Origin: an uncultured Mycoplasmatota bacterium
GTDB taxonomy: Bacteria; Bacillota_I; Bacilli_A; RF39; UBA660
Reading direction: 5' to 3'
NCBI GenBank assembly: GCA_947166445.1
Contig: CAMVED010000005.1
Span: 1 to 63,527 of the forward strand
Length of the DNA stretch: 63,527 nt
Shown: positions 1 to 63,527 of the stretch, in pieces
How positions within the stretch are numbered: the first letter of the stretch is position 1
Layout: each line of letters starts with the position of its first letter
Made by a program: the position numbers and the translations under genes
The notes under the pieces: generated by a model
What the model was told of the DNA's origin: nothing
The model's database searches: none
The model's input: only the letters and a program-made list of their open reading frames with translations

Positions 1-198
1 TTTTAACTTGTCAACACTTTTTTTGTTTTTTTTATTGCAAAATATAAAAATGTGTAGTAATATGTGTTTTGACGTTTTGAAAAATTTTTGCATTTGTGCA
101 TGATAAGGGTATACTACATGGAAATGTGGTTTTTTGTGTTGTAGGAAAGGAGGATAGATTAAGCCCTTAGTTTTTAAGATGTCAGATTAGGAGGAAGT

Positions 199-1182
199 AT
201 GAGTTTTATTGTTGTTAAAAACTTAAATAAAACATTTAAGGTGTTACAAAGAGATAGTGGCCTTATGAATGCTTTTAAATCCTTATTTAAAAGAAAATAT
301 AAAGAGATTAAAGCAGTAGATAACATTTCATTTAATATTAATAAAGGTGAAATTGTTGCATACATAGGGCCAAATGGCGCTGGGAAATCTACTACTATAA
401 AGATGCTTACAGGAATACTTAAACCTGATAGTGGTACTATTTTAGTAGATAAACTTAATCCATTTAATGACAGAGTAAAATATGTCAAAAATATAGGAGT
501 GGTCTTTGGACAAAAGAGCCAGCTATGGTGGGATATACCTGTGGAAGATTCATTTCTTCTTTTAAAAGACATTTACAAACTTGATGATAAAGAGTATGAA
601 AAGACGAAAGAAGAACTGGTAGAACTTCTTAATTTAAAAGATTTTTTAAAAACGCCAGTTAGGCAACTTAGTCTAGGACAGAGAATGCGCTGCGAAATTG
701 CCGCATCATTACTTCACAATCCTAAAATTTTATTTTTAGATGAACCTACTATTGGATTAGATGCAATTTCTAAAGTAGCTGTAAGAAAGTTCATCAAAGA
801 AATAAACAAAAAGAAAAAAGTAACTATTATATTAACTAGTCATGACATGAGTGATATTGAAGCTCTTACTAATAGAATTATAGTAATTGGTCATGGAAAG
901 ATTTTATATGATGGTTCACTTAATGGCATCAAGAAAAAATTCAATAAGGAAAAGAAACTTGAAATAATATACAAAAAGTTAGATAGTATTCCAAAAATTA
1001 AAGATGTAGAAGTTATGCATAAAGAAAAGAACAAAGTTTTACTAAATGTTAACATGGAAAGCAACTCTATTTCTGATGTAATAAGAGAATACTCTAAAGT
1101 ATGTGAGATAGCAGATGTTAATATTTTAGAAAATAGTATTGATGATATTATAGTAAAACTTTATAAAGAATATAATTTATGA
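199..1182 (+). CDS. ABC transporter ATP-binding protein (ABC-2/DrrA-like exporter)
   Basis: Walker A GPNGAGKST, signature LSLGQ, Walker B LFLDEPT; SD AGGAGG upstream. Confidence 0.9.
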   Translation: MSFIVVKNLNKTFKVLQRDSGLMNAFKSLFKRKYKEIKAVDNISFNINKGEIVAYIGPNGAGKSTTIKMLTGILKPDSGTILVDKLNPFNDRVKYVKNIGVVFGQKSQLWWDIPVEDSFLLLKDIYKLDDKEYEKTKEELVELLNLKDFLKTPVRQLSLGQRMRCEIAASLLHNPKILFLDEPTIGLDAISKVAVRKFIKEINKKKKVTIILTSHDMSDIEALTNRIIVIGHGKILYDGSLNGIKKKFNKEKKLEIIYKKLDSIPKIKDVEVMHKEKNKVLLNVNMESNSISDVIREYSKVCEIADVNILENSIDDIIVKLYKEYNL

Positions 1183-1979
1183 AACCATATTTATCTTATT
1201 TTAAAAGTGAACTTTTAGTTGGACTTCAATATAAAGAAGCAGCTTTAGCAGGTCTTACTACACAGTTCTTTTGGGGAATATTATATGCTTTTGTATATCA
1301 AGCTTTTTATAATCACACTGGTGTCAATACCATTAATTTTAAAGAGCTCATGTGTTATGTTTGGCTTAATCAAGCTTTCTTTTCATTGATAATATTTATT
1401 TTAAGAGATAATCAAATTATGGAGCAAATAAAAAATGGTACGGTAGCATACGAGTTGTGCAGACCATACGATCTATACTGGTGGTGGTTTTTAAAACATT
1501 TATCCAAAAGATACGCATCTTGTTTTTTAAGATGTTTGCCTGTTTTAGTTTTTGCATTTTTACTACCCAAGCCATATAATTTAACTTTACCTATTTCTAT
1601 AGAAGCATTTGTTTTATTTCTAATTGCTTTATTTTTAGGATCAATAATTATAGTATCCATGGTTATGATTATTCAAACAATTAGTTTTTTTACATATCAA
1701 GATAAAGGTATTACAAGTATTTTCGGTACAATTGGAGGACTTCTTTCAGGACTTGATATTCCACTTCCACTTTTGCCTGTTGTATTTTTAAGTGTTACAG
1801 AATTTTTGCCCTTTAGATTAATAAGTGATTTATCACAGAGGTTATATTCTGGAAATATTGGCATAGAATATGGATTAAAAAGTATTGGATTACAAATTAT
1901 TTGGATAATAATATTAGTAATTATTGGTAAACTACTTATGAAAATAGCTTTAAGAAAGGTTTCAATACAAGGCGGATAG
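1179..1979 (+). CDS. ABC-2 family transporter permease
   Basis: Multiple TM helices, GTVAYELCRP motif, overlaps the ATPase stop codon. Confidence 0.8.
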   Translation: MKPYLSYFKSELLVGLQYKEAALAGLTTQFFWGILYAFVYQAFYNHTGVNTINFKELMCYVWLNQAFFSLIIFILRDNQIMEQIKNGTVAYELCRPYDLYWWWFLKHLSKRYASCFLRCLPVLVFAFLLPKPYNLTLPISIEAFVLFLIALFLGSIIIVSMVMIIQTISFFTYQDKGITSIFGTIGGLLSGLDIPLPLLPVVFLSVTEFLPFRLISDLSQRLYSGNIGIEYGLKSIGLQIIWIIILVIIGKLLMKIALRKVSIQGG

Positions 1980-1980
1980 A

Positions 1981-2757
1981 ATGAAACTATTTTTAAAGTA
2001 TATATCTCTTCATTTAAAAATAAGTTTAGAGTATAAATCTTCATTTATAATGACTATTATTTCACAAACTTTAGCTATGTTTGTAGAATTATTTACTGTT
2101 TATTCTTTATTTTTAAAGTTTAAACTTCTGGATATTTACAATCCTTTTGAACTGCTTTTAGGTTTTTCTACTCTTTGGCTTGGTTATTCTTTAGTAGAAT
2201 TATTTGCAAGAGGTTTTGATCATTTTTCTAGAATAATAGTTAATGGTAATTTTGACATTCTATTAATTAGACCTGCAAATTTATTTATTCAAATATGTGG
2301 AACTGATATATGTCACGAAAAGATAGGAAGAGTTATTATATCATTGTTAATATTTATATATAGTTCTATTAAAGTAATTAGTCATTTTACTATTTATAAA
2401 CTCTTATTACTTATTTTAATGGTATTTGGATGTGTTGTTATCATATTTTCAATCTTTATAATCGGCGCAACTATATGTTTTTTAACTATCCAAGGACTTG
2501 AAGCTGTTAATATTATCACCAATGGTACAAGACAAGTTTGTCAATATCCAATGGGGATATATAAAAAAGCAGTAAAGATATTCTTTACTACAGTTATTCC
2601 TTTATCACTTGTTAATTATTATCCACTTGATTATTTAACAGGAAGAACAGATAATATTTTATATGTATTTATGCCAATACTTACAATAATAATGTTTTTT
2701 ATAAGTAAATTTATATTTAATCTAGGGCTTAGAAAGTACTGTAGTACCGGATCATAG
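1981..2757 (+). CDS. ABC-2 family transporter permease (second subunit)
   Basis: Hydrophobic, GNFDILLIRP and QYPMGIY motifs; operonic with the two genes above. Confidence 0.8.
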   Translation: MKLFLKYISLHLKISLEYKSSFIMTIISQTLAMFVELFTVYSLFLKFKLLDIYNPFELLLGFSTLWLGYSLVELFARGFDHFSRIIVNGNFDILLIRPANLFIQICGTDICHEKIGRVIISLLIFIYSSIKVISHFTIYKLLLLILMVFGCVVIIFSIFIIGATICFLTIQGLEAVNIITNGTRQVCQYPMGIYKKAVKIFFTTVIPLSLVNYYPLDYLTGRTDNILYVFMPILTIIMFFISKFIFNLGLRKYCSTGS

Positions 2758-2787
2758 AAAAAAGGAAGATTCTTTCTTCCTTTTTTT
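2758..2787. terminator. Bidirectional intrinsic terminator
   Basis: AAAAAAGGAAGA-ttctt-TCTTCCTTTTTT inverted repeat between convergent genes. Confidence 0.8.
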
Positions 2788-2791
2788 ATTA

Positions 2792-3271
2792 TTACAATTC
2801 ATACCCTAGCCTTTCTAACTCTAGTATAGTTATTAAGGATAAGTTTTCTTTTTTTAATTCTTTTATGCTATAAAATGATGCTCCAAGTGAATCATCGTTT
2901 TGTTTATCAATTTTTACTTCTTCTTTTATATTTCCTTCATGTTTTGTTACTTTATAAAATATTCCTATATGATGTACTTTTATTAAAGTATTATTATAGT
3001 TCCAATCTGCTATAACTGAATTTGCATCATATAACTCATATTCTGTAGGTGTTACTCCTGTTTCTTCTTTCAGTTCTCTTACTAAAGTTTCTTTTGGTGT
3101 TTCTCCAAACTCAAATGATCCTCCGGGAAGATCTAGCTTTCCATCGTATGGTCCAGTTACTTTTTTTATTAAAAGTATTTTATCATCTTTTATAACTATT
3201 CCATATACTCCAATATGTGTATGGGCTTTTATTTTGTTTCCATTCTTATCAATTATTTCTTTTATATTCAT
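2792..3271 (-). CDS. Nudix hydrolase
   Basis: Nudix box GGSFEFGETPKETLVRELKEETG. Confidence 0.9.
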   Translation of the reverse strand: MNIKEIIDKNGNKIKAHTHIGVYGIVIKDDKILLIKKVTGPYDGKLDLPGGSFEFGETPKETLVRELKEETGVTPTEYELYDANSVIADWNYNNTLIKVHHIGIFYKVTKHEGNIKEEVKIDKQNDDSLGASFYSIKELKKENLSLITILELERLGYEL

Positions 3272-3770
3272 TTAATACCTCCAACATTTCTTCTACTATG
3301 ATTTTGTTTATTGGATTATCTGGAATACTATTTATTAATACTTGTTCTATATTATCCAAATTGATGTACTCTATTTTATAATTTCCTTTTGTTTCCCAAT
3401 CATCTAGATTAGCATTATTCATATTAGCTTTTTCGTCTGTTTTTATAGAAAAATAATATATTTCATTTTTTCTATTTAATCCTGTATCTCTATAATTTTT
3501 ACTATAATATGTAATTTTTTCAAATGCTTTTAGATTAGTATTTTTTATATCTATTCCCGTTTCTTCTTTTACTTCTCTTTTTAAACCTTCTTCAAGTGTT
3601 TCGTTTTCTTCAAGATGACCTCCAGGAAATTGATATGTTTTGTGACAATATCCAAGAGCTATTTCATTTTTGCTATTTATTAACAATGCCTTTACTCTTA
3701 TTACTGTTTCATCTATATCATTTTCTTTTAGGTTATCATGATTATAAACTATTTTTTTCATAAAATTCAT
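3249..3770 (-). CDS. Nudix hydrolase
   Basis: Nudix box GGHLEENETLEEGLKREVKEETG. Confidence 0.9.
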   Translation of the reverse strand: MNFMKKIVYNHDNLKENDIDETVIRVKALLINSKNEIALGYCHKTYQFPGGHLEENETLEEGLKREVKEETGIDIKNTNLKAFEKITYYSKNYRDTGLNRKNEIYYFSIKTDEKANMNNANLDDWETKGNYKIEYINLDNIEQVLINSIPDNPINKIIVEEMLEVLNEYKRNN

Positions 3771-4293
3771 CTTTTAATATATCCATTTTTATATCATCAT
3801 ATCTTTTTCCGTTATGAAATTTTGCTTCTCTAATTCTTCCTGCTTCTTTAAATCCTACTTTTTTATAACATGCAATTGCTTGTTCATTAAATGAATAAAC
3901 TCCTAAATACATGTTGTGAAGGTTTAATGTATTAAATCCATAGTCAAGAAGCATTCTAAGTGTTTCTTGTCCATATCCTTTTCCTCTTACTGATTCTTCT
4001 CCAATTAATATTCCTACTTCCGCGGTCTGATTTATTTGATTAATATTCATAATTGAACAAGTGCCTATTAAAGTATCATTTTCTTTTGTTACTATACTGA
4101 AACAATGATCACCTTTCTTCGTTACTTCTTGAAGATATTCTATTTCATTTTCAAGTGTTGTGACATCTTTTGTTTTTCCTATTCCATCTGTTACTCTATA
4201 ATCATTTAACCATTTTGTATAGATTGGTGCATCTTCTAGCATCATAGGTCCTAAATATATATTTTCACTCTCTAGTTTTTTAAAATACTTCAT
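3742..4293 (-). CDS. GNAT N-acetyltransferase (RimJ/RimL/SpeG-like)
   Basis: RGKGYG acetyl-CoA motif, NEQAIACYKKVGF. Confidence 0.85.
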   Translation of the reverse strand: MKYFKKLESENIYLGPMMLEDAPIYTKWLNDYRVTDGIGKTKDVTTLENEIEYLQEVTKKGDHCFSIVTKENDTLIGTCSIMNINQINQTAEVGILIGEESVRGKGYGQETLRMLLDYGFNTLNLHNMYLGVYSFNEQAIACYKKVGFKEAGRIREAKFHNGKRYDDIKMDILKDEFYEKNSL

Positions 4294-4310
4294 AATTTTA
4301 CCTCCTTATT

Positions 4311-4919
4311 TTAGTTGTTAACACTTTTTGTTATAAATTCTATTACATCATCTTCATTTACTTTTATTAGTTCCTTATCTTCTTCAGTTATTTCTGTAAA
4401 GTATTTATCTAAATTCTTATATTTCGATATTGAATTTAAAGGATAACCTTTATTTATCTTATCTGATGGCTTTTCTACCATATAAAAGTTTTCTTTACTC
4501 CATGTATAAGTACTTTCTTCACCTTTTTGGTTGATAACTGCTAAACCATATACCCACTTACAATCTAGTTTTCCATTTGTTCCATATTGTTTTACTAAAC
4601 CTGTATAATGCTTTATCATTTCTTCGTCTGTTAGAGTTTTGCCATTTACTCTTCTTACATATAATCCTGGTTGTTTATCTTCTGGGACACCTTCCAAATA
4701 TAAAGTGTCATCCATTCCCATAACAGGCATGTGTGTTTCATTATAATATGCTCTTGCTTTTATAAGAGCGTTTTCTATTGCAGTTTTACCATTTTCGTTA
4801 ACGTCTATGTTTATATTTAAATCTTTTAATGATAATAGTTCAATATCATTTTCTAATAATCCTTGTTTAAAACGATTTAATTTACTTTGATTACTTGTCG
4901 CAAATAATAGTTTTTTCAT
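4311..4919 (-). CDS. Ham1/ITPase family non-canonical purine NTP pyrophosphatase
   Basis: FATSNQSK N-terminus, ENGKTAIENALIKA, DDTL, PGLYVRR motifs. Confidence 0.8.
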   Translation of the reverse strand: MKKLLFATSNQSKLNRFKQGLLENDIELLSLKDLNINIDVNENGKTAIENALIKARAYYNETHMPVMGMDDTLYLEGVPEDKQPGLYVRRVNGKTLTDEEMIKHYTGLVKQYGTNGKLDCKWVYGLAVINQKGEESTYTWSKENFYMVEKPSDKINKGYPLNSISKYKNLDKYFTEITEEDKELIKVNEDDVIEFITKSVNN

Positions 4920-5406
4920 AATTACCTCTTATATATATTTTTTTAAATAAATATCCATGTGATTCTTTGAACTGATTGTTTTCTATTAGTTTTAATATTT
5001 GTTCTTTTGTTAACCATTCTACTTTTTCTACTTCTTCTTTTTGTAGTGTTAAGTTATTTAAATCTATATTACAATTGAATTCATAGACACTGAAAAGACA
5101 TGGTGCTGTTGGATGCTTTTCTAATGATGTAAATCTTAGATCTTCTTTTGTTACTTTTAAACCTAATTCTTCTTGTATTTCTCTTATGATGCATTCAAGT
5201 GGGGTTTCATTAGTAGTTATATGTCCTCCAGTTGTACTGTAATCTCCACCTTTTTCTTTGCTTGTTTTTTGAATTAAATATTGATTGTCTTTGTTTTTTA
5301 TAAATACAATACTTAACATTATTTTACCTTCTGAATACTTTTTGCCGCGTTCCACTGTTTTATTTAACTTGTTTCCATTGTCATCATATAAATCTAATAA
5401 TTCCAT
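4891..5406 (-). CDS. Nudix hydrolase (IDI/YfcD-like)
   Basis: ELLDLYD N-terminus; GGHITTNETPLECIIREIQEELG; LQKEEV. Confidence 0.85.
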   Translation of the reverse strand: MELLDLYDDNGNKLNKTVERGKKYSEGKIMLSIVFIKNKDNQYLIQKTSKEKGGDYSTTGGHITTNETPLECIIREIQEELGLKVTKEDLRFTSLEKHPTAPCLFSVYEFNCNIDLNNLTLQKEEVEKVEWLTKEQILKLIENNQFKESHGYLFKKIYIRGNYEKTIICDK

Positions 5407-5419
5407 TTTTACCTCTTTT

Positions 5420-6043
5420 TTATATCTTTAATTTATTTCTTTTTGTATATCTTATTTCTTTTGTTTTTGTATCTTTTGATACAAACCACATTAAAAGTGA
5501 TCCTATAAAGTTACCTAGTATACAAATCAATATTGAAGTGTGCCAAGCTCTAGCTACTCCCATTGTTATGATGTTTGCTATGCAATGTTGGAAACCACAG
5601 AAAATGAATAAAGGTATGCCGAATATGATACCTAACGGAGTTCCTTTTCTATACATATATACTGCTATATACATTATGATTCCACATAAAACTGATTTTA
5701 CGAAGAATGCTAATGACACATCCCAAGTTTTTACTTTTTCTACTGCATTTTTGAATACTTCTGGATCTGTTACCGAGTAAAGTAATCCTAAAAGATAACC
5801 TGCGATTAGATTTATTAACAATATTGTTAATAAATCAGTTACTTTTATTTTGTCTTCAATTAGAAATCCACATTTACCTGTGAATAAGTTTTGACCCATG
5901 TAGCATACTCCAAGCAATCCTAGAGAGAAAAGAACTGGTCCAATAGGACTTCCTAGTTTTAATAGAGCGTAATCTCCAAGTGAAATTAATATTGCTGCTC
6001 CAATACTTTTGTTTATTAATTCTATTTTTTTCATAAAAAACAC
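5420..6043 (-). CDS. Short formate/nitrite transporter (FNT) family protein
   Basis: LFTG, GIICGIIM-like, FIFCGFQHCIAN, GNFIG motifs; TM-rich. Confidence 0.8.
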   Translation of the reverse strand: MFFMKKIELINKSIGAAILISLGDYALLKLGSPIGPVLFSLGLLGVCYMGQNLFTGKCGFLIEDKIKVTDLLTILLINLIAGYLLGLLYSVTDPEVFKNAVEKVKTWDVSLAFFVKSVLCGIIMYIAVYMYRKGTPLGIIFGIPLFIFCGFQHCIANIITMGVARAWHTSILICILGNFIGSLLMWFVSKDTKTKEIRYTKRNKLKI

Positions 6044-6089
6044 CTCACTTTAAAACTATTATATACTTTTTAGCATTATAAAAACAAGA

Positions 6090-6740
6090 CTATTGTAGTC
6101 TTGTTCTAAGTCTTGTTAAAATTTCTTTCTCCTTTCTTGATACTTTTACTTGATTTATACCAAGTTCTTTTGATAGTTCACTTTGAGTTAAACCTTCTTC
6201 ATATCTTTTCATTATAATATTTCTATCATATTCGTTTAAATTATCTAGCTCCTTTCTTAAATCTAATATATCTTCTCTATACATTTGCTCTTCATATCTA
6301 ACTTTGTTATATAGATTCTGTTCTTCTTCGTTTTCAGTTTCTAAACTGATCATTAAGTTATTGGCCTCCTTGGCCTGCCGGATGCTTTCTATATCTATTT
6401 CTAGAAACAATGCTATGTCATCATCGGTTGGAACATGACCTATTCTTTGTGTTAAATAGTCTTTTGCTTTTTCAATTGAAGTATTTAATTTTATTAATTC
6501 TTTACTTACTTTCATCATATTTGAATTTCTAATAAATTCTTTTACTTTTCCTGAAACATAAAAGTATGCAAACGATGAGAACTTTGTATTTTTATCACCT
6601 TTATAGTGGTCATAGGCATCCATTAGTCCTATCATTCCTACTTGATACAAGTCATCTTTATCAAAGTAATAAGTATATTTATTTATTATGGAATAAACAA
6701 TATTTTCGTTTTCTAATAAAACCTCTGCTTTATCTTTCAT
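6090..6740 (-). CDS. sigF: Sporulation sigma factor, SigF-like (N-terminally short)
   Basis: DDLYQVGMIGL region 2.2, KFSSFA, region 4 TQSELSKELGINQVKVSR; overlaps spoIIAA by ATGA. Confidence 0.75.
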   Translation of the reverse strand: MKDKAEVLLENENIVYSIINKYTYYFDKDDLYQVGMIGLMDAYDHYKGDKNTKFSSFAYFYVSGKVKEFIRNSNMMKVSKELIKLNTSIEKAKDYLTQRIGHVPTDDDIALFLEIDIESIRQAKEANNLMISLETENEEEQNLYNKVRYEEQMYREDILDLRKELDNLNEYDRNIIMKRYEEGLTQSELSKELGINQVKVSRKEKEILTRLRTRLQ

Positions 6741-7072
6741 ATGCTTATCATCTCGTATGCTGCTTTTTCTTCATTTACTTGGTAAAGATTATCTGTTAGT
6801 ATTTGATTTGCTTTTAATATTCTATCCATTCCACAGAGAATAAGTTTACCACTATTGTTTACTATTTGTTTATAACTAGATTCTATAGCTTCCAGGCCAA
6901 AGTGGTCTATATAACTTAATTGTTTCAGGTTTAGGAGTACATATTTTATTCCATTATTTTTTATTACAGTTTCTAGATCATTTTTAAATAATAGAACAGT
7001 ATCTCCGTTTAGTATTCCTTTTAATCTTGTTACTAATATTCCATGTTTAAATTCCATATCTATATCTAACAT
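6737..7072 (-). CDS. spoIIAA: Anti-sigma factor antagonist (STAS), SpoIIAA-like, phospho-Ser site altered
   Basis: VTRLKGIL, VLLNLKQLSYID.G, YKQI...GKLILC match SpoIIAA; DSSG replaced by DHFG. Confidence 0.75.
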   Translation of the reverse strand: MLDIDMEFKHGILVTRLKGILNGDTVLLFKNDLETVIKNNGIKYVLLNLKQLSYIDHFGLEAIESSYKQIVNNSGKLILCGMDRILKANQILTDNLYQVNEEKAAYEMISI

Positions 7073-7249
7073 TTAATCGACTCCTTTTCTTTTATGTTAA
7101 AAATATATCAATCTACGTGGTAGGTTTATGTCGATTATTGGTAATAGATTAAAACATTATTAGACAATTTTGTTTTATGCATAATAAAAAAACCTCCTCA
7201 TATATATATTTCACAAAAACTATATATATTACCTAGGTTTTTAGTTTTT

Positions 7250-7975
7250 TTATTTATCTAATTCATAAAGGATAATGCTTGTAGCTACTGCTACATTAAG
7301 GCTTTCTACGTTATTTGTATTTAAATGAATATACTTATCTATTTTATTTTTTACTTTTTCACTTATTCCAGAGCCTTCATTACCCATGATGATACAGAAG
7401 TTTTCTTTATTTACTGTATCTATGCTATCTCCTTTTGCTACATCTGTTCCATATATGTTAATACCTATTTTATTTAGATTGTCTATTGCTTCTTCAAGAT
7501 TTTCTCTTATAATATTAAGTCTAAATAGTGACCCTTCAGTTGCTCTTATAGTTTTATCGTTATAAACATCACAAGAATCATCTGATAGAATTAAAGTATC
7601 TATGTTAAAAGCTACTGCACTTCTTATTATCGTTCCAAGGTTACCTGGGTCTGCTACTTTGTCTAGCATTAAATATCTTTTTCCTATATATTCATTACTA
7701 TCTTTTTTTGAACATATTCCAATGTATTTTGATGTATTTATACTCTTTATTTTGTTCATTACGTTTTCTGATACATAATAGATTGGACAATCAACTTTAA
7801 AAGATAGTTCTTCATTTTCTAAAATATATACTTCTTCAAGTTTTCCTTCAATATAGGCTTCTTTTATTAAATTTTCTGTTTCTATAATAAATTTGTTTTC
7901 TATATCCCTATATTTTTTTTGTTTTAGTTTTACCAGTTCTTTTATTTTTTTATTATCAGTACTTGTTATTAACAT
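7250..7975 (-). CDS. TrmH/SpoU family RNA methyltransferase
   Basis: DPGNLGTIIRSA, MGNEGSG, VESLNVAVA. Confidence 0.92.
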   Translation of the reverse strand: MLITSTDNKKIKELVKLKQKKYRDIENKFIIETENLIKEAYIEGKLEEVYILENEELSFKVDCPIYYVSENVMNKIKSINTSKYIGICSKKDSNEYIGKRYLMLDKVADPGNLGTIIRSAVAFNIDTLILSDDSCDVYNDKTIRATEGSLFRLNIIRENLEEAIDNLNKIGINIYGTDVAKGDSIDTVNKENFCIIMGNEGSGISEKVKNKIDKYIHLNTNNVESLNVAVATSIILYELDK

Positions 7976-7983
7976 TTAATCAC

Positions 7984-8457
7984 CTAATCTATCCTTTTTA
8001 CTTTAATATTATTATCTTCTTTGATGTTTATATTGTTTTCTTCTTTTATAATAGCATCTATCATATCTACTAAGCTAATGTCATCAATGGTTAAGTGATA
8101 GTTTTTAAGATGGTCGTTGATTATATCTGCCATTTCATGCAGTTTTGGTAAATCAGCAGATTTATATGATTCAATATACAATTCTTTTTTAGCCTCTTCT
8201 CCAATCATAATACCAACTTTTGTTTTTATGTCTAATATTTCTTTTAAATCATTAGCTATTTTTTCACTAACTATACCAAGTTCTTTCATTCTACTAAGTT
8301 TATACAAAATCAAAAAATGTTCTATTGTATAATTCCCATACTCAGAACCAATTCCTTTTGAAATGTAATTTCTAGTTATATCACGTACTTTTATACCCTT
8401 TGTATATATTTTTAAAAATTTTTCAAACGAAGTAAACTCTTTTTTTATATCATTCAT
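7984..8457 (-). CDS. Hypothetical protein
   Basis: Long ORF in operon orientation with SD GAGGTG; no motif recognised. Confidence 0.6.
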   Translation of the reverse strand: MNDIKKEFTSFEKFLKIYTKGIKVRDITRNYISKGIGSEYGNYTIEHFLILYKLSRMKELGIVSEKIANDLKEILDIKTKVGIMIGEEAKKELYIESYKSADLPKLHEMADIINDHLKNYHLTIDDISLVDMIDAIIKEENNINIKEDNNIKVKRID

Positions 8458-8550
8458 TTTCTACACCTCACGTATAAATTCGCTAATTATTATATCACTA
8501 TAAAATAATAAATCAAATACTAATTATTTTACTATATTAATACTCCTTGT

Positions 8551-9189
8551 TTATACATTTCTCATATGTTTTCTTATTTCTTTATAATTTGGTACATAGA
8601 TTTCTACTAAATCCCAAAAATCTTTTGAATGGTTGTGATGCTTTAAATGAGATAGTTCGTGGTATATTACATATATTAAGCACGCAGGTTCTAGTTTTAT
8701 TAGTTCTTGATTTAAAGTTATTGTATTATTTGTGACGTTACAAACTCCCCATTTACTTTTCATTTTTCTTATTTTTAATTCTGGTTTTAAAGAAGCTTCT
8801 CTAAAGTTTTTAAAGCATTCATCATAATACTCTTTAAACATTTCTTTAGCTTCTTTTTTATACCAGTTATCTACATTTGTATTTTTCCCAATATAAGCAA
8901 TTGTATCTGTTAAAGTTATTCCATATTTTCCAGTATATAAAATATCATAGTAATGTCCGAGGTATTCAAACTTACCAGATTTTTTATTTTGTAGTTGTTG
9001 TTTTTTTATGACATTTTTTGCTATAAAATTAATATTTGATTCTATAAATTCTCTTATGGTTTTTTCTGTTGTTCTTAAAGGGGCTGTGATTTCTATTTTG
9101 GGTCCATCTTTTATTCTTAAATACATATTTTTGTTGTTTTTATATGTTATTTCAATAGGATATGTAATACCATTTATTTCTATTTTCAT
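8551..9189 (-). CDS. YgjP/M48-like (SprT family) zinc metallopeptidase
   Basis: [28 protein letters not shown]. Confidence 0.88.
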
Positions 9190-10160
9190 AAAAGTGTTCC
9201 TTGTTTATTTTTGTGAAAATATTCGTAGGCTTTTTGGGTTGCAATTCTACCACGTGATGTTCTTTTTAACATTCCTATTTGTATTAAATATGGTTCATAC
9301 ATATCTTCAATTGTTGAAACTTCTTCTCCTACAGAGGTCGCTAAAGTATCTATTCCAACAGGACCACCATTAAATTTTTCTATTATTGTTAACAGTATTT
9401 CTTTATCTGTTTCATCTAGTCCTATTCTATCTATTTTTAATCTGTCTAAAGCTTTTCTAGTTACTTCCAAATCGATAATACTTTTTCCTTCGACTAGAGC
9501 AAAGTCTCTAACTCTTCGAAATAGTTTATTGGCAATTCTTGGAGTTCCTCTACTACGAAGTGCTAACTCTTTGGCAGCTTCATCCTCTATTTCTGTTTCT
9601 AGAACTTTACTAGTCCTTTTTACTATTTGTGTAAGTTCTTCTTCTGTATAATATTGTAATTTATTAACTATTCCAAATCTATCTCTTAGAGGTGATGTTA
9701 AGTCTCCTGCTTTGGTTGTCGCTCCAACAAGCGTGAATGGCGGAAGATCTATTTTTATATTTCTAGTTGATCCTTCAGTTCCAATTATGATATCTAATGT
9801 AAAGTCTTCCATAGCAGGATAAAGTATTTCTTCAATAAATCTTGGCATTCTATGTATTTCATCAATAAATAGAACATCACCTGGTTCAAGTGAAGAAAGC
9901 ACTGCTGCAAGATCTCCACTTTTTTCTATTGAAGGACCACTCGCTGTTTTTATATTTACGTTTAACTCATTAGCTATAATAAAGGCCATAGTTGTTTTAC
10001 CAAGCCCTGGAGGCCCATACAAAAGAACGTGATCTAATGCTTCACCTCTTATTTTTGCCGCTTCGATGAAAACTTTCATGTTTTCTTTTACTTCAGTTTG
10101 ACCAATATATTCATCAATCAGTCTGGGTCTTATAGTTTGTTCATATTCTTTTTCTTCCAT
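9186..10160 (-). CDS. ruvB: Holliday junction helicase RuvB
   Basis: [34 protein letters not shown]. Confidence 0.97.
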
Positions 10161-10161
10161 A

Positions 10162-10779
10162 TTATGCCTCCTTTGTTAGTTTATCTTTTATTTGTTTTAA
10201 ATCAATTTTGTTTACTTTTTCTAAATAGCATTTACCACATAATGGTACATATGTTATATTTTCAGTCCCATCAATTATTATTTCTTCTCCATCTTTGACA
10301 AATTTATCTCCTACTTCTCTACCTACATATCTTGCTATTTCTCCACAATGACATAATGTTGTTATTCCTTCCAAGACATCTGATATTTCCAGTAGTCTTT
10401 TACTTCCTGCGAAACTTTCCATTTTAAAGTTTGTCCTAAGTCCATAACAGATTACAGGTATATCACATGCTTTTGATATCAAGAATAAGTCTTCTACTTG
10501 TTTTATAGATAGAAACTGTGCTTCATCTACTAAGATGCATGCTATATCAGTCAGATTGTTCTTTAGCTTTTCTAAAATACTATCAGAGTATAGTAACAGT
10601 TCATCTACTTTTCTAGATAATCCTACTCTTGAAGTAATAGTATTATCTCCTTTTGTATCTATTGCTGGTTTTAATATCAATACACTATAGCCATTCTCTT
10701 CGTAGTTATGAGCTGTCCTGATTAAATCTATACTTTTTCCTGAGTTCATACTAGCATACTTAAAATGCATCTTTGCCAT
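10162..10779 (-). CDS. tdk: Thymidine kinase
   Basis: SMNSGKS, VDEAQF, YGLRTNF, Zn motifs CHC / CGKC. Confidence 0.95.
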
Positions 10780-10787
10780 GATATCAC

Positions 10788-11339
10788 CTACCTTAATAAT
10801 AGTTTTAGTGCTTCTTTTACTTGCTCTTCGACTGTTTTTGAAGAATCCACTTTAGCAATTATTCCTTTGTAATCTTTTTCTTTGTAACCTAGTCCTTTTA
10901 GAACTTCGATTAATTCTTCTTTAGAGTTGTCTTCCTCTATTCCAGTAGTATTTAGTTTTCCTTTTAAGTCTAAAATTATTTGTTTTGCAACTTTATCTCC
11001 AATCTTTGGAAATTTTTTTAAATATAAAATGTTTTCTCTTTCAATAGCATCTACTATACCATTTATTGATCCAGTTGCAAGCATTGGTATAGCCATTTTA
11101 GGACCTAGTCCTTTTACATTTATTAACTTTAGAAATAATTCTTTTTCATCTAAATTTTTGAAGCCGTATAGAGTATGTTCATCTTCTCTTATATGTTCAT
11201 ATAAATATACTTTTACTTCCCTTTCAATTTCATATGAATAAGGATTTGGTACATTTATTTCATAGCCTATTTTATTTACTTCTAACATTATTTGATTAGA
11301 TGTTTGATCTGTTACTGTTCCTTTCATATATGCATACAT
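10788..11339 (-). CDS. ruvA: Holliday junction protein RuvA
   Basis: MYAYMKG, LYGF, VKGLGPKMA, PKIGDKVAKQIILDLKGK. Confidence 0.95.
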   Translation of the reverse strand: MYAYMKGTVTDQTSNQIMLEVNKIGYEINVPNPYSYEIEREVKVYLYEHIREDEHTLYGFKNLDEKELFLKLINVKGLGPKMAIPMLATGSINGIVDAIERENILYLKKFPKIGDKVAKQIILDLKGKLNTTGIEEDNSKEELIEVLKGLGYKEKDYKGIIAKVDSSKTVEEQVKEALKLLLR

Positions 11340-11418
11340 ATTATCACTCCTATCACTATTATATCATACAAACACTTGTTTGCAATAAAAAGAAGACATA
11401 ATTTACGGTATTTGTCTC

Positions 11419-11991
11419 CTATCTTTTATATTTTAATTTTATAAGTTTAGCAAAACTAGCTATTAGAGGCGTAACACTGGTGCCGCTTCTATATTTAGTA
11501 GTACTCTTTCCACCGTGTATAAGATTTTCTAGTTCAATATTTTTTCTTTTTATTAGAACTCCAAAGAATGGAATATCGTCTTCAATAGTTATAAAATCAT
11601 ATTTATTTAAATCACTATATTCTTTATTTAAATCGATATCTATATGATTAATCTTTCCATCATAAAACTTTTCATCTTTTACTGAAACAAATGTATTTCT
11701 ATCTATATTATCTTTGTTTCTTATATCTATATTTTTTTCCTTACATATTTTTATCATTTCTTCATTATCTGATAAAATGCTCTTGATACTATTAGCAATT
11801 ATTGTAAAACTCTCTGCATTACCGCTTGTGTATATAACATCATAATCATTTAAGTTTAGAACATTTAGTATTTGATTTGTAGCGGCTTCTTCTAGTTTTC
11901 TAGCATCAAGTCCAAGTTTATGTAGTGAATTACTATTGTAACCATAATCATGACTTGCTTTATCATATGTATTTAATATATCTTCTTTCAT
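11419..11991 (-). CDS. Miniaturised/degenerate cysteine desulfurase (NifS/IscS)-like protein
   Basis: NSNSLHKLG...YTSGNAES and LIHGG...RSGT match IscS segments; no SxHK PLP-lysine or catalytic Cys; only 190 aa. Confidence 0.6.
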   Translation of the reverse strand: MKEDILNTYDKASHDYGYNSNSLHKLGLDARKLEEAATNQILNVLNLNDYDVIYTSGNAESFTIIANSIKSILSDNEEMIKICKEKNIDIRNKDNIDRNTFVSVKDEKFYDGKINHIDIDLNKEYSDLNKYDFITIEDDIPFFGVLIKRKNIELENLIHGGKSTTKYRSGTSVTPLIASFAKLIKLKYKR

Positions 11992-12159
11992 ATAATACCT
12001 CTTTGTAATACTTTTTAATTTTTTTCATATATTTTCTTAGATATTAATATCTAAAAAGATTATAACACTTTACACTTGATTAGACAATAATTACTGTAAA
12101 ACAAGGTGTTTGGTTGAAAAGAATCTTTTGTTGTGTTAGAATATAATAAGGTGATAAAA

Positions 12160-12564
12160 ATGAAAAGAGTAAAATTGGTTATGTTATTGATAGCAGTTTT
12201 ATTACTTACAGGATGTGCAAATACTTTAAAATGTAAAATTGATACAAATAATTATACTTCTAAAGTGGTGATAAAATTTAAGAATAATAAACCTTCAACA
12301 TATGAGTTTAAAGATAAAATGATGTTTTCTCCGCAAGCTCCAGAAGCTGAACTTTATTATCATTCAAAATATGATGAGCACGGAACTTTGATAGCAGAAA
12401 AGTTTGCAAAAATGAGAAACAATGTTGACAATATAACTTTAAGAGTAAAATATGATTTTACTAAAAACAATTCTACTCAAGAGGATAAACTTTTGGTGAG
12501 TAGAAATGATTCTAAAAATGATGCTAAAACAAAAATAGAAAACTTAGGGTACAAATGTAAATAA
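12160..12564 (+). CDS. Putative lipoprotein
   Basis: Lipobox LLLTGC after a basic/hydrophobic signal; start reassigned to MKRVKL by SD AAGGTGA. Confidence 0.7.
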   Translation: MKRVKLVMLLIAVLLLTGCANTLKCKIDTNNYTSKVVIKFKNNKPSTYEFKDKMMFSPQAPEAELYYHSKYDEHGTLIAEKFAKMRNNVDNITLRVKYDFTKNNSTQEDKLLVSRNDSKNDAKTKIENLGYKCK

Positions 12565-12575
12565 CCTAAGCTTTT

Positions 12576-13850
12576 TTATTTATAATTATTTATCAAATCA
12601 ACTAGTTCTTGTTCTTCTTGGTCAGATATTTTTTTTCTCTCTATATTTTGATCAAACCAATCTGGTAGTTTTTCTTCTGTTTTCTTTTTAGTAACTGAAC
12701 TATTCTTTTTCATCTTTTTATGTTCTTTTATACAAGCATTCATTGCTTCGGGAACTGTTTCAATTCCTAGTCTCTTCCAGTGACTTCCTATAGTCTCAAT
12801 ATATTTTCTATTAAGCTGTTTATTATTAACACGAAGTACATAATCTAATAAAACATTAACTACACCAGGAGATAGTTTTAAATCTAAAAGCAAACTTTCA
12901 ATTAGTTGTAAATCGCGAGTTACTACTTTACCATTTTTATATTTGCTTTTTACAAACTGATATGGATTGGTATTTTCAAAAGTATAAATCATTTTCCCTT
13001 TTGGAGATACATCTCCAGTTGGGGTTTTTAAATGCTCAGGTTGTGACGAATGAATTAGGGTTGGTAGATTACCACTGTTTTCAAATTGATAAAAATTGCG
13101 AGATGCTTTTCTTAAAGATTCTTTATCTATCATACCTTTTTCATTTAGACATGTTTTTATTAATCCTTGCATCGTTATAACATCTATATTGTATAAGAAA
13201 CATAAATTGTTAATTAGTGATTTTGTATCTTTATTGAATGCTTTTTCATTAATTATTTTAGTATCAAGTCCTGAAATTAATAATTCGAAATCTATAGTAT
13301 TCTTGAATATAATTTCTCCTTTGTTCTTGGTGATGATGTCATCATTATTAAAGAATGAATTAACTGGTACAGTAGTAAACACTTCGTCAAAAGTTGATGA
13401 AACATCTTCATAATCTTTTAGTACTACCCTAGGAAGTTTATAACTTTCTACTATTTTTTTATATTCAGCTTTACCAACATTGTTATAGAGAACAATGTTT
13501 AAAATTGGATGATTTAAAAACTCATTTGCTGATACCGGGCCATATAATACATATACATAATTGCTAATAGGTCCTTTTTTTTGATATGTTTTTAAAAGTC
13601 CTACTGCTTCAAGTCTTTCTCTCATCTTTGTTATGTCTTCAAGTGATGTTTGCATTACACTTAATAAGTGATGGTGAGTGAATTCTTCAGTAATAGTACT
13701 ACTTTTATCTAAATCATTTAAAAGCGTTAAATATAAAGAGACTGATTTATTTCCTATAATTGGTTGGTATAAATCAACAAGTATCTTTTTATCTTGTTCA
13801 GTAATAATACTTTTATTAACAACTATATAACTGTCTGCAGGTAAAACCAT
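12576..13850 (-). CDS. dnaB: Replication initiation/helicase-loading protein DnaB (Bacilli type, DnaD domains)
   Basis: LYQPIIG, RERLEAVGLLKTY, LSPGVVNVLLDYVL, HWKR; start at MVLPAD after GGTGA. Confidence 0.88.
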   Translation of the reverse strand: MVLPADSYIVVNKSIITEQDKKILVDLYQPIIGNKSVSLYLTLLNDLDKSSTITEEFTHHHLLSVMQTSLEDITKMRERLEAVGLLKTYQKKGPISNYVYVLYGPVSANEFLNHPILNIVLYNNVGKAEYKKIVESYKLPRVVLKDYEDVSSTFDEVFTTVPVNSFFNNDDIITKNKGEIIFKNTIDFELLISGLDTKIINEKAFNKDTKSLINNLCFLYNIDVITMQGLIKTCLNEKGMIDKESLRKASRNFYQFENSGNLPTLIHSSQPEHLKTPTGDVSPKGKMIYTFENTNPYQFVKSKYKNGKVVTRDLQLIESLLLDLKLSPGVVNVLLDYVLRVNNKQLNRKYIETIGSHWKRLGIETVPEAMNACIKEHKKMKKNSSVTKKKTEEKLPDWFDQNIERKKISDQEEQELVDLINNYK

Positions 13851-13907
13851 ATCAATCACCATATTTATTATACTATAGATCAAAAAAAGAAAAAAGAAAA
13901 AGATTAA

Positions 13908-14129
13908 TTATAGTTTAACTAAAATTACATCTTCTCCAATTCTTTGTATTTTATCCCAAGATATCTCTGTTTCAGAGTCTCCTGATTTTAGTCTTATAAA
14001 CTTTTTGTTTTCTTCAATTACTAGGGAAAGTAGTTTTCCTGATTTATCTATTTTAACATCAATTATATTACCTATTTTTTTACCTTCAAGATTTACTATA
14101 TCTTTATATTGTAATTCTGATAATCTCAT
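13908..14129 (-). CDS. YlmC/YmxH family sporulation PRC-barrel protein
   Basis: MRLSELQYKDIVN...ISWDKIQRIGEDVILV. Confidence 0.85.
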   Translation of the reverse strand: MRLSELQYKDIVNLEGKKIGNIIDVKIDKSGKLLSLVIEENKKFIRLKSGDSETEISWDKIQRIGEDVILVKL

Positions 14130-14172
14130 ATTATCACCTATTTAAATTTATGAAAAATTAAAAAAAACATAA

Positions 14173-14604
14173 CTAGTTATGTTTTTTAAAAACAAATATT
14201 TTACTAAATATATAGTTTAATATCATTATGATAAATTGTACTAGTATTTTAGATATTTTGTCATTAATATGAAGTGGACTTGTAAGTAGCCACATACTAA
14301 TCATTTCTATACCAAGTGTTGTAAGTCTAGATAGAAAGAACTTAATCATTTCTATTAACTTGCCCTTACCTTGTATTTTTGATTCAAACACATATTTTTT
14401 GTTAGCAAAAAATGCAAAAAGTACTGCTAAAATCCAAGATATTATGGTTGATATTTGAATGTGTAACTGACTATTGTTTGTTAATATGAATAGTCTTACT
14501 ATGTAAAATGATGCAATACTTACTACTGTAGTAAGGCCTCCGACTATTATATAATTAATTATTTCTTTATACTTTTTATATAAATCTTTGATTTTATTTA
14601 TCAT
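14173..14604 (-). CDS. GtrA/GtcA family lipid-carrier flippase
   Basis: YIIVGGLTTVVS, FAFFANKKYVF, NYIFSKIFVF. Confidence 0.88.
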   Translation of the reverse strand: MINKIKDLYKKYKEIINYIIVGGLTTVVSIASFYIVRLFILTNNSQLHIQISTIISWILAVLFAFFANKKYVFESKIQGKGKLIEMIKFFLSRLTTLGIEMISMWLLTSPLHINDKISKILVQFIIMILNYIFSKIFVFKKHN

Positions 14605-15535
14605 TCGATATTTCTTCCTTTACTATATATATTGGTCTATCTTTGCTTTCTAAATATATCTTACTTATGTATTCTCCAATTATACCTATGCAAAAAAGTT
14701 GGATGCCTCCAAGCAAAAGAATTAAAGTAATAATTGTTGGGTATCCAGGAATATCTATACCAATGAATATTTTTTGTATTAAAACTACCAACAAATAAAT
14801 TCCTGAAAGAATTGATAGAAACAATCCTAAAAATGTCGCAAGTTTTAAAGGCTTTGTAGAGAATGATACAATGCCTTCCATGGCATATTTAAATAATTTA
14901 TAAGGATTCCATTTTGAAGTTCCATGAACTCTTTTTTCAGGTGTATATGGCAGGTAGCTAGTTTTAAATCCTACCCATGAAAATATTCCTTTTGTAAAAC
15001 GGCAACGTTCATCAAGTAACAAAAGTGCTTTTCTTACATTTGCTCTAAACATTCTAAAATCACTAGCACCTTGTTTTAACTCTACATCGGATATTTTGTT
15101 CATTGTCTTGTAAAACAATCCTTTAACTTTACTCATTAGTTTTCCTTCAATTCGCTTTGATTGATAATAGCAAACGCAGTCAACATCTTCTTCTTTGTCA
15201 AGAAGTTCAGCCATTTTTAAAGTTAGACTTGGAGGTTGTTGCATATCTGCATCTATTAGAACTGTATAATCTCCAGTTGCGGCATTTAATCCTGCATATA
15301 TAACTGATTCTTTACCAAAATTTCTTGAAAACGATAATACTTTTACTATACATTCTTTAGTTTTGGCTATTTCTTTTAGCTCATTTAAAGTATTGTCTTT
15401 TGAGCCATCATCAATAAAGATTAGTTCTATTATATATTTTTTACTATCCTTATATGTCTTGATAGCATTTTCAAAAAACAATTGAACATTACCTTCTTCA
15501 TTATAACAAGGTATTATCATCGATATTTTTTTCAT
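14594..15535 (-). CDS. GT2 undecaprenyl-phosphate glycosyltransferase (GtrB/CsbB-like)
   Basis: IIPCYNEE, DDGSKD, FSRNFGKE, DADMQ, two C-terminal TM helices. Confidence 0.9.
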   Translation of the reverse strand: MKKISMIIPCYNEEGNVQLFFENAIKTYKDSKKYIIELIFIDDGSKDNTLNELKEIAKTKECIVKVLSFSRNFGKESVIYAGLNAATGDYTVLIDADMQQPPSLTLKMAELLDKEEDVDCVCYYQSKRIEGKLMSKVKGLFYKTMNKISDVELKQGASDFRMFRANVRKALLLLDERCRFTKGIFSWVGFKTSYLPYTPEKRVHGTSKWNPYKLFKYAMEGIVSFSTKPLKLATFLGLFLSILSGIYLLVVLIQKIFIGIDIPGYPTIITLILLLGGIQLFCIGIIGEYISKIYLESKDRPIYIVKEEISNDK

Positions 15536-18002
15536 GTCTTTTTACTCCTTTATATCCAATAGTTATTAGTAATAAACATATTCCCATTACTGATACTATT
15601 TTTCCTATATTCAACCATGGTGCAGTATAATTTATTTCTATGTTATGATTCCCTTTTCCTATTTCAAATCCTATAAATGATTTATTTACTATTTCATAAT
15701 TTGTTTTCTTTCCATCAACGTATATATTATAACCTTTATCATATGGAATTGAAAGATTAAAATAGCCGTTTTCTTTAACATTTATATGTCCTTTTATAGT
15801 ATCTCCTTGTGCTTTATCTATAATAAACTCATCATGTAATTTATTGATGTTTTTAATATCATTGTAATCTAGTGTGTACACTTCAATATCTGATATATCA
15901 TATTTTCCTTTTTCTACCTCTATATCAAGTCTGTTTGGCTCTGAAATAACATATGTAAAACTGTAATTATTATTATGATATTTCCAGCTTTTACATGTTA
16001 AAACATTTCTAACATCATTTATAGTTATATAAGTATCTCCCTTACTACAACTTTGAGAATAATTCATGTCAAATTTTATTACAACTATTTTGTTGTCTAA
16101 ATCTTTTAGAGATTTAATAGTATAATATTCCTTTTCTTTGAGATTAAATTCATAATCTTCTTGTACTTTTTTATTAAATGAATTGCTTATTTTCATTTCC
16201 TTTAACTTTGAACTATATCCTGAAACAATATCATTTTTAACAATTGTATAATTTAGAAGTGCTTCTATGTTGTATGGATATTCTAACATATTAAATTCTT
16301 TTTCACTCATAAGTTTACTATTTGAATATCCAATGCTAAAAACATCATCATTTTTATATAAATTAATATTGTCACTAGAAACTAATTCGTATCCTATCGG
16401 AGGATTGTCTCCAATTAAATACTTATTACCGAAGTATATGTTAAATAACGGATTTGATATATCACTAAAAATAGCATTGTTTCTATTAGGATTGTCTGTA
16501 TCATAAATATCCCAATAGAAATTTTTGTAATATTTATTAGTAACAGAAGAATACATAGTTGTTTTATATTCATTCATTGTTCTTATATTATTACTATTTA
16601 ATGATTGATTAGTTAAATCAATTGTTCTATAGATATTGTTATCATTCATATTATTTATAAGTTCTTGTATATTAGGATCATATTGATTTTTTTCTACAAA
16701 TGGATCATTAAATTTATCACTTGTGTTTACTTTTATACAATTAAACAAACTTAATGATAATATAGCTAATATTAAAAATGTTTTTTTATTGTATTTTTCA
16801 TATATTAACAAGCTTAAACCTATTAGTATTATATCAATTGTATATAGTAAATATTGACTATAATTAAGGCATCCAAGAATACTTATTATTAAAACTATAG
16901 ATATTAAAGATTTCGATACTTTGTCTTTTTTTATTAGAAAATCTTCTAGTGTTTTTGTAATTAATAGTATTCCTAAAGGAATAAAAGGAATAAACACTTT
17001 ACCATTCAAATACATGAATCCATTTAGTACATAATTGATTATTGGAAAACATAGTATAAGCACAAAAACTATTGCTAAAAATCTAGTATTTTTTTGCTTT
17101 TTTAATAATAAATGAATAATAGAAACTATAAGAATAGAACTAAGTCCCATGGAATAACTATTATAAAGAATACTTTTAAATGATATATTAGGCACTAGAT
17201 ATGTGAATATAGTTTCTTCAGTTGCTTCTTTGAATCTGTTGTCTAATATTGCTTTTAAGCTTGGTAGTAATAATACTGCACTTATTAACACAGATAATAT
17301 AAAATACCAAGCAATTATTAAATGATTTTTGATAAATTCTTTAATCTTGATTCTTTCGTTGTTTTCTAAATATAAGTATATTGCATATATAAATAGAGCA
17401 ATAAGAGCAGGAACGCTGAAGAAATAACTTGATGTAATTATTAATATGTTTGAAAGTATCAAAAGATATGGTTGTTTATTTTTTAAATACTTTTCTATTC
17501 CAAATAATCCCATAAATAAAAATGGCATATAACACATAAACATAACATGTCTATGAGTATGTAAGATTAAAGGTCCAGCAAAAGTATATAAGAAAGTAGA
17601 AATAAATCTAATCTTTTTATCATCTGTTTTATCAGACACCCATGAATAACACAGAATAATACTTATAATAAATAGAACAATTGTTGTTATTTCTAGATAT
17701 GTTTTCATTTTTAGAAATGGTAATAGATAAGAAATTAATATTATAGGACTTAGTAATCCATAATATGAAAAGTTAAAAATATTTTGTCCCATTCCTAAAT
17801 TAAATGCGTAAGATGGAAAAAACTTTTTTGTGTTATAGAAAAGTGTTCTAAAATATTCTGGTATCATATAGTGTTGATATGAATAATCAATCGTTGATGC
17901 ATAAGATGTTCCATTATGTATTAGTAAAAATATGAAAACAGTAAAAAAAGAAATAATGATTAAAAAAAGATTTAAATAATCTTGCTTTGAATACTTTTTC
18001 AT
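15501..18002 (-). CDS. YfhO family GT-C glycosyltransferase
   Basis: 833 aa multi-TM; LGMGQNIF..YYGLLSP; C-terminal SIPYDKGY...GFEIGKGNH.IE.NYTAP. Confidence 0.85.
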   Translation of the reverse strand: MKKYSKQDYLNLFLIIISFFTVFIFLLIHNGTSYASTIDYSYQHYMIPEYFRTLFYNTKKFFPSYAFNLGMGQNIFNFSYYGLLSPIILISYLLPFLKMKTYLEITTIVLFIISIILCYSWVSDKTDDKKIRFISTFLYTFAGPLILHTHRHVMFMCYMPFLFMGLFGIEKYLKNKQPYLLILSNILIITSSYFFSVPALIALFIYAIYLYLENNERIKIKEFIKNHLIIAWYFILSVLISAVLLLPSLKAILDNRFKEATEETIFTYLVPNISFKSILYNSYSMGLSSILIVSIIHLLLKKQKNTRFLAIVFVLILCFPIINYVLNGFMYLNGKVFIPFIPLGILLITKTLEDFLIKKDKVSKSLISIVLIISILGCLNYSQYLLYTIDIILIGLSLLIYEKYNKKTFLILAILSLSLFNCIKVNTSDKFNDPFVEKNQYDPNIQELINNMNDNNIYRTIDLTNQSLNSNNIRTMNEYKTTMYSSVTNKYYKNFYWDIYDTDNPNRNNAIFSDISNPLFNIYFGNKYLIGDNPPIGYELVSSDNINLYKNDDVFSIGYSNSKLMSEKEFNMLEYPYNIEALLNYTIVKNDIVSGYSSKLKEMKISNSFNKKVQEDYEFNLKEKEYYTIKSLKDLDNKIVVIKFDMNYSQSCSKGDTYITINDVRNVLTCKSWKYHNNNYSFTYVISEPNRLDIEVEKGKYDISDIEVYTLDYNDIKNINKLHDEFIIDKAQGDTIKGHINVKENGYFNLSIPYDKGYNIYVDGKKTNYEIVNKSFIGFEIGKGNHNIEINYTAPWLNIGKIVSVMGICLLLITIGYKGVKRHEKNIDDNTLL

Positions 18003-18095
18003 ATCATCACTCCCAAACCAATATAATATTACTATTAATTATGTGTTTTGTCAAAAAAAAGGACCTAGACTATTATTGTCTAACTCCTTTCATTT

Positions 18096-19682
18096 CTATT
18101 TTAATCTAAATGATTTGTAGTTACTCCATGGAGCATATGTTTTTTTACCATTTATTATTTTATATGCTCTTACTTTATAGTAATATGTTTTATTTTTCTT
18201 TGTATCTATTTTATAACCAATATATTTATCGTTTACTGTTTTTACAATACTATAATTTCTTGTTTTATATACTGATCTTGCTATTTGATATCCTGATGCA
18301 CCTTCAACTTTTTTCCATTTTACTTGTACTTTTGAATTATTATATTTTGTTACTGTTGGCAAATTCATTTTTGTAATTATATAATTTGTAGTTTTGTAAG
18401 TTCCACTTGTAATTATCTTGTTATTAAAATCACCAATTTGTATTTTTATATATGGTACTATTTTAAAGGCATATCTTGTGTTTTTTTCGAGTGCTTCTGT
18501 GGTATATATTGCTTTAGTTAAATCTTCGTTAATTCCACCACTAGTTTTTAATTTTACATCTGCTAAAAATTCCCATTTAGTAGAATTTCCCTTTTTTACA
18601 TATAAATAATTACCTGTTGCTCCAATTAATCCTTTTTGATCCGGATTATTCCATCCAAGATTAATAATATTAGAACTATTTATTTTAGCTGTTAAATTAG
18701 TTACTGGTTCTTTATATACTTTTACTAAATCACCTTTAATTGTAATATCATAATTAGGCATTACAAATGTATTGTAATTTGAATTATATTTTACACTTTT
18801 TGTAACATCTTCTCCTGTTGATGTTTTAATTATTCTAACATTTTCAACATTGTAAAAATATCTTAATTCACCATAAGCTGATTCATCAGTTCCATCATAA
18901 CCAAACACACCATCTTCATAAATAGTATATGAAGCAGGGTTAATTCTCATTTTATTACCATTCACACCAGTTTTTGGTATATATAAATACTCACTATCTG
19001 ATACTTCATTTTTTATATTATTCGCAGTGAAATTACCTATTTTTAGATAGTTAATCCATCCCATTTCTCGCGCTTGATATAATTCTTCAGCTTTATAAAC
19101 AGTTGTATCTCTTGAGTCTCCATAAGGACCTGCTAAAACAGAATGGTTACTAACTACATTTCCTATCAATCCTGTGCCATCACCTTCTCCAGAGTTATGA
19201 TCAAATGTTGTCACCTCTATATTTTTACTTTCAAATGTGATGCTTTTAACTTTTTCAGTTTCTATAGAGCCATTTCCTGGACAACTACTATTATCATATA
19301 CACAAATACCATTATATGAATCTATATATAAACTACCAGTACCACTTATAGTTAAATCTTGGCTTGAGAAAATTGCATAATCGTATTCGCCATATATTTT
19401 GTTGTCTCCAATTAGTACAATCTTAAATGCTTCGGTACCTTTATATGCTATTATGTTATACCAATAGTGACTATCTATTGTAACATTATCAAGTGTTAAA
19501 GTATTTGTAGAACTATCAAATGTAGCAGTTCCTTCATCACAGTTGATTGTTGTTTTTTCACTTGTAAATTCTTCTCCATTTATAAACAATCCATAGTTTT
19601 CAGTAGCTTGTACACTATTTATCGTTATAATACTTATTAATATTGTTGTTATAGTTAATAATAATTTTTTTATTTTTTTCAT
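18096..19682 (-). CDS. Secreted surface protein with C-terminal fibronectin type III domains
   Basis: Signal peptide; KWKKVEGASGYQIARS...YYYKVRAY Fn3 pattern; paralog at 49879-51468. Confidence 0.75.
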   Translation of the reverse strand: MKKIKKLLLTITTILISIITINSVQATENYGLFINGEEFTSEKTTINCDEGTATFDSSTNTLTLDNVTIDSHYWYNIIAYKGTEAFKIVLIGDNKIYGEYDYAIFSSQDLTISGTGSLYIDSYNGICVYDNSSCPGNGSIETEKVKSITFESKNIEVTTFDHNSGEGDGTGLIGNVVSNHSVLAGPYGDSRDTTVYKAEELYQAREMGWINYLKIGNFTANNIKNEVSDSEYLYIPKTGVNGNKMRINPASYTIYEDGVFGYDGTDESAYGELRYFYNVENVRIIKTSTGEDVTKSVKYNSNYNTFVMPNYDITIKGDLVKVYKEPVTNLTAKINSSNIINLGWNNPDQKGLIGATGNYLYVKKGNSTKWEFLADVKLKTSGGINEDLTKAIYTTEALEKNTRYAFKIVPYIKIQIGDFNNKIITSGTYKTTNYIITKMNLPTVTKYNNSKVQVKWKKVEGASGYQIARSVYKTRNYSIVKTVNDKYIGYKIDTKKNKTYYYKVRAYKIINGKKTYAPWSNYKSFRLK

Positions 19683-19825
19683 TTTTTTCTCCTTTCTTTT
19701 TTATTATTTATTTAGTTTTCTTCTATTAATCCTCCTTCCAATTATTCTTATAATAATTATATCATATATTATTTATTTATCAAGAGAGTGGGAATTTTTT
19801 GTATAAAAAAAGAACTTGTTAGTTC

Positions 19826-20596
19826 TTATAGTTGTTTTCGTACTCTTTGGATAGCACTTTTTTCTAGTCTTGATATTTGAGCTTGGCTTATACCTATCTC
19901 TTCTGCTATTTCCATTTGTGTTTTTCCTATTACGAATCTTTGATCTAGAATGAATTGTTCCCTTTCTGATAGATTTTTAATTGCTTTATCTACTGCTAAT
20001 CTTAGATCCAAATCTTGATTTGTTGAATTATCTGCTACTTGATCAAATAGATATATTGTATCTCCTCCATCATTATAAATCGGTTCAAAAAGGCTTACTG
20101 GGGGTCTTAGAGCTTCCATTGCTGTTATAATGTCTTGTTCTTCTATCTCTAAAAGGTCTGCAAGTTCTTTATCAGTTGGCTCTACTCCGTTTTTTACTGT
20201 TAATTCATCTTTTAATTTTATTACTTTATAAGCAATATCTTTTATACTTCTACTTATTCTAATACTATTGTTATCTCTTAAGTAACGTCTTACTTCTCCA
20301 AGAACCATAGGTACACAGTATGTCGAGAACTTCACTCCATAAGATAGATCAAAGTTATCGATTGCTTTTACTAGTCCAATGCATCCTACTTGAAATAAAT
20401 CATCCATATTTTCATCTTTTTTATTAAATCTTTTTAGTATTGATAAAACTAATTTTAAGTTACCATTTATTAATCTTTCTCTAGCTTTGTTATCACCTTT
20501 GTTCATTTTTTTAAATAACTCTTCCATTTCTTCTTGAGTTAGTACTTCTATATCGTTTGTATTCATTCCTGTTATTTCTACTTTATGTTTTGCCAT
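19826..20596 (-). CDS. sigG: Late forespore sigma factor SigG
   Basis: KVEITGMNT N-terminus, GNLKLVLSI, DDLFQVGCIGL, EPIYNDGGDTIYLFDQV, GKTQMEIAEEIGISQAQISR. Confidence 0.92.
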   Translation of the reverse strand: MAKHKVEITGMNTNDIEVLTQEEMEELFKKMNKGDNKARERLINGNLKLVLSILKRFNKKDENMDDLFQVGCIGLVKAIDNFDLSYGVKFSTYCVPMVLGEVRRYLRDNNSIRISRSIKDIAYKVIKLKDELTVKNGVEPTDKELADLLEIEEQDIITAMEALRPPVSLFEPIYNDGGDTIYLFDQVADNSTNQDLDLRLAVDKAIKNLSEREQFILDQRFVIGKTQMEIAEEIGISQAQISRLEKSAIQRVRKQL

Positions 20597-20649
20597 TAAA
20601 AAAACTCCTTTCATATCTGTATTGATATAAAAAGAGTTTTTTTATTCAT

Positions 20650-21504
20650 TTACTTATTAAAAATACTTTTTAGATTTAAACTAGCATTATAAATTTCTTT
20701 TTTAGAAAGGTTTTGATTTTCTTTATTAAGTTTATCAACCGCTTCTTTTAAAGATATATTATCTTTTACTATGTAATCTATAAGCATAGATTCTATTGAT
20801 ATATTGGTTTCTTTTTTTATTATTTGTTCTTGTTTTTCTATAACAAATGTATATTCTCCTGCTTGTGCTTTTTCATCTTTTTTTAATTCTTTTAATACTT
20901 TTGTTATATCTCCATAATAGTTTTTTTCATGGAGTTTAGTTAGTTCTTTACAAATGCTTACTTTTATATTTGAAAATTCTTTTTCTAACACTTCAAGTGT
21001 TTTAATTATTCTTTTTGGAGATTCATAAAAGACATATGTTTTTATACTTGAACTTTTTATTATTTTTATAAGTTTATTTTGATCTTTCTTTTCTCTTGGG
21101 AAGAATCCATAATATGTAAAACTTGTAGTATCTAGTCCACTTATAGAAAGTGCTGTTATTACCGCAGATATACCTCCGATACCATATACCGGTATTTTCT
21201 CTTCTCTAGCCTTTCTTACTATTACTTCCCCAGGATCATTAATACATGGTGTACCTGCATCTGATATAACTGCAATGTTTTTTCCTTCTTTTAAATCTTT
21301 TATTATGGAATTACTTCTATCTTGTTCATTAAACTTATGATAAGAAACTAGTTTATTTTTTATGTCAAAATGATTTAATAATTTCAAACTATTTCTAGTA
21401 TCTTCACAAAGAATATAATCTACTTCTTTTAAGGTTTCTATAGCTCTTTGTGTCATATCTTTTAAGTTTCCTATTGGGGTTGCTACTATATATAAATTTC
21501 CCAT
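20650..21504 (-). CDS. rsmI: 16S rRNA C1402 2'-O-methyltransferase
   Basis: LYIVATPIGNL, CEDTR, SDAGTPCINDPG, YESPKR, KELTKLHE. Confidence 0.95.
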   Translation of the reverse strand: MGNLYIVATPIGNLKDMTQRAIETLKEVDYILCEDTRNSLKLLNHFDIKNKLVSYHKFNEQDRSNSIIKDLKEGKNIAVISDAGTPCINDPGEVIVRKAREEKIPVYGIGGISAVITALSISGLDTTSFTYYGFFPREKKDQNKLIKIIKSSSIKTYVFYESPKRIIKTLEVLEKEFSNIKVSICKELTKLHEKNYYGDITKVLKELKKDEKAQAGEYTFVIEKQEQIIKKETNISIESMLIDYIVKDNISLKEAVDKLNKENQNLSKKEIYNASLNLKSIFNK

Positions 21505-21513
21505 TTTATCACC

Positions 21514-22053
21514 TTATCTTTTTAGAACTTTTGTTTTTTTATTTATGCGTTCTTCCATTTTAACTCGTGGATTTTTATACGCTAAAACGTTGTACATTTC
21601 CATAAATGCTTCATTAGCAGGAGCATATTTACTATCACTATTTTTTATTTTTATTCTATAATTGTCATTTTTTCCTTTTTTGAAAACTATTTTAATACTA
21701 TCCTCTTCTTTGTACATTTGAAGTAAACTTGCTTCTTCGCTATCTTCGTCAGAGTACCAATTAACAATATTACCATCAGTTAGTAAACATTCTTCATTGT
21801 CAGAGAACAGATCACATTCAATTAATTCCTCATATAATGTGTTAAACACATTAAACAAATAATAGTTTTCTCTTGTAATTTTATATGTGGCATCTTCTTC
21901 TTGATAATTCTTATGAACAGGGTTCAAATATAAATCTGAATTTTTTTCACGAATAATTACAAAAGTACCATCATCAGTATTAATAATTATATTTTCACCA
22001 AACTGAGTGTTTATAGTGTAATAATTAAACATAAAATCCTCCTTACTTATCAT
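21514..22053 (-). CDS. Hypothetical protein
   Basis: Open frame in operon orientation; no motif recognised. Confidence 0.55.
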   Translation of the reverse strand: MISKEDFMFNYYTINTQFGENIIINTDDGTFVIIREKNSDLYLNPVHKNYQEEDATYKITRENYYLFNVFNTLYEELIECDLFSDNEECLLTDGNIVNWYSDEDSEEASLLQMYKEEDSIKIVFKKGKNDNYRIKIKNSDSKYAPANEAFMEMYNVLAYKNPRVKMEERINKKTKVLKR

Positions 22054-22074
22054 CTTTTTCTTTATTTTTAGATT

Positions 22075-23088
22075 TTAATCTCTAAAATAAATACCTTTAT
22101 CACTGTTTTCTGATAAAGCGATATCAGGTTTTCTTTTAAGTATTTTTAAGTATTTATCTGGTATTTGTTTATTTAATCCAAACATTACTGAATATATTAA
22201 AAAATCATCCCACAATTGTATTTCTTCTTTTGCTTTATTATCTAAACTACTAAAATCTTTTATATAGTTTTTTAATCCTTGTAATTTAAAATAAATATTT
22301 TTTCCATCATCTAACAATTTAAACTTAACTAGTTTTTCTCCGGAAGAAATTGAAACTTTCACAAGAATAACTATAGGAAAAACTATTATTAATAAAACTA
22401 TAATTATGAATGCAATATATAGTAATCCAACTTTAACTTGATCAGATAAACGCAAAGTAAAAATTGCAACAAAGCATCCTATCATCACGAAGAACATTGG
22501 AACTGTAACTTTTCTCATATTTTTAAAAATATCAGCAAAATACAAGTTTTTTTCTTGGTTTGATATTGTTTCGATCAATCCATCCTCAATGCATTCAGCC
22601 TCAACAATTCTTTCAAGAGCCGGTTCATCTAATTCATCTAAGTATCCATCTTTTATACTACTTAAAAGATACTTTTCTGATTTTGTTAATTTTAAATTAC
22701 TATAATCCAAAGCAATAATTTTTTCGCCATCTATTTTTAGTGCATTTAATCTTTCTAATTTTAATAACATTGCCACAATATCATTAAAATAGGAAAACTC
22801 AAAGCCATCAATAAAACTAAGTTCTGCTATAGAATACTTTTTTATAATATCTCTGAAATAACTCTTATTTTGTTCAAAACTCAAATTATTAATTTTATAA
22901 CGAATCATATCTCTATGTACTCTAGATATGATATAATATACGCCATATGCTATTACAAAGATTAAGGCTACTAATAATCCAGTTTTGTTCTCGTCATCTG
23001 GATATCCAAATAATAGTATACAAATAATGTATAATAAAACTACAATGTATAATATAATACCCCTTATATTTTTCATAAATACCTCCAC
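22075..23088 (-). CDS. DUF2207-like membrane protein
   Basis: TM pairs; C-terminal GLKNYIKDFS...LWDDFLIYSVMFG. Confidence 0.65.
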   Translation of the reverse strand: MEVFMKNIRGIILYIVVLLYIICILLFGYPDDENKTGLLVALIFVIAYGVYYIISRVHRDMIRYKINNLSFEQNKSYFRDIIKKYSIAELSFIDGFEFSYFNDIVAMLLKLERLNALKIDGEKIIALDYSNLKLTKSEKYLLSSIKDGYLDELDEPALERIVEAECIEDGLIETISNQEKNLYFADIFKNMRKVTVPMFFVMIGCFVAIFTLRLSDQVKVGLLYIAFIIIVLLIIVFPIVILVKVSISSGEKLVKFKLLDDGKNIYFKLQGLKNYIKDFSSLDNKAKEEIQLWDDFLIYSVMFGLNKQIPDKYLKILKRKPDIALSENSDKGIYFRD

Positions 23089-23124
23089 TACTTTTCTTTA
23101 CTACATTATAGCACTTTTTTAAGT

Positions 23125-25671
23125 CTACTTATCATCTTTTTCTTTTGAAATAATTTCTTTTTTTAGATTATCTATTATATTTAGTGCTTCAATTGGAGTT
23201 ATTTCAAGTGTGTTTATTTTCTTTATTTTTTCTTCTATTTCATTTTCTTTTTTAGGTTCAAAATCTAAGAATAAACTTGTTTGTGTATAAACCTCTTTTT
23301 TTGTTTCTTGTTTTTCATAAACATCTAATATTTCTTTTGCTCTTGTGATTACTTTGTTTGGCAAATTTACTAATGATGCTACATGAATACCATAACTTTT
23401 ATCAACCGCTCCCTCTTTTACTTTATGCAAGAAGATAATTTTTTCATCTTCTTCTTTAGCACTTACATGAACATTTTTTAAATTTCTTAAGTTTTGTTCT
23501 AGAGATGTCAATTCATGATAGTGAGTTGAGAAAAGTGTCTTTGCTTTTATATTATCATGAATGTATTCTAGAATTGATTGTGCTAGGCTCATACCGTCAT
23601 ATGTAGCAGTACCTCTACCTAATTCATCAAAAAGGATTAAGCTGTTTTTGGTAGCATTACTTACTGCGTAATTTGCTTCTTTCATTTCTACCATGAAAGT
23701 ACTTTCACCGCTTACTAAGTCATCACTAGCACCGATTCTTGTAAATATATTATCAAATATAGGAAGTACCGCTTTTTTACATGGAACAAATGATCCAATT
23801 TGATTTAGTATTACACAAATAGCTAGCATTCTCATATATGTTGATTTCCCACTCATGTTTGGCCCTGTTATTAATAAAATATTTGTTTTTTCATCCATTA
23901 TTACATCATTTGGAACATAATCTTTTTTAGATACAACTTCTACTACTGGATGTCTTCCTTCTTTGATTAACACACTATGTTTATCAGTTATTTCAGGTTT
24001 TACAAAATTGTATGATTCTGCTACTACTGCGAGTGATAAAATAACATCAAGTTCACTTAATACTGCTGCTACTTCTTGTATTTGTGGAATGTATTCTTTT
24101 GTTTTATTTCTTATATCTAGAAACAATTCATATTCAAGATTTATTATTTTGTCTTCAGCATTTAAAATTAGATCTTCTTGTTCTTTTAATTTTGGAGTAA
24201 TAAATCTTTCTGCGTTAGCTAATGTTTGTTTTCTTTCATAACCGAATTCTTCTTTGACGTTTGCACTTTGTCCTTTACTTATTTCAATATAATAACCAAA
24301 GACTCTGTTATATCCTACTTTTAAGTTTTTAATTCCAGTTCTTTCTTTTTCTTCTTGTTCTATTTGAAGAATAAAGTCTTTACCACCACTAGACAGCTTT
24401 CTTAAATTATCTAATTCTTCATTATAACCTTCTTTTATTATATTTCCTTCTTTTACATAGATTGGAGGATCTTCTTTTATGGATTTTTCAAGTAAATTAT
24501 GAAGGTCTTCTAAAGTGTCAAATTTTTTGTCATAGTTAATATTATCCAATATTTTCTTAATATCAGGTAATGTACTTAATGAATTTTTTAACCATATTAA
24601 GTCTCTACCATTAACATTACCATAGGCAATTCTACCTGATAATCTTTCTAAGTCATATACATTATTTAATAATTCTCTTAGTTCTTCTTTATAGATGAAT
24701 TCGGTTAAAAATGTTGATATAAGGTTTTGTCTTCTTAATATTTGTTCTTTATTTATTAAAGGATTTTCTATATAACTTTTTAATGTTCTAGAACCCATCG
24801 CTGTTTTTGTTTTATCTAAGAACCAAAGTAAAGAATATGTTCTTTCTTTTAATCTCAGTGTTTCGGTTAGTTCTAGATTTCTTTTGGTATGGATATCTAA
24901 ATTTAATGTATCCATTTTTTTATTATGGATTACTTTTTGTAAGTGAGATAGATCTCCCTTTTTTGTATCTTCAATATAGAAAAGTAAATGTTTTACTGAG
25001 GTAATTAATCTTTGATCTTCTAAATCTTTATATATATAACTATAGTTTTCAGAAAGATCATTACTAATTGTTACTAGTATTTGGTAGTTTTCTCTTAGAG
25101 TGTTTATTATTTCTCTATTAATCTTGGAATTAACTAACACTTCTTTTAATTCAAGTCTTAATACTTCATTTACTATTTTTTCTTTGTCATAATCTATTAG
25201 TTCTGTATGAAAAGATCCTGTAGAGATATCAGCATAGCTTAGCGCATAGCAATGATCAAAGTCATAAATACTTCCAATGTAGTTGTTATTTTTTTCATCA
25301 AGTGATGAATTATCCATTATTGTTCCTTTCGTAACTACTTGTGTTATTCCGCGCTCTACTACTCCTTTGCCTGGAGGTGTTAATTGTTCACAAATAGCAA
25401 CTTTATAACCTTTTTCAACAAGTTTTTGTAAATAACTTTCATAAGCGTGAAAAGGAATACCACACATTGGAACTCTTTCTTCAAGACCTGCATTTCTTCC
25501 TGTTAGGGCGAGTTCTAACTCTTTTGAACCTGTTATGGCATCTTCAAAGAACATTTCATAGAAATCCCCAAGTCTATAAAATATTATTGTATCTTCATAT
25601 TTATCTTTTATACTCATGTATTGTGCCATCATTGGTGATAATTTTGTTCTGTCTACTTCGCTTCTTTTCAT
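23125..25671 (-). CDS. mutS: DNA mismatch repair protein MutS
   Basis: SPMMAQY, GDFYEMFF, GPNMSGKSTY, STFMVEM, DELGRGT, FSTHYHEL. Confidence 0.97.
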   Translation of the reverse strand: MKRSEVDRTKLSPMMAQYMSIKDKYEDTIIFYRLGDFYEMFFEDAITGSKELELALTGRNAGLEERVPMCGIPFHAYESYLQKLVEKGYKVAICEQLTPPGKGVVERGITQVVTKGTIMDNSSLDEKNNNYIGSIYDFDHCYALSYADISTGSFHTELIDYDKEKIVNEVLRLELKEVLVNSKINREIINTLRENYQILVTISNDLSENYSYIYKDLEDQRLITSVKHLLFYIEDTKKGDLSHLQKVIHNKKMDTLNLDIHTKRNLELTETLRLKERTYSLLWFLDKTKTAMGSRTLKSYIENPLINKEQILRRQNLISTFLTEFIYKEELRELLNNVYDLERLSGRIAYGNVNGRDLIWLKNSLSTLPDIKKILDNINYDKKFDTLEDLHNLLEKSIKEDPPIYVKEGNIIKEGYNEELDNLRKLSSGGKDFILQIEQEEKERTGIKNLKVGYNRVFGYYIEISKGQSANVKEEFGYERKQTLANAERFITPKLKEQEDLILNAEDKIINLEYELFLDIRNKTKEYIPQIQEVAAVLSELDVILSLAVVAESYNFVKPEITDKHSVLIKEGRHPVVEVVSKKDYVPNDVIMDEKTNILLITGPNMSGKSTYMRMLAICVILNQIGSFVPCKKAVLPIFDNIFTRIGASDDLVSGESTFMVEMKEANYAVSNATKNSLILFDELGRGTATYDGMSLAQSILEYIHDNIKAKTLFSTHYHELTSLEQNLRNLKNVHVSAKEEDEKIIFLHKVKEGAVDKSYGIHVASLVNLPNKVITRAKEILDVYEKQETKKEVYTQTSLFLDFEPKKENEIEEKIKKINTLEITPIEALNIIDNLKKEIISKEKDDK

Positions 25672-25779
25672 AATATAACACCTTTTTTTATTGTATCAAA
25701 AATTGTATTTTTTTGCTATTAAAATATAAAAAATAGTCTAAAATCTAAATAGACTATTTAATGGTAATCATAGAAAAAA

Positions 25780-26451
25780 TTAATATTCCTCATAAAAATT
25801 ATTAATACTGTTATTATTGTTTCTTTTTCTTATTACTACTAATATAATTACACCTGCAATAGTAGTCAGAGATAGTATTACTATAATAGGTTTATAGGAA
25901 AATGAATTACTATCAGCATTTTTGTTTTGTTTTCCCATTTCCATACTTATATATAAATCTTCATCTATTTCATCCCATATATATTTATTACCATCTTTTA
26001 ATGCGTTAGAATCAATAACATTTATACTGGTTTCAAATGTAATAGATATATTGTCTGCGATATTAGAGCAATAAAATGGTGAGGTAGCAGAAAAATATGT
26101 TTCTGTTTTTTCTTTTTCTATATAAGTTCTAGTAAAGCATTTATTTATTAATTTACTATTTACAATTTCATTACAATTATAGTCGCTGTGAAGTGTTACT
26201 ATTGTGTTATTAAGATAGCTAGATATTTTTTTGTCATAAAGATTAGTATTATTTATATCAAAATATATTTTATTGTTTATGATGTCTTTTAAATAACTAT
26301 TAGTTGTTTTTTTTTCAATGTTATAAGTAATTGTTTCGTGGCACACAGCATTATCATCCATTATTAAATTATAATTTAGACTGCTAGCACTAACACTATC
26401 AAAGCATGTGATAGTTAGACAAAATACTATTAAAAAAACTGTTTTTTTCAT
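25780..26451 (-). CDS. Hypothetical secreted/membrane-anchored protein
   Basis: N-terminal signal peptide and C-terminal TM followed by a basic tail. Confidence 0.6.
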   Translation of the reverse strand: MKKTVFLIVFCLTITCFDSVSASSLNYNLIMDDNAVCHETITYNIEKKTTNSYLKDIINNKIYFDINNTNLYDKKISSYLNNTIVTLHSDYNCNEIVNSKLINKCFTRTYIEKEKTETYFSATSPFYCSNIADNISITFETSINVIDSNALKDGNKYIWDEIDEDLYISMEMGKQNKNADSNSFSYKPIIVILSLTTIAGVIILVVIRKRNNNNSINNFYEEY

Positions 26452-26470
26452 AATATAATCTCCATTTCAT

Positions 26471-27469
26471 TTATTTAAGATGTGCTAAAATACATACCTT
26501 TTTTTTGCCACTTATAATATGCCTACTTACTGTTTTATTTTTAACAGCAGTATGTCCGGCATCTGCAAATATATACTTCCCTTTGTCGTTTTGTCCTATA
26601 TACATTGTAGTATGTCTGTAATCGCATGTTCCAATGGCATCACCTGGAGTAAGTGCTCCACTTGATACTAGTGATTTAATTGTCTTGTGGTCTGGTTTAC
26701 TGAGTGATATTTTACCTCCACTAGTTAATGTTTTTTTGTGGTGTATCTCTGTTTTATCAAACCAAAAACATTTTTTATCCTTAGCTATAACGCCAGCATC
26801 TTTATAGATCCAGCATACTGCTAGAGCACAATTTGTCTTATATAATTTATCCTTAATTGCAGCATCATAAGTTGATGAAAATGGTGAATTATTACTATAG
26901 ACAAAATCATGACTGTCTATTCCTCCACCAACCTTTTGCACAGATTGCAATACTGTTTGAGATAAAGTAGTATTAACAGTTCCAGGTGTTTCAGATGATG
27001 AAGAACTATCTTTAGATCTATTTTTAGCTTGTTCCCTTAACTCTTTTAACTGTTGTTGTTTAGCAGCTTTATTTGCTTTAGCTGCTTCAATTAATTTTTG
27101 TCTGTCTGCTTCATATGCAATGAGTTTTTCTTTTTCTGCTTGAACTAAAGTTTCCACAACATCATCTGTTGCATTTGTATAACAATCTGTCCAAGATGTA
27201 CCTAAATCTCCAAGAATAGAAAACGATGCTTCTACAATGATAGGCACAAAAAACACTACTAAACTCACAATTATTCTTTTTATAGCTACCTTTTGGGCTT
27301 TTTTTATATCGTCATCACTATTAGCTACCACTGCTTTTGTTATATCTATTGTAATTAATAAAACTAATAATGCTGGTACTATATATGATATTATTTGAAC
27401 TAATTTTTTAATAAATAATATTGTTGCTAAAAAGCTTGCATCTTGACACACAGATTCCAATATTAACAT
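26471..27469 (-). CDS. Membrane protein: pilin-like two-TM N-terminus, coiled coil, putative NlpC/P60-like Cys-His amidase domain
   Basis: TM hairpin ..KRIIVSLVVFFVP; C-terminal NCALAVCW and GDAIG..HTTMYIG. Confidence 0.5.
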   Translation of the reverse strand: MLILESVCQDASFLATILFIKKLVQIISYIVPALLVLLITIDITKAVVANSDDDIKKAQKVAIKRIIVSLVVFFVPIIVEASFSILGDLGTSWTDCYTNATDDVVETLVQAEKEKLIAYEADRQKLIEAAKANKAAKQQQLKELREQAKNRSKDSSSSSETPGTVNTTLSQTVLQSVQKVGGGIDSHDFVYSNNSPFSSTYDAAIKDKLYKTNCALAVCWIYKDAGVIAKDKKCFWFDKTEIHHKKTLTSGGKISLSKPDHKTIKSLVSSGALTPGDAIGTCDYRHTTMYIGQNDKGKYIFADAGHTAVKNKTVSRHIISGKKKVCILAHLK

Positions 27470-27550
27470 TTTATCACCTACTATTCTATAGTATACTAAT
27501 TATTATCGTAAAAAACAAGTATGATAAAAAATAAAAATATATAAAGTATA

Positions 27551-28273
27551 CTACTTTTTACAATAATAAACTCTTTCGTTTTCATCATCTGCTAATATTG
27601 CGCGAAATCTATTTTTACTTGCTCTAACTTTTATTTTATAAGTAACATTAGTATCATCCCATTTATTTACTAAATCACCATGTTCGTATTTTTCTAAAGG
27701 ATTAAGCACAATAGTATGATTATCATCTTCTTCAAATGAATATATACCTTTTATATAATTTTTTTCATTGTTATATTCTGTAATTATAAATTTTTTATCA
27801 TTATCTAAAGTTAATATTAATTTATAATCACTACTTAATACTTTTTCTCCATTTTTACATTTCCATTCTCCTAAAACTTCTTCTTGTTCTATTTCGTTTG
27901 AAATATGTTGGCTTATATTATCGCTAGCATAATTATCTACTGCTATCACTAGTAGTACTATTGATGCTATAAAAACTAATACAGATACTATCATAGCAAT
28001 ACCATTTAGAATTATACCCGATACTTTTTTACCATTTTGAGCTTTGTTAACAATACCTAAAATTAATCCTACTAATGCTAGTGGAAATATAAATAAACTT
28101 ATTAAGAATGCAAAGATTAGGGAGATGATTCCTATTACCGTTGATGCTGTTCCTAAACCTTCTTTATTGCTTTTATTATTAATTACTTCTTTATCTGATT
28201 GATGTTTTCCACACTTTGGGCAATAATCATCATTTTTATCCATTTCTTGTCCACAGTATTTACAATATTTCAT
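27551..28273 (-). CDS. Zinc-ribbon / DUF4190-like membrane protein
   Basis: MKYCKYCG...YCPKCG; TM segments GIISL...GLILGIV. Confidence 0.7.
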   Translation of the reverse strand: MKYCKYCGQEMDKNDDYCPKCGKHQSDKEVINNKSNKEGLGTASTVIGIISLIFAFLISLFIFPLALVGLILGIVNKAQNGKKVSGIILNGIAMIVSVLVFIASIVLLVIAVDNYASDNISQHISNEIEQEEVLGEWKCKNGEKVLSSDYKLILTLDNDKKFIITEYNNEKNYIKGIYSFEEDDNHTIVLNPLEKYEHGDLVNKWDDTNVTYKIKVRASKNRFRAILADDENERVYYCKK

Positions 28274-28281
28274 AAAATCAC

Positions 28282-29568
28282 CTATTTTATTTTTTCTATT
28301 TTTTCTTTATTTCCCATATATGGCCTTAAAACTTCAGGGATTGTGATGCTTCCATCTTCGTTATAGTTGTTTTCTATTAAAGCTATAAGTGCTCTTGTTG
28401 ATGCTAGTACTGTATTGTTAAGTGTGTGCGGATGATAGTTGCATTTTTCTCCTTTTACTCTTATTCCAAGTCTTCTAGATTGAGCATCACCAAGAGTACT
28501 ACAACTTCCTACTTCAAAATACTTTTGTTGTCTTGGTGACCACGCTTCAACGTCTACTGATTTTACTTTTAGATCCGCAAGATCCCCAGAACAACATTCA
28601 AGTGTCCTTACTGGTATATTCATGTTTCTAAATATTTCTACTGTATATTTCCACATTTTATTATACCAATCCATGCTGTCTTCTGGTTCACAAAGAACTA
28701 TCATTTCTTGTTTTTCAAATTGATGTACTCTATAAATTCCGCGTTCTTCGATACCATGTGCTCCGACTTCTTTTCTAAAGCATGGTGAATAAGATGTCAT
28801 TGTTATAGGAAGTTCATCTTTCTTTAGAATTTGCCCCATAAACTTAGCAATCATTGGATGTTCACTAGTTCCTACTAAAAACAAATCTTCACCTTCAATT
28901 TTGTATACCATGGCATCTCTTTCTTCGAATGACATAACTTCATCAATTGCTTCCTCTCTAAGCATAAAAGGTGGTATGCAATATGTAAATCCTTTTTCTA
29001 TCATGTAATCTCTAGCATAGTTGAGCATTGCAGTTGATAGTCTTGCAGCATCCCCCATTAGATAGTAAAAACCATTGCCTGTGGTTCTTCCTGAGGATAC
29101 TTTATCAAGTCCTTTTATACTTTCTAATATATCTGCGTGGTAAGGCACCTCATAACTTGGAACTTTAGGTTCTCCATATTTTTCGAGTTCTACATTTTTA
29201 GTATCATCTTCTCCGACTGGTACACTTTCATCCATAATATTTGGTATAACCATCATTATTTCTCTTATTCTTGTATTTATACTATTTTCTTTGTCTTCAA
29301 GTTCCTTAATTTGATCGTTTATTTTTGTGACTTCTTCTTTAATTAAATTTGCTTTTTCTATTTCTTTGTTTCTCATTAATGTGCCAATTTCTTCACTTTT
29401 TTCTTTTCTTTCATTACGAAGATTATCTCCTTCGAGTTTTAAACTTCTTGTTTTTTTATCTAAATCAAATACTTCATCTACTAATGAAAGTTTTTGATTT
29501 TGAAATTTTTTCTTTATATTTTCCTTTACTAAGTCTTTGTTTTCTCTAATTAATTTAATATCTATCAT
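28282..29568 (-). CDS. serS: Serine--tRNA ligase
   Basis: [43 protein letters not shown]. Confidence 0.97.
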
Positions 29569-29819
29569 AATTTTATCTCTCCTTTTTCTATTTCTATTTC
29601 TTCAAATCTATATTTTTGTTTCACATTTGGATACTTTTTATGATCTACCTCCGAGAGAAACATATCTAAGGGTCTAGCACATAATGATAAATCTCCATAT
29701 AAATGTCTATATATTACTAGATTTTCACCTGTTTCACTATGTTTAGCTATATCTATTGTTAGATACAAATCACCTTTGAAATGTTTATAAATATGATTTA
29801 GTTTTAGTTTTCTTTCCAT
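29565..29819 (-). CDS. DUF1653 domain protein
   Basis: YKHFKG..Y...[16 protein letters not shown]...ARPLDMFLS; start at MERK after SD GGAGG. Confidence 0.85.
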
Positions 29820-29832
29820 ATTTCCTCCTTTA

Positions 29833-29995
29833 AACAAAAAAAGGATAACACTTAAGGAGTGCTAAAAAGCACGGTGCCATCCTTTATTTTACTTAATTTG
29901 ATAACGGTTTATACCGGAGCAAATGCCCTTCTTAAAGAGTAGATTCACAAAAATTATTTATATCAGTTTTCACCAAACACTGACTCTCTACAATA
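29833..29995 (-). promoter_or_regulatory. T-box riboswitch, serine specifier
   Basis: Minus strand: AGAGA..GGTGAAA stem I, GAA-UCU-A specifier (Ser), T-box AAGGATGGCACCGTG, then a terminator hairpin and U-run. Confidence 0.85.
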
Positions 29996-30069
29996 AACTT
30001 TTCTTTATTACTTGTCTCTTATTTGAATTTCTAAGGTTATTTTAACAAATTATTTTTATTTTGTAAATG

Positions 30070-30984
30070 TTATCTTCTATTTTTACCAATTATTTCTATA
30101 TCATTTGTTAGAAGTTTTACTCTTTCTATTATTCTTCTTGCTTTTACTTTATCACTTTTATCTTTAGTTACTGCTAAATTATTTTCTAATTCTTCAATAT
30201 TTAGGTTTGAGGTAAAAAATGTTGGTAAGTTTTCATTTGCTCTATATTGAAGAAGTGTTCCAAGTATTTCATCTCTACCCCATGCAGTTACGTTTTCTGC
30301 TCCAATATCATCTATGAGAAGAAATGGTACTGTTTTTATATATTCGTACTTAGTGCTGAAGGTTGCTTCTTCTGGATCACTATTCTTGAATGACGCTTTT
30401 AATGTTCTTAAAAATTCTGGAAAATAGATAATAGCACTTTTTTCGCCTTTTTTAGCAAGTTCATTAAATAGTGCTGCAATTAAATAAGTTTTTCCTGTAC
30501 CAAAGTTTCCGTGAAGATATAAACCTTTCATTTCTTCTTTTTTATAGTTTTCTAAATACTTTAATATATATTTAATAGCTTCAGTTCTAGAATTATCATC
30601 TGTATAAATATCTTTTATCTTTGCCTCTTGTAGAACTTTAGGCATATCAAATAGATTTAAATTCTCTTTATATTTATTTCTTTCAATATCTTTTTTCTTA
30701 TATCTACAAGCTTTATAAGAAAAAGTAATACTTTCTCCATCTACTTCAGGCAAGTTACAATAACCATTTACTTCGTTTTTACATTCTTCTAAACCTTTAC
30801 ATTTCATACAGTGTTCTAACTCTATAGTAGAGTTTTCAATACTCGAAGTATGTTTATATAATTCTTTTTGATCAATTTTTAATTTATTGACTATACTTCT
30901 GAAAGTTTCATCATTAAGTTTTTCCTTGAAATTTCTTTCTAAATTTTCATCTCTTTTTTCTATAAGGTTTCTTATTTGTTTCAT
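30070..30984 (-). CDS. dnaI: Primosomal helicase loader DnaI
   Basis: N-terminal Zn Cys (HCMKC..C), GNFGTGKT, LLIDDIGAE, FFTSN, ARRIIERV. Confidence 0.92.
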   Translation of the reverse strand: MKQIRNLIEKRDENLERNFKEKLNDETFRSIVNKLKIDQKELYKHTSSIENSTIELEHCMKCKGLEECKNEVNGYCNLPEVDGESITFSYKACRYKKKDIERNKYKENLNLFDMPKVLQEAKIKDIYTDDNSRTEAIKYILKYLENYKKEEMKGLYLHGNFGTGKTYLIAALFNELAKKGEKSAIIYFPEFLRTLKASFKNSDPEEATFSTKYEYIKTVPFLLIDDIGAENVTAWGRDEILGTLLQYRANENLPTFFTSNLNIEELENNLAVTKDKSDKVKARRIIERVKLLTNDIEIIGKNRR

Positions 30985-31049
30985 AGTACCACCTGTAAAA
31001 ATTGTAACATATAAAAAGTGATTTGTTAACAAATCACTTTAAAAAATGG

Positions 31050-31817
31050 CTATTTTCTAATACTTATTATTTTATCTAAGGAGTTTAGCTCTAAAAGTTC
31101 ACTTTTACACTTTTCAATTTCTTCTAATAAAGATTGTTCTTGTAACTCTAAATCTTTTCTTGTTTTATAAACATAATCATACTTTTGTTCCAGAGTTTCA
31201 ATTTTATTTAGTAAACCCTTACTTTTTAACAACAATTCTTTATGATAAATATCTAATTCATTGTTATCAAGATTATCACTATTAATCAAATCAGATATAA
31301 TATCGGAACAAAAATTAGTTAAATCTATTACATGTTTTCTATTATACCTATGGCTATTATTCCAATTAAGAACTTGATTAGTCGTAATACTTATAACATC
31401 TCTTAATGTTATAACATCGTTTGCAGTTATATTCTCTCTAATCAAGTTTAAACTCTTAGGAGGAATATTTAAATCAAGTATATTCATGTCGAGATCAATT
31501 TTACCTTCTTGTTTAAATTTATCTCTATAGTATGAAAAAGTTGCAATTCTTCCAATTTCTTTTGCATAATTAGTCCAAGAAGCACTTGGATAAATCCCAG
31601 TATTTCTATAATGTAGATAGGAAATAGATTTATCACTATTTGGAAACATTTCACTGATAACTGAAAAAAATTTGGCCTTCATATAGTTATTAATAGAACC
31701 AGTTTCATCACAAAACACAGCATTGTTATAAAAATATTTGTTGTTTGAAATGCCAGTTTCGATCATTTTAACTATGGTTCTGTAAAACTTAGCACGTTCT
31801 AATTCATAATTTGCCAT
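31050..31817 (-). CDS. Hypothetical protein with possible RNAP alpha-CTD-like segment and C-terminal coiled coil
   Basis: LDMNILDLNIPPKSLNLI..VITLRDVI resembles the alpha-CTD pattern (weak); start at MANYE after GGGGG. Confidence 0.5.
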   Translation of the reverse strand: MANYELERAKFYRTIVKMIETGISNNKYFYNNAVFCDETGSINNYMKAKFFSVISEMFPNSDKSISYLHYRNTGIYPSASWTNYAKEIGRIATFSYYRDKFKQEGKIDLDMNILDLNIPPKSLNLIRENITANDVITLRDVISITTNQVLNWNNSHRYNRKHVIDLTNFCSDIISDLINSDNLDNNELDIYHKELLLKSKGLLNKIETLEQKYDYVYKTRKDLELQEQSLLEEIEKCKSELLELNSLDKIISIRK

Positions 31818-31830
31818 TTTAAGGCCCCCA

Positions 31831-32307
31831 TTAAATAAAGGTAAACTCTGCATATGCTGAAATACCTCCTAAAGCATTGATATCTTCTTGACTTATATTA
31901 AGAACTATTTTATATGTACTATCCTCATTTGAATTAATAGTTGTTTTAAATAAAACACCTTCTTCTTTTACTATACCTTGTTTTACTATAGTATTATTTT
32001 TTAATATAGTGTAATTCATATAATTGTACGGATAAGCTTCATTAGTATTATTTAGTACAAATGATACATCTTGTTTTTTATGAGAAACATTTCTTATTTG
32101 TACACTGTGTTCTTCTTTTAAACCTGAACTTTTATCAATTTTATTATCTAATTCCGCTACTGTAAAACCTGGCATGTTATTAATAATAGCATTTGCCTCA
32201 TTGTAACTTGCTTTAACATTATTTCTTATCATAGAGAAAAATACTACAAAAACTATTACTAGGATAATTCTACATACCCTATACATTATCTCATTTTTCA
32301 TTTCCAA
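31831..32307 (-). CDS. Hypothetical exported protein
   Basis: N-terminal TM/signal, beta-rich remainder. Confidence 0.55.
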   Translation of the reverse strand: MEMKNEIMYRVCRIILVIVFVVFFSMIRNNVKASYNEANAIINNMPGFTVAELDNKIDKSSGLKEEHSVQIRNVSHKKQDVSFVLNNTNEAYPYNYMNYTILKNNTIVKQGIVKEEGVLFKTTINSNEDSTYKIVLNISQEDINALGGISAYAEFTFI

Positions 32308-32378
32308 AACCCCTCTTAAAAATGTGGCATTATTATAACATATTTTTGGGAAAATGTCAATGATCAGGGCATTTTAAA

Positions 32379-32406
32379 CAAAAAAGCAACCAATTAATGA
32401 TTGCTT
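32379..32406 (-). terminator. Intrinsic terminator closing the peptide-rSAM-PqqD-aspS-aspS operon
   Basis: Minus strand AAGCAA...TTGCTT hairpin followed by a T-run, just past the second aspS stop. Confidence 0.6.
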
Positions 32407-32420
32407 CTAATTTTTTATAA

Positions 32421-33734
32421 TTAAAGTTTTAATTTTCTTGATGGCCCTCTATATATAAAGTTTGTATCCATAATATTATCTATTTCTAAAGTTTTCATAA
32501 GTACTCTAGATAGTCCAAGGCCATAACCACCATGTGGTGGACATCCATACTTGAATAGTTCTAAATATGCTTTTAATTCATCTGGATTAATTCCTTTTTC
32601 AAGTACTTGATTTAATAATTTGTCATAGTTATGTTCCCTTAATGCACCAGTTGTTATTTCTAGACCGCGATATAATAAATCATAGCTCTTAGTATTACCA
32701 TTTTCATCTACCTGTTGATAGAATGCTCTTGATTCAAACGGAAATCCTTCTATAAATATAAAATCTGATTTAAAACATTCCAATGCATATTTGCCTAATA
32801 ATAATTCTTCTTTCCTATCAAAATCTGTTTTTCTTTCTCCAACATAATTGTATCTATTCTTTAATATTTGTTTAGCTTCAAAAAAAGTTATTCTTGGTAT
32901 AGTTGCATCTATATTAACCAATTTACTATTAAAATCATTTTTTATCATGTTGCCATATTTACTATTGAGCTTTTCAAAGCCATATTTCAAAAATTCTTCT
33001 TCAAAGTCTTCAATTTTTGAAATATTTTCTATCCATGATATTTCTACATCACACATATTAATTTCTGAAGCATGATAACTTGTATTTGATTTTTCGGCTC
33101 TGAAAGCTGGACCAATTTCAAATACTTTGTCAAATCCTGATGCCATTGCCATTTGTTTATAGAATTGCGGACTTTGTGCTAATGCTGCTTCTTGTCCAAA
33201 AAAATCTATTTTAAATACTTCACTACCGCTTTCTGCAGCTTTGGCAGTTATTTTTGGTGAATGTAATTCTATGAAATCATTTTTTATACAATACTGTCTA
33301 AGAGCATTTTCAAAATATGTTTCGATTTGGAATAATTTATAATTTTTCTCAGATCGCAAATCTAGATTTCTATAATCATGTCTAACACTTCTGCTTATAT
33401 TTTTTTCTTTATAATTTAATGGTAACTCCTCGGCTATTGATGTTACATTTATTTTAGTTGGAATAATTTCCATTCCATTTAGTTTTACATTTGGAGCTTC
33501 ATTTAATACACCTTCAATATTTACTGTACTATCAAGTGATAATGTTTTTACTGTTTCATTTAATTCCTTATTATTATCGTTTTTTTCAATGGTAACTTGT
33601 ACTTTTCCGGTATGATCTCTTAGTATCAAAAATTGAACATATTTCAAATCCTTTATATTATCTACAAAACCTGATACAGTAATTTTTTTATCTTTATATT
33701 TATTTAATTCATTCATGTATATTTTATTATTCAT
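32421..33734 (-). CDS. Divergent short-type (archaeal/AspRS2-like) aspartyl-tRNA synthetase paralog
   Basis: OB-fold LRDHTGKVQ, AQSPQFYKQ, FRAEKSNTSYH, GALREH, YGCPPHGGYGLGLSR. Confidence 0.85.
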   Translation of the reverse strand: MNNKIYMNELNKYKDKKITVSGFVDNIKDLKYVQFLILRDHTGKVQVTIEKNDNNKELNETVKTLSLDSTVNIEGVLNEAPNVKLNGMEIIPTKINVTSIAEELPLNYKEKNISRSVRHDYRNLDLRSEKNYKLFQIETYFENALRQYCIKNDFIELHSPKITAKAAESGSEVFKIDFFGQEAALAQSPQFYKQMAMASGFDKVFEIGPAFRAEKSNTSYHASEINMCDVEISWIENISKIEDFEEEFLKYGFEKLNSKYGNMIKNDFNSKLVNIDATIPRITFFEAKQILKNRYNYVGERKTDFDRKEELLLGKYALECFKSDFIFIEGFPFESRAFYQQVDENGNTKSYDLLYRGLEITTGALREHNYDKLLNQVLEKGINPDELKAYLELFKYGCPPHGGYGLGLSRVLMKTLEIDNIMDTNFIYRGPSRKLKL

Positions 33735-33757
33735 TTTACTTTCCCCCTAATAATTTA

Positions 33758-35074
33758 CTATGGTTCTATTCTGTTTGGACCTCTGAATAGTAGCATTGTT
33801 TCTTTTAAGCTCGGAAGACCTAGTAGTAACATGGTTAATCTATCAACTCCTATTGCAAATCCTCCATGTGGTGGACATCCATATTTAAAGAAGTCTAAAT
33901 AGAAATCTACGTCTTTTCCCAAACCTTTTTCTTTTGCTTGAGCTTTTAATATTTCATATCTATGTTCTCTTTGTGCTCCAGTTGTTATTTCAGTACCTCT
34001 CCAGATTAGGTCATATCCATTTGGAATACCATTTTCATCTCTCATATGATAGAATGCTCTTTTTTTGCTGCTAAAACCTGTTATAAATATAAATTCATGG
34101 CCATATTCTTCCATGGCATATTTAGATATTAATGATTCTGTTTCATTGTTCATATCTCCTACATCTTCTTCAGGAATCTTATATCCATATCTTTTATTTA
34201 GTTCTTGGTATACATCATTTAAATCCATTCTAGGAAAAGGTTTTGAAGGTACTATTACTTCTTTACCAAATATTTCTTTTATAGTTTCTCCATATTTTTC
34301 TTTTACCTTTGTAAGACCTGCAATTAAAAGATCTTCTTCTACATTCATTACGTCTTCAACACTATCAACATAAGCAAATTCTAGGTCAAATGATGTATAT
34401 TCAGTAGCATGGCGATAAGTATTAGATTTTTCTGCTCTAAATACTGGTCCTACTTCAAACACTTTATCAAGTCCACTTGCTAATACCATTTGTTTATAAA
34501 ATTGTGGTGATTGAGCTAAATAAGCACTTCTTTCAAAATACTTAACTTCAAAAACTTCGCTACCTGATTCTGAAGCAGCTGCTATTAGTTTCGGACTATG
34601 TATTTCACAAAAATTATTTTTATATAAATAATCTCTCATTCCTTCAGTCATACAGGATTCAATTTGTCTAATAAGCATATTCCTTTCATTTCTAATATCT
34701 AAGAAACGGTAATCAAGTCTTGTATCAATGTTAACCCCATCTAAATTATTATAGTCATATGGAAGTTCTTCTGCTTGTGATAAAACTTTTACTTCTTCTG
34801 GAATAATTTCTATTCCTCCAAGTTTTACTGCTTCGTTTTTTGAAACAGTACCATTTACTTCTACAACTGAATCTTTAGTTACTTTTTGGAACAATTCAAT
34901 CATTTCAGCATTTTTTTCTTCACTTTTTTCTAGTGTTAATTGAACTTTTCCTGTTGAGTCTCTTAGCACTACAAACATTACCCATTTTTTATCTCTTACT
35001 GTGTCTACAAAACCACTCATTACTACTTCTTTTCCAAGATGCTTTTCTAATTCATTTACAAATACTTTCTTCAT
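33758..35074 (-). CDS. aspS: Short-type (archaeal/AspRS2-like) aspartate--tRNA ligase
   Basis: LRDSTGKVQ, AQSPQFYKQ, FRAEKSNTYRH, GAQREH, YGCPPHGGFAIGVDR: all canonical. Confidence 0.93.
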   Translation of the reverse strand: MKKVFVNELEKHLGKEVVMSGFVDTVRDKKWVMFVVLRDSTGKVQLTLEKSEEKNAEMIELFQKVTKDSVVEVNGTVSKNEAVKLGGIEIIPEEVKVLSQAEELPYDYNNLDGVNIDTRLDYRFLDIRNERNMLIRQIESCMTEGMRDYLYKNNFCEIHSPKLIAAASESGSEVFEVKYFERSAYLAQSPQFYKQMVLASGLDKVFEVGPVFRAEKSNTYRHATEYTSFDLEFAYVDSVEDVMNVEEDLLIAGLTKVKEKYGETIKEIFGKEVIVPSKPFPRMDLNDVYQELNKRYGYKIPEEDVGDMNNETESLISKYAMEEYGHEFIFITGFSSKKRAFYHMRDENGIPNGYDLIWRGTEITTGAQREHRYEILKAQAKEKGLGKDVDFYLDFFKYGCPPHGGFAIGVDRLTMLLLGLPSLKETMLLFRGPNRIEP

Positions 35075-35145
35075 ATTATTAACTCCTTTTTAATACATGT
35101 TTTTTTTATTTTATATTTTTTTTAAGTTTAAATCAATATTAATAA

Positions 35146-35406
35146 TTAAAATTCTTCAAAGATTCCGCATATTTTCATTTTTTCATAGAACTCTGTAACA
35201 TCTTTTTCAACTATTGATTTTTCAACATTGTACATTTTAGAAACGTCATTAATCAATGCTTCAAGAGTGTCACACTTTTTTGATTCATCAAGTATATTTT
35301 TTCCTATTTCATTAATTGTTATTATCTTTGAGTATGGCGTCATTGTAATATATTCATCATCTGATTCTTTTCTAATCCTTAAAAGTTTTGTTTTATACTT
35401 TTTCAC
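35146..35406 (-). CDS. PqqD family RiPP recognition element (RRE)
   Basis: 86 aa; INEIGKNIL...Y.V....EKDVTEFYEKM..CG winged-helix pattern; GTG start 7 nt after GAGGTG, overlapping the rSAM end. Confidence 0.82.
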   Translation of the reverse strand: MKKYKTKLLRIRKESDDEYITMTPYSKIITINEIGKNILDESKKCDTLEALINDVSKMYNVEKSIVEKDVTEFYEKMKICGIFEEF

Positions 35407-36406
35407 AGCTCATCACCTCATCTAAAATCTCATCATATGAGAAATCACAATTACGAGTTTCCTTGCATCCAGAATGGCAACGCTCAAATAAGTCACATGT
35501 TTTACATTTATCTGGTAACCATTTCATACTTCTGTATTCCATTAGCATTTCATCATTATTCCATACTTCTTCTAAATTATTTTTAAAAATATTACCTAGT
35601 TTTTTGTAAGTATATGAACACGGTTGAATATTACCATCGCAATCAATACTTATATAATTTTGTCCAAATCCACAATTACCAACATACTTTAAGTGTTTTG
35701 GATTTTCTACAATACACAATGGAAAATGTATGGCATATTTAAATGTTGTATCCTTATATTTGCTAGCTAGATAATCTATATCTTTTAACGTATTATTAAT
35801 TTGCTCGACAGATAGTTTTAAACTATCACTTATTTTTTTAGGCAACTCTGGATTTGAAATATATCTATTAAATGCAAATGCTTTTATTTCATACTTATCT
35901 TTTAAATCTTCTACAAATTCTTTAATATCAGTATAATTGTTTGCAGTAACTGTCATGTTTATAGTTAATGGTATTTTTAATTTGTTAATTTTTTCAATGG
36001 TATTCCTTATAATTTGATATTGTTTTTCATTAGATCTCGTTAATCTACAATGGCTGGCCATTGATCCATGTATTGATACAGCAATTCCATCTAAAGTATT
36101 AGCAAAATCAGTAAACTCTTTACGCCAAATCATACCGTTTGTTATAAGTGTTGTAAAAAATTCTTTATTTTTAGCATATCTAACAAGTCCAACTATATCA
36201 TTATATACTAATGGCTCTCCTCCAAAAAAGTTTATTCTCAAAACATTATTATCATATAATGTATCTATTATATTTTTTAATCTCTCAGCACTAACATCTT
36301 TTATTTTTTTATTGCTCATGTGCTCTACCCCGCAAAAAATACAATTACCATTGCAGTTTCTAGTCACAATAAAATTGGCAGTAATTGGTGTTTTATAATA
36401 CTTCAT
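35393..36406 (-). CDS. Radical SAM / SPASM-domain peptide maturase
   Basis: CNGNCIFC (CX3CX2C), GGEP, TNG; SPASM CGFG..IDCDGNIQPC..CKTC..FERCHSGC; SD AAGGAGG. Confidence 0.92.
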   Translation of the reverse strand: MKYYKTPITANFIVTRNCNGNCIFCGVEHMSNKKIKDVSAERLKNIIDTLYDNNVLRINFFGGEPLVYNDIVGLVRYAKNKEFFTTLITNGMIWRKEFTDFANTLDGIAVSIHGSMASHCRLTRSNEKQYQIIRNTIEKINKLKIPLTINMTVTANNYTDIKEFVEDLKDKYEIKAFAFNRYISNPELPKKISDSLKLSVEQINNTLKDIDYLASKYKDTTFKYAIHFPLCIVENPKHLKYVGNCGFGQNYISIDCDGNIQPCSYTYKKLGNIFKNNLEEVWNNDEMLMEYRSMKWLPDKCKTCDLFERCHSGCKETRNCDFSYDEILDEVMSCEKV

Positions 36407-36425
36407 AATTACCTCCTTTTTAGTA

Positions 36426-36455
36426 TCAATAGAGTGTTAAAAAACACTCTATTGA
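36426..36455 (-). other. Perfect 13-bp stem-loop between precursor and rSAM (no U-tail)
   Basis: TCAATAGAGTGTT-aaaa-AACACTCTATTGA. Confidence 0.8.
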
Positions 36456-36562
36456 CATGGTGGATCACAAGAAAACGCAACGATTTCTTTTTCGTTTTCT
36501 TTTGAAATTTTGATAGCTTTATTTCCTTGTTTTAGCTCAGCTGTTGGCTTTTCCCATTTCAT
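36449..36562 (-). CDS. Putative RiPP precursor peptide, 37 aa (MKWEKPTAELKQGNKAIKISKENEKEIVAFSCDPPCQ)
   Basis: Hand translation; SD AAAGGAG 8 nt before ATG; WxxP leader motif; Cys-containing C-terminal core; directly upstream of rSAM+RRE; absent from the ORF track. Confidence 0.82.
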   Translation of the reverse strand: MKWEKPTAELKQGNKAIKISKENEKEIVAFSCDPPCQ

Positions 36563-36709
36563 TTTCACCACTCCTTTCAAATTTTAGTTTTTTAATGAGA
36601 TCCCTATAAACTCAATTTTTTACAAAGAATAAAAAAAGGCGAAAGCATAATAAAGCCATGATATATAAGCCTTAAAACTCTCTCACCTCTCTTTTAAATA
36701 ATTGTCATT

Positions 36710-36738
36710 AATATACACCTAAACTATTATCCTGTCAA
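36710..36738 (-). promoter_or_regulatory. SigmaA-type promoter for the RiPP/aspS operon
   Basis: TTGACA-17 nt-TATATT on the minus strand. Confidence 0.7.
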
Positions 36739-36774
36739 TAATCACTATTGCTATTTTAAACAAAAAAGAAACTT

Positions 36775-37221
36775 TTATTTAGTTCCTGTTGAGCCAAATC
36801 CTCCAGTTCCTCTTTGAGTATCAGACAATTCTTCTACTTCTAGAAATTCTGCTTTATAAAATGGCATTATTACCATTTGAGCGATTCTTTCTCCATTTGA
36901 TATAGTTTGATCTATATTTGAGTGATTATGTAGTGCTACCATTACTTCTCCTCTGTAATCAGAATCAACTACTCCAACTTTATTAGCAGGAGCAAGTCCT
37001 TTTTTTGTAGCTAATCCACTTCTAGCAAATATCATTCCAGCATAACCTTCAGGTATTTCCATAGATAGTCCTGTTTTTACCAGGAACGTTTCATGTGGTT
37101 TTATAATTATATCTTCATCAAGGATAGCATATAAATCAAAACCTGCAGCACACGCTGAACCATAACTTGGTATTGTTGCTCTTTCATCTAATTTTTTTAT
37201 TCTTACTTGTCCACCTAGCAT
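36775..37221 (-). CDS. dut: dUTP diphosphatase
   Basis: AGFDL, RSGLA, GVVDSDYRGE, ERIAQ, RGTGGFGSTG; start at MLGGQ after GGAGG. Confidence 0.95.
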   Translation of the reverse strand: MLGGQVRIKKLDERATIPSYGSACAAGFDLYAILDEDIIIKPHETFLVKTGLSMEIPEGYAGMIFARSGLATKKGLAPANKVGVVDSDYRGEVMVALHNHSNIDQTISNGERIAQMVIMPFYKAEFLEVEELSDTQRGTGGFGSTGTK

Positions 37222-37724
37222 AATACTTCCTCCTCTAGTTTTACTAAACATATTTTTTTATTTTTTAAACTTTTTTTAACATCTATTACTCTTTGATTTG
37301 AAGAACCTCTGTATTTTAATCTAAAATCATGTAATTCATCTTGATACCTTCCGTCTACTAAGACATCTACATATTTAAATACTTCTTTATCTTTGATATT
37401 TTCAAATAGGAATCCTGACCACATCCAGATGTTTTTATTTGGATACTTTTCTTTAAATGCTTTTGCAAGTTTTGTTGTGTTTTCTTCATTTTTTGGATGC
37501 ATTGGTTCTCCTCCAAGGATAGATAATCCTTTTATATAATCTTTTTCTGCAAGTTCTAGGATTCTATCAATTGTCTTACCAGTAAACTCTTTTCCTTTTT
37601 TAAAGTCCCAAGTTTCTGGATTGAAACAATTTTTACAATGAAATTCACATCCTTGCATAAAGATCGATACTCTTACACCAGGTCCATTCGAAATATCCAT
37701 TTTTCTTATTTTGTTATAGTTCAT
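37215..37724 (-). CDS. nrdG: Anaerobic RNR activating enzyme
   Basis: NGPGVRVSIFMQGCEFHCKNCFN, LGGEP, GSSNQR. Confidence 0.95.
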   Translation of the reverse strand: MNYNKIRKMDISNGPGVRVSIFMQGCEFHCKNCFNPETWDFKKGKEFTGKTIDRILELAEKDYIKGLSILGGEPMHPKNEENTTKLAKAFKEKYPNKNIWMWSGFLFENIKDKEVFKYVDVLVDGRYQDELHDFRLKYRGSSNQRVIDVKKSLKNKKICLVKLEEEVLC

Positions 37725-39919
37725 TATTCTTCGTCATCCTTATTATCTATATGAATTACTCTATCTCTTATTTCTTCAGTTCTACCTTTGTTCCAAAAGT
37801 TTGTTCCAATGTATCCACAAGTACGTCTTGCAACATTTAACTTGTCATGATCCCTATTTCCACATTCTGGACAATACCATTCTAGATTATCATCTAATAA
37901 GATTTCTCCAGTATAACCACATTCTTGGCAATAATCGCTTTTAGTATTAAGTTCTGCATACATGATATTGTCATAAATGAACTTAATAACTTCCATTACT
38001 GATTCTAGATTGTTTTCCAAGTTTGGTGTTTCAATATAAGATATTGCTCCTCCGGGAGATAATTTTTGGAAATCTGCTTCTAGTTTTAATTTGGTAAAGG
38101 CATCTATTTCTTCGAATACAGGAACGTGATATGAATTAGTTATATAATCTCTATCAGTTATTCCTTTAATCTTTCCAAATCTTTCTTTTAGGCCTTTTGC
38201 AAATTTATATGTTGTTGATTCAATTGGTGTTCCATATACTGAATAATCTATATCTTCTGCTTCTTTCCAGACTTTACAAGCATCATTCATTTTTTGCATT
38301 ACTTCAATCCCAAACTCATAACCTTTTCCTTTATCTGTATGAGAGTGTCCTGTCATATATTTTACGCATTCATAAAGCCCTGCGTATCCAAGTGAAATTG
38401 TTGAATAGCCATGGTGTAATAATTCATGAATTGATTCACCTTTTTCAAGTCTAGCTAGCGCACCATGTTGCCAAAGGATTGGTGCTACATCACTTGTTGC
38501 CTTTGACAATCTTTTATGTCTTATTTGAAGTGCTCTATGACACATTTCTAGTCTTTCATCAAATATTTTCCAAAATATATCCATATCTTTTCCAGATGAC
38601 AATGCTATATCTGGTAAATTTAGTGTTACAACGCCTTGGTTAAATCTACCATAATATTTTCCTTTTCCTTCGACATAGTTTTTAGCTCTTGCAACGTTCC
38701 CTCTTGAGATTGATCTATCTGGAGTTAAGAATGATCTACAACCCATACATGGATAACATTCTCCTTCTCCATATTCATTTTTCTTTAATTCTTTCATTAC
38801 TTTTTCTGAAATGTAATCTGGCACCATTCTTTTAGCAGTGCATTTTGCAGCAAGTTTTGTTAAGTAATAATATTTTCCTTTTGGGTTAATATTATCTTCT
38901 TCAAGAACATATAAAAGTTTAGGAAAGGCTGGTGTTATATAAACTCCTTTTTCATTTTTCATACCTTCAATTCTTTGATTTAAGAATTCTTCAATTATCA
39001 TGGCAAGTTCATCTTTGTATTCTTCAGTTTCTCCAAGATACATATTTACAGACAAGAATGGTGCTTGTCCATTTGTGTTAGTCATAGAATTTATTTGATA
39101 TTGGAATGTTTGAACACCATCTACTATTTCTTTGTGCAAGTCTTCTTTAGCAAACTTTTCACATTCAGCTTTTTTGAAACCTCTTTTTTTATACTTATCT
39201 AAAAATCTATTATATGAGTCCCTTACAAATGGTGCTAAATGAGTTAGTGAAATTGTTGCTCCACCATATTGAGATGATGTTACTGCTGTAATTATTTGAG
39301 TTGCAATAGTCATTGCAGTTAAAAATCTATGTGGTTTTTCTATCATTACTCCATTCATATTTGTGCCATGTTGTAGCATGTCATCTAAATTTATAAGATC
39401 ACAGTTGTGAAGAGCGTTTTGGGCAAAATAGTCAGCATCATGAAAATGAATTATTCCTTCTTCATGGGCTTTAACTATGTCTTCAGGTAGTAAAAATCTT
39501 TTTGTAATATCAGTAGATGTGATACCTGCCAAATAATCTCTTTGAGTAGTTACTACTTTAGCGTTTTTATTTGAGTTTTCTGTATTCCAATACTCATTTT
39601 CGCCATCTATTAATTCTTTGATAGCTAAGTCTGTTGTATTACTTCTTCTCACTAGTTCTCTCGTATATCTATAGGTTATATATCTTTTAGCAAGTTGATA
39701 CTTACCAATAGACATTAATTTCATCTCAATAATATCTTGTATATCTTCTACTAAAATTCTTTTTTTACCAAGTTTTTCGATATACTTAATGATGTTTTTG
39801 ATTTGGACAGGAGATGCTTGTTCCTCTTCTTCTACTTCCATATTTGCTTTTTGAATTGCGTTTTCTATTTTTTCTGGGCAATAATCAACCATATGTCCAT
39901 CTCTTTTAATTACTTTCAT
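37724..39919 (-). CDS. nrdD: Anaerobic (class III) ribonucleoside-triphosphate reductase
   Basis: ATP-cone VIKRDG, CMGCRSFL, Zn motifs, glycyl radical RRTCGYIG; start at MKVIKR. Confidence 0.96.
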   Translation of the reverse strand: MKVIKRDGHMVDYCPEKIENAIQKANMEVEEEEQASPVQIKNIIKYIEKLGKKRILVEDIQDIIEMKLMSIGKYQLAKRYITYRYTRELVRRSNTTDLAIKELIDGENEYWNTENSNKNAKVVTTQRDYLAGITSTDITKRFLLPEDIVKAHEEGIIHFHDADYFAQNALHNCDLINLDDMLQHGTNMNGVMIEKPHRFLTAMTIATQIITAVTSSQYGGATISLTHLAPFVRDSYNRFLDKYKKRGFKKAECEKFAKEDLHKEIVDGVQTFQYQINSMTNTNGQAPFLSVNMYLGETEEYKDELAMIIEEFLNQRIEGMKNEKGVYITPAFPKLLYVLEEDNINPKGKYYYLTKLAAKCTAKRMVPDYISEKVMKELKKNEYGEGECYPCMGCRSFLTPDRSISRGNVARAKNYVEGKGKYYGRFNQGVVTLNLPDIALSSGKDMDIFWKIFDERLEMCHRALQIRHKRLSKATSDVAPILWQHGALARLEKGESIHELLHHGYSTISLGYAGLYECVKYMTGHSHTDKGKGYEFGIEVMQKMNDACKVWKEAEDIDYSVYGTPIESTTYKFAKGLKERFGKIKGITDRDYITNSYHVPVFEEIDAFTKLKLEADFQKLSPGGAISYIETPNLENNLESVMEVIKFIYDNIMYAELNTKSDYCQECGYTGEILLDDNLEWYCPECGNRDHDKLNVARRTCGYIGTNFWNKGRTEEIRDRVIHIDNKDDEE

Positions 39920-39990
39920 ATACTTACCTTCTTTCTTCTTTTTGATTATTTTCTCATGATATGAATATATCATATTTTTTAAAAATAATT

Positions 39991-40008
39991 TTGTTGTACT
40001 TGCAACAA
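39991..40008. promoter_or_regulatory. Putative Crp/Fnr-family operator (TTGTTG-N6-CAACAA)
   Basis: Palindrome with CRP-type 6-nt spacer between divergent nrdD and the crp/fnr gene. Confidence 0.55.
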
Positions 40009-40048
40009 TTTACAAAAAAGTTTATAATTTTTTTTAGAGGTGTAAAGT

Positions 40049-40678
40049 ATGAAAAAATTGTTCGATGATATTTCTCATACCAATAAAGGAAAATTGTTAA
40101 AACTTTTGCAAACTCATACCTTTACATTTAAGAGTGACAAAAATATACTTTCTCCAATAAAAGGTGATAACATCATCGGAATAGTGGCTGAAGGCTCAAT
40201 TAATATTGTACAAAATAACTATAATGGTGAAAAAATTGTGGTTGAAAGACTTAACAAAGATGATGTCTTTGGCACTATGTTTTTAGATATTGCAAATGAT
40301 GATTTTGACATTATAACTTTAGAAGACTCAAAAATTATTATTATTGACTTTAAAAATATTATTAATAATAGTTTTTATCATTACTCTTATTATCATAAAT
40401 TCATTAGTAATTTACTGAATATTGTTTCTGAAAAAATGAAAGAAAAAAACGAAAGAATACAATTACTTTCTCAAAAAACAATTAGAAATAAACTTCTTGA
40501 ATATTTTAAACTAAAAACAGAAAACAGAATAACTAAAAACGTTTATTTACCTTATACTTTTACTGAACTTGCTAATTATTTAGGAGTTGATAGAAGCGCG
40601 ATGTATAGAGAACTAAAGCATTTACAAGATGAAGGTTTAATTGAAATAAAAAATAAAAAAATTACTCTAAAGTATTAG
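40049..40678 (+). CDS. Crp/Fnr family transcriptional regulator (HcpR-like HTH)
   Basis: cNMP-binding fold; HTH FTELANYLGVDRSAMYREL. Confidence 0.88.
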   Translation: MKKLFDDISHTNKGKLLKLLQTHTFTFKSDKNILSPIKGDNIIGIVAEGSINIVQNNYNGEKIVVERLNKDDVFGTMFLDIANDDFDIITLEDSKIIIIDFKNIINNSFYHYSYYHKFISNLLNIVSEKMKEKNERIQLLSQKTIRNKLLEYFKLKTENRITKNVYLPYTFTELANYLGVDRSAMYRELKHLQDEGLIEIKNKKITLKY

Positions 40679-40729
40679 AGTTTTTATTTTTCACAAACAT
40701 TTTGCTATTTCATATATTACACTAGATAG

Positions 40730-40987
40730 GTGAATTATATGAATATTGATACTTTAAACAATTTATCTTTGGGAGAAGATGCTATTATACTCGAAAACAA
40801 TGTGAAAGGCAGGAACAAAAGACATTTAACTAATTTAGGCCTTTCTAGTAAAAATAGAATAAAATGTTTATACAAAAGTCCTTTGAATGATCCAGTTGCA
40901 TACAAAATTAAAAATGTAATAATTGCTATTAGGGAAGAAGATTCTAAAAATATAATTATAATGAGGAATAATAATGGGACTAACTAG
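40730..40987 (+). CDS. feoA: Ferrous iron transport protein A
   Basis: RHLTNLGL, SPLNDPVAY, IAIREEDS. Confidence 0.88.
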   Translation: MNYMNIDTLNNLSLGEDAIILENNVKGRNKRHLTNLGLSSKNRIKCLYKSPLNDPVAYKIKNVIIAIREEDSKNIIIMRNNNGTN

Positions 40988-42848
40988 AAATTCTAAAAAG
41001 TTTAAAAACAGAAATAAAGAAAATTATACCAAAGATGATAAAAACATAATAGCTCTTCTAGGTAATCCTAATGTAGGTAAAACTACTCTTTTCAACACAT
41101 TAACTGGTCTTCATAATCACACTGGCAACTGGCCCGGTAAAACCGTATCTAATTCTGAAGGAATACTTAAAACAAGTAATAAGACTTATAATCTTATTGA
41201 CTTACCAGGAATTTATTCTTTAAATCCATACTCCGAAGAAGAAATAATTGCTAAAGAGTTTATTGAGCAAAGAGATATAGACATTATTTTAATAGTGGTG
41301 GATGCCACTTCTTTGGAAAGAAATTTAAATCTTGTTTTGGAAACCAAAAATATTAAAAATAATATAATTGTTTGTTTAAATCTTTTAGATGAAGCTAAGA
41401 AGAAAAGCATTAATATCGATATAAATTTATTAGAAAAATCTCTTGGCCTTCCTGTTATTGGAACTGTAGCTCGTAATAAAAAAGGTATTAAAGAACTTAT
41501 TAATAAAATTGAAACTTTCGAGTTTCCTGATGAAAATGAAGAATTTCTGATTGACACAGAATCTAAAGCTAAAGAGATTTATAACAAAGTCGTAAAACTT
41601 GATGATGAAAACTATAATAAAAAAACTATAAAAATTGACAAGATATTAACATCTAGAGTTTATGGAATACCTATTATGTTATTAACGCTTGGAATAATAC
41701 TCTGGATAACTATAATAGGTGCAAACTATCCATCCGAAACTTTAAGTAAACTGTTTTCTTTCATTTATGATAAGTTGTTAACACTGTGTGTTAATATGCA
41801 CTTAAATAAAACATTTATAGATTTATTTTTAAATGGTATTTATAAAGTGATTGCTTGGGTTATATCAGTTATGCTACCTCCAATGGCCATTTTCTTTCCA
41901 ATGTTTACTCTTTTAGAGGATCTTGGATACTTGCCTAGAATATCATTTAATACTGATAGGATATTCAAAAAATGTGGTTCTAATGGTAGGCAGTCTCTTA
42001 CTATGTGTATGGGATATGGATGTAATGCATGTGGTGTTATAGGATGTAGAATAATAAATACTACAAAAGAAAAAATTATAGCAATACTTACTAACGTTTT
42101 TTCTCCATGTAACGGACGTTTTCCAAGTTTAATTGCAATTACTTCAATATTTTTAGTTTCAGGTATTGGAAATAAGTTTGTTAAATCAATTACTTCTGCA
42201 CTTATTCTTTTAGGTTTAATAGTATTTTCATTTCTTATCACTCTTTTGATTTCAAAGATACTATCGAAAGTTATTTCTGGAGAAGATGCGAGTTTTACTT
42301 TAGAACTGCCTCCCTATAGAAAGCCTAAAATAATCGACACTATTATTAGATCCATACTTGATAGAACAATATTTGTTTTGGGACGTGCTATTGCAATATC
42401 AGTTCCTGCAGGAATTATAATATGGCTCTTAGCAAATATAAATATTGGTGATGTTTCTGTTCTTTCTCATTTAGAAAATATACTTGCTCCAATTGGAAAC
42501 TTTATGGGTCTAGATGGTGCAATACTGCTTGCTTTTCTTTTAGGAATGCCTGCCAACGAAATAGTAATTCCTATAATGCTTATGATTTATTTACAAACTA
42601 CTACTCTAACTGATTATTCTTCTCTTGAGCAATTAAGGGAAATACTAGTTAAAAATAACTGGACTATTATTACTGCCATAAGTTTTTTAATATTTACAAT
42701 ATGTCATTTTCCTTGTGGCACAACAATACTTACAATAAAAAAAGAAACTGGTAGTATAAAATGGACTATACTTTCTATAGTTATTCCTACTGTTACCGGG
42801 ATAGTATTATGTGTTATTATATCGAACTTGTTGAGGTTATTTATTTAA
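40974..42848 (+). CDS. feoB: Ferrous iron transport protein B
   Basis: GNPNVGKTT, GNWPGKTV, DLPGIYSL, CNGRFP, ELPPYR. Confidence 0.95.
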   Translation: MGLTRNSKKFKNRNKENYTKDDKNIIALLGNPNVGKTTLFNTLTGLHNHTGNWPGKTVSNSEGILKTSNKTYNLIDLPGIYSLNPYSEEEIIAKEFIEQRDIDIILIVVDATSLERNLNLVLETKNIKNNIIVCLNLLDEAKKKSINIDINLLEKSLGLPVIGTVARNKKGIKELINKIETFEFPDENEEFLIDTESKAKEIYNKVVKLDDENYNKKTIKIDKILTSRVYGIPIMLLTLGIILWITIIGANYPSETLSKLFSFIYDKLLTLCVNMHLNKTFIDLFLNGIYKVIAWVISVMLPPMAIFFPMFTLLEDLGYLPRISFNTDRIFKKCGSNGRQSLTMCMGYGCNACGVIGCRIINTTKEKIIAILTNVFSPCNGRFPSLIAITSIFLVSGIGNKFVKSITSALILLGLIVFSFLITLLISKILSKVISGEDASFTLELPPYRKPKIIDTIIRSILDRTIFVLGRAIAISVPAGIIIWLLANINIGDVSVLSHLENILAPIGNFMGLDGAILLAFLLGMPANEIVIPIMLMIYLQTTTLTDYSSLEQLREILVKNNWTIITAISFLIFTICHFPCGTTILTIKKETGSIKWTILSIVIPTVTGIVLCVIISNLLRLFI

Positions 42849-42871
42849 AAGATTCATAACAACATGAATCT

Positions 42872-43543
42872 TTATTTTTTTTCTATTAATAAATTATAAC
42901 TATTATCTATTAATTCTTCTATTTCTTTTTGATTTATATCTTCATCTAATTTAATACTTATCCAACTTTTTTTATTCATATGATAAGCTGGATAAATTGT
43001 TTTGTTATTTATTATTTCTTTGGTTTTGTCTTTTTGATATTTTATATTTAGTACTTCTGTTTCTTTATCGCTTTTTAAACCAAGACTACTTTCTTTTATA
43101 GTCATAATAAGTCCATACCATTTATTATTATTTTTATTTCTCCATATAGCACAGTTTGGTAGTTTTTCCCATAAATATTCCAAATCACCATTATATTTAC
43201 TTTTTATATATTTAATTACATGTTTAGAGTTTTTACTTTTGAAGATATTGAGTTCTGTACATTTTTCTATGAAAGCTTTTATTGTTGTTTCATATTCATC
43301 TTTTATTTTTCCTACAAAAGAACCAGATGTTTTTGTATCTACTAAAATGTATTCTTCATTTGATATCAAATCTATTACTTTTGAAGTTTGCTTTTCTTTT
43401 GATATTTCAATTACTACTTTGAATTCATTATTGTGGATTTCTTTTTCCAATATATATGTACTATTTTCTTTTACAAAGCTATTGTTTGTTAATTTTTGAT
43501 AATTTATTTTTCTATTTTTTAAGTATATTGATAAGTCTCTCAT
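42872..43543 (-). CDS. MmcQ/YjbR family DNA-binding protein
   Basis: AIWR...KWYG, PAYHMNKKSWISI, LIDNSY. Confidence 0.85.
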   Translation of the reverse strand: MRDLSIYLKNRKINYQKLTNNSFVKENSTYILEKEIHNNEFKVVIEISKEKQTSKVIDLISNEEYILVDTKTSGSFVGKIKDEYETTIKAFIEKCTELNIFKSKNSKHVIKYIKSKYNGDLEYLWEKLPNCAIWRNKNNNKWYGLIMTIKESSLGLKSDKETEVLNIKYQKDKTKEIINNKTIYPAYHMNKKSWISIKLDEDINQKEIEELIDNSYNLLIEKK

Positions 43544-43625
43544 TGTATCAAATCCTTTGTCATATTATAGCACATTTGTTGACTGATTTTATTATTTTAT
43601 ATAAAATTATATCAGGAGGAAAGTT

Positions 43626-44186
43626 ATGAGTGTTTATGATTACAAAGTAAAGACTAGAGATGGTAAAGATTTTGATTTAAGTAGTTTAAAAGGAAAAGTA
43701 CTTCTTATTGTTAATACTGCTACAGGATGTGGTTTTACGCCTCAATATGAAGGACTTGAAAAGTTATATGAAAAATATAATTCGAAGGGATTAGAAATTC
43801 TGGATTTTCCATGTGATCAGTTTGGACATCAAGCACCAGGAAGTGATGATGAAATTCATAGTTTTTGTACTTCTAAGTACGATACAAAGTTTGATCAATT
43901 TTCTAAAATAGAAGTAAATGGTGATGGCGAAAACTTTTTATATACTTTTTTAAAGGCGAAACAGCCTAACGAAGAAGTATATGGAGTTAAAAATAAAATG
44001 GCTATGAAGGCTATTGAAAAAATCAGTACTACTTGCAAGAAACCCGGGGATATAAAATGGAATTTTACTAAGTTTTTAGTAGATAAAGAAGGTAATGTTG
44101 TTAAAAGATATGATCCTACTTTTAATCCACTTGATATGGAAAAGGACATAGTTAAACTATTGGATGGAAGTATTGGAGGAAGATAA
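43626..44186 (+). CDS. Cys-type glutathione peroxidase
   Basis: NTATGCGFTPQY, FPCDQFGHQ, WNFTKFL. Confidence 0.93.
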   Translation: MSVYDYKVKTRDGKDFDLSSLKGKVLLIVNTATGCGFTPQYEGLEKLYEKYNSKGLEILDFPCDQFGHQAPGSDDEIHSFCTSKYDTKFDQFSKIEVNGDGENFLYTFLKAKQPNEEVYGVKNKMAMKAIEKISTTCKKPGDIKWNFTKFLVDKEGNVVKRYDPTFNPLDMEKDIVKLLDGSIGGR

Positions 44187-44198
44187 AAGAGCAGATTT

Positions 44199-44393
44199 TT
44201 AAAATCTACTCTTTTTTTTTGTTTCATATCTAGATAAGTCAAAATTATTTTGAATAGCTATTTTTATTACTTCTTCATCACTTGCTTTTTCTGTCTTGAT
44301 TAAATCCATCATTGCAGTTGGATTATAAAATGATGCAGTTCCAAAATAATTTATTAAATCACTTCTTAACTCTTCTATATCGATGTTTTCCAT
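44199..44393 (-). CDS. Small hypothetical protein
   Basis: 64 aa ORF coupled to the upstream ORF. Confidence 0.55.
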   Translation of the reverse strand: MENIDIEELRSDLINYFGTASFYNPTAMMDLIKTEKASDEEVIKIAIQNNFDLSRYETKKKSRF

Positions 44394-44650
44394 TAGTTTT
44401 CTTTACCCCCAAATGGATGTTTTAACTTATCTTTTAGACTATTTGTTAAAATACTCATTGCTTTTTCATATATGTTTTCTGCTTCTTCTTTTGTCATACC
44501 TAGTTTTTCTTCAAATTTACTAAGTAATTTTTCTTTGTTGTTTTTTCCTATTAAGAAAGTGTCTTCCAATATACTATTAATAGATGTACATTTTTCTTCT
44601 GATAAATTAGTTAGTTTTACTAATTCCTTTATAAATTCTTCTTTATTCAT
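44393..44650 (-). CDS. Small hypothetical helical protein
   Basis: 85 aa ORF with SD AAGGAGATG. Confidence 0.55.
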   Translation of the reverse strand: MNKEEFIKELVKLTNLSEEKCTSINSILEDTFLIGKNNKEKLLSKFEEKLGMTKEEAENIYEKAMSILTNSLKDKLKHPFGGKEN

Positions 44651-44695
44651 AATCTCATCTCCTTGTTTTATTATATCACAAAAAAAGCACGTTGT

Positions 44696-44851
44696 TTACT
44701 CATGCTCTTCTTCACATTTACAGTCTCCACAAGTACATTCTTTGCCATCTTGGCATCCACATGTGCCGTTTTCATCACAAGTACATTCTTTTCCTTCTTG
44801 ACAACCGCATGTACAAGTTTCATCGCAATTGCATTTTTTTTCTTTTTCCAT
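44696..44851 (-). CDS. Metallothionein-like Cys-rich protein, 51 aa (MEKEKKCNCDETCTCGCQEGKECTCDENGTCGCQDGKECTCGDCKCEEEHE)
   Basis: Hand translation; 13 Cys, nearly all in CxC motifs; SD AAGGAG upstream; absent from the ORF track. Confidence 0.82.
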   Translation of the reverse strand: MEKEKKCNCDETCTCGCQEGKECTCDENGTCGCQDGKECTCGDCKCEEEHE

Positions 44852-44939
44852 TTTTATCTCTCCTTTTTAATTTTTTTCCACTTGCTATAACAGTTACATT
44901 ATATACCAACCTTAGTATTCTTGTAAATAAGTAATATAT

Positions 44940-45827
44940 TTATGACTTTCTTTCTTTTATTTCATCATCATCTTTTAGATGTCCTATAAGTAAAGAGGAT
45001 TTTGGGTCATGTTGCTTTATATTTTCTTCAATTTTAGTCTCATCAAAGTTAGCATAGCAGTATTTGCACAGATGTTTACACGTATTATAAGTTCCAATAT
45101 CTGCCATTTCAACACATTTGCATTTACGTGCTTGCCATAGTTTGTACTTTTTGCCTGTCAACTGATAGGCAAGTTCTTTTGACAAACATTGTCGATTTAT
45201 AAAACCGTATTCTGTCAATGTTTTTTCTTCAAAACAAGTCTGTACAGTCATATTATTTTCTCTTGCAATTCTGCTGAACTCTTTTCCTATGATTTCATAG
45301 TCTTTTTCAGACATTTTTCGATATTTCAATACACTTTTATTATTAATTGTATTCTTATATTCATCCATGAATGACACTATTATTTGTTTGACATATCCCG
45401 ACAATAGTTGGCACATGTTTTCAAAAGATTTTACATGGTATTTTGTCGTATATTTGTCGCTTATAAATATAGGATCATATCTAACATATAAGTTATCTAT
45501 TCCTACAATTTTAGATACTTCTTTTATGCTTTCGATTATTCTTCCTTTTGGAGGAAGATTAGGCTCAATGTCTTTATGATATGGAGTTAATGTTACATGA
45601 AAAAGCACTTTATGATTTATATCTTTTAAATAAGGAACGATTGGCATTGGATTTTTAGTACAAAACAATATTAAATCTACGTCTTTAAAATAGATTCTAC
45701 TCACCATTTTTTCATAAAATGGATTTCTAACATCTACGAATCCTTGTTTATATCTATTCATGAACCATTTTGTATAAAAAGCTACTATATCGGTTCTTCC
45801 ACTTACCATTAAAATCATAATCATCAC
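44940..45827 (-). CDS. DUF1848 family protein (SPL-like Fe-S)
   Basis: VSGRTDIVAFY, FCTKNP, RYDPI, C-terminal CKC..DIGTYNTCKHLCKYCYAN. Confidence 0.88.
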   Translation of the reverse strand: MMIMILMVSGRTDIVAFYTKWFMNRYKQGFVDVRNPFYEKMVSRIYFKDVDLILFCTKNPMPIVPYLKDINHKVLFHVTLTPYHKDIEPNLPPKGRIIESIKEVSKIVGIDNLYVRYDPIFISDKYTTKYHVKSFENMCQLLSGYVKQIIVSFMDEYKNTINNKSVLKYRKMSEKDYEIIGKEFSRIARENNMTVQTCFEEKTLTEYGFINRQCLSKELAYQLTGKKYKLWQARKCKCVEMADIGTYNTCKHLCKYCYANFDETKIEENIKQHDPKSSLLIGHLKDDDEIKERKS

Positions 45828-45859
45828 TTCTTTTTTATTATAACATAAAAAAAGAAGAA

Positions 45860-46099
45860 TTAATCTTCTATTACTTTGCTAATATCTTTTACTTTTCCTT
45901 TCACTTCGCTAGCTACTCCTTCGATCATTTCACATTCTTCTTTTTTAACTTTTTTTGCTTTGTTTAACGCTTTTTTAGTTCCTTTTTTCAAGTCTTCTCT
46001 TAACTCTTCTCCTTCTTTAGGAGCATAAAGCATTCCTGTTACCGCTCCCACCATAAATGTTAACATTGTTTTAAAAAGCGAATTTTTTTTCATAATCAT
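45860..46099 (-). CDS. YtxH domain protein
   Basis: GAVTGMLYAPKEGEELREDL. Confidence 0.85.
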   Translation of the reverse strand: MIMKKNSLFKTMLTFMVGAVTGMLYAPKEGEELREDLKKGTKKALNKAKKVKKEECEMIEGVASEVKGKVKDISKVIED

Positions 46100-46145
46100 C
46101 CTCCTATGGATTATTATGCGCGAGTTTCAAATTTTAATACACTTT

Positions 46146-46649
46146 TTAACAATTTGGAGTATTACACATTATATAGGAAATCATTATATCTTCATATTTT
46201 TCTTCTATATCTTTATTTAATCCTTCTTCTATTTCCTCTGCTTTTTTATCTTTTATAAGAAATAATGTTGGTGAAACAACTTCTTCTTTTCTTAGTTTCG
46301 TTGTTAATTCTTTTTTTATTTCTTCTTTTTTATCTAATCCTTCAGTATCATAATAATATATTTTATCTATGCCATTATCTTCTGACACTTTTAAAAGAGT
46401 TTTTACTGCAGTTTTAGTTTCTTTAGAATTTTCTTTTCCTAAGAATATTAACTTATCATTTGTTGATAATGCTTTTATAATGGTTTCATCTGTTAAATAC
46501 ACTATTTCTGTTCCTTTTGGTACTTTTACATTATAATCATTATTAAACTTTTTATTATCGCTATTATCTCTTGGTAAGAAGATAACAAGACCTATTACTG
46601 ATATTATTACGATTGTTATAATTGAAATTATTATTTTTTTATTTTTCAT
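46146..46649 (-). CDS. Hypothetical membrane-anchored thioredoxin-like-fold protein
   Basis: N-terminal TM; IYYYD, SPTLFLIKD segments (no CxxC). Confidence 0.45.
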   Translation of the reverse strand: MKNKKIIISIITIVIISVIGLVIFLPRDNSDNKKFNNDYNVKVPKGTEIVYLTDETIIKALSTNDKLIFLGKENSKETKTAVKTLLKVSEDNGIDKIYYYDTEGLDKKEEIKKELTTKLRKEEVVSPTLFLIKDKKAEEIEEGLNKDIEEKYEDIMISYIMCNTPNC

Positions 46650-46799
46650 TGTTACACCTCTTGTTATATTTTATCATTTTTTATAATATAATGGTATAAT
46701 TTTATTAAATGCAACTTAAAATGTACAAAAAACAACTAAAAGTTGGTAGAGTGCAACCAGTTTACTTTTATATAATTTTTTATGTAAGGAGGAAAAAAT

Positions 46800-48161
46800 A
46801 TGAATTTAGGAGATAATTTAAAAAGCATAAGAAAAGAACATAATTTATCACAAGAACAGTTTGCAGAAGCACTTGGAGTATCTAGACAAAGTGTATCTAA
46901 ATGGGAATCAGGTCTTGCTTATCCTGAAACTGATAAGCTACTTGCTATTAGTAAGATGTATAATGTAAATATTGATGAACTAATGAATCAAGATTATAAG
47001 GAGATTAGCGAGACAAGACAAAGCACTAATACTATCAACAAGTATATAGATGATTTTTTAGCATATGTTACTAAAACCATTGATATGTTTAGTTCTATGA
47101 GTTTTAAATCTAAAATAAAGTGTTTGTTTGAAATAGCATTTATTATATTTATACTATTTATGATAGGACTTATAGTTGGTGCAATAGGAAATGGTATAGT
47201 TTCTGATTTATTATCATTTTTACCTAATAAAGTTTCATGGTTTCTACATAGTGTTATTGCAGATATCTATATAATTGCTATTTTAGTCTTTGGAACAATA
47301 TTAGTGTTTCATATATTTAAAACTAGATATTTGGATTACTACACTATAATTAAAGATACAGATGTTATTGATGAAAATGAGTCTAATGAGGAATCTTCTG
47401 ATAATAAAAAAGATACTATTGTTTTAGAAAAGAAAAAAGAAAAAATTGTTATTCGTGACCCGGACGATTCTAGTTATAAATTTATAACAGGGCTTGCTAA
47501 ATGTTTATTATTTTTTATTAAGTTGTTTGCAGGGTTTATAGGACTTAATTTCTGCTTTAGTTTAATTGGTTTTGTTGCCGCTTTAGTCATATCATTTTTG
47601 TTTTTGAAAACTGGTTTAATGTTTACTGGTGTTCTTCTTATATTAATTGCTTGTATAGTAATAAATATTTTAGTTCTAGATATTTTATATAACTTTATAG
47701 TTAGCAGAAAATGCAAGAAAAAAATATTGTTTATTAGTTTTATTGCTTCTTTACTTGTGTTTGGAGTTGGGTGCGGATTATGTGTTAACTCTATTACTAG
47801 TTTTGATATAAAAGAAGAAGAAATCATTAAAGAAGAAAAAACTATTGCTATGAAAAATGATTTAATTATAGATGATTACTATAATTTAAATTATATTGAA
47901 ACTAACTCTAATGATATAAAAATAGTTACTAAACATTCTGCATATTATGAACCTGCAATAAATTCTAATGGCAATATTGTCTCTATTAATTATGAAGAAG
48001 TTATTAATAAGCTGGATATTATAAGAGATCAAATAAAACTAATTAATAATAAAAAAATAAGTAATGGATATACCTATTCTACAGATATTTATACATCAAG
48101 AGAAAATATTAAAAAGTTAAGGCATAATTTAAATAAGTATTATGAATATGATTATGAATAG
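46800..48161 (+). CDS. XRE-family HTH regulator with multi-TM C-terminus
   Basis: LSQEQFAEALGVSRQSVSKWESG plus hydrophobic segments. Confidence 0.85.
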   Translation: MNLGDNLKSIRKEHNLSQEQFAEALGVSRQSVSKWESGLAYPETDKLLAISKMYNVNIDELMNQDYKEISETRQSTNTINKYIDDFLAYVTKTIDMFSSMSFKSKIKCLFEIAFIIFILFMIGLIVGAIGNGIVSDLLSFLPNKVSWFLHSVIADIYIIAILVFGTILVFHIFKTRYLDYYTIIKDTDVIDENESNEESSDNKKDTIVLEKKKEKIVIRDPDDSSYKFITGLAKCLLFFIKLFAGFIGLNFCFSLIGFVAALVISFLFLKTGLMFTGVLLILIACIVINILVLDILYNFIVSRKCKKKILFISFIASLLVFGVGCGLCVNSITSFDIKEEEIIKEEKTIAMKNDLIIDDYYNLNYIETNSNDIKIVTKHSAYYEPAINSNGNIVSINYEEVINKLDIIRDQIKLINNKKISNGYTYSTDIYTSRENIKKLRHNLNKYYEYDYE

Positions 48162-48177
48162 AAAAAAGGCTTAAGAT

Positions 48178-49812
48178 TTATTTCTTAAGTCTTTTTGTAT
48201 TTAATTCGTGATAGTATTCAACTTCTTCTTTCTTATAATATGAAATATTTCCTTTCGGCAAGGTTAAGGTTCTTTCTACTCCGAGATTATCTACAAAATC
48301 AGGATTATGGGAAACAATTAACATTGTTCCTTTGTAATTTTTAAAAGTATCTGCAATTATTTTTTGAGTTTCAGGATCTAAATGGTTAGTAGGTTCATCT
48401 AGTATTAATAGATTAGCTTTAGAAAGTGATAGTTTAGCAAGCGCTACTCTACTTTTTTCACCTGGAGATAATACTTTTACTTTTTTATAAACTTCATCAC
48501 CTGTAAATAAGAATCTTGATAGTACTCCCCTTAGGACTGAGTCATTTAAATTATATTCTTCGAAATTATCTATGATTGTTTTGTCATCTTCTAAAAGTTC
48601 ATGCTCTTGGGCATAGTAAGCAATATCTGTTTTAACTCCTAGTTTTATTTCTCCACTTATTGGAGTAAGTTTACCTATTATTAGTCTTAATAAAGTAGAT
48701 TTTCCTATACCATTTTTACCTACTATTAAGAATTTTTCTCCTCTTGTTATTGAAAAAGATAAATTGTTAATAAGTGGTTTTTTACTATCTTTATCATAAC
48801 TAAATACAAGATTATTGACCTTTAATGGAATTTTATTACTTTCTCTATTCATTTCTATTCTAAAATCTGTTTCTTTTTGTTTTGGAGTAAGTTCTATTTT
48901 GTTTTCAAGTAACTTTTCTAATTTCTTTTCTCTATCTTGAACCATTTTCTTTCTTTTACCAGAACTACTTGAATATTTATCAATAAAAGTTTTTAATCTT
49001 TTGGCTTCTGCTTCTTGTATTTTTGATTCATTTTCTATACTTTTTATTTTTTCTTTATGAAGTTTTAAAAATCTATCATAGTTACCATTATAAAGTTCTA
49101 GTGTTTTTCTTTGTTTATCCACATATAGTATTTTTGTAGTTATTTCATTTAAAAAATCAATATCATGTGATATTACATAGACACTACCTTTGTAATGTTT
49201 TAAGTAATTTGTTACATAATCTTTACTTTCTTTATCTAAATGATTTGTAGGTTCATCTAATAAAATTATTTCCGGTTTTGAGTAAAGAAGCTTAGCAAAT
49301 GCTATTTTTGATTTTTGACCACCAGATAACTCTGATATTTTTTTATCAAGAATATCACTTGTAATATTCATTCCTTCGATTATTTTTAAAAGAGTGCTTT
49401 CAGCAGAATATTCTTCCCAGTACTCTAGATCTTTTTGTATTTTATTTATTTTATTATAAATTGCATTGTGTTTTGATTCATCTTCTTTTGATAAATCTTC
49501 ATAACATTTTTGAAGTTTATTATTCAATTTTTCTATAGGTCTTGCTGATAACAAATATTCAAAAACTGATATATTTGAATCAGAGATATTATCTTCAATT
49601 ACTTGAGGTAACCATTCTATACGAGTATTATGAGGAAATGTTATTTTTCCATCACTTGGGTCTTCTTGCCCTAGAATAATTTTAAATAATGTTGATTTAC
49701 CTGCGCCATTTACTCCCACTATACCTACTTTTTCATTTTCTGAAATATAAATACTAACATTTTTAAAAAGTTCTTGTGTACCAAATGACATTGTAAGATT
49801 TTTTATATTCAT
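48178..49812 (-). CDS. ABC-F family ATPase
   Basis: Two ABC cassettes (GVNGAGKST, LSGGQ, DEPTNHLD; GKNGIGKST, LSPGE, DEPTNHLD), no TM. Confidence 0.9.
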   Translation of the reverse strand: MNIKNLTMSFGTQELFKNVSIYISENEKVGIVGVNGAGKSTLFKIILGQEDPSDGKITFPHNTRIEWLPQVIEDNISDSNISVFEYLLSARPIEKLNNKLQKCYEDLSKEDESKHNAIYNKINKIQKDLEYWEEYSAESTLLKIIEGMNITSDILDKKISELSGGQKSKIAFAKLLYSKPEIILLDEPTNHLDKESKDYVTNYLKHYKGSVYVISHDIDFLNEITTKILYVDKQRKTLELYNGNYDRFLKLHKEKIKSIENESKIQEAEAKRLKTFIDKYSSSSGKRKKMVQDREKKLEKLLENKIELTPKQKETDFRIEMNRESNKIPLKVNNLVFSYDKDSKKPLINNLSFSITRGEKFLIVGKNGIGKSTLLRLIIGKLTPISGEIKLGVKTDIAYYAQEHELLEDDKTIIDNFEEYNLNDSVLRGVLSRFLFTGDEVYKKVKVLSPGEKSRVALAKLSLSKANLLILDEPTNHLDPETQKIIADTFKNYKGTMLIVSHNPDFVDNLGVERTLTLPKGNISYYKKEEVEYYHELNTKRLKK

Positions 49813-49878
49813 AGTAATCAGTCCTTGCTTATATATTATATCATAGCAATAGAAAAAGGACTATTATGTCCTTTAGTT

Positions 49879-51468
49879 TTATTTTAGTTTATATGTTCTT
49901 ATACTACTCCATGGTCCACATATATTACCATTACAAGCTCTTACTTTATAATAATATGTTGTTCCTCTTTTTGCACTTACTGTCGTTTTAGAATAACTTG
50001 AACCTACTGTTTTAATTATGGTAAAGTTTTTAGTTTTATATTTTGATCTTGCTATTTGATATTTTGTAGTTCCATTTATTTTATTCCATTTTACTGTTAC
50101 TTTGCTATTGTTATATTTTAATACAGTTGGAATATTTAGTTTTTTTAACGTATAAATAGTTACTGTTTTATAAGTATCACTATATACTTTGTTACCATTT
50201 ATTACTGAATATGGCACTATTTTAAATGTGTATTTTGTACCAGGAGTAAAGTTTGCTTTTTTATATGATAGTTTAGTAGTAGTTCCTAAAGATGTATATT
50301 TTGTGGCAGTTCCTTTTTTATAATATATTTGATAATGACTTGCTTTTGTTGAAGTCCAAGTAAGACTTATATCATCATATCCATATAGTTTTGCAGTAAA
50401 TGTTTTTGGAACTACTTTAAAGTTTTTGATAAATGTTGTTTTTATTGTTATGTTATAGTTCGGCATAGTTAATTCATTAGTAGTTGAATCGAGTAAGCTA
50501 GATGTAATATCTTCTCCTTCTTCATTTAATATTTGAATACTATTTAACTTATAAATTTCATTACCATTATAATCGTCATGTCCACCTTCAACTCTAAGTT
50601 TTTGCCCTTCGAATGCTTGAGAAGGGGTTGCTAGAAGACTATTTGGTGTTGAACTATTAGTTACTTTGTATGTTTCAAAATCTCCAAGCTTTAAATATCT
50701 AATATAATAACTATCATGTAATGCTATAAGTTCATCTTTTGTTACTATGTCAGCGTTTGTTCCATCTTGTTCAAAACCTGCCATTATTTTTCCTTCATAA
50801 TCATCTAGTTTTAGATTACCAGTGATTGCTTCAAGTGAAGAAATTGTAATATTTCCTTTATAAATAGTTATATCTTGCTCTTCTTGTTGTTCATTCATAG
50901 CAAATAATCCTAGATCAGAAGAAATATTTAAATCCGTTCTATTGTCTATTGTTATACCAGATGCTGCATATATTCCAACTGTTGGATCATTGTTTGGGCC
51001 TGTAAAATTTATATTAATTGTTGATCCATTTGTATCTATTGCTCCATTTGAAAAGATTCCAACTTGCATATCACTACCTGTTGTCTTTGTACTGTTAATA
51101 TTTAATGATCCTGTTCCTGAAATTGATAGATCTCCGGATACTGCTATTGCGGCATTATAGTTTGAAGATATATTACTTATACCTTTAAGTTCTATTTTTA
51201 AAATGTCTTCATTATCGTAATAGATACCTTCAGTCATACCATCTTCATCTGTGTATGAATTTGTAATTATAGCATTATTAAGTGTTAATGTTTTTAGGGA
51301 TACATTGTAAGTCGCTGTACCACTTCCACAATGGATTGTTGTTTTTTCATTTGTAAATTCTTCACCATTTACAAACAGTCCTGTTCCTGTAGCAGCATTT
51401 ACATTTTTTGTTGTAAATACTAGCAAGATACTTATTAACAAAAATGTTAATATCTTAATTTTTTTCAT
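49879..51468 (-). CDS. Secreted surface protein with C-terminal Fn3 domains (paralog of 18096-19682)
   Basis: Signal peptide; GLFVNGEEFTNEKTTI; Fn3 KWNKINGTTKYQIARS..YYYKVRAC. Confidence 0.75.
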   Translation of the reverse strand: MKKIKILTFLLISILLVFTTKNVNAATGTGLFVNGEEFTNEKTTIHCGSGTATYNVSLKTLTLNNAIITNSYTDEDGMTEGIYYDNEDILKIELKGISNISSNYNAAIAVSGDLSISGTGSLNINSTKTTGSDMQVGIFSNGAIDTNGSTININFTGPNNDPTVGIYAASGITIDNRTDLNISSDLGLFAMNEQQEEQDITIYKGNITISSLEAITGNLKLDDYEGKIMAGFEQDGTNADIVTKDELIALHDSYYIRYLKLGDFETYKVTNSSTPNSLLATPSQAFEGQKLRVEGGHDDYNGNEIYKLNSIQILNEEGEDITSSLLDSTTNELTMPNYNITIKTTFIKNFKVVPKTFTAKLYGYDDISLTWTSTKASHYQIYYKKGTATKYTSLGTTTKLSYKKANFTPGTKYTFKIVPYSVINGNKVYSDTYKTVTIYTLKKLNIPTVLKYNNSKVTVKWNKINGTTKYQIARSKYKTKNFTIIKTVGSSYSKTTVSAKRGTTYYYKVRACNGNICGPWSSIRTYKLK

Positions 51469-51521
51469 AGATTCCTCCTTTTATTTATTTTATTATAACA
51501 CAATCTATTTATTGTTTTAAT

Positions 51522-51956
51522 TTAATATAAGAATTTATCTTTTTCTAAAGTGGTTTCACAGTAATGACATCTATATATCTTTTTATCTTTATCTGTTAAA
51601 TTGAAAACTTGATCTAGATTCCTTTCGATTGATGTAATACATCTTGGATTGTTACATTTACAAACGTTAATTAGTTTTTCAGGTAATTGTAGTTTTTGTT
51701 TTTTTATTATTTTATTGTTCTTTACTACATTTACAGTTACATCTGGATCAATAAATGCTATTTTATCTAAATCTATATCTATTAGTTTTCCTATTTTTAA
51801 TAAATCTTTTGTTTTGGTTTTTTTACTTTTTACATTAGTAATTAATGCTACCTGACATTCTATGTTTTCTAAGTCAAGTAATCTATATATTTTAATAGCA
51901 TTACCTGAAGTTATATGATCTATTACATATCCATTTTCTATTGTATCTATATTCAT
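51522..51956 (-). CDS. pyrI: Aspartate carbamoyltransferase regulatory subunit
   Basis: IENGYVIDHI, CKCNNPRCITS, YRCHYC. Confidence 0.92.
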   Translation of the reverse strand: MNIDTIENGYVIDHITSGNAIKIYRLLDLENIECQVALITNVKSKKTKTKDLLKIGKLIDIDLDKIAFIDPDVTVNVVKNNKIIKKQKLQLPEKLINVCKCNNPRCITSIERNLDQVFNLTDKDKKIYRCHYCETTLEKDKFLY

Positions 51957-52885
51957 TATTTTACCTCCAATAATTTAAGTATTAAAGCCATTCGTATGTA
52001 TACTCCGTTATGAGCTTGTGTAAAATATTTAGCTCTTGGATCGTCATCTACATCTGGATTTATTTCACTTACTCTAGGTAGCGGATGCATTATACATAAA
52101 TCTTTTTTTGCATTATCTAGTTTTTTTCTATCTAAAATATAATAGTCTTTTAACCTTAAATAATCTGCTTCATTAAAGAATCTTTCCTTTTGAACTCTAG
52201 TCATATATAGAATATCTAAATCACTCATATATTCTTCAAGGTTATTGGTTTCAACGTATTCAATATTATTTTTTTCTAATACTTCAGTAATTGTATAATC
52301 TGGTAGTTTTAGCTCATCTGGAGATATTAAGATAAACTTTATATTGTCATATCTAGACATTGCACTTATTATGGAATGAATTGTTCTTCCGAATTTTAGA
52401 TCTCCACATAGGCCTATAGTAAGATTGTTTAATCTTTTCTTTTCTCTACTTATAGTTAAAAGATCAGTAAGAGTTTGTGTGGGATGATTGTGTCCGCCAT
52501 CTCCTGCATTTATAATTGGTACTGAAGCTCTTTTACTTGCTACTACTGGTGCTCCTTCTTTAGGATGACGCATAGCAATTATGTCTGCATAACCACTTAC
52601 TGTTTCTATTGTATCTCCAAGCGTTTCTCCTTTAGCAGTTGAACTAGATCCTGCTTCAGAAAAACCAAGTACTTTCCCACCAAGCCTTAACATTGCAGAT
52701 TCAAAACTTAATCTTGTTCTAGTACTTGGTTCAAAAAATAAAGTAGCCAATATTTTACCATCACATTTATGAGAATATTTTTCCCTGTTAGTGATAATAT
52801 CATTGGCTACTTTAATTAGTTCATCAATTTCTTTTACTGAAAAATCTTTAATGTCAATCAAATTTCTTATTTTTTCTTTCTTCAT
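51956..52885 (-). CDS. pyrB: Aspartate carbamoyltransferase catalytic subunit
   Basis: [36 protein letters not shown]. Confidence 0.96.
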
Positions 52886-52947
52886 ATCGATCCTCCTTAA
52901 AAAAATTGTAGCATATTGTTTTTAATATGTCTACAATTATATTTATA

Positions 52948-53400
52948 TCATCTTTTGAATACTGCATTAATACTACTATTTCCTAAATCTGGCAAATCGT
53001 CTATATGCCCTATCTTAGTATAACTATATGACGTATCAAAACTTTTATAGAATATTACTAAACAGTTATCCCCAAATAGCATTACATCACCTTTGTTAAT
53101 ATGTTTTGGACTAACCGGATTACTTGTTAACGAATAGTCTAAATATACATACTTTTCATTACCATTTAATTCATTCATTTTTAAATCTTGTGGTAACTTA
53201 TTTATAAACTCTGTTACTGTTTCATTATTTTCTATGTTCATTGTATATTCTTCATCATTAATTGTTACTTTCATAGAACTAATCACTTCCTTATTATCAT
53301 TTGTCTTTTTTTGTTTTTCTAGTTTATTACAACCAGTTATTAACAATACTGTTAATAGCATTATAATTATTATTTTTCTTTTCATATTTTCACTCATCAT
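52948..53400 (-). CDS. Cyclophilin-like fold lipoprotein
   Basis: Lipobox LLITGC; ELNGNEKY, GDVMLFGDNCLVIFY. Confidence 0.75.
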   Translation of the reverse strand: MMSENMKRKIIIIMLLTVLLITGCNKLEKQKKTNDNKEVISSMKVTINDEEYTMNIENNETVTEFINKLPQDLKMNELNGNEKYVYLDYSLTSNPVSPKHINKGDVMLFGDNCLVIFYKSFDTSYSYTKIGHIDDLPDLGNSSINAVFKR

Positions 53401-53803
53401 TTCCTATTAAAAAACACATAACCATTTTTTCACATTCTATAAAGTAGAGATCATCCAGAAAGAAAAATGGTATATTTCTTATATTTTCTGTTATATTACT
53501 TTTTTCATTTACTGTTAATATCTTATTTACTTTACCTACAGTAAGTTTTATCCAGTGAGATAATCCTTCGATTAAATCTTTATTATCTCCGAATAGATTA
53601 GTTAGAAACTCTTCGAAACTTTGATTAAGTTCTTCTAGAATTAGTTCGTTTTCATTTATTTCATATATTTTTGAAAACTCTTTTTTATAATCTTTTAATT
53701 CAAAACAATCTGCATCTACGTATGATAAACCTATTTGTTTTGAACAAGATGATGCCATATTAACTAGTCCTGAAATATAAGAACTTGCTCTTTTTAAATA
53801 CAT
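53390..53803 (-). CDS. Hypothetical protein
   Basis: ORF with SD AAGGTGA, overlapping the downstream gene. Confidence 0.55.
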   Translation of the reverse strand: MYLKRASSYISGLVNMASSCSKQIGLSYVDADCFELKDYKKEFSKIYEINENELILEELNQSFEEFLTNLFGDNKDLIEGLSHWIKLTVGKVNKILTVNEKSNITENIRNIPFFFLDDLYFIECEKMVMCFLIGNDE

Positions 53804-53876
53804 TTTATCACCTTCTTATTTTTATTATATATTACTAGTTTTTTTATGTAAATAATAAAAAATAACAGTTAAACTG

Positions 53877-54482
53877 TTATTTTAATACTTTTTTATTCCA
53901 ACTTTTTTCATGACATCTTGGACATTTCATATATCTAGTTCTTCCCATGTGCATTGACCAAAATACACTTTGATATGTAGGTATATATTTATGATGACAT
54001 TTATTGCATTCATAGTATCCTGCGATTTGCTCAATTCTAACTGCATATCCTACTCCAACAGCAAAGATGATACTACCTAGTACAATTAATATTATACTTA
54101 CTATTGTTGGCATTTTTATATATGCTGCTATAAATATTAAAGTCATGAAGGTAATTGATGCAGTAAAGCCTATTACGTATTCTAAAGCCAATAACTGACT
54201 ATCCTTTTCTTCTTTTTGTTTTGCTAATTCTAAAAGATTTTCTTCTAACTTTTTCTTATCATTTTTCATATCTACTATTTCACCACTAAAAAGATCATTA
54301 ATAGTTATATTTAATAATTTACAAAGTTCTGGTATTGTCCCAGCATCTGGCATACATATACCATTTTCCCATTTTGAGATTGCTCTATCTGTTATAGATA
54401 ATTGTTCTGCAAGAGTACTTTGAGTTAAACCTTTTTCTTTTCTTTTTTCACTTATAAATTTTCCTATTTTTACTTGATCCAT
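53877..54482 (-). CDS. XRE-family HTH regulator with TM segments and C-terminal Zn ribbon
   Basis: LTQSTLAEQLSITDRAISKWENG; CNKCH...CPRCH. Confidence 0.85.
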   Translation of the reverse strand: MDQVKIGKFISEKRKEKGLTQSTLAEQLSITDRAISKWENGICMPDAGTIPELCKLLNITINDLFSGEIVDMKNDKKKLEENLLELAKQKEEKDSQLLALEYVIGFTASITFMTLIFIAAYIKMPTIVSIILIVLGSIIFAVGVGYAVRIEQIAGYYECNKCHHKYIPTYQSVFWSMHMGRTRYMKCPRCHEKSWNKKVLK

Positions 54483-54792
54483 TAGTATCTCCTTTCATGT
54501 ATAAATTGTATAATCTTTTTTTACTTTTTTACACGAACTAAAGGTTGAGTTATTAATTTTTTACTTTATTTGATTTCCATAATATAAGTTTTATATTAAA
54601 AATATTGTATCAAATTTTTTCTAATGTTACTATTGTTTTTGCACTAATCTTTATTTATTATTAAGTCTTTTAAACTGTAAAGTATGTGTAATCCTGTGGA
54701 TATTTTCTTGTACTATTAAAAATATAAACATATAATTATATATAGAGTTTTGTTTTTAAAATATAAAATATATATAAAAGAAGGTACTACTG

Positions 54793-55275
54793 ATGAATGA
54801 AATAAAAATATATAATGATTTGATTAATAGTGATTTATTAAAACAAGAAAAAAAATATCTACAACACGGTGATTTTTCTGTTTATGAACATTCTTTAAAT
54901 GTTGCTAAAACTTGTTTTTTTATTGCTAAAAAGTTAAAACTTGATATTGATGAAGAGTCATTAATAAAAGGCGCTTTACTTCATGATTATTTTTTATATG
55001 ACTGGCACGAAAAGGAAGATTATCATAAATTACATGGTTTTAAGCATGCAAAATTTTCAAGAAATAATGCTAAGAGAGATTTTGGATTAACTAAAAAAGA
55101 AGAAAACATGATTTTATCTCATATGTTTCCGCTTGGAAAAGTTTTACCTAAATATAAAGAAAGCATTGTTCTTTGTATAGCTGATAAATACTGTGCAACT
55201 TCTGAAATATTATCTTCGAATAAAGTTTTAAAAAGAGCTAAATCATGGTTATTACAATTTAGTTATTATTTATAA
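54793..55275 (+). CDS. HD-domain phosphohydrolase
   Basis: QHG..SVYEHS, ALLHDYFLYDWH, SHMFPL, ADKYCA. Confidence 0.85.
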   Translation: MNEIKIYNDLINSDLLKQEKKYLQHGDFSVYEHSLNVAKTCFFIAKKLKLDIDEESLIKGALLHDYFLYDWHEKEDYHKLHGFKHAKFSRNNAKRDFGLTKKEENMILSHMFPLGKVLPKYKESIVLCIADKYCATSEILSSNKVLKRAKSWLLQFSYYL

Positions 55276-55369
55276 ATAAAATAAAAACAACTTAAAACTT
55301 TTAGTATTTAGGTTGTTTTTTGTATCATCTTTGAAATAATGATTAAATTATAAAACTGTATTTATTCTT

Positions 55370-55810
55370 CTATTCATACTTATCTTCCTCTAACGATGGA
55401 TAAGTCTTTTTTAACATATCTATATATTTATCATTCTTTGATACAATTGTAAAAAAACTAGAATCATAAGATATAATTTCTATATCTGCTAAAGGATGCT
55501 GTATAATAGCTTCTTTCCACAAATCCTTATGATCGTTTGCAAATGGAAAATCATATTTTAATACTTCTTCTTTTGAATATTTTTTAGGTATTCCTGAAAA
55601 CACTCCCCATATCCATTGAGGATCATTATTGCTTTCTATTAATTCTAATAATTCATTTGTTGATAAAAATAAATACTCATCATCTAAAAAATAAGTTTCC
55701 ATGTCTGTAACAAGCCAATTATAATCTAATTCTTTTCCACCTAAAGATTTTAGAACTTTCATCATACATCCATTATAAAAATTTTCATTTTTAAATAAAT
55801 ATCTTTTCAT
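55370..55810 (-). CDS. DUF2691-like hypothetical protein
   Basis: YNWLVTD, QWIWGVFSG, EIISYDSSF; start at MKRYLF after GAGGTG. Confidence 0.55.
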   Translation of the reverse strand: MKRYLFKNENFYNGCMMKVLKSLGGKELDYNWLVTDMETYFLDDEYLFLSTNELLELIESNNDPQWIWGVFSGIPKKYSKEEVLKYDFPFANDHKDLWKEAIIQHPLADIEIISYDSSFFTIVSKNDKYIDMLKKTYPSLEEDKYE

Positions 55811-56283
55811 ATTTTCACCTCTTTTAATAACTTTTGATTTATATCTATAAAACATTCGTGAGTGCAGGTGCATAGCATTATTTCATCATTTTTATTATAA
55901 AACGCTATATCGTCATAGCCAAAATCAGTACTTATTTGTTTGTCTCCTTTGTCGTCATAATAATATTTACAAAAGGTCTCAAAACTTCTTAGGTAATTAA
56001 ATAATTCTTTTGAAGATTTTATTCTATATAACTTATATACATCAGCAGATTTAGTACACCACCATACATTTACTTTTTCCATTTTTAACACATCTTGTTT
56101 TAATTTTTCTACTATTTTATTTTTGTCTACAGTAACTATTTCTATATAAACAGTTTCTTTTTCTAGAAGGTTTAACATTTTTATATATTTATCATGTGTA
56201 TTTAGCTTACCAGTATAGTCTACTAAATATGGTAATTCAGGAAACTCTAGTTTTTGAAGTTTTCCAAAACTTATTTTTTTCAT
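55807..56283 (-). CDS. Hypothetical protein
   Basis: SD GGAGG; DIAFY..MLCTCTHE C-terminus; coupled to the next gene. Confidence 0.55.
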   Translation of the reverse strand: MKKISFGKLQKLEFPELPYLVDYTGKLNTHDKYIKMLNLLEKETVYIEIVTVDKNKIVEKLKQDVLKMEKVNVWWCTKSADVYKLYRIKSSKELFNYLRSFETFCKYYYDDKGDKQISTDFGYDDIAFYNKNDEIMLCTCTHECFIDINQKLLKEVKI

Positions 56284-56303
56284 ATTTGGCCTCCTTTATT
56301 AAT

Positions 56304-56873
56304 CTATTTATTACCTTTACTAAATATATTAAAAGGAAATGTCTTTTTTGGGCTATATTCTAATTCATCGAATGGATATTTTTCTAATTGTGAATACTCT
56401 AGTAATAGTTTTGTTGAATACTTTATAGCAGCTTTTTCTTTAAAATATGGTAAATATCCTATAATTTCATTATTAATCCATTGAAAGTAATGTATTATTT
56501 CGTGAGCGATAGGATCTAAAATATCTGCTAAAGCCACTGATTTATTCTTTGTATTTAATAGTTTTTTATAATCTCCAACAGATATTTCAGCAAAAACATC
56601 TCCGTTTTCAATGTTTTTATAATTTTTTGGAACAGATAGTCTTCCTACAACACTTTCACCTTTTGTTGTTTTAACGTGCTCAGAATTTCTAATATAAACA
56701 TATAGCTTAACTGGAAAAAATATATTTTTTGATAGCCATTTTTGAAAGTTGATACATGCTCTTTTAACTTCTTTGTTAACTCTCTTATCATAAATAAATA
56801 CAATGCCTGATTCTATGCTTTTATATTTTTCTAATGTTTTATTATTACATGATAATCTTGATAAAACGTCCAT
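56304..56873 (-). CDS. Hypothetical protein with HExxH zinc-binding motif
   Basis: IAHEIIHYFQW. Confidence 0.55.
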   Translation of the reverse strand: MDVLSRLSCNNKTLEKYKSIESGIVFIYDKRVNKEVKRACINFQKWLSKNIFFPVKLYVYIRNSEHVKTTKGESVVGRLSVPKNYKNIENGDVFAEISVGDYKKLLNTKNKSVALADILDPIAHEIIHYFQWINNEIIGYLPYFKEKAAIKYSTKLLLEYSQLEKYPFDELEYSPKKTFPFNIFSKGNK

Positions 56874-56960
56874 GATAATACCTCTTTCGCATTAATTATA
56901 TCACATATTGAAATATAATAAAAACTTACAAACTTTTTGTGTCTGTAAGTTGTTTACATA

Positions 56961-57037
56961 TGGGGCGATATGTGGGGATCGAACCCACGCATACTGGAGC
57001 CACAATCCAGCGTGTTAACCACTTCACCAATACCGCC
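56961..57037 (-). tRNA. tRNA-His (GUG) with encoded G-1 and CCA
   Basis: GGCGGTATTGGTGAAGTGGTTAACACGCTGGATT-GTG-GCTCCAGTATGCGTGGGTTCGATCCCCACATATCGCCCCA. Confidence 0.97.
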
Positions 57038-57155
57038 ATAAAAGTACTACTCTATATTATCAAATTTTTGTCTATTTGACAAGTTTTTTTCTGTATTTAT
57101 TGTATTAATTCATAAAATCAATTATACTAATTATATATGGTTAGGAGGTTTTTTT

Positions 57156-58094
57156 ATGCCTGAAGGACAAAAAAGTTTTATTGAAAAATATGGTGTTAAT
57201 TTTACTACTCAAGAATATGTAGTTAATCCTGCAATTGGTCGTGAAAATGAAATAAGAGAACTTTCTTTAGTTTTACTTACTCCAGACAAGAGTGCTATTT
57301 TAACTGGTAAACCTGGTACTGGTAAAACTGCAATTGTTGAAGGTCTTGCTTATTTAATACAAAGAAATGAAGTACCTGATGCTCTTAAAGGATATACAAT
57401 TATAAAAGTTGATACACAAGCTTTAATGGGAACAGATCAAACTACTGGGGATTCTCGTGTTCAAACTTTAATTAATGAGATTCTTGCACATGAAAAATAT
57501 ATATTATTTATAGATGAAATTCATACTTTGATTAATGCTACAAGTGAAAGTGCTCTTGACTTTGCTAATATGTTTAAAACTGGTCTTGGTAGAGGCGACT
57601 TAAAAGTAATTGGTGCTACTACAAGTGATGAGTATGAAAAATATGTTTTACGTGATAAGGCGTTTACTCGTCGTTTCCAAAGAATTAATATTGAAGAACC
57701 AGATAAAGAAATGACTGTAAAAATAGTTACTGGAGTTATTCCACGTATCGAACATTCTACTGGTATTAAGATGGGATATACACCATTTATTTGGGAAAAG
57801 ATTGCTCGTTTTATAGTAGAACTTACTACTGAATATAACCGTGTATATGAAACTGCGGGTAGGTATCCAGATGTTCCTATTACACTCCTTAGTCAAGCAT
57901 TTTCTGAAGCATTATTTGATAATAAAAATGTTGTTACTGTTACTCATGTAAGAAAAGCTATTGAAAATTCTAAAGCAGTATATCCTGATGTTATTCAAAA
58001 ATATTTGCAAGTTTTTGATGTGGAATTTAAAGATTTATTAGATGAAGAAAAAAGGGATCATGAAGGATTAATAAATAATAATCCAATTGTTTAA
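57156..58094 (+). CDS. Stand-alone single AAA+ module of ClpA/B/C D1 type
   Basis: IGRENEI, GKPGTGKT, FIDEIH, IGATT..EY, RRFQ, GRYPD; no N-domain or D2. Confidence 0.8.
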   Translation: MPEGQKSFIEKYGVNFTTQEYVVNPAIGRENEIRELSLVLLTPDKSAILTGKPGTGKTAIVEGLAYLIQRNEVPDALKGYTIIKVDTQALMGTDQTTGDSRVQTLINEILAHEKYILFIDEIHTLINATSESALDFANMFKTGLGRGDLKVIGATTSDEYEKYVLRDKAFTRRFQRINIEEPDKEMTVKIVTGVIPRIEHSTGIKMGYTPFIWEKIARFIVELTTEYNRVYETAGRYPDVPITLLSQAFSEALFDNKNVVTVTHVRKAIENSKAVYPDVIQKYLQVFDVEFKDLLDEEKRDHEGLINNNPIV

Positions 58095-58102
58095 GTTGTA
58101 TT

Positions 58103-58480
58103 ATGAAGAAGTTAAATAGATGTTTTTTATATATTAGGCATATTTCTTTTATAACTTTTTTAATAGCTATAATAATACTATATCCTGCTTTTATGGAATA
58201 TGATTTAGGTAATATTTGTTTTATTATTTCTTTTTTATATATTATTTCTACATTTATTATGTTTTTTATAAAAAACAAATATGAAGAAAGTAATATATTT
58301 AATAATTTTGTTTTATGGTTTATGCACATTTATATTTGTTATGTGTCATACAGATATTATTTGATTAAGGATTATGCTATTACTGGTGATGATATTTACT
58401 TTAAATTCAATTTTTTGATGATTTCTATATGTATGATTATTTTATGTTTTAATAAAGTATTTATTTCTATAGATAATTAA
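58103..58480 (+). CDS. Hypothetical membrane protein
   Basis: About 4 TM segments. Confidence 0.6.
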   Translation: MKKLNRCFLYIRHISFITFLIAIIILYPAFMEYDLGNICFIISFLYIISTFIMFFIKNKYEESNIFNNFVLWFMHIYICYVSYRYYLIKDYAITGDDIYFKFNFLMISICMIILCFNKVFISIDN

Positions 58481-58499
58481 AACTTCACAAATGTGAAGT

Positions 58500-59069
58500 T
58501 TATTTTTTTTGATCATAACCTTTTTTCTTGTAGTCTTCATATAACTCTCTAAACAAATTAAAGTGTACTATTTCTCTTTGTCTTAACCATAGAAGTGGTC
58601 CGATTACGTCTGGATCATCTGTTAAATCAATAAGGTTTTCGTAGACTGCTCTTGCTTTTTGTTCTGCTGCCATATCTTCCATAATATCTGCTACAGGGTC
58701 TCCAGTTGTAGATATATATGTTATTGTAAATGGAACACCATTAGCATCTGTTGGATAAAGAGCTGTATTATGTTCTGCATAATGTCCTTCCCATCCTGCA
58801 GCTTTCATTTCTTCAGGTGTTGCATCTTTTGTTAATTGATAGATGATGCTACTTACCATTTCAACGTGGTTAAGTTCTTCAGTACCTATATCTGTTAAAA
58901 GAGCTCTACCCTTTTCATCTGGCATTGTATATCTTTGATTTAAATATCTTAAAGCTGCTGCAAGTTCACCTTGACTACCTCCATATTGAGTAACTATTAT
59001 TTTTGCAAGTTTAGGATTTTTCTTTTTTATGTTTATAGGATATTGTAAAGATTTTTCATATTTCCACAT
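58500..59069 (-). CDS. cotJC: Manganese catalase family spore coat protein CotJC
   Basis: QYGGSQGEL, DIGTEELNHVE, EDMAAEQKAR, LRQREIVH. Confidence 0.92.
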   Translation of the reverse strand: MWKYEKSLQYPINIKKKNPKLAKIIVTQYGGSQGELAAALRYLNQRYTMPDEKGRALLTDIGTEELNHVEMVSSIIYQLTKDATPEEMKAAGWEGHYAEHNTALYPTDANGVPFTITYISTTGDPVADIMEDMAAEQKARAVYENLIDLTDDPDVIGPLLWLRQREIVHFNLFRELYEDYKKKGYDQKK

Positions 59070-59581
59070 TATCTATTTCCCTCCCATGGCCATTTTTTTG
59101 TATCCCATGCCCAAGGCGTAGCTTCTAGCATTACACTATTTTGGGTAATTGGACCAAAACTATTTTCATATTGTGCTAGAGCTTCATTATACATTCTTAT
59201 ATATTCAGCTCTTTGTCTAATAGCATTTGTATCATTTGGATTTACATCTAGATATAGTCCTAAATCATGGGCAGCAAATCCATACATTTGCATTAATAGC
59301 ATCGCATACTCTTTATCGTTTGTAGGATTTAGTTCTTGAGGTCTATAGTTTTTATATTCATCATATAAATTGTCAAACATATTCCCTCTTGTGAATCCTT
59401 GATAAGGTTCTGCTAAACCATTATTTTTGTTTGTACTACTACTCTTCTTGACTTTATTTTGATTATTATTCATCATTTGATTGGGATTTATCATTTGGTT
59501 TAGATTCATCATTTCATTGCTGTTAGGCATTTGATTTAGATTATTAATATAACTGTAATAATCCATATAGTCATTCATCAT
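59069..59581 (-). CDS. CotJA-CotJB fusion-like spore coat protein with N/Q/M-rich N-terminus
   Basis: PYQGFTRGNMFDNLY (CotJA-like) followed by FAAHDLGLYLDVNP...FGPI...PWAW..WPWE (CotJB). Confidence 0.75.
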   Translation of the reverse strand: MMNDYMDYYSYINNLNQMPNSNEMMNLNQMINPNQMMNNNQNKVKKSSSTNKNNGLAEPYQGFTRGNMFDNLYDEYKNYRPQELNPTNDKEYAMLLMQMYGFAAHDLGLYLDVNPNDTNAIRQRAEYIRMYNEALAQYENSFGPITQNSVMLEATPWAWDTKKWPWEGNR

Positions 59582-59599
59582 ATTTATTCCTCCTAGAGT

Positions 59600-59628
59600 A
59601 TAGTATGAATGTACCTATTTTTTGTATG
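59600..59628 (-). promoter_or_regulatory. SigE-type promoter for the cotJ operon
   Basis: ATA-17 nt-CATACTAT on the minus strand; cotJ is SigE-controlled in B. subtilis. Confidence 0.6.
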
Positions 59629-59687
59629 GGTTATTGTCTATTTTTGTAATTTATTATATAATGTATTTATAGTAAGGAGGAATGAAT

Positions 59688-60176
59688 ATGTACTGGCCAA
59701 TGGCGATAGTTCAAGATTATGAAGATGGTAATGTTAAAACAATGCTTACATATGATAGTTGTTCAGAAGAAGACGCACACAAATGGTTTGATGATATAGC
59801 AAAAGAAGCTAGGGTTTTATTTTCTTATATATATGACAACAATAAAAAAATTATTTATTATGACACTATTTTTGACAAAATGGATAATCTAAAAGAAGGT
59901 ACTATGAATGATAGTAAGTTTTATTCTAGAGCAATAGTACAAAACTCTGAAGATAATTCCTTTTGTAGATGGTATTCTTATGATGAATATAATACTTTAG
60001 GAGAAGCAAAAAGTAGGATTAACGATATAAAATATCAGTTTAGGACATTATTTGCATATGTTGAAAAGTTGGATGATAGTGGTAACAAAAGTATCGCTTA
60101 TTATGAAAACAATGTTGACACATTTGGTAGTGTAAAGTATTGGGATAATGGCAAGAATAACGCTAATAAAAGATAG
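59688..60176 (+). CDS. Hypothetical protein with internal domain duplication
   Basis: AIVQ..ED...YD....EA/DA...DI....R.LF.Y occurs twice; SD AAGGAGG. Confidence 0.65.
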   Translation: MYWPMAIVQDYEDGNVKTMLTYDSCSEEDAHKWFDDIAKEARVLFSYIYDNNKKIIYYDTIFDKMDNLKEGTMNDSKFYSRAIVQNSEDNSFCRWYSYDEYNTLGEAKSRINDIKYQFRTLFAYVEKLDDSGNKSIAYYENNVDTFGSVKYWDNGKNNANKR

Positions 60177-60284
60177 AATTTATACATTTGTATAAATTTT
60201 TTATTTCTTATTAACTTATCCTATAATGCTTTACTATTTGCTTCTTTTATTATATAATTAATGTATTGATAAAGGGGTGCAGTT

Positions 60285-60791
60285 ATGTATTTGTTTTTTA
60301 TGATTAGTGGTTATTTATTTGTAGTAGGACTTTCAATAGTATTTAATTTCTTATTTGAACTATTTCCTATAAATAAATTGACTAAATTTTTATCTCCTTT
60401 GGAAAAAACTACTTTTAATAAGATTAATATTATAATTATTCCTAATATTTTATGGTCTTTAATAGAAATTGTTATTTTAGGTAATAATAAGTTTTTTATA
60501 CTTGGTTTTATACTTAATGTATTTATAAGTATGTGTGTTATGTATGTAATTAAATTTGGATATGATTTAATTGCTAATAGAGAGAGTAATATTGTTAATG
60601 TAGTTGCTATTTTCTTTTCATGTTTTTTTGGATTTTTTTGTAACTATATATGCTTATTAATTGGTGTTAATAAACAAATTAATACTTTATACTCTATTGT
60701 TGGGATATTGGTTTTAATAGGATTTTACTTTATTATTAGATTGTATCCTCCGAAAAGTGAGTTTTTTAGAGGAAACATAATAGAAAAATAA
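60285..60791 (+). CDS. Hypothetical membrane protein
   Basis: About 5 TM segments; SD AGGGG. Confidence 0.6.
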   Translation: MYLFFMISGYLFVVGLSIVFNFLFELFPINKLTKFLSPLEKTTFNKINIIIIPNILWSLIEIVILGNNKFFILGFILNVFISMCVMYVIKFGYDLIANRESNIVNVVAIFFSCFFGFFCNYICLLIGVNKQINTLYSIVGILVLIGFYFIIRLYPPKSEFFRGNIIEK

Positions 60792-60814
60792 AAAAGTTTC
60801 AAATGAAACTTTTT

Positions 60815-62758
60815 TTATTTATTTTCTAAAATATAATATTTTTTCTTTCCTCTTCTTATAAGGTTTAGTTTTCTATTATTGTTTATTTGCATGTTTTCAT
60901 CTTTTACTACTTCACCATTTAGAGTAATAGCTCCTGCTGTAAGAAATTCTCTTGCTTCTCTTCTTGATGATGCAATTTTATTATTTGTTAGTATATCTTC
61001 TTTATTAAAATTAAATCTTTCAATATCTTTTAGGGAATCTATTTGTTCATCTGTTAAATCTTTAACATTTCCTGAAAATAGTGCTTCAGAGATCATTATT
61101 GCCTCTTCTAAGGCTTCTTTTCCATGTAGGAATGTAATTACCTCTTCTGCGATTTTTCTTTGTGCTAGGCGCTTTTCTGGGGCTTTATTATGTTCTTCCA
61201 TAATAGATTCTATTTCTTCTTTTGATAGGAATGTATATTTCTTTATGTATTCTTCTACCATTACATCTTCAAAGTTTAATAAGTATTGATACATTTCATA
61301 TGGACTAGTCTTTTCTCTGTCTAGCCATAAAGCATTACCATAACTCTTTCCTAACTTTTTACCCGTTGAATCTGTTAACAATGGTACAGAGAAAGCATAT
61401 ACTTCATCACCATCTAGCTTTCTGATTAATTCAATACCTGTAGTTAAGTTACCCCATTGGTCAGAGCCACCAAACTGCAAATCTACGCCATAATTATCAT
61501 GTAAGTATTTGAAATCATATCCTTGCATTAACATGTATGAAAACTCTGCATATGATATTCCTACTTCCATTTGTCTTTTAACAAGGTCTTTGTTAATCAT
61601 ATATGATACGTTTATTGCCTTACCTACATCTCTTAAAAATTGTACATAGTTATAGTCTTTGAACCATTCATGATTATCAACTACTTTTGTTTCTTCTCCG
61701 AAAAGTTTTTTCATTTGGGCTTTAATTTTTTGGAAGTTGTGTTCTACTTCTTCAATTGCTCTTTTTTCTCTTTCACCAGTACCACGTGGATCTCCAACAC
61801 GTCCTGTGGCACCTCCGACTAAGATTATTGGATTGTGTCCACCTCTTCTTAGACGTTCTGCTACTAGGAATGTTGGGAATTGTCCAATATGAAGAGAATC
61901 TGCAGAAGGGTCTGCTCCAATATAGAAAGTAAGTCCTCCAGCATTTAATTTTTCTTCTAAGTCACTTCCTGCTTCATCTTTAATTAATCCGCGCCATTTT
62001 AAATCATCATATAGTTTCATTTCTTTGTCTCCTTTTTCTTTATTTTCTTTATTATTTTGATCCCATGTAAACTCTTGGTGATCACTATCAACGATGCCAG
62101 ATTCTATTTCTACATCGTAGTTTTCTTTTAAAAAGTTTATCATTTCTTTTTGAAGTTTTAATACTTCTTTTTTGTTTTCTTCAAAACCATCAATTGGAAT
62201 AAATAGATTAGTACTTTCTTCAGTAATCTTACTTTTTTCACCTTGTCTCCATGTCCATTTTCTTGTTTTCACTTCACCTCCTGATACATAAACATATTCA
62301 TTTTCTTCAGGATGTTCTACTTCTCCTCCTCCGAAAGGAGTGAATGTATCTGTTTCTTTTCCTTTTCTAATTTCTATATCACCTTTGAAATTATCAATGT
62401 CATGCACTCCAATAGGTAATCTATATTTTACTGATAAAGCATTACCTAAGTCTACAATTGGATTAATACTTGGTAAGTCTTTTCCTTTGCTAAGTCTTGT
62501 AAGAAGTGCTTCGATTGAACACATATATTTATTTGGGTTAATATCTATAGCTTTAAATGCTTCACGATATGGAGTTATATATGGTTCTTCTTTTACTTTT
62601 ACATCTTTAAGTTTTTCTAAAGCTTCTTGCATGTTTTCAGATAACATGTTTTTAATTTTATCATTTTCTTCTTTATTATCAAAGTTTTTAACAATAATAA
62701 CTCCAAAATATGCATTAGGTACTTTTTCAAAAAAATCTTTACTTACTTTAAATTTCAT
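60815..62758 (-). CDS. tyrS: B3/4 (PheRS-beta editing-like) domain fused in frame to tyrosine--tRNA ligase
   Basis: N-terminal SIEALLTRL..LPSINPIVD; TyrRS YIGADPSADSLHIGQ, QFGGSDQWGN, KLGKS, S4 domain; internal SD+ATG at 62020. Confidence 0.9.
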   Translation of the reverse strand: MKFKVSKDFFEKVPNAYFGVIIVKNFDNKEENDKIKNMLSENMQEALEKLKDVKVKEEPYITPYREAFKAIDINPNKYMCSIEALLTRLSKGKDLPSINPIVDLGNALSVKYRLPIGVHDIDNFKGDIEIRKGKETDTFTPFGGGEVEHPEENEYVYVSGGEVKTRKWTWRQGEKSKITEESTNLFIPIDGFEENKKEVLKLQKEMINFLKENYDVEIESGIVDSDHQEFTWDQNNKENKEKGDKEMKLYDDLKWRGLIKDEAGSDLEEKLNAGGLTFYIGADPSADSLHIGQFPTFLVAERLRRGGHNPIILVGGATGRVGDPRGTGEREKRAIEEVEHNFQKIKAQMKKLFGEETKVVDNHEWFKDYNYVQFLRDVGKAINVSYMINKDLVKRQMEVGISYAEFSYMLMQGYDFKYLHDNYGVDLQFGGSDQWGNLTTGIELIRKLDGDEVYAFSVPLLTDSTGKKLGKSYGNALWLDREKTSPYEMYQYLLNFEDVMVEEYIKKYTFLSKEEIESIMEEHNKAPEKRLAQRKIAEEVITFLHGKEALEEAIMISEALFSGNVKDLTDEQIDSLKDIERFNFNKEDILTNNKIASSRREAREFLTAGAITLNGEVVKDENMQINNNRKLNLIRRGKKKYYILENK

Positions 62759-62786
62759 AATTAGTCCTCCTTTATATTATATTAAT

Positions 62787-62975
62787 AAAAAAGTTCATAA
62801 ATTAAAGGACGAGCATTACCCGTGGTACCACCTTAATTTATGAACTTGTTCATACACTTTAAACTATATCGCGTTACCGTTTTAAACTCATGACTTGTAA
62901 TTCATATTACTTTTTGTTAAGTTTCACCAAACCTTAACTCTCTTTTAAATTTGTAATACTACTCTGAGTCAGTCT
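62787..62975 (-). promoter_or_regulatory. T-box riboswitch, tyrosine specifier
   Basis: AGAGAG..GGTGAAA stem I, GAAU-UAC-A specifier (Tyr), T-box AAGGTGGTACCACG, terminator AAGTTCATAAATTAA...TTAATTTATGAACTT-TTT. Confidence 0.88.
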
Positions 62976-62993
62976 CTGTTTAATTACAAGCAT

Positions 62994-63022
62994 ATTCTAG
63001 CATTTTTTTAATTTATTGTCAA
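62994..63022 (-). promoter_or_regulatory. SigmaA promoter of the tyrS T-box leader
   Basis: TTGACA-17 nt-TAGAAT with extended TG. Confidence 0.75.
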
Positions 63023-63045
63023 CTTTTTTTATTGCATAAAAAAAA

Positions 63046-63152
63046 TCTCAGCAACGTCCTATTTTCGCGAATCACTATCTTCGGCGCTGAAGTGCTTAAC
63101 TTCTGGGTTCGGGATGGAGCCAGGTGTACCCACTTCGCTATCGTCACTGAGA
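63046..63152 (-). rRNA. rrf: 5S rRNA
   Basis: CACCTGGCTCCATCCCGAACCCAGAAGTTAAG...GCGCCGAAGATAGT; paired ends CTCAG/CTGAG. Confidence 0.95.
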
Positions 63153-63222
63153 AAAATATAGAGAAATAATTCTCTGAAAACTCAGATAATGTATGACATC
63201 AAATAAAACCATCACAAATTAT

Positions 63223-63527
<305 letters not shown>

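What the first reader, a model, noticed from the sequence alone, without database searches (positions are those of the whole stretch)
6090..7072. spoIIAA-sigF operon lacks spoIIAB, and SpoIIAA has lost its phosphorylatable serine
Seen: the spoIIAA stop overlaps the sigma ATG (ATGA), leaving no room for spoIIAB. The SpoIIAA motif reads YIDHFGL instead of FMDSSGL, and ELDHH is ILNGD. The sigma is only 216 aa and N-terminally short. Established: in B. subtilis SpoIIAB is both anti-sigmaF and the kinase for SpoIIAA Ser58 (the first S of DSSG), reversed by SpoIIE. Inference: the partner-switch that confines sigmaF to the forespore has been dismantled or rewired in a lineage that still keeps sigG, ylmC and cotJ. 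This implies a different way to compartmentalise sigmaF, or a relic sporulation programme.
Basis: partly seen in the sequence, partly recalled or inferred. Interest (0 to 1): 0.7.

Follow-up and report, generated by a model that had tools for sequence, protein, structure and literature searches.

The report
Kinase-less two-gene sigma-F sporulation operon
This uncultured gut bacterium, like its whole order, keeps the first spore-specific sigma factor and its small STAS partner. It has lost the kinase, the phosphatase and the phospho-serine of the textbook switch, so that sigma factor must be controlled in another way.

Summary
A 111-aa STAS gene (6737-7072, minus strand) overlaps a 216-aa sigma gene (6090-6740) by ATGA, with no room for spoIIAB.

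Four lines of evidence mark the pair as the orthologous spoIIA operon, not an RsbV/SigB module:
- synteny (dacF upstream, spoVAC/D/Eb downstream in relatives)
- a sigma tree
- PDB profile matches
- a predicted structure

No SpoIIAB was found in any of 251 genomes (110 genera) of the order. No SpoIIE was found in the 26 order genomes searched. The four sporulating outgroup genomes of the same class have both.

Ser58 is replaced by a hypervariable residue, while Asp57 and Gly60 stay fixed. The ELDHH and SGL motifs are gone.

The rest of the cascade persists: Spo0A, SpoIIR, SpoIIGA with sigma-E, sigma-G, sigma-K, spoVA and cotJ. Both genes are under purifying selection (omega about 0.02-0.15), so this is not a relic.

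New here: about 32-39 sigma-F-bearing genomes of the order have also lost the STAS gene, in several independent events. The STAS protein is therefore useful but dispensable.

How sigma-F is controlled remains unknown. A KEGG survey (PMC10868615) had already reported reduced presence or absence of spoIIAB and spoIIE in RF39. I class this as a new variant of a known kind.

The parts
7102..7136 (-). Conserved promoter-like block: AATCGACATAA (7126-7136; reverse 0A-box-like TCGACA core), then 15 nt, then TGATATATT (7102-7110; extended -10 type). The spacing from TCGACA to the -10 hexamer is about 21 nt.
   Evidence: Present at the same spacing in 15 of 15 genus genomes, while the rest of the intergenic region has diverged. 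Reading it as a Spo0A-activated sigma-A promoter, like B. subtilis spoIIG, is inference from memory of those promoters. The simple consensus scan did not call it.
7081..7084 (-). Ribosome-binding site GGAG, 8 nt before the STAS start codon
   Evidence: Read directly from the sequence. AAGGAG-like in all genus upstream regions.
6737..7072 (-). SpoIIAA-derived STAS protein, 111 aa, without the phosphorylatable serine
   Evidence: Pfam STAS 53.4 bits. NCBIfam anti-sigma antagonist superfamily 51.1 bits (cut-off 53.45) and spoIIAA equivalog 48 (cut-off 114.75). Best PDB sequence matches are SpoIIAA 1TH8/1TID/1AUZ at E 1e-19 to 1e-21. AF2 model pLDDT 86, pTM 0.81; best fold match is SpoIIAA in 1TH8, TM 0.86. 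omega 0.02-0.15.
6893..6913 (-). Former phosphorylation loop Y-I-D-H-F-G-L (canonical F-M-D-S-S-G-L). His57 stands at the Ser58 position.
   Evidence: Alignments. Across 55 unique STAS sequences of the order, Asp57 is 55/55 and Gly60 is 51/55. The Ser58 position is I/K/N/E/L/M/R/Y/G/H, with only S x2 and T x1.
7001..7015 (-). I-L-N-G-D in place of the canonical E-L-D-H-H loop
   Evidence: LNGDT is conserved within the genus.
6737..6740 (-). ATGA overlap of the STAS stop and the sigma start (translational coupling)
   Evidence: The same -4 overlap occurs in 24 of 59 unique loci, and the gap is 21 nt or less in most others.
6090..6740 (-). Sigma-F orthologue, 216 aa, with regions 2, 3 and 4
   Evidence: Pfam r2/r3/r4. 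Best NCBIfam models are SigB/F/G subfamily at 149.5 bits and SigF equivalog at 130.5 bits, both below cut-off, as are bona fide SigF genes of this class. It forms a clade with the SigF of G030, which sits next to spoIIAB (SH-aLRT 95), apart from SigG. omega 0.005-0.16.
6081..6107 (-). Terminator-like hairpin overlapping the sigma stop codon, followed by a U-run
   Evidence: RNAfold gives -14.3 kcal/mol, z -3.8, with 0 of 200 shuffles as stable. The consensus terminator scan did not call it.

Best explanation
SHOWN: The two genes are the orthologous spoIIA operon of an uncultured, genome-reduced order of GTDB class Bacilli. Genomes are about 1 Mb and 27% GC. The order is most probably RF39 and the genus probably UMGS1449.

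The operon has been reduced from spoIIAA-spoIIAB-sigF to STAS-sigF. No SpoIIAB anti-sigma kinase is found anywhere in the order, and no SpoIIE phosphatase in the 26 order genomes searched. The STAS protein has lost the phospho-serine and the other SpoIIAB-contact motifs, so the canonical phosphorylation-driven partner switch cannot operate.

The operon is nevertheless alive. Both genes are under purifying selection. Both the upstream regulator (Spo0A) and the downstream cascade are kept. That cascade includes SpoIIR, SpoIIGA with pro-sigma-E, sigma-G behind a forespore-type promoter, sigma-K, spoVA and cotJ.

INFERRED: The pair is transcribed from a conserved promoter that carries a 0A-box-like element, so Spo0A~P sets when sigma-F appears. 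Sigma-F is then controlled without phosphorylation. The translationally coupled STAS protein acts as a stoichiometric accessory modulator. It most plausibly binds sigma-F or an unknown partner, but it is not the sole gatekeeper, because several lineages of the order have lost it and kept sigma-F.

My odds: the canonical switch is truly absent and the operon is functional, about 0.85. The STAS protein acts directly on sigma-F, about 0.25-0.3.
For: Orthology:
- In same-class sporulators the order is (dacF)-spoIIAA-spoIIAB-sigF-spoVAC-VAD-VAEb. In this order it is STAS-sigma-spoVAC-VAD-VAEb, with dacF upstream in G020.
- Sigma tree.
- PDB profile and fold matches to SpoIIAA.

Absence:
- TIGR01925 is over cut-off in 0 of 251 order genomes (250 at least 90% complete, 110 genera), but in 4 of 15 other-family genomes of the class.
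- All weaker hits lie in ORFs of 330-920 aa, which are histidine kinases. The one 146-aa hit is half of a split kinase.
- TIGR02865 (SpoIIE) gives no hit at E<=1e-5 in 26 order genomes. It is present in exactly the four genomes that have SpoIIAB.

Retained programme:
- Spo0A is over cut-off in nearly all.
- SpoIIR and SpoIIGA are in the own genome and nearly all relatives.
- SigG and pro-sigma E/K-like genes.
- TGAATA-N18-CAATATA before sigG and TGAATA-N18-CATTACC before spoIIR.

Selection:
- NG86 omega is 0.02-0.15 for STAS and 0.005-0.16 for sigma, similar to the neighbouring TrmH-like gene.

Promoter:
- Found in 15 of 15 genus genomes.

STAS dispensability:
- Of 251 genomes, about 187 have both genes.
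- 32-39 have sigma-F but no STAS hit at E<=1e-6.
- 14 of these were checked at the locus and show no STAS ORF or six-frame remnant.
- The sigma tree needs 2-7 independent losses.
Against: - All genomes are MAGs, and the own genome is only 52.7% complete.
- No member of the order is cultured, and sporulation has never been observed. One machine-learning study scores RF39 MAGs at 0% sporulation probability (PMC12536801).
- No experiment or complex prediction links the STAS protein to sigma-F.
- No natural STAS-sigma fusion appears among the best 120 homologues.
- Sigma-F conservation is not visibly relaxed in STAS-less lineages.
- The former phospho-site at the centre of the old interface is hypervariable. 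That fits poorly with reuse of the same face for a tight new partner.
- An anti-sigma of an unrelated fold cannot be excluded by HMM searches.
- The order name RF39 rests on matching gene-loss profiles and NCBI labels. It is not a taxonomy look-up.
Confidence: 0.8

Rival explanations
1. Two-protein switch. The SpoIIAA-derived STAS protein has itself become the sigma-F-binding regulator, either inhibitor or chaperone. It is made 1:1 with sigma-F by translational coupling and is released or degraded in the forespore.
For: - ATGA coupling, or a gap of 21 nt or less, in most loci.
- Long-term retention under purifying selection in reduced genomes.
- Loops around the old interface are conserved within the genus with new residues: LNGDT and D-x-[YF]-G-L.
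- No other partner of the old switch is left.
Against: - STAS was lost 2-7 times with sigma-F kept intact.
- There is no relaxation or clustered change in sigma-F where STAS is absent.
- No Rosetta-stone fusion was found.
- The central residue of the old interface is hypervariable.
- To my knowledge, no STAS protein is known to bind a sigma factor directly.
Confidence: 0.27
2. Hidden partner. A non-homologous anti-sigma-F (for example a small FlgM-like or membrane protein) is encoded elsewhere. The STAS protein antagonises it without phosphorylation, regulated by ligand, redox state or abundance.
For: - There is precedent for kinase-independent STAS antagonists. M. tuberculosis UsfX with RsfA/RsfB is one; the UsfX-RsfB complex 8IH8 appears among the fold matches.
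- From memory, Pseudomonas HsbA binds FlgM.
- A STAS protein kept under selection needs some partner.
Against: - No stand-alone HATPase_c_2 protein exists in 121 genera of the family, so a UsfX-like protein is excluded.
- No third gene is conserved next to the pair. The upstream neighbour differs between genera.
- STAS loss in several lineages would leave such an anti-sigma unopposed.
Confidence: 0.15
3. Relic. The sporulation programme is decaying, and the STAS gene is a slowly eroding leftover, or merely a leader ORF for sigma-F translation.
For: - Genome reduction; loss of spoIIAB and spoIIE.
- Repeated loss of the STAS gene.
- About 21-28 of 251 genomes lack both sigma-F and STAS.
- RF39 MAGs are scored as non-sporulating by one tool.
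Against: - omega is 0.02-0.15 at the protein level, equal to a housekeeping neighbour.
- Intact ORFs persist across at least 90 genera that share only about 30% identity.
- Spo0A, SpoIIR, SpoIIGA, sigG, spoVA and cotJ are intact, with conserved promoters.
- The AF2 model is a well-folded STAS domain.
Confidence: 0.08
4. The pair is not sporulation-related at all. It would be a stress-type RsbV/SigB-like or FliA-like module.
For: - Scores are below the SigF and SpoIIAA equivalog cut-offs.
- FliA/WhiG and SigB models also match weakly.
Against: - Synteny with dacF and spoVA.
- The sigma is sister to a SigF that sits beside spoIIAB.
- SpoIIAA structures match at E 1e-21, against 1e-3 for RsbS.
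- No RsbW is present.
- The SigB equivalog scores 74.7 bits against 130.5 for SigF.
Confidence: 0.02

Closest known systems
Canonical spoIIA operon and partner switch (SpoIIAA-SpoIIAB-sigmaF with SpoIIE) of Bacillus subtilis and Geobacillus stearothermophilus (PDB 1TH8, 1TID, 1AUZ)
   Same: - Orthologous STAS and sigma genes.
- Same operon position, between dacF and spoVA in relatives.
- Tight translational coupling.
- Same STAS fold (TM 0.86).
- Same downstream cascade: SpoIIR, SpoIIGA, sigma-E, sigma-G.
   Different: - No SpoIIAB and no SpoIIE.
- No Ser58, and the ELDHH, GxGxxxGRY and SGL motifs are gone.
- The helix alpha-3 region is predicted with low confidence.
- Phosphorylation control is impossible as described for the canonical system.
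RF39 gene-content survey (Microb Genom 2024, PMC10868615)
   Same: [quoted passage not shown] It predicts sporulation 'with a markedly different ... regulation'.
   Different: It is a KEGG presence/absence table only. It gives no operon anatomy, no loss of Ser58, no selection analysis, no order-wide count per genome, and no secondary loss of the STAS gene.
Mycobacterium tuberculosis UsfX-RsfA/RsfB-SigF
   Same: A SigF-type sigma is controlled by a STAS antagonist (RsfA) that does not depend on phosphorylation by its anti-sigma. This is from memory. The UsfX-RsfB complex 8IH8 is among the fold matches.
   Different: That system still has a GHKL-fold anti-sigma (UsfX). None exists here.
RsbV-RsbW-SigB stress module
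   Same: A STAS antagonist together with a group-3 sigma factor.
   Different: There is no RsbW. The synteny and the tree are those of SigF. RsbS/RsbV structures match far worse than SpoIIAA.

Membership tests
SpoIIAA (anti-sigma-F antagonist, TIGR02886) | STAS fold | tested here: met
   Pfam STAS 53.4 bits. AF2 pLDDT 86. TM 0.82-0.86 to SpoIIAA in 1THN/1TH8.
SpoIIAA (anti-sigma-F antagonist, TIGR02886) | First gene of the spoIIA operon, orthologous by position and sequence | tested here: met
   Synteny with dacF, sigF and spoVA. N-terminus MLDIDMEF..GILFVRL is shared with the canonical SpoIIAA of G030. Best PDB hits are SpoIIAA.
SpoIIAA (anti-sigma-F antagonist, TIGR02886) | Phosphorylatable Ser58 in the D-S-S-G motif | tested here: not met
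   His in the window. Only 3 of 55 order sequences have S or T at this hypervariable site.
SpoIIAA (anti-sigma-F antagonist, TIGR02886) | Score over the curated equivalog cut-off | tested here: not met
   48 bits against a cut-off of 114.75.
Sigma-F (SigF, TIGR02885) | Group-3 sigma with regions 2, 3 and 4, clustering with SigF rather than SigG, E, K or A | tested here: met
   Pfam. In the tree, the clade of 26 is sister to the G030 SigF (95), and the SigG clade is separate (98).
Sigma-F (SigF, TIGR02885) | Score over the curated equivalog cut-off (321 bits) | tested here: not met
   130.5 bits. SigF genes beside spoIIAB in the same class score only 151-236 bits, so the cut-off is uninformative here.
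Sigma-F (SigF, TIGR02885) | Drives forespore genes (spoIIR, sigG) from GnATA...-type promoters | tested here: inconclusive
   TGAATA-N18-CA(A/T)TA-type motifs lie before sigG (conserved in the genus) and before spoIIR.
Phospho-dependent partner-switching module (STAS + GHKL anti-sigma kinase + PP2C phosphatase) | GHKL anti-sigma kinase (SpoIIAB or RsbW) | tested here: not met
   0 of 251 order genomes are over cut-off. PF13581 hits fall only in histidine kinases in 121 genomes.
Phospho-dependent partner-switching module (STAS + GHKL anti-sigma kinase + PP2C phosphatase) | PP2C phosphatase (SpoIIE or RsbU type) | tested here: not met
   No TIGR02865 hit at E<=1e-5 in 26 order genomes. PP2C-only proteins of other families were detected by the same search.
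RsbV-RsbW-SigB | SigB-type sigma with an adjacent RsbW | tested here: not met
   SigB equivalog 74.7 bits against a cut-off of 315. No RsbW.

The most novel reading that the evidence does not exclude
An entire order of gut Bacilli makes endospores without SpoIIAB and SpoIIE. In it the orphaned SpoIIAA has been converted into a phosphorylation-independent regulator that binds sigma-F directly, giving a two-protein STAS-sigma module. Some sub-lineages have simplified further, to a sigma-F with no dedicated post-translational regulator at all. Forespore specificity would then come from something other than a partner switch.
Probability: 0.25. Interest if true: 0.8.

Novelty: new variant of a known kind. 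Interest (0 to 1): 0.62.

Why it matters
[quoted passage not shown] They are also the textbook answer to how asymmetric division switches on the first cell-specific sigma factor.

Here is a large, common gut lineage that keeps Spo0A, sigma-F, the SpoIIR-SpoIIGA-sigma-E relay, sigma-G and sigma-K, but lacks the switch. It offers a natural experiment on two questions:
- What is the minimal requirement for compartmentalising sigma-F?
- What does an orphaned STAS antagonist do?

The within-order contrast between STAS-bearing and STAS-less species makes the second question directly testable.

The finding also bears on genome-based prediction of sporulation, and so of transmission, for uncultured gut bacteria. 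Tools that rely on spoIIAB as a universal marker (PMC12536801) will score this order as non-sporulating by construction.

Tried and rejected
- **Related loci:** The search for related loci with the broad STAS alignment failed because no conserved stretch was available. A narrower alignment worked.
- **Rosetta-stone test:** I searched 5.8 billion proteins with a STAS+sigma concatenate. All of the best 120 hits are sigma-only (66% coverage, about 216 aa). No fusion was seen, although more distant fusions were not inspected.
- **Small HATPase_c_2 ORF in G294:** this turned out to be the C-terminal half of a frame-split histidine kinase next to its response regulator. It is not an anti-sigma.
- **Lost interface on sigma-F:** I compared per-column entropy of sigma-F in STAS-bearing and STAS-less lineages. 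Mean entropy is 0.89 against 0.92. Only the already variable region 3.2 linker (positions 142-167) is slightly looser, and there is no clustered signal. The power is low (11 against 23 non-redundant sequences).
- **AF2 fusion run (considered, not run):** in L101-L104 the stop codon is in frame with sigF, so a natural in-frame STAS-stop-sigma read-through could be modelled. The tool returns no inter-domain contacts or PAE, so the result could not be interpreted.
- **Mirror-tree rate covariation (considered, dropped):** it is confounded by shared phylogeny.
- **spoVA:** spoVA is not downstream of sigF in this genome. This is relocation rather than loss in the closest relative G007, where spoVAD is on another contig. 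It cannot be judged in the 52.7%-complete own genome.
- **Consensus scans:** the promoter and terminator scans called neither the conserved promoter block nor the hairpin.

Full report
**Observation**

On the minus strand, a 111-aa ORF (6737-7072) ends in ATGA, which also starts a 216-aa ORF (6090-6740).
- The first ORF is a STAS domain (Pfam 53.4 bits). The second is a sigma-70 protein with regions 2, 3 and 4.
- NCBIfam ranks SigB/F/G (149.5 bits) and SigF (130.5 bits) first for the sigma. It ranks anti-sigma antagonist (51.1 bits) and SpoIIAA (48 bits) first for the STAS protein. All are below the curated cut-offs.
- The loop reads YIDHFGL where canonical SpoIIAA has FMDSSGL, and GILNGDT replaces GELDHHT.

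**Source genome**

The window is contig 5 of a 755-kb MAG with 27% GC, estimated 52.7% complete. Absence in this genome alone would prove little, so relatives were used.

**Orthology**

Four same-class genomes carry canonical spoIIAB (G029, G030, G033, G038). In three of them (G029, G030, G038) the gene order is (dacF)-spoIIAA-spoIIAB-sigF-spoVAC-spoVAD-spoVAEb. In the window's family and in the second family of the order it is STAS-sigma-spoVAC-spoVAD-spoVAEb. dacF lies upstream in G020, and a metK gene is inserted between the two genes in G017.

Thirteen of 15 same-genus genomes show TrmH-STAS-sigma-spoVAC/D/Eb.

In a maximum-likelihood tree, the 26 short sigmas form one clade (SH-aLRT 95). 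That clade is sister to the SigF of G030 that sits beside spoIIAB (95). It is separate from the SigG clade (98) and from the sigma E/K-like and RpoD proteins.

A profile of the STAS proteins matches SpoIIAA structures 1TH8, 1TID and 1AUZ at E 1e-19 to 1e-21, against 1e-3 for RsbS. The AF2 model (pLDDT 86, pTM 0.81) superposes best on SpoIIAA from the SpoIIAB complex (TM 0.82-0.86). Only the helix alpha-3 region (residues 81-95) is modelled with low confidence.

The equivalog cut-offs are uninformative here. SigF genes beside spoIIAB in this class score only 151-236 bits against a cut-off of 321.

**What is missing**

*SpoIIAB (TIGR01925).* It is over cut-off in none of 16 same-genus genomes, 8 other genera of the family, or 1 genome of the second family. 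It is over cut-off in 4 of 15 other families of the class. In an even sample of 251 genomes of the order (250 at least 90% complete, 110 genera) the count is again zero. The only two hits at E<=1e-12 lie in 433-aa kinases.

*HATPase_c_2 (PF13581).* In 121 genomes of the family it hits only histidine-kinase-sized ORFs. The single 146-aa exception is half of a split kinase.

*SpoIIE (TIGR02865).* It gives no hit at E<=1e-5 in any of the 26 order genomes tested. It is found in exactly the four genomes that have SpoIIAB, and the same search did detect PP2C-only proteins elsewhere.

*STAS motifs.* In 55 unique STAS sequences of the order, Asp57 is invariant and Gly60 nearly so. The Ser58 position is I, K, N, E, L, M, R, Y, G or H, with S twice and T once. 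Within the genus alone it is H, N, K, R, Y or G.

**What is kept**
- Spo0A is over cut-off in almost all family genomes.
- SpoIIR (own genome C1:86926-87387) and SpoIIGA (own genome C4:47066-47632, next to a sigma-E-like gene) are present in the own genome and nearly all relatives.
- sigG, a pro-sigma-K-like gene, ylmC and cotJB/cotJC are present.
- sigG is preceded by TGAATA-N18-CAATATA, conserved in the genus. spoIIR is preceded by TGAATA-N18-CATTACC. Both are forespore-type promoters by my recollection of the sigma F/G consensus.

**Selection and regulation**

Pairwise NG86 omega for the closest unsaturated pairs is 0.02-0.15 for STAS and 0.005-0.16 for sigma. The neighbouring TrmH-like gene gives 0.05-0.18.

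Upstream of the STAS gene, all 15 genus genomes share (A/T)(T/C)GACATAA-15 nt-TGnTATAnT. The window copy is at 7102-7136. The rest of the spacer has diverged.
- TCGACA is the core of a reverse 0A box.
- TGn marks an extended -10.
- The roughly 21-nt spacing recalls the Spo0A-activated spoIIG promoter. This last point is inference from memory.

A hairpin overlapping the sigma stop codon (6081-6107, -14.3 kcal/mol, z -3.8) may end the transcript.

The STAS gene is itself dispensable in parts of the order. I crossed a STAS-profile search (191 of 251 genomes positive) with a sigma-F-profile search. The sigma-F search was calibrated so that SigG scores about 157-183 bits and sigma-F at least about 220 bits. 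The result:

| Class | Genomes |
|---|---|
| Both STAS and sigma-F | about 187 |
| Sigma-F without STAS | 32-39 |
| Neither | 21-28 |
| STAS on a contig fragment without sigma-F | 4 |

For 14 STAS-less genomes from 10 genera, the sigma-F locus was fetched. Sigma-F is intact, usually followed by spoVAC/D/Eb. No STAS ORF or six-frame remnant exists within 1.2 kb upstream.

On the sigma-F tree the losses need 7 events, with at least 2 forced by well-supported branches. The 25-member clade that holds the window is uniformly STAS-positive.

Sigma-F conservation is not detectably relaxed where the STAS gene is gone. No STAS-sigma fusion protein was seen among the best 120 homologues.

**Mechanism**

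Shown: the phosphorylation-driven partner switch is absent, and the two-gene operon is functional and embedded in an otherwise intact early-sporulation cascade.

Inferred: Spo0A~P times transcription, and sigma-F is then controlled without phosphorylation.

The STAS protein must do something, given purifying selection over an order-level time span in deletion-prone genomes. That role is accessory, given the repeated losses. My odds:
- about 0.27 for direct action on sigma-F
- about 0.15 for an unknown non-GHKL partner
- about 0.08 for a relic or leader ORF
- the remainder for an undefined accessory role

**Comparison with the literature**

[quoted passage not shown] This matches the gene profile found here. 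Together with NCBI labels such as 'uncultured Tenericutes bacterium UMGS1449', it suggests RF39, genus UMGS1449. The name was not verified.

That paper does not describe the operon anatomy, the loss of Ser58, the selection regime, or the secondary loss of the STAS gene. A sporulation predictor that treats spoIIAB as universal scores RF39 at 0%.

Earlier notes of this scan describe the same two-gene operon in other RF39-type genomes. I re-derived their core claims independently. The STAS-loss result tempers their boldest reading.

**Limits**
- The genomes are MAGs only, with no cultured member.
- No complex prediction was possible.
- HMM searches cannot exclude an anti-sigma of a novel fold.

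Noticed in passing
window 7102-7136 (-): A conserved block AATCGACATAA-15 nt-TGATATATT lies upstream of the STAS gene. It is present at the same spacing in 15 of 15 genus genomes. It looks like a 0A-box-like element plus an extended -10, with a long (about 21 nt) spacer, as in Spo0A-activated promoters.
   Followed up: partly
window 5420-6043 (-) and 3742-5406 (-): In 13 of 15 genus genomes spoVAC/D/Eb follow sigF directly. In this genome and in G007 they are replaced by a 207-aa FNT-like membrane protein and Nudix/other genes. G007 has spoVAD on another contig. None was found in the 52.7%-complete own genome.
   Followed up: partly
window about 20615-20650 (-), upstream of sigG (19826-20614): A forespore-type promoter TGAATA-N18-CAATATA is conserved upstream of sigG across the genus. 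The true sigG start is probably the MAKHK methionine, 6 codons inside the listed ORF. A similar TGAATA-N18-CATTACC lies before spoIIR on own contig C1 near 86860.
   Followed up: partly
order-level loci L149-L162: About 32-39 of roughly 226 sigma-F-bearing genomes of the order have no STAS gene at all. 14 were checked at the locus. On the sigma-F tree this needs 2-7 independent losses.
   Followed up: yes
L045 (G017) 1160-3657: In one genus a metK (S-adenosylmethionine synthetase, 388 aa) gene is inserted between the STAS gene and sigF. This breaks the translational coupling while both genes stay intact.
   Followed up: no
G025:C28:9933-10674 (second family of the order): spo0A appears split into two pieces by an in-frame TAG. 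G023 (genus g8) has only a weak Spo0A match (134 bits), no sigma-F and no STAS. These are probable examples of lineages leaving the sporulation programme.
   Followed up: no
window 18096-19682 (-) and 49879-51468 (-): Two paralogous secreted proteins of about 528 aa share an N-terminal block (GLF(I/V)NGEEFT(S/N)EKTTI(N/H)C..GTAT) and C-terminal repeat units ending in YYYKVRA. They are likely surface proteins of unknown function.
   Followed up: no
window 32421-33734 (-) and 33758-35074 (-): Two tandem class-II aminoacyl-tRNA synthetase paralogues of the Asp/Asn type (437 and 438 aa) lie side by side.
   Followed up: no
window 6081-6107 (-): A 12-bp hairpin whose 5' arm encodes the last residues of sigma-F (RTRLQ*), followed by UUUUUAUAAU. 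It may be an intrinsic terminator overlapping the stop codon. It fits the absence of spoVA downstream in this genome.
   Followed up: partly

Follow-up and report, generated by a model that had tools for sequence, protein, structure and literature searches.

A mobile unit joining a modified-peptide pathway to two archaeal-type aspartyl-tRNA synthetases in place of aspS in an uncultured Mycoplasmatota bacterium

Why should a modified-peptide pathway be joined to two archaeal-type aspartyl-tRNA synthetases (AspRS)? This question is raised by a unit of ~4.3 kb found in the window, i.e. the whole stretch of 63,527 nucleotides (contig CAMVED010000005.1) analysed from an uncultured Mycoplasmatota bacterium (genome G000). 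All elements of the unit lie on the minus strand, and the anatomy and family calls of a preliminary description, which had recognised a radical-SAM RiPP unit, proved right. The unit opens with promoter P1 (TTGACA-17-TATATT; 36710..36738), which matches 11 of 12 consensus positions and is kept in two further unit copies, L066 and L030. Between P1 and the precursor gene lies a strong hairpin followed by U7 (36622..36694; -26.2 kcal/mol, z -4.7) that had been missed; it is terminator-like and may be an attenuator. Its 13-bp lower stem is retained in G000, L066 and L030 with four pairs altered on both sides, and the hairpin is missing in the aspS-free cassettes L031 and L070. The box TTGAGTTTATAGGGATCTCAT (36595..36615), near-identical in the three units, aligns with the promoter region of the L031 and L070 cassettes and is a candidate remnant promoter or operator.

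The precursor gene (36449..36562), preceded by the Shine-Dalgarno sequence AAAGGAG, encodes a peptide of 37 aa, MKWEKPTAELKQGNKAIKISKENEKEIVAFSCDPPCQ. A hairpin with a 15-bp stem covers its stop codon (36424..36457; -19.6 kcal/mol, z -7.8); none of 200 shuffled sequences folded equally well, and no U-run follows. The next genes encode a radical-SAM/SPASM peptide maturase of 337 aa (35393..36406; PF04055 Radical_SAM, E 5.6e-21; PF13186 SPASM, E 4.7e-11) and, with a 14-nt overlap, a PqqD-type leader-recognition protein of 86 aa (35146..35406; PF05402, E 8.4e-8). An AT-rich, unstructured gap of 71 nt without a terminator, as described before, separates them from AspRS2-A (33758..35074; 438 aa; NF003483, 472 bits at a cut-off of 353). 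AspRS2-B follows after 23 nt (32421..33734; 437 aa; 435 bits), and an intrinsic terminator closes the unit (32382..32408; 11-bp stem and U-run; -12.5 kcal/mol, z -4.3). The 71-nt gap holds a promoter-like site (TTGATT-17-TAAAAT; 35108..35136), both hexamers of which are constant in G000, L066 and L030 while the spacer varies. The single co-transcribed unit proposed earlier is therefore possible but not required.

Precursor, radical-SAM enzyme and PqqD protein constitute a rare and previously undescribed RiPP family. Their architecture was absent from searchable papers and curated family models, in agreement with the earlier statement that no such cluster had been characterised. The leader varies among the precursors, and in their C-terminal core C32, D33, P34, P35 and C36 are invariant across 11 loci; a search of 1.84 billion proteins found DPPC kept in 16/16 cluster representatives. 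The core usually reads CDPPCQ, with ADQPCQGA, GDPPCQ and TDHPC as distant variants. The radical-SAM family comprises 33 clusters, all metagenome-derived, with C18, C22, C25 and seven C-terminal cysteines as invariant residues. A PqqD domain was found after the radical-SAM gene in every family locus of sufficient extent and is fused to the enzyme in L040.

The radical-SAM protein reached the cut-off of no NCBIfam family, with PqqE (105 bits), MftC (91 bits) and PapB (85 bits) as top scores; its best PDB match was 6c8v (E 2.6e-23). The beta-thioether formed by NxxcB lies in an N-x-x-C motif, where the enzyme also tolerates Asp as acceptor (PMC9389541), and PapB joins Cys to Asp or Glu (PMC9413430). 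The unit resembles these ranthipeptide-type systems in combining a radical-SAM/SPASM enzyme with a short C-terminal core whose Cys stands three residues past an acidic or amide residue. By this analogy, maturation most likely yields a thioether between the Cys36 sulfur and the Asp33 beta-carbon, and the proposed D-x-x-C ring would be similar to the N-x-x-C ring of NxxcB and the Cys-Asp links of PapB. Differences are the low score on the PapB model (cut-off 340 bits), the single D-P-P-C(-Q) core instead of repeated C-x3-D motifs, the separate PqqD protein and a chemistry that is here predicted from genes. The PqqA/PqqD/PqqE and MftA/MftB/MftC systems share a small precursor with C-terminal core, a discrete PqqD-type chaperone and a radical-SAM/SPASM enzyme of ~340 aa. 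In contrast to these, the maturase lies far under the family cut-offs of 381 (PqqE) and 265 bits (MftC), the core has neither a Glu/Tyr nor a Val-Tyr pair, and the remaining pqq and mft genes are absent.

Comparison with related gut bacteria placed the unit exactly at the locus of the ordinary aspS. The units of G000 and L066, which belong to two species, are 92.9% identical over 4333 bp with flanks of 76-80% identity; the high identity starts at P1 and stops at the unit terminator. By this comparison the five-gene unit is mobile and moves as a whole. The flanks of L066 are 99.1% and 98.9% identical to those of G002, a genome of the same species, and the same slot holds a T-box with a bacterial aspS (2008 bp) in G002 and the unit (4371 bp) in L066. 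G002 has this single bacterial aspS and no AspRS2. Likewise, the slot between dut and a gene for a 158-aa protein contains a bacterial aspS in G007 and the unit in G000 and L030. Bacterial aspS was absent from the G000 assembly and from three syntenic slots; GatCAB, the other item that the preliminary description had wished to see checked, is encoded at C2:76184-79314. A mobile unit in the aspS slot suggests a peptide toxin carried with a resistant copy of its target. We tentatively favour this explanation, in which the peptide would target AspRS and the linked synthetases would confer immunity by target replacement, although we rate its probability slightly short of even.

The T-box was lost as well: homology of G000 with T-box-preceded orthologues of AspRS2-A begins at the ATG. 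An Rfam search found no T-box in the unit but one for tyrS (107 bits) and one for the serS operon (86 bits, slightly below the gathering score of 93), as had been noticed from the sequence. The cassette occupies the exact former position of the T-box, and one may ask whether the peptide, or leader and cassette, replaced the T-box as regulator of AspRS2 expression or activity within the producer, or whether the product acts within the cell as a cofactor of the PQQ or mycofactocin kind. The conservation of the terminator-like leader in aspS-linked units and its absence from other cassettes would fit the former idea, and the ranking of PqqE and MftC as top matches the latter; both agree with the lack of an exporter gene in the unit, which also speaks against a toxin. 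The unit has no protease gene either, as was correctly observed before. We nevertheless consider such intracellular roles unlikely: plasmid-borne relatives have dedicated ABC transporters, consistent with a secreted product, PqqB/C-like and Mft-like accessory genes are absent, and the cassette resides in many genomes at a distance from any aspS. The earlier proposal of a peptide acting on AspRS inside the cell likewise gained no support.

Replacement of aspS can also be explained without a toxin, because AspRS type-switching in the order is common in the absence of the cassette. AspRS2 is carried by 166/401 genomes of the order, and 41% of the 401 have no other AspRS; its distribution is patchy. 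Related T-boxes precede the bacterial aspS in G002 and AspRS2-A in L076 and L077, so coding sequences are swapped without the cassette, and the position of aspS differs within the genus. A mobile RiPP cassette may have been inserted before AspRS2-A by chance and displaced the T-box, riding on a locus already exchanged often in this lineage, with a housekeeping AspRS2 pair and a peptide whose target and role are unrelated. The internal promoter-like site could then drive the synthetases apart from the peptide genes. One AspRS2 could serve tRNA-Asp and the other, non-discriminating, could feed GatCAB in place of a lost AsnRS, as neither the G000 assembly nor the syntenic position contains asnS. 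Immunity, for its part, gives no reason for copy B, which with asnS missing may simply supply Asp-tRNA(Asn). On the other hand, the reference genome G002 has asnS and L066 of the same species carries the two-copy unit, so that Asp-tRNA(Asn) need gives no obvious reason for copy B there. Nor does chance insertion account for tandem AspRS2 genes solely with the cassette. It is the main rival of the toxin explanation, and we rate it as somewhat less probable than that.

The two synthetases share 46% identity and are not recent duplicates of one another. Their earlier designation as canonical and divergent is misleading, as both fall in large housekeeping AspRS2 clades, B in a different clade from A. 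Nor is the suspected duplicated target quite accurate, as the bacterial aspS was replaced rather than duplicated. Anticodon-binding and catalytic domains are complete in both, and AspRS2-A aligns end to end with the AspRS of T. kodakarensis. AspRS2-B is 59-83% identical to enzymes of other Bacilli/Mollicutes MAGs, and most of its unusual residues are common to a subclade of ~15 clusters. L030 holds copy A only. Two AspRS2 genes were found in 2/401 genomes of the order; the other, G095, has its second copy not within 8-9 kb of the first. This rarity speaks for the immunity explanation. Against it, the nearest relatives of copy A, outside cassettes, are ordinary enzymes of 86-90% identity behind an Asp T-box. 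All three linked A copies carry V197 (QSPQFYKQM-V) and K216 (FRAE-K) in active-site motifs, while all 119 other homologues of the 122 compared have A and N. Both substitutions are placed on the stem of the clade of linked copies, and their restriction to linked copies is left unexplained by chance insertion. Copy B also has K at the position equivalent to 216. As resistance changes these substitutions are only suggestive: in other lineages ~6% of private changes fall in columns conserved to >=97% (P ~0.1 for 2/10), and both positions vary among archaeal and eukaryotic AspRS.

The preliminary description had reasoned that its proposals would suffer if homologous loci generally lacked an adjacent aspS. 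Indeed, the majority of family loci have no aaRS nearby, which weakens the case for immunity and strengthens that for chance insertion, but two independent linkages exist. AspRS2 lies downstream of the cassette in G000, L066 and L030. In L032-34 the cassette (radical-SAM enzyme 47% identical, 39.5% GC) directly follows a bacterial-type aspS of 597 aa, whose stop overlaps the precursor start; chance insertion would make this overlap a coincidence. Two independent linkages, involving different AspRS types, among ~9 contexts lie far above chance expectation by a rough estimate (~1e-4).

At least seven other contexts contain the three-gene cassette with unchanged core and without any synthetase, either solitary or plasmid-borne, in the latter case next to a GNAT gene or to genes of a dedicated ABC transporter. 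The dedicated ABC ATPases of L040, L073 and pCt2 share ~49% identity, the GNATs of L038 and pCt2 are homologous (E 2e-25), and these partners look like immunity or export genes. Maturation apparently proceeds without an aaRS, which disfavours the earlier idea that AspRS is a tailoring enzyme or activates Asp or supplies Asp-tRNA for peptide modification. Of the two copies B diverges more, and a review describes natural-product pathways with aaRS paralogues and with enzymes that depend on aminoacyl-tRNA (PMC12945691); yet both copies score above the AspRS2 cut-off with complete domains, L030 manages with copy A, which is closely related to housekeeping enzymes, and no Asp-tRNA-using transferase is present in the unit. 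Such a biosynthetic role is most improbable.

Among the three mechanisms put forward originally, inhibition of AspRS by the product with resistance of a linked copy is the best supported, by linkage in two lineages, substitution of aspS, private changes of copy A and immunity-like partners. As judged from the genes, PqqD would bind the leader of the precursor and the SPASM enzyme would cross-link the invariant core. The two AspRS2 would have taken over the housekeeping job of the displaced T-box-controlled aspS. AspRS may be inhibited by the matured peptide or by a fragment with Asp that is freed from it in the target cell, in keeping with the invariant core Asp, and the linked synthetases would be insensitive, copy A with V197/K216 and copy B with its equivalent K. 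Toxin and resistant target would thus travel jointly and displace the sensitive allele. Microcin C offers a parallel: after processing, this ribosomal peptide inhibits AspRS, and its cluster encodes an exporter and the GNAT immunity domain MccE (PMC7136475). The cassettes of the present family are likewise accompanied by genes for ABC transporters, GNATs or AspRS. Differences are that the unit encodes no MccB-type adenylyltransferase, its product is not predicted to bear a nucleotide moiety, AspRS genes are lacking from mcc clusters, and AspRS is a presumed target only.

Resistant synthetases encoded within biosynthetic units have precedents. The mupirocin cluster carries a resistant IleRS. 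A resistant SerRS is found in the albomycin cluster (PMC9032320) and a resistant ThrRS in the obafluorin cluster (bioRxiv 10.1101/704981). As in these three, the linked copy described here is altered at otherwise conserved active-site positions. Those clusters direct small-molecule pathways and add an extra copy to a sensitive housekeeping gene, whereas here the housekeeping gene was replaced outright, two copies are carried and the predicted product is a radical-SAM RiPP.

On the minus strand of the window, the unit begins at a predicted promoter (TTGACA-17-TATATT, 36738-36710) and comprises an ORF for a 37-residue precursor peptide (36562-36449), genes for a 337-residue radical-SAM/SPASM protein (rSAM, 36406-35393) and an 86-residue PqqD protein (35406-35146), which overlap by 14 nt, and two genes for archaeal-type aspartyl-tRNA synthetases (NF003483), designated AspRS2-A (35074-33758) and AspRS2-B (33734-32421), followed by a predicted terminator (32408-32382). 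The synthetase genes are separated by 23 nt, a gap of 71 nt without structure lies between the PqqD gene and the first of them, and a hairpin with a 15-bp stem (-19.6 kcal/mol, z -7.8) spans the precursor's stop codon. This anatomy had been proposed in a preliminary description made from the sequence, and the ORF list, the domain scans and the sequence agree with it. Two elements had escaped that description, namely a terminator-like hairpin followed by U7 in the leader between promoter and precursor (-26.2 kcal/mol, z -4.7) and a promoter-like TTGATT-17-TAAAAT in the PqqD-aspS gap, which each of the three copies of the unit known so far retains. The claim that the aspS pair lacks a T-box, whereas tyrS and serS in the window possess one, was borne out by Rfam: none was matched in 32300-36800 up to an E value of 5, the T-box at tyrS scored 107 bits, and that of the DUF1653-serS operon (29852-30027) was missed by the default scan because its 86 bits fall slightly below the gathering score of 93. 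Rfam recognised no other known RNA in the unit, the sole match in the leader being to a miRNA model and meaningless (E 0.44).

No more than about 10 nt separate the consensus promoter P1 from a strong A-tract/hairpin/U7 element (both within 36622-36738). This element resembles a bidirectional terminator, shows compensatory changes and is conserved only in aspS-linked units; it may serve as an attenuator or represent a small RNA of its own (~80 nt). Immediately downstream of the unit, an extended -10 promoter with a perfect match (12/12; TTGACA-17-TATAAT with TG, 32332-32360) is predicted to drive the gene of a 158-aa membrane protein. The 16-nt sequence CTTTTTTGTTTAAAAT and, after it, ATTGACA recur at either end of the unit, and this repeat may have been left behind by its insertion.

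The rSAM protein matches PF04055 (E 5.6e-21), and Cys18, Cys22 and Cys25 of its CX3CX2C motif are invariant in 17 family members. Its C-terminal SPASM domain (PF13186, E 4.7e-11) contributes the likewise invariant cysteines of two auxiliary clusters (C231, C245, C263, C301, C304, C310 and C314), spaced as C-x12-G-x4-C and C-x2-C-x5-C-x3-C. Together with PqqD (PF05402, E 8.4e-8), a leader-recognition element (RRE), and the adjacent precursor gene, these features mark the protein, as far as sequence goes, as a putative radical-SAM/SPASM RiPP maturase. Scores were far under the cut-off for every NCBIfam rSAM family, including PapB-type maturases (NF047865, 85 bits versus 340), PqqE (TIGR02109, 104.8 versus 381) and the mycofactocin enzyme MftC (TIGR03962, 90.9 versus 265), and neither pqqB/C nor mft genes are present within the unit. 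An intracellular, regulatory or cofactor role of the peptide, for which we found little support, is unlikely. PapB-type precursors carry C-x3-D/E repeats, whereas the core found here is a single D-P-P-C. Microcin C, an AspRS-directed RiPP (PMC7136475), differs as well: an MccB/ThiF-type adenylyltransferase is absent from all ORFs of the unit, and the precursor ends in Gln instead of Asn.

Among 5.8 billion proteins, homologues of rSAM fall into 33 clusters, every one of which is metagenomic, and just one bears the name of a source, JGI's generic label 'PqqE'. None was found in 60 relatives, 16 of them of the same genus, and viral contigs contained no family member, all matches there being 31% identical or less. 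A scan of GTDB genomes returned a single distant member (L042, 40%), JGI metagenomes yielded two further short contigs, and PLSDB contained only a truncated remnant on plasmid pCt2 of Clostridium taeniosporum. At every readable locus of the family the gene order is small ORF, rSAM and PqqD, or PqqD is fused to rSAM. The leaders of 11 aligned precursors are divergent, and their C-terminal C-D-P-P-C is invariant and usually followed by Q; among 1.84 billion representatives, a profile matched 16 short peptides, all of them with DPPC. As the precursor P0290 has Gly in place of the first core Cys, and the cores of L042, a locus with actinobacterial GC content, and of plasmid L074 read ADQPCQGA and TDHPC, respectively, the constant feature is D-x-P-C. 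By analogy, the precursor would most likely be modified by a thioether between Cys36 and Asp33, because the core spacing matches the N-x-x-C in which NxxcB forms a beta-thioether, with Asp tolerated as acceptor (PMC9389541), and because Cys-Asp chemistry is described for PapB (PMC9413430). The family with the CDPPCQ core appears to be undescribed; a full-text search found no RiPP paper on the core motif 'CDPPC', and NCBIfam models do not cover the family, with 0 matches to the peptide (43-aa ORF translation) and the enzyme under every cut-off.

Bacterial-type aspS was found in 15 of 15 same-genus genomes searched, 14 of which also possess asnS, and neither AspRS2 nor rSAM was detected in 16 genomes of the genus. 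The complete five-gene unit is known from the window's own genome (G000) and from L066-69. At one chromosomal position, slot A, locus L066 carries the unit (4371 bp) where the related genome G002 has a T-box (136.6 bits) and a bacterial aspS (2008 bp). The flanks of this slot are 99.1% (7657 bp) and 98.9% (4983 bp) identical, and the two therefore belong to the same species. At slot B, between dut and the gene of the 158-aa protein, the closest relative G007 has a bacterial aspS, and G000 and locus L030 have the unit, in L030 as the cassette of precursor, rSAM (81% identical) and PqqD with one AspRS2, an orthologue of A (92%). Slot A of G000 contains only a tRNA-Lys gene, and in G000 aspS is also absent from a third slot, which is used by G010 and G011. 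The unit is 92.9% identical between G000 and L066 over 4333 bp (window 36723-32401), far above the 76-80% of the flanks. From this difference it follows that the whole segment between promoter and terminator was recently transferred from one species to another. Divergence between L030 and G000 is even (cassette 83%, flanks 81-87%), a pattern which looks like vertical descent. Slot B is a general hotspot for promoter-to-terminator cargo, since in G002 it is filled by a second nrdD together with a small ORF and an nrdG (L023, G002:C10, 7684-10698).

An independent linkage to aspS was identified at L032-34, where the cassettes lie in DNA of 39.5% GC and encode an rSAM 47% identical to that of the window. 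A bacterial-type aspS (597 aa, 696 bits) is located directly upstream, and the GTG start of the precursor overlaps its stop codon. It is very unlikely that two independent operon-level linkages to aspS arose by chance among approximately nine context types. Movement of the whole unit and the independent operon of L032-34 both document that a gene of the possible target family is embedded in the biosynthetic unit and co-inherited with it.

The minimal unit consists of precursor, rSAM and PqqD. This cassette occurs alone (L031, L035/36 and L070-72), in a mobile or defence-rich region (L037), with a divergent GNAT gene on small plasmids (L038/39) and with genes for an ABC ATPase and an ABC-2 permease (L040/41 and L073-75), the contigs of L073-75 also carrying plasmid replication and mobilisation genes (Rep3, MobA). 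The partner ABC ATPases are ~49% identical among themselves. The remnant on pCt2, an rSAM gene without its N-terminal half and without precursor, is accompanied by genes for PqqD, an ABC ATPase and a GNAT; the GNATs next to the cassettes of L038 (5662-6126) and pCt2 (L144, 8825-9292) are homologous (35% identical, E 2e-25), and the plasmids are unrelated. AspRS is unnecessary for making the peptide, because the same core and enzymes exist without any synthetase. The same cassettes contradict the earlier suggestion that AspRS2 takes part in modification of the peptide, and we consider such a tailoring role highly improbable. Cassettes without synthetase, together with the general fluidity of aspS in the order, are accounted for if the cassette hitch-hikes on a frequently exchanged aspS locus without any functional link, which is a possible explanation, rather less likely than not.

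At L032 (9673-12665) and L037 (8405-10998), whose rSAM proteins are 57% identical, each cassette is adjoined by a pair of genes, one for an HTH protein of 364-380 aa and one for a protein resembling Rel/SpoT, and the pair has opposite orientation at the two loci. In the Rel/SpoT-like protein, only HD hydrolase and TGS domains were recognised; these neighbours may be a link to uncharged-tRNA sensing or the stringent response. The plasmid-borne precursor MKKYSKPSIKTNGKNVKNTDHPC (L073 1585-1660, with equivalents in L074 and L075) has an intact reading frame in L074 alone, where a run of A6 is present; in L073 and L075 the run is A5 and the frame is shifted. Either homopolymer phase variation or an assembly error accounts for the difference.

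Both synthetases of the unit exceed the NF003483 cut-off of 353 bits (A 472, B 435), possess the OB anticodon-binding (PF01336) and class IIb catalytic (PF00152) domains and align over their full length with the structure of Thermococcus kodakarensis AspRS. At the positions equivalent to W26 and K85, known determinants of tRNA discrimination in that enzyme, A and B both have Asp and Lys and are thus identical. AspRS2 is patchily distributed in the order (166 of 401 genomes), and two copies were found among these 166 only in G000, in tandem, and in G095, where the second lies outside the 8-9 kb around the first. A recent tandem duplication was rejected as the origin of the pair, since A and B are 46% identical, belong to different AspRS2 clades and are each nearer to enzymes of other genomes. 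Degeneration of copy B was likewise discarded, most of its odd residues being common to a subclade of ~15 clusters.

Copy A has hundreds of homologues with 71-92% identity, and the context of two was read. Both, P0035 (L076, 90%) and P0037 (L077, 86%), are encoded by a single gene after an Asp T-box (134 bits) at slot A/C, and nucleotide homology of such loci with G000 begins at the ATG; the cassette therefore stands in the place of the T-box. The Asp T-box leaders of L028 (10096-10305), L076 (5113-5322) and L077 (6757-6966) are homologous (134-137 bits). As bacterial aspS in G002 and AspRS2 in L076 and L077 follow the same T-box, in-situ swaps have taken place in this clade also where the cassette is absent. 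Even if the link between peptide and synthetase is non-functional, these are unusual, clean exchanges of bacterial- and archaeal-type AspRS behind the same T-box in gut Bacillota with genomes of ~1 Mb.

The A proteins linked to a cassette, three in number, group in a single clade that lies within the diversity of the free ones. Two of about ten substitutions on its stem hit columns invariant in 119 of 119 homologues: A197V, three residues past the Lys of QSPQFYKQ, and N216K, directly past the Arg-x-Glu of motif 2. V197 and K216 occur in linked copies only and in none of the 119 homologues, whose context was verified as cassette-free for P0035 and P0037 and is assumed so for the others, given the small size of the rSAM family. 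About 6% of the private changes in other lineages fall on columns conserved to at least 97%, and against this background (roughly P = 0.1) the enrichment at conserved sites in the alignment is no more than suggestive. Positions 197 and 216 are variable in archaeal and eukaryotic AspRS. Copy B has Lys at the equivalent of position 216, a residue shared by 13 of 15 enzymes in its subclade (67-83% identity) and not by the closest two (82-83%).

Target replacement, in which the peptide would inhibit AspRS and the linked synthetases would confer immunity by replacing the target, would account for the two independent aspS linkages and the private active-site changes; we give this reading somewhat less than an even chance. 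It would also explain the unique tandem pair and the loss of the T-box, as well as the immunity-like partners at other loci and the invariant Asp. Under hitch-hiking, both the substitutions and the operon of L032 would have to be coincidental. More tentatively, the unit may represent a 'poison plus resistant essential target': a radical-SAM peptide with an Asp-Cys thioether warhead would inhibit aspartyl-tRNA synthetase, its genes would be packaged from promoter to terminator with those of insensitive archaeal-type enzymes, and the package would spread among gut bacteria by displacing the sensitive aspS allele under T-box control. In that case, the peptide would be the first example of an rSAM RiPP directed at an aminoacyl-tRNA synthetase, and a toxin would have driven the replacement of a housekeeping gene in nature. 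Should AspRS be the target, the peptide would constitute a second RiPP route to this enzyme after microcin C, chemically unrelated to it, with a new natural resistance determinant and an essential-gene allele displaced within a species by a toxin-linked version. Clusters carrying a resistant target are a known theme for small-molecule inhibitors of aminoacyl-tRNA synthetases (PMC9032320); a unit of RiPP and synthetase genes which replaces, and does not supplement, the housekeeping gene is new within this theme.

The metagenome-assembled genome of the window measures 755 kb in 18 contigs (27% GC, estimated completeness 53%), genomes of its order being ~1 Mb in size, and close AspRS2 homologues are publicly named as 'Bacilli bacterium' and 'Mollicutes bacterium' MAGs. 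In this 53%-complete assembly asnS is absent, also from its syntenic place beside C6:3108-3833 (C6:1-3108), which is occupied next to the orthologue in G002 and G007. The genes gatCAB, whose presence had been named as a point to check, were located at C2:76184-79314. One AspRS2 copy may supply Asp-tRNA(Asn) in G000, because asnS is absent and gatCAB present; the reference G002, however, has asnS. The closest relative G007 contains a second, divergent bacterial-type aspS (L024, G007:C6, 5972-11005) with the signatures QAPQQFKQ and FRDEDAR. It is located directly downstream of an extra gatC/gatA/gatB-like set, on an island absent from G000, and by its sequence this arrangement looks like a transamidation operon with a non-discriminating AspRS.

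Follow-up and report, generated by a model that had tools for sequence, protein, structure and literature searches.

At the locus of the native bacterial aspartyl-tRNA synthetase gene (aspS), an uncultured Mycoplasmatota bacterium carries a five-gene unit that has replaced this gene and in which a radical-SAM peptide cassette is followed by two tandem archaeal-type AspRS genes. The second of these, AspRS2, is a foreign gene, horizontally acquired from a distinct archaeal-type subclade; it is intact, evolves under strong purifying selection and sits in the position that AsnRS occupies in tandems of related genomes. Among the roles considered here for AspRS2, the one we tentatively favor is the supply of Asp-tRNA(Asn) to GatCAB for the indirect asparagine pathway.

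A five-gene unit in place of the native aspS

In the window, that is, the whole stretch of 63,527 nucleotides that was analyzed, the order of the unit is precursor peptide, radical-SAM enzyme, PqqD, AspRS1, AspRS2, and the five genes are predicted to form one transcription unit, from a promoter at 36738 to a terminator at 32382:

36710..36738, minus strand: TTGACA-17-TATATT, a promoter-like site at the start of the unit (sequence)
36449..36562, minus strand: precursor peptide ORF of 37 codons, MKWEKPTAELKQGNKAIKISKENEKEIVAFSCDPPCQ (read from sequence)
35393..36406, minus strand: radical-SAM/SPASM peptide maturase, 337 aa (PF04055 and PF13186)
35146..35406, minus strand: PqqD-family peptide-recognition protein (RRE), 86 aa (PF05402, E = 8e-8)
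33758..35074, minus strand: AspRS1, a 438-aa canonical archaeal-type AspRS with NTYRH, EYTSFD, GAQREH, GVDR and RIEP (ORF, Pfam, NCBIfam)
33735..33757, minus strand: 23-nt AspRS1-AspRS2 spacer with a GGGGG ribosome-binding site, TAAATTATTAGGGGGAAAGTAAA (sequence)
32421..33734, minus strand: AspRS2, predicted class IIb aspartyl-tRNA synthetase of the archaeal type, 437 aa, from a rare and conserved subclade (ORF, Pfam, NF003483, subclade alignment)
32382..32408, minus strand: terminator-like hairpin and T-run, 13 nt past the AspRS2 stop codon (sequence)

AspRS2 lies directly behind AspRS1 and upstream of the terminator-like hairpin, which is followed by a consensus promoter for the next gene (32360-32332). 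A metagenome locus (L116) has an AspRS1-AspRS2 spacer of the same layout, 22 nt long. The closest relatives of AspRS1 are 72% identical to it, and one of them (in G625) has AsnRS next downstream.

In the closest species (G007), the gene order is NrdD-NrdG-dUTPase-aspS-orf158-…-DnaI, with a bacterial aspS of 591 aa, and the five-gene unit of the window occupies the exact slot of that gene. A search of the assembled genome, which is 52.7% complete, found neither a bacterial aspS nor an asnS; because of this incompleteness, an asnS may lie elsewhere in the genome. In G007 and G002, asnS adjoins a 231-aa gene; in the present genome (G000), the same gene (C6:3108-3833) has other neighbors and asnS is absent at the syntenic site. 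GatCAB is present, with gatC, gatA and gatB at C2:76223-79308; since Bacillota require it for Gln-tRNA too, its presence is not diagnostic of the asparagine pathway. The idea that the region derives from a phage or a plasmid was rejected, given the lack of a megablast match and the chromosomal character of the window (rRNA, T-box, dnaI).

Nature and origin of AspRS2

Judged by its domains, profile scores and pocket residues, AspRS2 appears to be an archaeal/eukaryal-type class IIb aspartyl-tRNA synthetase and, most likely, a working enzyme. Pfam recovers PF01336 (E = 7e-11) and PF00152 (E = 2.5e-67), and both an N-terminal OB-fold anticodon-binding domain and a class II catalytic core were found. 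The protein passes NCBIfam NF003483 (434.6 bits, cut-off 353) and falls below the cut-off of the older model TIGR00458 (334.2 versus 368.4), which AspRS1 exceeds (383.8); its top PDB matches are the T. kodakarensis AspRS structures 3nel and 1b8a (E = 4e-83). With residue roles for the Asp/ATP pocket taken from PvAspRS complexes (PMC12262901), all first-shell residues are retained in invariant columns of the subclade alignment, namely QSPQ..K, the motif-2 R/E/H, D229/E231, E359, the GAxR Arg and the motif-3 Arg. A disguised AsnRS is ruled out by the retention of QSPQ..K and D229 and by asnS model scores far under the cut-offs. The view of the earlier note that the gene is intact rather than decayed is borne out: comparison with the closest metagenomic orthologue gives a dN/dS of 0.095, an intact variant with 95% identity exists, and the motifs are conserved, which together rule out a pseudogene; moreover, the signature described below persists at 67-95% identity, the range among subclade members.

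The five motif contrasts between the two copies that had been read from the sequence (NTYRH/NTSYH, EYTSFD/EINMCD, GAQREH/GALREH, GVDR/GLSR and RGPNRIEP/RGPSRKLKL) were all recovered, and alignment confirms that AspRS2 retains QSPQFYK, the motif-2 Arg, the GAxR Arg, the OB fold and VKL. The further proposal that the changes cluster in catalytic motifs survives only in part: the changes are real, but two of them, TSYH and EINM, are clade-wide, being shared by about 100 sampled archaeal-type AspRS enzymes, including the sole AspRS of three related genomes (G020, G023 and G030). Accordingly, the caveat that such changes might be common in single-copy AspRS2 enzymes applies to these two and not to GALREH, GLSR and RKLK[LM], which are specific to, and invariant in, a subclade of 16 members. 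This subclade is defined by 21 positions, including GALREH, GLSR and the C-terminal RKLKL; 8 of the 21 fall in the C-terminal 33 residues (hypergeometric P = 4.5e-5), and they are not concentrated on first-shell catalytic residues. The site changed from Gln to Leu in GALREH carries Ile in bacterial AspRS (GGSIRIH). In the C-terminal hairpin, all 16 members have NIMD and …RKLK[LM], not the expected NIR(E/D) and R-L-x-P; the residue at the NIR position is R in 104/104 parent-clade sequences and K in AspRS1-like sequences. In human AsnRS, from which the residue roles for the hairpin were taken, the equivalent of the NIR arginine, Arg534, is described as strictly conserved, and the hairpin is part of the dimer interface (PMC12513289). 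Thus, the subclade replaces an arginine that is strictly conserved in that description and loses R-L-x-P, yet is strongly selected, and so offers a ready-made experiment on the function of the hairpin in dimer pairing, acceptor-stem contact or active-site shaping.

What did not stand is the idea of a retuned paralog. AspRS1 and AspRS2 are only 46% identical and fall into different clades in our trees, with the AspRS2 subclade on a long stem, so that recent tandem duplication is ruled out and AspRS2 is a homologue of foreign origin that belongs to a different clade. The present genome is the only one of 185,579 species genomes in which a subclade member was found.

Asparagine-tRNA formation and the AsnRS slot

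The family-wide distribution of AspRS and AsnRS, which the earlier note had not considered, points to an indirect Asn-tRNA pathway. Among 120 high-quality genomes of the family, at least two AspRS genes are present in 22 of the 30 that are AsnRS-negative versus 19 of the 90 that are AsnRS-positive (Fisher odds ratio 10.3, p = 7e-7). The family contains 19 tight AspRS-AsnRS tandems; in six genomes, including G625, which encodes the nearest relative of AspRS1, an archaeal AspRS is followed by AsnRS after a gap of 13-59 nt. By comparison, there are six AspRS-AspRS tandems, five of them in AsnRS-negative genomes, the present one included. Because AspRS-AsnRS tandems are this common, AspRS2 occupies an AsnRS slot: position, strand and short spacer are equal to those in the aspS-asnS operons, although the downstream gene is a second AspRS and not AsnRS.

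Displacement of aspS, the absence of asnS from its syntenic site, the presence of GatCAB and this slot pattern jointly make the charging of tRNA(Asn) the best explanation for AspRS2, one that we hold tentatively and at somewhat less than even confidence. AspRS2, acquired horizontally and added behind AspRS1 within one transcription unit, would attach aspartate to tRNA(Asn), being either non-discriminating or biased towards tRNA(Asn); GatCAB would then turn Asp-tRNA(Asn) into Asn-tRNA(Asn), and AspRS1 would serve tRNA(Asp). We infer this division of tRNAs between the copies, and, likewise, the C-terminal and motif-2-loop signature would be either an adaptation to the role or a barrier to pairing with the co-expressed AspRS1. 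Consistent with the indirect pathway are the low dN/dS, the invariant pocket and the neighbors of AspRS2 orthologues, among which are GatCAB (L027), AsnA-like genes (L022, L026 and L123) and a second AspRS in five subclade contexts (the window, L024, L026, L027 and L116). Separate regulation in L027, where an Asp (GAC) T-box controls the partner AspRS and AspRS2 has its own consensus promoter, fits as well. If this reading is correct, the bacterium would be a clear natural case of bacterial aspS and asnS both being swapped for two imported archaeal-type AspRS, and the switch from direct to indirect Asn-tRNA synthesis would become testable with a defined gene pair.

Several observations count against the indirect pathway: a sister lineage (L128) has AspRS1 alone, no Asn-specific T-box accompanies the gene, and the five-gene block recurs. 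The only T-box found at AspRS2 orthologues is the GAC one of L027, which precedes the partner gene; none with an Asn specifier was seen before the orthologues themselves. Furthermore, the other second AspRS copies of AsnRS-less family genomes have neither a long branch nor C-terminal remodeling, and no convergent C-terminal changes were seen in G339, the one further genome that has a pair of archaeal-type copies; since such copies lack the remodeling, the indirect-pathway role alone fails to explain the 21-position signature. MccF-like, GNAT and radical-SAM neighbors in other contexts are also unaccounted for by this role.

The residues associated with tRNA discrimination do not separate the copies. 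Non-discrimination is reportedly determined by His in place of Trp26 and Pro in place of Lys85 (T. kodakarensis numbering); both copies, as well as the parent clade, have Asp at the first position and Lys at the second (Asp25 and Lys84 in AspRS2), and lack the non-discriminating-type His and Pro. The earlier remark on Lys rather than Pro is correct as an observation on both copies, but Lys is an unreliable predictor of tRNA discrimination here, near-identical Lys-bearing enzymes being found in genomes both with and without AsnRS. Because AspRS of AsnRS-less genomes carry the same Asp25 and Lys84 residues, the rule apparently does not apply to this family.

Among the closest known parallels is the archaeal-type non-discriminating AspRS2 of the Thermus thermophilus and Deinococcus radiodurans systems (PDB 1n9w and 3kfu), which functions with GatCAB. 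There, as here, a short archaeal-type second AspRS exists in a bacterium beside another AspRS and GatCAB, and two AspRS genes are linked to the absence of AsnRS, in the present case family-wide; AspRS2 matches 1n9w clearly (E = 2e-70). In contrast to those systems, both copies in the window are archaeal-type and in tandem, the His and Pro are absent, and AspRS2 has the conserved NIR-to-NIM change, the lost terminal R-L-x-P and GALREH, and travels with a radical-SAM peptide cassette. To our knowledge, no AspRS dedicated to tRNA(Asn) has been described. Another parallel is Helicobacter pylori GluRS2, a second synthetase dedicated to an amide tRNA (cited in PMC3241645); AspRS2, too, is a diverged second synthetase for an acidic amino acid that could be dedicated to a GatCAB-feeding amide tRNA, but the anticodon-domain determinants are the same in both AspRS copies, and the dedication is putative.

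Alternatively, AspRS2 could be a redundant foreign copy with no task of its own, the usual AspRS of a donor lineage that is poorly sampled, acquired next to AspRS1 and retained for dosage or by linkage. Its signature would then reflect drift in that lineage, or would insulate the dimer interface so that no mixed dimers form with AspRS1, which is co-expressed. We consider this unlikely. It would be in line with the mapping of the remodeled residues to the hairpin at the dimer interface of human AsnRS (PMC12513289), with several contexts in which AspRS2 is the sole AspRS seen, near relA, in the usual aspS neighborhood (L028 and L123), with contig housekeeping genes that have diverged about as much (L027 GatA is 69% identical, AspRS2 71%), and with the ability of L128 to manage without AspRS2. 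However, 8 of the 12 subclade contexts have a further AspRS-family gene next to AspRS2, compared with 3 of 80 control loci, two or three lineages that have retained AspRS1 show strong selection, two archaeal-type copies occur in only 2 of 121 family genomes, and the association with AsnRS absence is strong.

More remote still, and in our estimation extremely improbable, is a role as a dedicated supplier of (modified) Asp-tRNA for tRNA-dependent tailoring of peptides or cell-wall precursors by neighboring GNAT-fold or other enzymes. Two PqqD-GNAT fusion proteins are encoded directly upstream of the L031 orthologue, L022 and L026 have a GNAT and amidohydrolase-like genes downstream, and cell-wall genes (Asp racemase, VanY, dlt and Alr) are near in L022 and L024. 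Against this, no partner enzyme is common to all contexts and the window has none, the GNATs match acetyltransferase families rather than Fem or L/F transferases, and a housekeeping AspRS could provide Asp-tRNA without a special copy.

The peptide cassette and inhibitor resistance

Self-resistance copies of synthetases are found in antibiotic clusters, as with the IleRS of mupirocin, the SerRS2 of albomycin and the ThrRS of borrelidin, and in the window, too, an extra target-class gene adjoins biosynthetic-looking genes, within the transcription unit of the peptide cassette. AspRS2 could, then, be an inhibitor-insensitive AspRS, providing either immunity to the product of the adjacent cassette or general resistance to aspartyl-adenylate mimics, of the microcin-C or nucleoside-sulfamate type, in the ruminant gut, a possibility that is the main rival of the indirect-pathway role but that we consider doubtful. 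Second-shell changes of the Asp/ATP pocket, together with the remodeled C-terminal hairpin, would reduce inhibitor binding while catalysis is kept. The subclade indeed has changes in the flipping loop (S171), in the motif-2 loop (K215) and beside Asp-binding residues (C228 and L365), and in Plasmodium AspRS, the flipping and motif-2 loops have been tied to susceptibility to reaction hijacking (PMC12262901). The patchy, accessory distribution, with a sole representative among the species genomes, the long stem followed by purifying selection, the placement of AspRS2 next to three different types of resident AspRS gene, and the presence of a consensus promoter of its own in a context where a T-box controls the resident copy all agree with resistance. 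So do the neighbors in other contexts, which bring to mind the two enzymes that classically confer immunity to microcin C, MccE and MccF (PMC8597713): an MccF-like S66 peptidase (PDB 4e94, E = 2e-72, versus 1.7e-8 for LdcA) and an Acetyltransf_3 GNAT, with Asp-specific S51 peptidases also nearby and radical-SAM or PqqD genes in several contexts.

The cassette and AspRS2 do not consistently travel together, in contrast to the self-resistance clusters. L128 has the precursor, the radical-SAM enzyme, PqqD (84% identical) and AspRS1 (92.5% identical), but not AspRS2; in L129, a more distant cassette, the operon ends in a terminator after PqqD; and no DxPC precursor was found near any other subclade member. 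On the other hand, the intact five-gene block, AspRS2 included, recurs in bovine-gut contigs, where the shared segment begins at 36723 and the flanks are unrelated, with no match to the window at 80% identity, which hints at a functional tie of AspRS2 to the cassette. Resistance is further weakened by the assembled genome having no sensitive housekeeping aspS, in contrast to the self-resistance clusters, by the absence from the literature of a radical-SAM peptide reported to target AspRS, by the lack of an MccB-type adenylyltransferase, and by the equally good fit of the Asp-specific peptidases and AsnA-like genes with aspartate/asparagine supply. Should resistance nonetheless prove correct, the subclade would provide the first example in nature of an inhibitor-insensitive AspRS and a marker for AspRS-targeting natural products in ruminant gut bacteria.

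A scenario that combines both roles, and that we regard as very unlikely, casts the five-gene block as a mobile toxin-plus-bypass module. The peptide, modified by the radical-SAM enzyme and with an invariant Asp in the DxPC core, would act as a poison of class IIb synthetases of the bacterial type, AspRS and possibly AsnRS. Two enzymes of the block would bypass these: AspRS1 would serve tRNA(Asp), and AspRS2 would serve tRNA(Asn) through GatCAB. Such a module would explain the loss of both native aspS and asnS by the host, and AspRS2 would then be a resistance determinant as well as the first AspRS specialized for tRNA(Asn).

The radical-SAM maturase was absent from 400 class-level and 400 phylum-level sampled genomes; its homologues are P0121-P0150. 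Of the JGI scans for the radical-SAM context, the first came back empty and the second gave one informative short contig, L129. The precursor peptide is conserved, with …FSCDPPCL in L128 and …FSCDPPCQ in L129; by analogy with NxxC peptides, its mature form would be expected to contain a Cys-Asp thioether. In addition, P0121 and P0151 lie on one 35-kb contig.

The five-gene unit and its locus

The minus strand from 36738 to 32382 forms a single unit, running from promoter to terminator, in which a radical-SAM (rSAM) peptide cassette is followed by two aspartyl-tRNA synthetase genes, AspRS1 and AspRS2.

Features of the five-gene unit
36738-36710, -, near-consensus promoter
36449-36562, -, 37-codon precursor ORF, end …FSCDPPCQ
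35393-36406, -, radical-SAM/SPASM enzyme
35146-35406, -, PqqD-type recognition protein
33758-35074, -, AspRS1
between AspRS1 and AspRS2, -, 23-nt spacer with GGGGG ribosome-binding site
32421-33734, -, AspRS2
32408-32382, -, hairpin terminator

The window is chromosomal (rRNA operon end, T-box, tRNA-His, dnaI) and comes from a 755-kb MAG (52.7% complete, 26% GC) of a small-genome Bacilli lineage; the organism is found in gut metagenomes of cattle, goat and sheep. The genus has 16 further species, all of which possess bacterial aspS and asnS and none an archaeal-type AspRS. In the closest species (G007), bacterial aspS (591 aa) is flanked by dUTPase and an orf158 homologue, and the five-gene unit fills this slot exactly (window 32308-36775 vs L032 = G007:C14 7612-9387): the housekeeping synthetase has been displaced at its own locus. 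The same slot in another relative, G002, holds 759-aa and 189-aa ORFs. In G007 and G002, asnS adjoins a 231-aa gene (L124, L125), the orthologue of which in the host genome, G000 (C6:3108-3833), has unrelated neighbours; asnS is gone from this syntenic site (C6:1-3833), where 723-aa and 258-aa ORFs are found. A search of the half of G000 that is assembled (52.7% complete) gave neither asnS nor bacterial aspS; GatCAB is present.

A sister lineage (L128), with flanks and cassette each ~85% identical in nucleotides to the window, carries at the same locus the precursor, rSAM, PqqD and AspRS1 (92.5%) without AspRS2, the shared terminator-promoter region following AspRS1 directly. Bovine-gut contigs match window 32427-36723 at ~93.5%, with every indel intergenic, and their flanks show no match to the window even at 80% identity. 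The AspRS1 genes of the window, L128 and the metagenomic contig L116 are equidistant (87-88% nucleotide identity), and therefore gain and loss of AspRS2 have no resolvable order.

Downstream lies orf158 (31831-32360, -), a predicted membrane-anchored protein of 158 aa with no family match, kept in G007 (77%), L128 (72%) and G002 (56%). It has a perfect TTGACA-17-TGnTATAAT promoter and sits between the AspRS unit and dnaB/dnaI-like genes.

Constraint and sequence signature of AspRS2

Against the closest metagenomic pair, L116, dN/dS is 0.095 for AspRS2 (82.6% amino-acid identity) and 0.058 for AspRS1 (92.6%), with dN ~2.4-fold faster in AspRS2, and a variant 95% identical (99% positives) to AspRS2 occurs on 11 contigs. 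AspRS2 is therefore constrained and intact, and intactness is what an earlier note made from the sequence had proposed; that note's further description, a resistant or neofunctionalised paralog, stays a conjecture, and a local duplicate of AspRS1 is contradicted by the phylogeny, which places the copies in different clades. Local duplication was rejected on the 46% protein identity and on the placement of AspRS1, whose nearest relatives are 72% identical, in another clade of the family. That AspRS2 is a redundant foreign copy seems decidedly improbable. Contig L118 matches L116 and L117 exactly apart from a 2-nt deletion at ~420, which frameshifts AspRS1 and leaves AspRS2 intact; the difference is either genuine strain variation or a fault of assembly.

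Sixteen sequence clusters (67-95% identity) make up the tight subclade of AspRS2. That subclade sits on a long stem (0.46-0.62 substitutions per site), beside or within a large archaeal-type AspRS clade from uncultured Bacilli, Mollicutes and Izemoplasmatales. The observation of the earlier note is confirmed in part. The motif strings that it quoted are all found in the two proteins, but TSYH (Arg to Tyr) and EINM, read there as substitutions of copy 2, are present throughout the parent clade, whose enzyme is the sole AspRS in genomes G020, G023 and G030. Within the subclade, GALREH, GLSR and the RKLK[LM] terminus do not vary, and elsewhere they are essentially absent. In all, 21 positions define the subclade, in addition to loss of the terminal Pro, and 8 of the 21 fall within the last 33 residues (P = 4.5e-5).

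Subclade-defining positions
K31, A101, deletion at 114, H119, L157, S171, K215, C228, D306, L318
A337, Q340, L365, G405, L408, S409, K414, M422, D423, T424, inserted K434

The first-shell residues for Asp and ATP, with roles taken from PMC12262901, are all invariant in the subclade alignment, and the Gln-to-Leu change is not a catalytic loss because bacterial AspRS carries Ile at the same site (GGSIRIH). The most striking changes are replacement of the Arg of NIR(E/D) by M422 and disappearance of the R-L-x-P terminus, a conserved and unusual remodelling. The corresponding 15 C-terminal residues of human AsnRS are part of the dimer interface, close to the acceptor stem and bonded to motifs 2 and 3, and Arg534 in this segment is reported to be strictly conserved (PMC12513289).

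The signature may reflect specialisation toward tRNA(Asn), given that the acceptor end is close to both the motif-2 loop and the C-terminal hairpin (PMC12262901, PMC12513289); a barrier to mixed dimers with a co-expressed archaeal-type partner; or weaker binding of adenylate-mimic inhibitors. That AspRS2 is an AspRS insensitive to inhibitors is possible but unlikely.

AspRS2 in the AsnRS slot

One high-quality genome per genus was taken from the family, 120 in total: AsnRS is present in 90 and absent in 30, and archaeal-type AspRS is found in 59 and the bacterial type in 87. At least two AspRS genes occur in 22/30 genomes without AsnRS vs 19/90 with it (odds ratio 10.3, p = 7e-7). Tight same-strand AspRS-AsnRS tandems number 19, and G625, the nearest relative of AspRS1, has archaeal AspRS then AsnRS in this arrangement; five of the six AspRS-AspRS tandems, that of G000 included, are in AsnRS-negative genomes. 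Thus, AspRS2 occupies the position held by AsnRS in relatives.

In Thermus thermophilus and Deinococcus radiodurans, charging of tRNA(Asn) by a second AspRS that supplies GatCAB is established, and the family-wide pairing of a second AspRS with AsnRS absence follows the same logic. By this indirect pathway, discussed in PMC4206432 and PMC1635274, AspRS2 would charge tRNA(Asn) and its product would feed GatCAB, a reading that we favor tentatively, at somewhat less than an even chance. However, on the tree the archaeal-type enzymes of genomes with and without AsnRS intermingle at short distances, and the other second AspRS copies retain NIRE and R-L-x-P; therefore, the indirect-pathway role alone fails to explain the long stem and the signature.

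Two AspRS genes, frequently arranged in tandem, are common in the AsnRS-negative genomes of the family: G571 and G640 have two bacterial AspRS in tandem, G591 and G588 archaeal then bacterial AspRS, and G339 two archaeal-type AspRS, each long-branched. In G076, GSLREH has arisen independently in a long-branched third copy.

Peptide cassettes and subclade gene contexts

In 8 of 12 independent subclade contexts, vs 3 of 80 control loci, another gene of the AspRS family lies alongside: it is AspRS1-like in the window, L116, L026 and L027, a bacterial AspRS in L024, and core-only AsnA-like in L022, L026 and L123. S51 peptidases recur in four contexts, GNAT (twice fused to PqqD in L031) and a DSHSH-motif protein resembling amidohydrolases in three each, and isoaspartyl dipeptidase (passing TIGR01975) in two; radical-SAM enzymes, an MccF-like S66 peptidase and relA are further neighbours. 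In L027, GatCAB is nearby, the partner AspRS is T-box controlled (specifier GAC) and AspRS2 has its own promoter (TTGACA-17-TATAAT).

It is unusual that AspRS2 rides on a radical-SAM peptide cassette. That AspRS2 is a biosynthetic supplier of Asp-tRNA is very improbable. In a more distant cassette (L129), the operon stops at a terminator after PqqD. The cassette itself (35146-36738, -), with a 37-aa precursor ending FSCDPPC[QL], radical-SAM/SPASM enzyme and PqqD, has relatives at L128 9841-11261 and L129 1652-3070 (rSAM identity to the window 81% and 69%), and a sample of ~800 genomes from the class and phylum contained no copy of its rSAM.

In L031 (689-4466), two neighboring PqqD-GNAT fusions (269 and 226 aa) and the DSHSH protein, directly upstream of the AspRS2 orthologue, look like an undescribed peptide-tailoring set. 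L024 (3544-11314) has three radical-SAM genes, a GT28 glycosyltransferase and the MccF-like S66 peptidase, then bacterial AspRS and the AspRS2 orthologue, with amidase, alr and the dlt operon downstream. Around the orthologues in L022 (8004-14534) and L026 (4196-11244), the shared S51 peptidase, core-only AsnA-like synthetase and isoaspartyl dipeptidase, along with a 212-236-aa protein, the DSHSH protein and GNAT, suggest either an island for aspartate/asparagine supply or a pathway to a small molecule.

Follow-up and report, generated by a model that had tools for sequence, protein, structure and literature searches.

QhpD uses an acceptor of the same type as that of PapB, with the Cys N-terminal to the acidic acceptor, and microcin C targets aspartyl-tRNA synthetase (AspRS). 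The streptococcal NxxC RaS-RiPP system NxxcA/NxxcB was reportedly described by Caruso et al. in 2019. NxxcB forms a β-thioether from Cys to the residue at position −3 and accepts Asp in place of Asn (PMC9389541). PapB joins Cys to Asp or Glu beside the carboxylate (PMC12373016, PMC9413430). In the tiarins (the trifolitoxin family), a core residue matches the aminoacyl-tRNA synthetase (aaRS) encoded in the biosynthetic gene cluster, and a divergent GNAT provides immunity (Travin et al. 2025, bioRxiv 10.64898/2025.12.02.691738).

The DNA analysed here is a stretch of 63,527 nucleotides (the window) from an uncultured Mycoplasmatota bacterium. A short precursor gene in it is followed by genes for a radical SAM (rSAM)/SPASM maturase and a separate PqqD-type RRE. 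We interpret these genes as an undescribed three-gene RiPP cassette in which the maturase would form an Asp-Cys thioether, and we give this reading a probability of roughly 0.6. The features of the locus are listed in Table 1.

Table 1. Positions in the window of the cassette, its signals and the block that carries it.
Feature	Position	Strand	Details
Promoter-like site TTGACA-17-TATATT	36710..36738	minus	11/12 matches; 5′ edge of mobile unit
5′ leader hairpin (about 15 bp), then U-run	36625..36694	minus	−34 kcal/mol, z = −2.9
Shine-Dalgarno AAAGGAG	36571..36577	minus	8 nt 5′ of ATG; sequence read
Precursor gene	36449..36562	minus	37 aa; leader MKWEKPTAEL..., core ...SCDPPCQ with invariant D33-x-P35-C36
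Perfect 13-bp stem-loop	36426..36455	minus	−18.1 kcal/mol, z = −5.8; overlaps precursor stop; without U-run
Radical SAM/SPASM maturase	35393..36406	minus	337 aa; PF04055 75.8 bits, PF13186 43.3 bits
PqqD-type RRE, separate protein	35146..35406	minus	86 aa, GTG start; PF05402 32.9 bits (cut-off 23.4)
AspRS1, archaeal-type	33758..35074	minus	438 aa; NF003483 471.7 bits (cut-off 353)
AspRS2, archaeal-type	32421..33734	minus	437 aa; NF003483 434.6 bits (cut-off 353)
4.3-kb mobile block	32401..36723	minus	leader, precursor, maturase, RRE, AspRS1, AspRS2
Intrinsic terminator closing unit	32382..32408	minus	

Precursor peptide, maturase and RRE

The translation of the precursor gene is MKWEKPTAELKQGNKAIKISKENEKEIVAFSCDPPCQ. 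A preliminary description had claimed an unannotated 37-aa ORF with a strong Shine-Dalgarno sequence at this place, and both the translation and the AAAGGAG ahead of the ATG agree with it. The Shine-Dalgarno segment is identical in the window, in the block copy of a second species (L082) and in L006, which is related to the window by vertical descent. The precursor contains a single Asp codon and two Cys. A small ORF ending in D-x-P-C was found upstream of every maturase homologue of the D-x-P-C group with readable upstream DNA, a comparison that covered 35–95% maturase identity and about 13 distinct genomic contexts. The precursor, maturase and RRE genes always co-occurred in the family loci. 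The same description had proposed the peptide as the substrate of the adjacent rSAM/SPASM enzyme and had named a conserved small ORF upstream of rSAM homologues as the check. This co-conservation confirms, at the level of sequence comparison, that the 37-codon ORF is a genuine conserved precursor peptide for the adjacent enzyme.

The precursor alignment showed that only D, P and C are invariant. The D-x-P-C motif forms the C-terminus of the precursor and is followed by 0–4 residues, and the leader sequence diverges across the family. The CDPPC core as first drawn was too long: its D-x-P-C part stands, but L042 and L033 have Ala, and L018 has Thr, in place of the Cys before the Asp, and the residue that follows the Asp changes to Gln in L033 and to His in L018. 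The core is kept despite synonymous codon differences, e.g., GATCCACCATGT vs. GATCCGCCTTGC. A precursor profile search retrieved 18 clusters among 5.8 billion proteins, all ending in (C/A/T)D(P/Q/H)PC, and the family is rare. The leaders keep an N-terminal aromatic residue followed by a β-strand-like stretch, and the spacing from this aromatic residue to the core Asp is a constant 30 residues. The fixed spacing and the strand-like stretch fit a leader bound by an RRE. Of the WxxP motif that had been proposed for RRE binding, the aromatic residue is conserved, but the Pro at +3 is common and not invariant.

A PqqD-like RRE had also been predicted, and it is present in the window as a protein of its own, not as a fused domain. 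Its ORF overlaps the end of the maturase gene by 14 nt. Every family locus has the RRE after its maturase; in L010/L011 and L042 the two are fused, with the RRE at the C-terminal end of the maturase. The maturase of the window carries no fused RRE, and its rSAM motif starts from residue 13. The CxxxCxxC motif consists of C18, C22 and C25, the SPASM part holds seven further Cys, and all 3 + 7 Cys are invariant in an alignment of 20 homologues. The AF2 model of the maturase had a pLDDT of 89, and its fold neighbours in Foldseek were the peptide-crosslinking SPASM enzymes SuiB, SkfB, PqqE and CteB. Structure prediction and Foldseek together confirm the predicted SPASM peptide-maturase fold. The best sequence matches of the maturase were PqqE (104.8 bits; PDB 6c8v, 85.5 bits) and MftC (90.9 bits), and it stayed far under every curated-model cut-off (PqqE 381, MftC 265, PapB 340 and SCIFF 425 bits).

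In the proposed mechanism, the RRE would bind the N-terminal strand of the leader, and the C-terminal core would be presented to the maturase. The 5′-deoxyadenosyl radical would take a hydrogen from Cβ of the Asp, the most likely position, which neighbours the carboxylate. An auxiliary Fe-S cluster would hold the thiolate of the Cys, whose attack would form the thioether and close a four-residue ring (−2 Da). The first Cys of CDPPC would be a dispensable, optional extra; the ring, if any, would join the Asp and the Cys three residues downstream. By analogy, a Cys-to-Asp thioether in a four-residue ring with the geometry of NxxcB on N-x-x-C is the most likely product, and the Cys-Asp thioether suggested at the outset is our best guess for the core. 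The invariant Pro before the Cys is left unexplained by the thioether model. Sequence and fold do not discriminate between a thioether and a C-C crosslink, epimerisation or decarboxylation, with SuiB, PqqE and MftC equally near.

Family distribution and the mobile block

No curated model matched the D-x-P-C precursor family, and the family was not found in the literature, where "CDPPC" occurs in unrelated uses only. Radical-SAM peptides whose end is invariably Asp-x-Pro-Cys form a previously undescribed family. The literature on radical SAM, RiPP and aspartyl-tRNA synthetase together yielded only microcin C/ThiF reviews. A scan of GTDB species gave one true relative (L033), and a metagenome scan gave three (L041–L043). 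Among these, L043 has a related rSAM and PqqD pair and was left out of the family because its upstream ORF does not contain D-x-P-C. The viral-contig scan returned only generic rSAM proteins with ≤31% identity. The maturase was absent from 60 relatives.

Most family members are located on plasmids or in mobile regions, with ABC transporters, signal peptidase or amidase genes nearby. ABC transporters lie 3′ of the cassette in L010, L017 and L042. In L015/L016, the cassette is carried by a small plasmid, and a divergent GNAT gene is situated 94 nt upstream of the precursor. A protease or exporter is absent from the cassette in most contexts, and none is present in the block of the window. AspRS is missing from 11 of about 13 family contexts. 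L008/L009 represent a distant family member in which a bacterial-type aspS overlaps the precursor start, amid genes for transposase, toxin-antitoxin and repressor proteins. A LysRS gene of L008 was not counted as part of an aaRS pattern; it is 4 kb off, beyond the transposase and toxin-antitoxin genes.

As judged by predicted signals and homology boundaries, the cassette of the window forms the first part of a single promoter-to-terminator unit, which moves as a block and also carries two archaeal-type AspRS genes, a context that the preliminary description had left out of account. The promoter-like site is conserved in L082 and L006. The leader hairpin sits between this site and the precursor gene, and L082 and L006 form the same structure from stems of different sequence. 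The hairpin, which matched no Rfam family, may act as an attenuator or as a terminator with an insulating role. A stem-loop or terminator follows the precursor in 13/15 family loci, with unrelated sequences; the one in the window probably controls the ratio of precursor to enzyme or makes the precursor mRNA more stable. Near the cassette, neither a T-box nor a riboswitch turned up in an Rfam scan of 30000–41000 (E ≤ 1); the only hit of the scan, a weak SAM-II match inside nrdD, was taken as chance. The gene beyond the unit terminator has its own 12/12 promoter at 32360–32332. A possible internal promoter is located at 35136–35108, before AspRS1.

The block was 92.9% identical to L082 (6680–11009), and homology, which starts at 36723 within the spacer of the promoter-like site, dropped sharply at both ends. 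The five-gene block shows 93–95% identity between the window and L082, and the flanking housekeeping DNA shows 76–80%. In the second species (G002), the block is located exactly where a sister strain carries a T-box and a bacterial aspS. A scar is left there, made up of the terminal ~10 nt of the bacterial aspS and of the terminator of that gene, and the T-box of the native gene was lost on replacement. At the dut site, the window and L006 carry the block, and the nearest relative, G007, has a bacterial aspS there. Archaeal-type AspRS was absent from 16/16 same-genus genomes. This gene order indicates that the AspRS genes of the block replaced the host aspS at two different loci. No bacterial aspS was found in 755 kb of the window's genome, which is 53% complete, and within this coverage the linked AspRS seems to be the sole AspRS and not a duplicate. 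The RiPP genes stayed intact through both vertical descent (window vs. L006) and horizontal transfer (L082). One and the same five-gene unit has overwritten the essential aspS at two chromosomal sites in one genus, an exceptionally clear natural experiment.

AspRS1 matched the Thermococcus AspRS 3nel with 329 bits, and its catalytic motifs are intact. AspRS2 shares 46% identity with AspRS1. Its identity to archaeal-type AspRS proteins from related genomes is 54–59%, and it has the motif-2 loop in common with them. It has a private Q365L change in GAQREH and is missing in L006. AspRS2 was considered as a degenerate copy and this was rejected, since its "odd" motif-2 loop is common to the sole archaeal-type AspRS of related genomes. 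By their motifs, both proteins look like normal enzymes. In related genomes that lack the cassette, both AspRS types occur as normal single genes.

Function of the product

The block carries AspRS genes that replaced the host aspS, which hints that the product acts on AspRS. We tentatively suggest that the product, or a fragment released from it by a peptidase, may be a Trojan-horse-type inhibitor or antimetabolite of AspRS, and that the linked AspRS genes may be insensitive immunity copies; by analogy with known inhibitors this is possible, at well under even odds. This suggestion extends the three-gene-cassette explanation and is not exclusive of it. Specificity would come from the invariant Asp, and the block would be a self-sufficient, partly addictive module that makes a sensitive native aspS dispensable. 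The inhibitor might be, e.g., a β-thio-substituted aspartate derived from the D-x-P-C ring, so that an Asp-specified, rSAM-built compound would come with a 4.3-kb module that overwrites the native aspS; we put this forward with similar reserve. The joint travel of the five genes at an identity well above that of their flanks and the displacement of the native aspS at two sites (that of the G002 species and the dut site) are consistent with it. So is the second, independent AspRS adjacency in L008/L009; we infer a chance of ~3e-4 for aspS adjacency in 2/13 contexts. The divergent GNAT on the L015/L016 plasmid, the ABC transporters of L010, L017 and L042, and the precedents of the tiarins and microcin C point the same way. 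Against an action on AspRS stand the 11 of about 13 contexts without AspRS and the occurrence of both AspRS types as ordinary single genes in related cassette-free genomes. No adenylate-like or nucleotide-adding enzyme is present. The linked AspRS, seemingly the sole copy in a genome only 53% complete, may also simply be the housekeeping gene, unlike in the tiarins.

In-situ displacement is common for aaRS genes. It is possible, if doubtful, that an ordinary archaeal-type aspS operon gained the cassette on its upstream side by chance and then spread by displacing aspS in situ. The function of the peptide would then be unrelated to AspRS, e.g., that of a bacteriocin or a signalling peptide. Such a history agrees with the normal appearance of AspRS1 and AspRS2 and their intact motifs, with the possible internal promoter before AspRS1, and with the many family members that lack AspRS and reside on plasmids or mobile regions beside ABC transporters, signal peptidase or amidase genes. 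It requires, however, two independent coincidences (the block and L008/L009), it leaves unexplained why the invariant core residue is Asp, and it is opposed by the retention of intact RiPP genes in both L006 and L082.

An intracellular small-molecule cofactor like PQQ or mycofactocin, for which the Asp and Cys would be joined by a crosslink and cut out of the peptide, is quite improbable. The architecture is the same: the core sits at the C-terminus of a tiny precursor, the rSAM/SPASM enzyme has no RRE fused to it, and PqqD is encoded separately; PqqE and MftC are the best sequence matches, and the block has no exporter or protease. However, the PqqE and MftC scores are far under the cut-offs, none of the family members has PqqB/C/F-like or MftD/E/F-like tailoring genes in its vicinity, and the rSAM gene is missing in 60 relatives. 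The patchy, plasmid-borne and strain-variable distribution, together with the ABC transporters, better suits a secreted product.

It is very improbable that the ORF is no substrate at all but an open frame that arose by chance or a leader peptide regulating the aspS operon: its 37 codons fall below gene-calling cut-offs and lie, flanked by hairpins, upstream of aaRS genes, but the comparative data already speak against this reading, through protein-level conservation with rSAM/PqqD in loci without any aaRS, a D-x-P-C motif invariant through synonymous changes, only one Asp codon, and no match to a T-box or other Rfam leader.

The three-gene cassette defines a RiPP family that is new and very small and whose minimal motif has four residues, which makes it a clean system for the action of an rSAM/SPASM enzyme with a separate PqqD on an Asp...Cys pair. 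If the product acts on AspRS, it would open a new chemical route to aaRS inhibitors, and the block would be an antibiotic-plus-immunity module that drives housekeeping-gene displacement, both a weapon and an addiction element. The family would then consist of RiPPs directed at an aaRS but made by enzymes unrelated to those of microcin C and the tiarins, and it would offer the first case of an immunity aaRS displacing the housekeeping gene. If the product does not act on AspRS, the block is still a well-documented example in which an aaRS gene was displaced in situ by a xenologue, with a biosynthetic cassette as passenger.

Comparison with known systems

The resemblance to the tiarins is one of logic only and not of membership: an invariant Asp occurs with AspRS in the block and in L008/L009, and a GNAT occurs in L015/L016. 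The enzymes of the cassette are rSAM and PqqD only, and the loci contain neither the TfxB/TfxC FMN-dehydrogenase pair, which in the tiarins goes with a conserved Gln in the core, nor a YcaO. The linked AspRS seems to stand in for the housekeeping gene and not to be a second copy of it, and most D-x-P-C members have no aaRS. The cassette differs from microcin C in that the MccB (ThiF-like) adenylyltransferase is absent from the block and from all family loci read.

The cassette shares the three-gene logic of PqqA/D/E and MftA/B/C, with a separate PqqD-type chaperone and a core at the extreme C-terminus. It differs from the PQQ system in the low PqqE score of its maturase, in having no Glu/Tyr E-x3-Y core, and in the absence of pqqB/C from the loci read. 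It differs from mycofactocin in the low MftC score and in a C-terminus that is D-P-P-C-Q, not Gly-Val-Tyr. Unlike both, the D-x-P-C family is mobile and patchy and comes without downstream tailoring genes. The SCIFF model gave the maturase 75.2 bits, and the precursor has two Cys, vs. six in about 45 residues in SCIFF peptides.

PapB and QhpD use an acidic acceptor of the type proposed here for D-x-P-C. The preliminary description had named the Cys-to-Asp link of PapB-type ranthipeptides as an example, but the cassette does not fit the PapB family: the maturase scored 85.4 bits with NF047865, and the order of residues is reversed. Freyrasin, the ranthipeptide of PapA/PapB, has six C-x3-D repeats in which the Cys precedes the Asp, whereas here a single D-x-P-C has its Cys C-terminal to the Asp.

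The core also resembles that of NxxcB in a comparison of motif and architecture. Both systems have a single rSAM/SPASM enzyme and an acceptor three positions before the Cys, and D-x-P-C has the same spacing and order as N-x-x-C. No shp/rgg quorum-sensing context was seen in the D-x-P-C loci, unlike in the NxxC systems. The RRE of NxxcB is a fused N-terminal domain, whereas here it is a separate protein or a C-terminal fusion. The acceptor in the D-x-P-C family is always Asp, and the residue before the Cys is always Pro.

The precursor operon

Translation of the minus strand confirmed the coordinates, the peptide and the Shine-Dalgarno (SD) sequence that the preliminary description had given for the 37-aa precursor ORF, which runs from ATG to TAG and encodes MKWEKPTAELKQGNKAIKISKENEKEIVAFSCDPPCQ. 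The precursor had no Pfam or NCBIfam matches. A second SD, AAAGGAGG, lies twenty nt past the stem-loop at the end of the precursor gene, ahead of the maturase gene. The leader hairpin, located between the unit promoter and the precursor SD, had no Rfam match; on the related contigs L082 and L006, the same structure is built from different stem sequences. The hairpin may act as an attenuator or, alternatively, as an insulating terminator travelling with the block.

Coordinates of the features in the window
Feature	Position	Strand	Remarks
Block (4.3-kb unit)	32401-36723		
Promoter-like site	36738-36710	-	5′ bound of the unit
Leader hairpin	36625-36694	-	about 15 bp, with U-run
SD AAAGGAG	36577-36571	-	8 nt 5′ of the precursor ATG
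Precursor ORF	36562-36449	-	
Perfect 13-bp stem-loop	36455-36426	-	-18.1 kcal/mol, z = -5.8; encloses the precursor stop codon
PqqD-type ORF	35406-35146	-	86 aa, GTG start; overlaps the last 14 nt of the maturase gene; PqqD 32.9 bits, cut-off 23.4
Promoter-like TTGATT-17-TAAAAT	35108-35136	-	in the 71-nt PqqD-AspRS1 gap
AspRS2	32421-33734	-	437 aa
Terminator	32408-32382	-	3′ bound of the unit
SAM-II riboswitch-like match	39548-39601	-	inside the nrdD coding region

The maturase (337 aa; Radical_SAM 75.8 bits, SPASM 43.3 bits) begins right at its CxxxCxxC motif, and therefore has no fused RRE. Its ten key cysteines (three rSAM and seven SPASM) were all invariant among 20 homologues. No curated family model claimed it; the scores were 104.8 bits for PqqE (cut-off 381), 90.9 for MftC (265), 85.4 for PapB (340) and 75.2 for the SCIFF maturase (425). 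The nearest solved structure by sequence profile was PqqE (6c8v, 85.5 bits, full length), and the AlphaFold model (pLDDT 89) was most similar to the folds of SuiB, SkfB, PqqE, CteB and anSME. The predicted fold places the maturase among the peptide-modifying SPASM enzymes, and it does not tell the bond type.

The PqqD gene is followed after 71 nt by AspRS1 (438 aa; NF003483 471.7 bits, cut-off 353) and, after a 23-nt gap, by AspRS2 (434.6 bits with the same model), which share 46% identity. The promoter-like site in the 71-nt gap could allow AspRS expression independent of the RiPP genes. The gene past the unit terminator has its own perfect promoter. AspRS2 carries Q365L in the otherwise invariant GAQREH, beside the Asp-binding Arg. 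This sole private change found is shared by the copies in the window and in L082; AspRS1, the Thermococcus AspRS and four related genomes do not have it. Most other motif changes of AspRS2 are typical of its lineage. Elsewhere, the weak SAM-II-like match (27.9 bits, gathering score 44, E = 0.065) is probably due to chance.

A precursor family ending in D-x-P-C

The maturase query returned approximately 30 homologues, metagenomic without exception, and the surrounding DNA was inspected on 12 encoding contigs and 4 from collection scans. A small ORF lies directly 5′ and a PqqD gene directly 3′ of the maturase in all loci read except one; PqqD is fused to the maturase C-terminus in L010/L011 and L042. 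The leaders are highly divergent (e.g., MKYEKPSVSLRKG..., MENNFETVTVEVVSIYD..., MNNKQKYTTPIVVISDND... and the GC-rich MSKTEFEMPRIVISRPDG...), and every family precursor ends in D-x-P-C plus 0–4 residues.

The precursor expected upstream of rSAM homologues was present at the loci read as a D-x-P-C ORF, with the exception of L043. The preliminary description was largely right about the kind of gene and imprecise about the motif, for which it had proposed a CDPPCQ core. Only the Asp, the second Pro and the last Cys are invariant columns in the precursor alignment, whereas the first Cys, kept in most members, gives way to Ala in L042 and L033 and to Thr in L018, and Asp is followed by Pro, Gln or His. 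An aromatic residue (W/Y/F) stands at a constant 30 residues ahead of the Asp. A profile search with this alignment in 5.8 billion proteins gave only 39 candidates and 18 hits, all with the D-x-P-C ending. The core codons vary synonymously from locus to locus, and in 13 of 15 loci the stop codon of the precursor gene is followed by a strong stem-loop or true terminator, of unrelated sequence. Sequence comparison indicates that the precursor ORF is a real gene under selection. The D-x-P-C family is new; the literature search found no description of a D-x-P-C or CDPPC precursor family.

L043 (483-4139) encodes a maturase-like enzyme (39% identical) and PqqD, yet its upstream ORF (72 aa, Lys-rich, ending SSSSAHIAAGSAG) has no D-x-P-C. 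After the pair comes a 694-aa protein in which a QueC-like (PP-loop) domain is weakly recognised. The pair is probably a sister or neighbouring family with a different core and was left out of the family. In L007, a 408-aa NTP_transf_2 nucleotidyltransferase-domain protein (4531-5757) is encoded directly 5′ of the precursor, preceded by genes for a 526-aa rSAM protein and for PALP, RpiB and SDR proteins; this lineage may have an extended cluster.

Some cassettes (precursor, maturase and PqqD) are carried on small Mob/Rep plasmids. L015/L016 is an 8.7-kb Mob_Pre plasmid, assembled as a concatemer, with the whole cassette, Fic, a HicB-like gene and a divergent GNAT acetyltransferase gene 94 nt 5′ of the precursor, which has a 4-residue tail (CDPPCQLPW). 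The L017/L018 plasmid (Rep3/MobA) has an ABC transporter; the L018 precursor is short (23 aa, MKKYSKPSIKTNGKNVKNTDHPC), and in L017, the same region, the ORF is broken by a frameshift. The cassette also lies beside ABC transporters in L010 and L042, beside a SipW-like signal peptidase in L143 and in mobile-element contexts in L014 and L144.

Block transfer and the AspRS linkage

The maturase rSAM was not found in 60 relatives, and archaeal-type AspRS in none of 16 same-genus genomes, whose AspRS is bacterial-type (approximately 580–600 aa). The block and L082 6680-11009 share 92.9% identity, and homology ends sharply on both sides. The L082 flanks match G002, a species of the same genus, at 98.7% identity and the window genome at only 76–80%; therefore, the five genes moved together between species, recently. 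L006, without AspRS2, has the synteny of the window, and its flanks (84–88%) are on par with its block genes (81–88%), so its block was inherited vertically.

Where L082 has the block, G002 has bacterial-type aspS behind a T-box leader (136.6 bits). One junction falls on the -35 hexamer and the other inside the final ~10 nt of aspS, just 5′ of the aspS terminator, which persists in L082. This site is empty in the window genome (76 bp). The window's own block site reads dut-block-158 aa-...-dnaI, where G007, the closest relative, reads dut-aspS(bacterial)-185 aa-...-dnaI. Thus, the block took the place of native aspS at two different loci. Bacterial-type aspS was not found in the 755 kb of the window genome (53% complete). 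The native T-box lies at L088 (G002) 8096-8305 (-) and the block has none, so tRNA-Asp-responsive AspRS control was lost upon replacement. The dut-dnaI site of G002 (L032 3684-6698) holds a second nrdD/nrdG pair; this slot is a variable region of the genus.

We tentatively consider that the product may be directed at AspRS. AspRS adjacency was found in two independent cases in approximately 13 contexts: the block, and L008/L009, where, despite a maturase identity of only 47%, a canonical bacterial aspS (696 bits) stops 10 nt past the precursor ORF start, among transposase, RelB/ParE and repressor genes. We estimate the chance of two such cases at approximately 3e-4, taking one or two aspS per 1,000–2,000 genes. 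No other aaRS type lies directly beside the cassette in these contexts. Plasmid carriage, the divergent GNAT, ABC transporters, signal peptidase and mobile contexts elsewhere also favour this reading. Microcin C targets AspRS. Tiarin RiPP clusters carry a divergent GNAT for immunity, and their aaRS specificity corresponds to a conserved core residue (bioRxiv 10.64898/2025.12.02.691738). The parallel with tiarins is the agreement of the cluster aaRS with the conserved core residue, together with the divergent GNAT. The parallel with tiarins and microcin C hints at a product that acts on AspRS and owes its specificity to the invariant Asp. We speculate, by analogy, that the active species might be a beta-substituted aspartate unit freed by peptidases.

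However, most family members have no AspRS, and the block AspRS looks like the sole AspRS of the genome, not a duplicate. Related genomes carry both types as ordinary genes (identity with AspRS1 is 61% for the AspRS of G330, and identity with AspRS2 is 54–59% for those of G018, G020, G037 and G042), and the catalytic motifs are intact. We consider plain hitch-hiking about as likely as an AspRS-directed product, each with a rather low probability, and other or unknown links take the rest.

Proposed chemistry and known systems

We infer the chemistry, as we do the AspRS link. Only three residues are never lost in the family: Asp, Cys and the Pro ahead of that Cys. To our knowledge, where a Cys thiol takes part in an rSAM/SPASM reaction, a thioether is formed; here, a C-C crosslink or other radical reaction may occur in place of the thioether. 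QhpD links Cys beside the carboxylate of an acidic acceptor. Likewise, the PapB thioether acceptors, Asp and Glu, adjoin the carboxylate (PMC12373016, PMC9413430). NxxcB joins the Cys of N-x-x-C through a beta-thioether to the residue three positions ahead of it, and accepts Asp at that position (PMC9389541). D-x-P-C shares the order and spacing of this motif, which favours a Cys36-Asp33 thioether. By this analogy, the PqqD protein would hold the aromatic/beta-strand segment at the leader N-terminus, and one bond from Cys36-S to Asp33-C(beta) would produce a ring of four residues (-2 Da), with the first Cys of CDPPC as an optional extra.

PapB substrates have the opposite order, Cys ahead of Asp (C-x0-6-D), whereas Cys follows Asp here; judged by its motif, the family falls outside the PapB-type ranthipeptides, strictly defined. 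By the tests run (NxxcB compared by motif and domain layout), it is not a member of the NxxC, ranthipeptide, PqqADE or MftABC groups; its gene organisation is like that of PqqADE or MftABC, and its working mode would be like that of an NxxC-type or ranthipeptide-type thioether RiPP.
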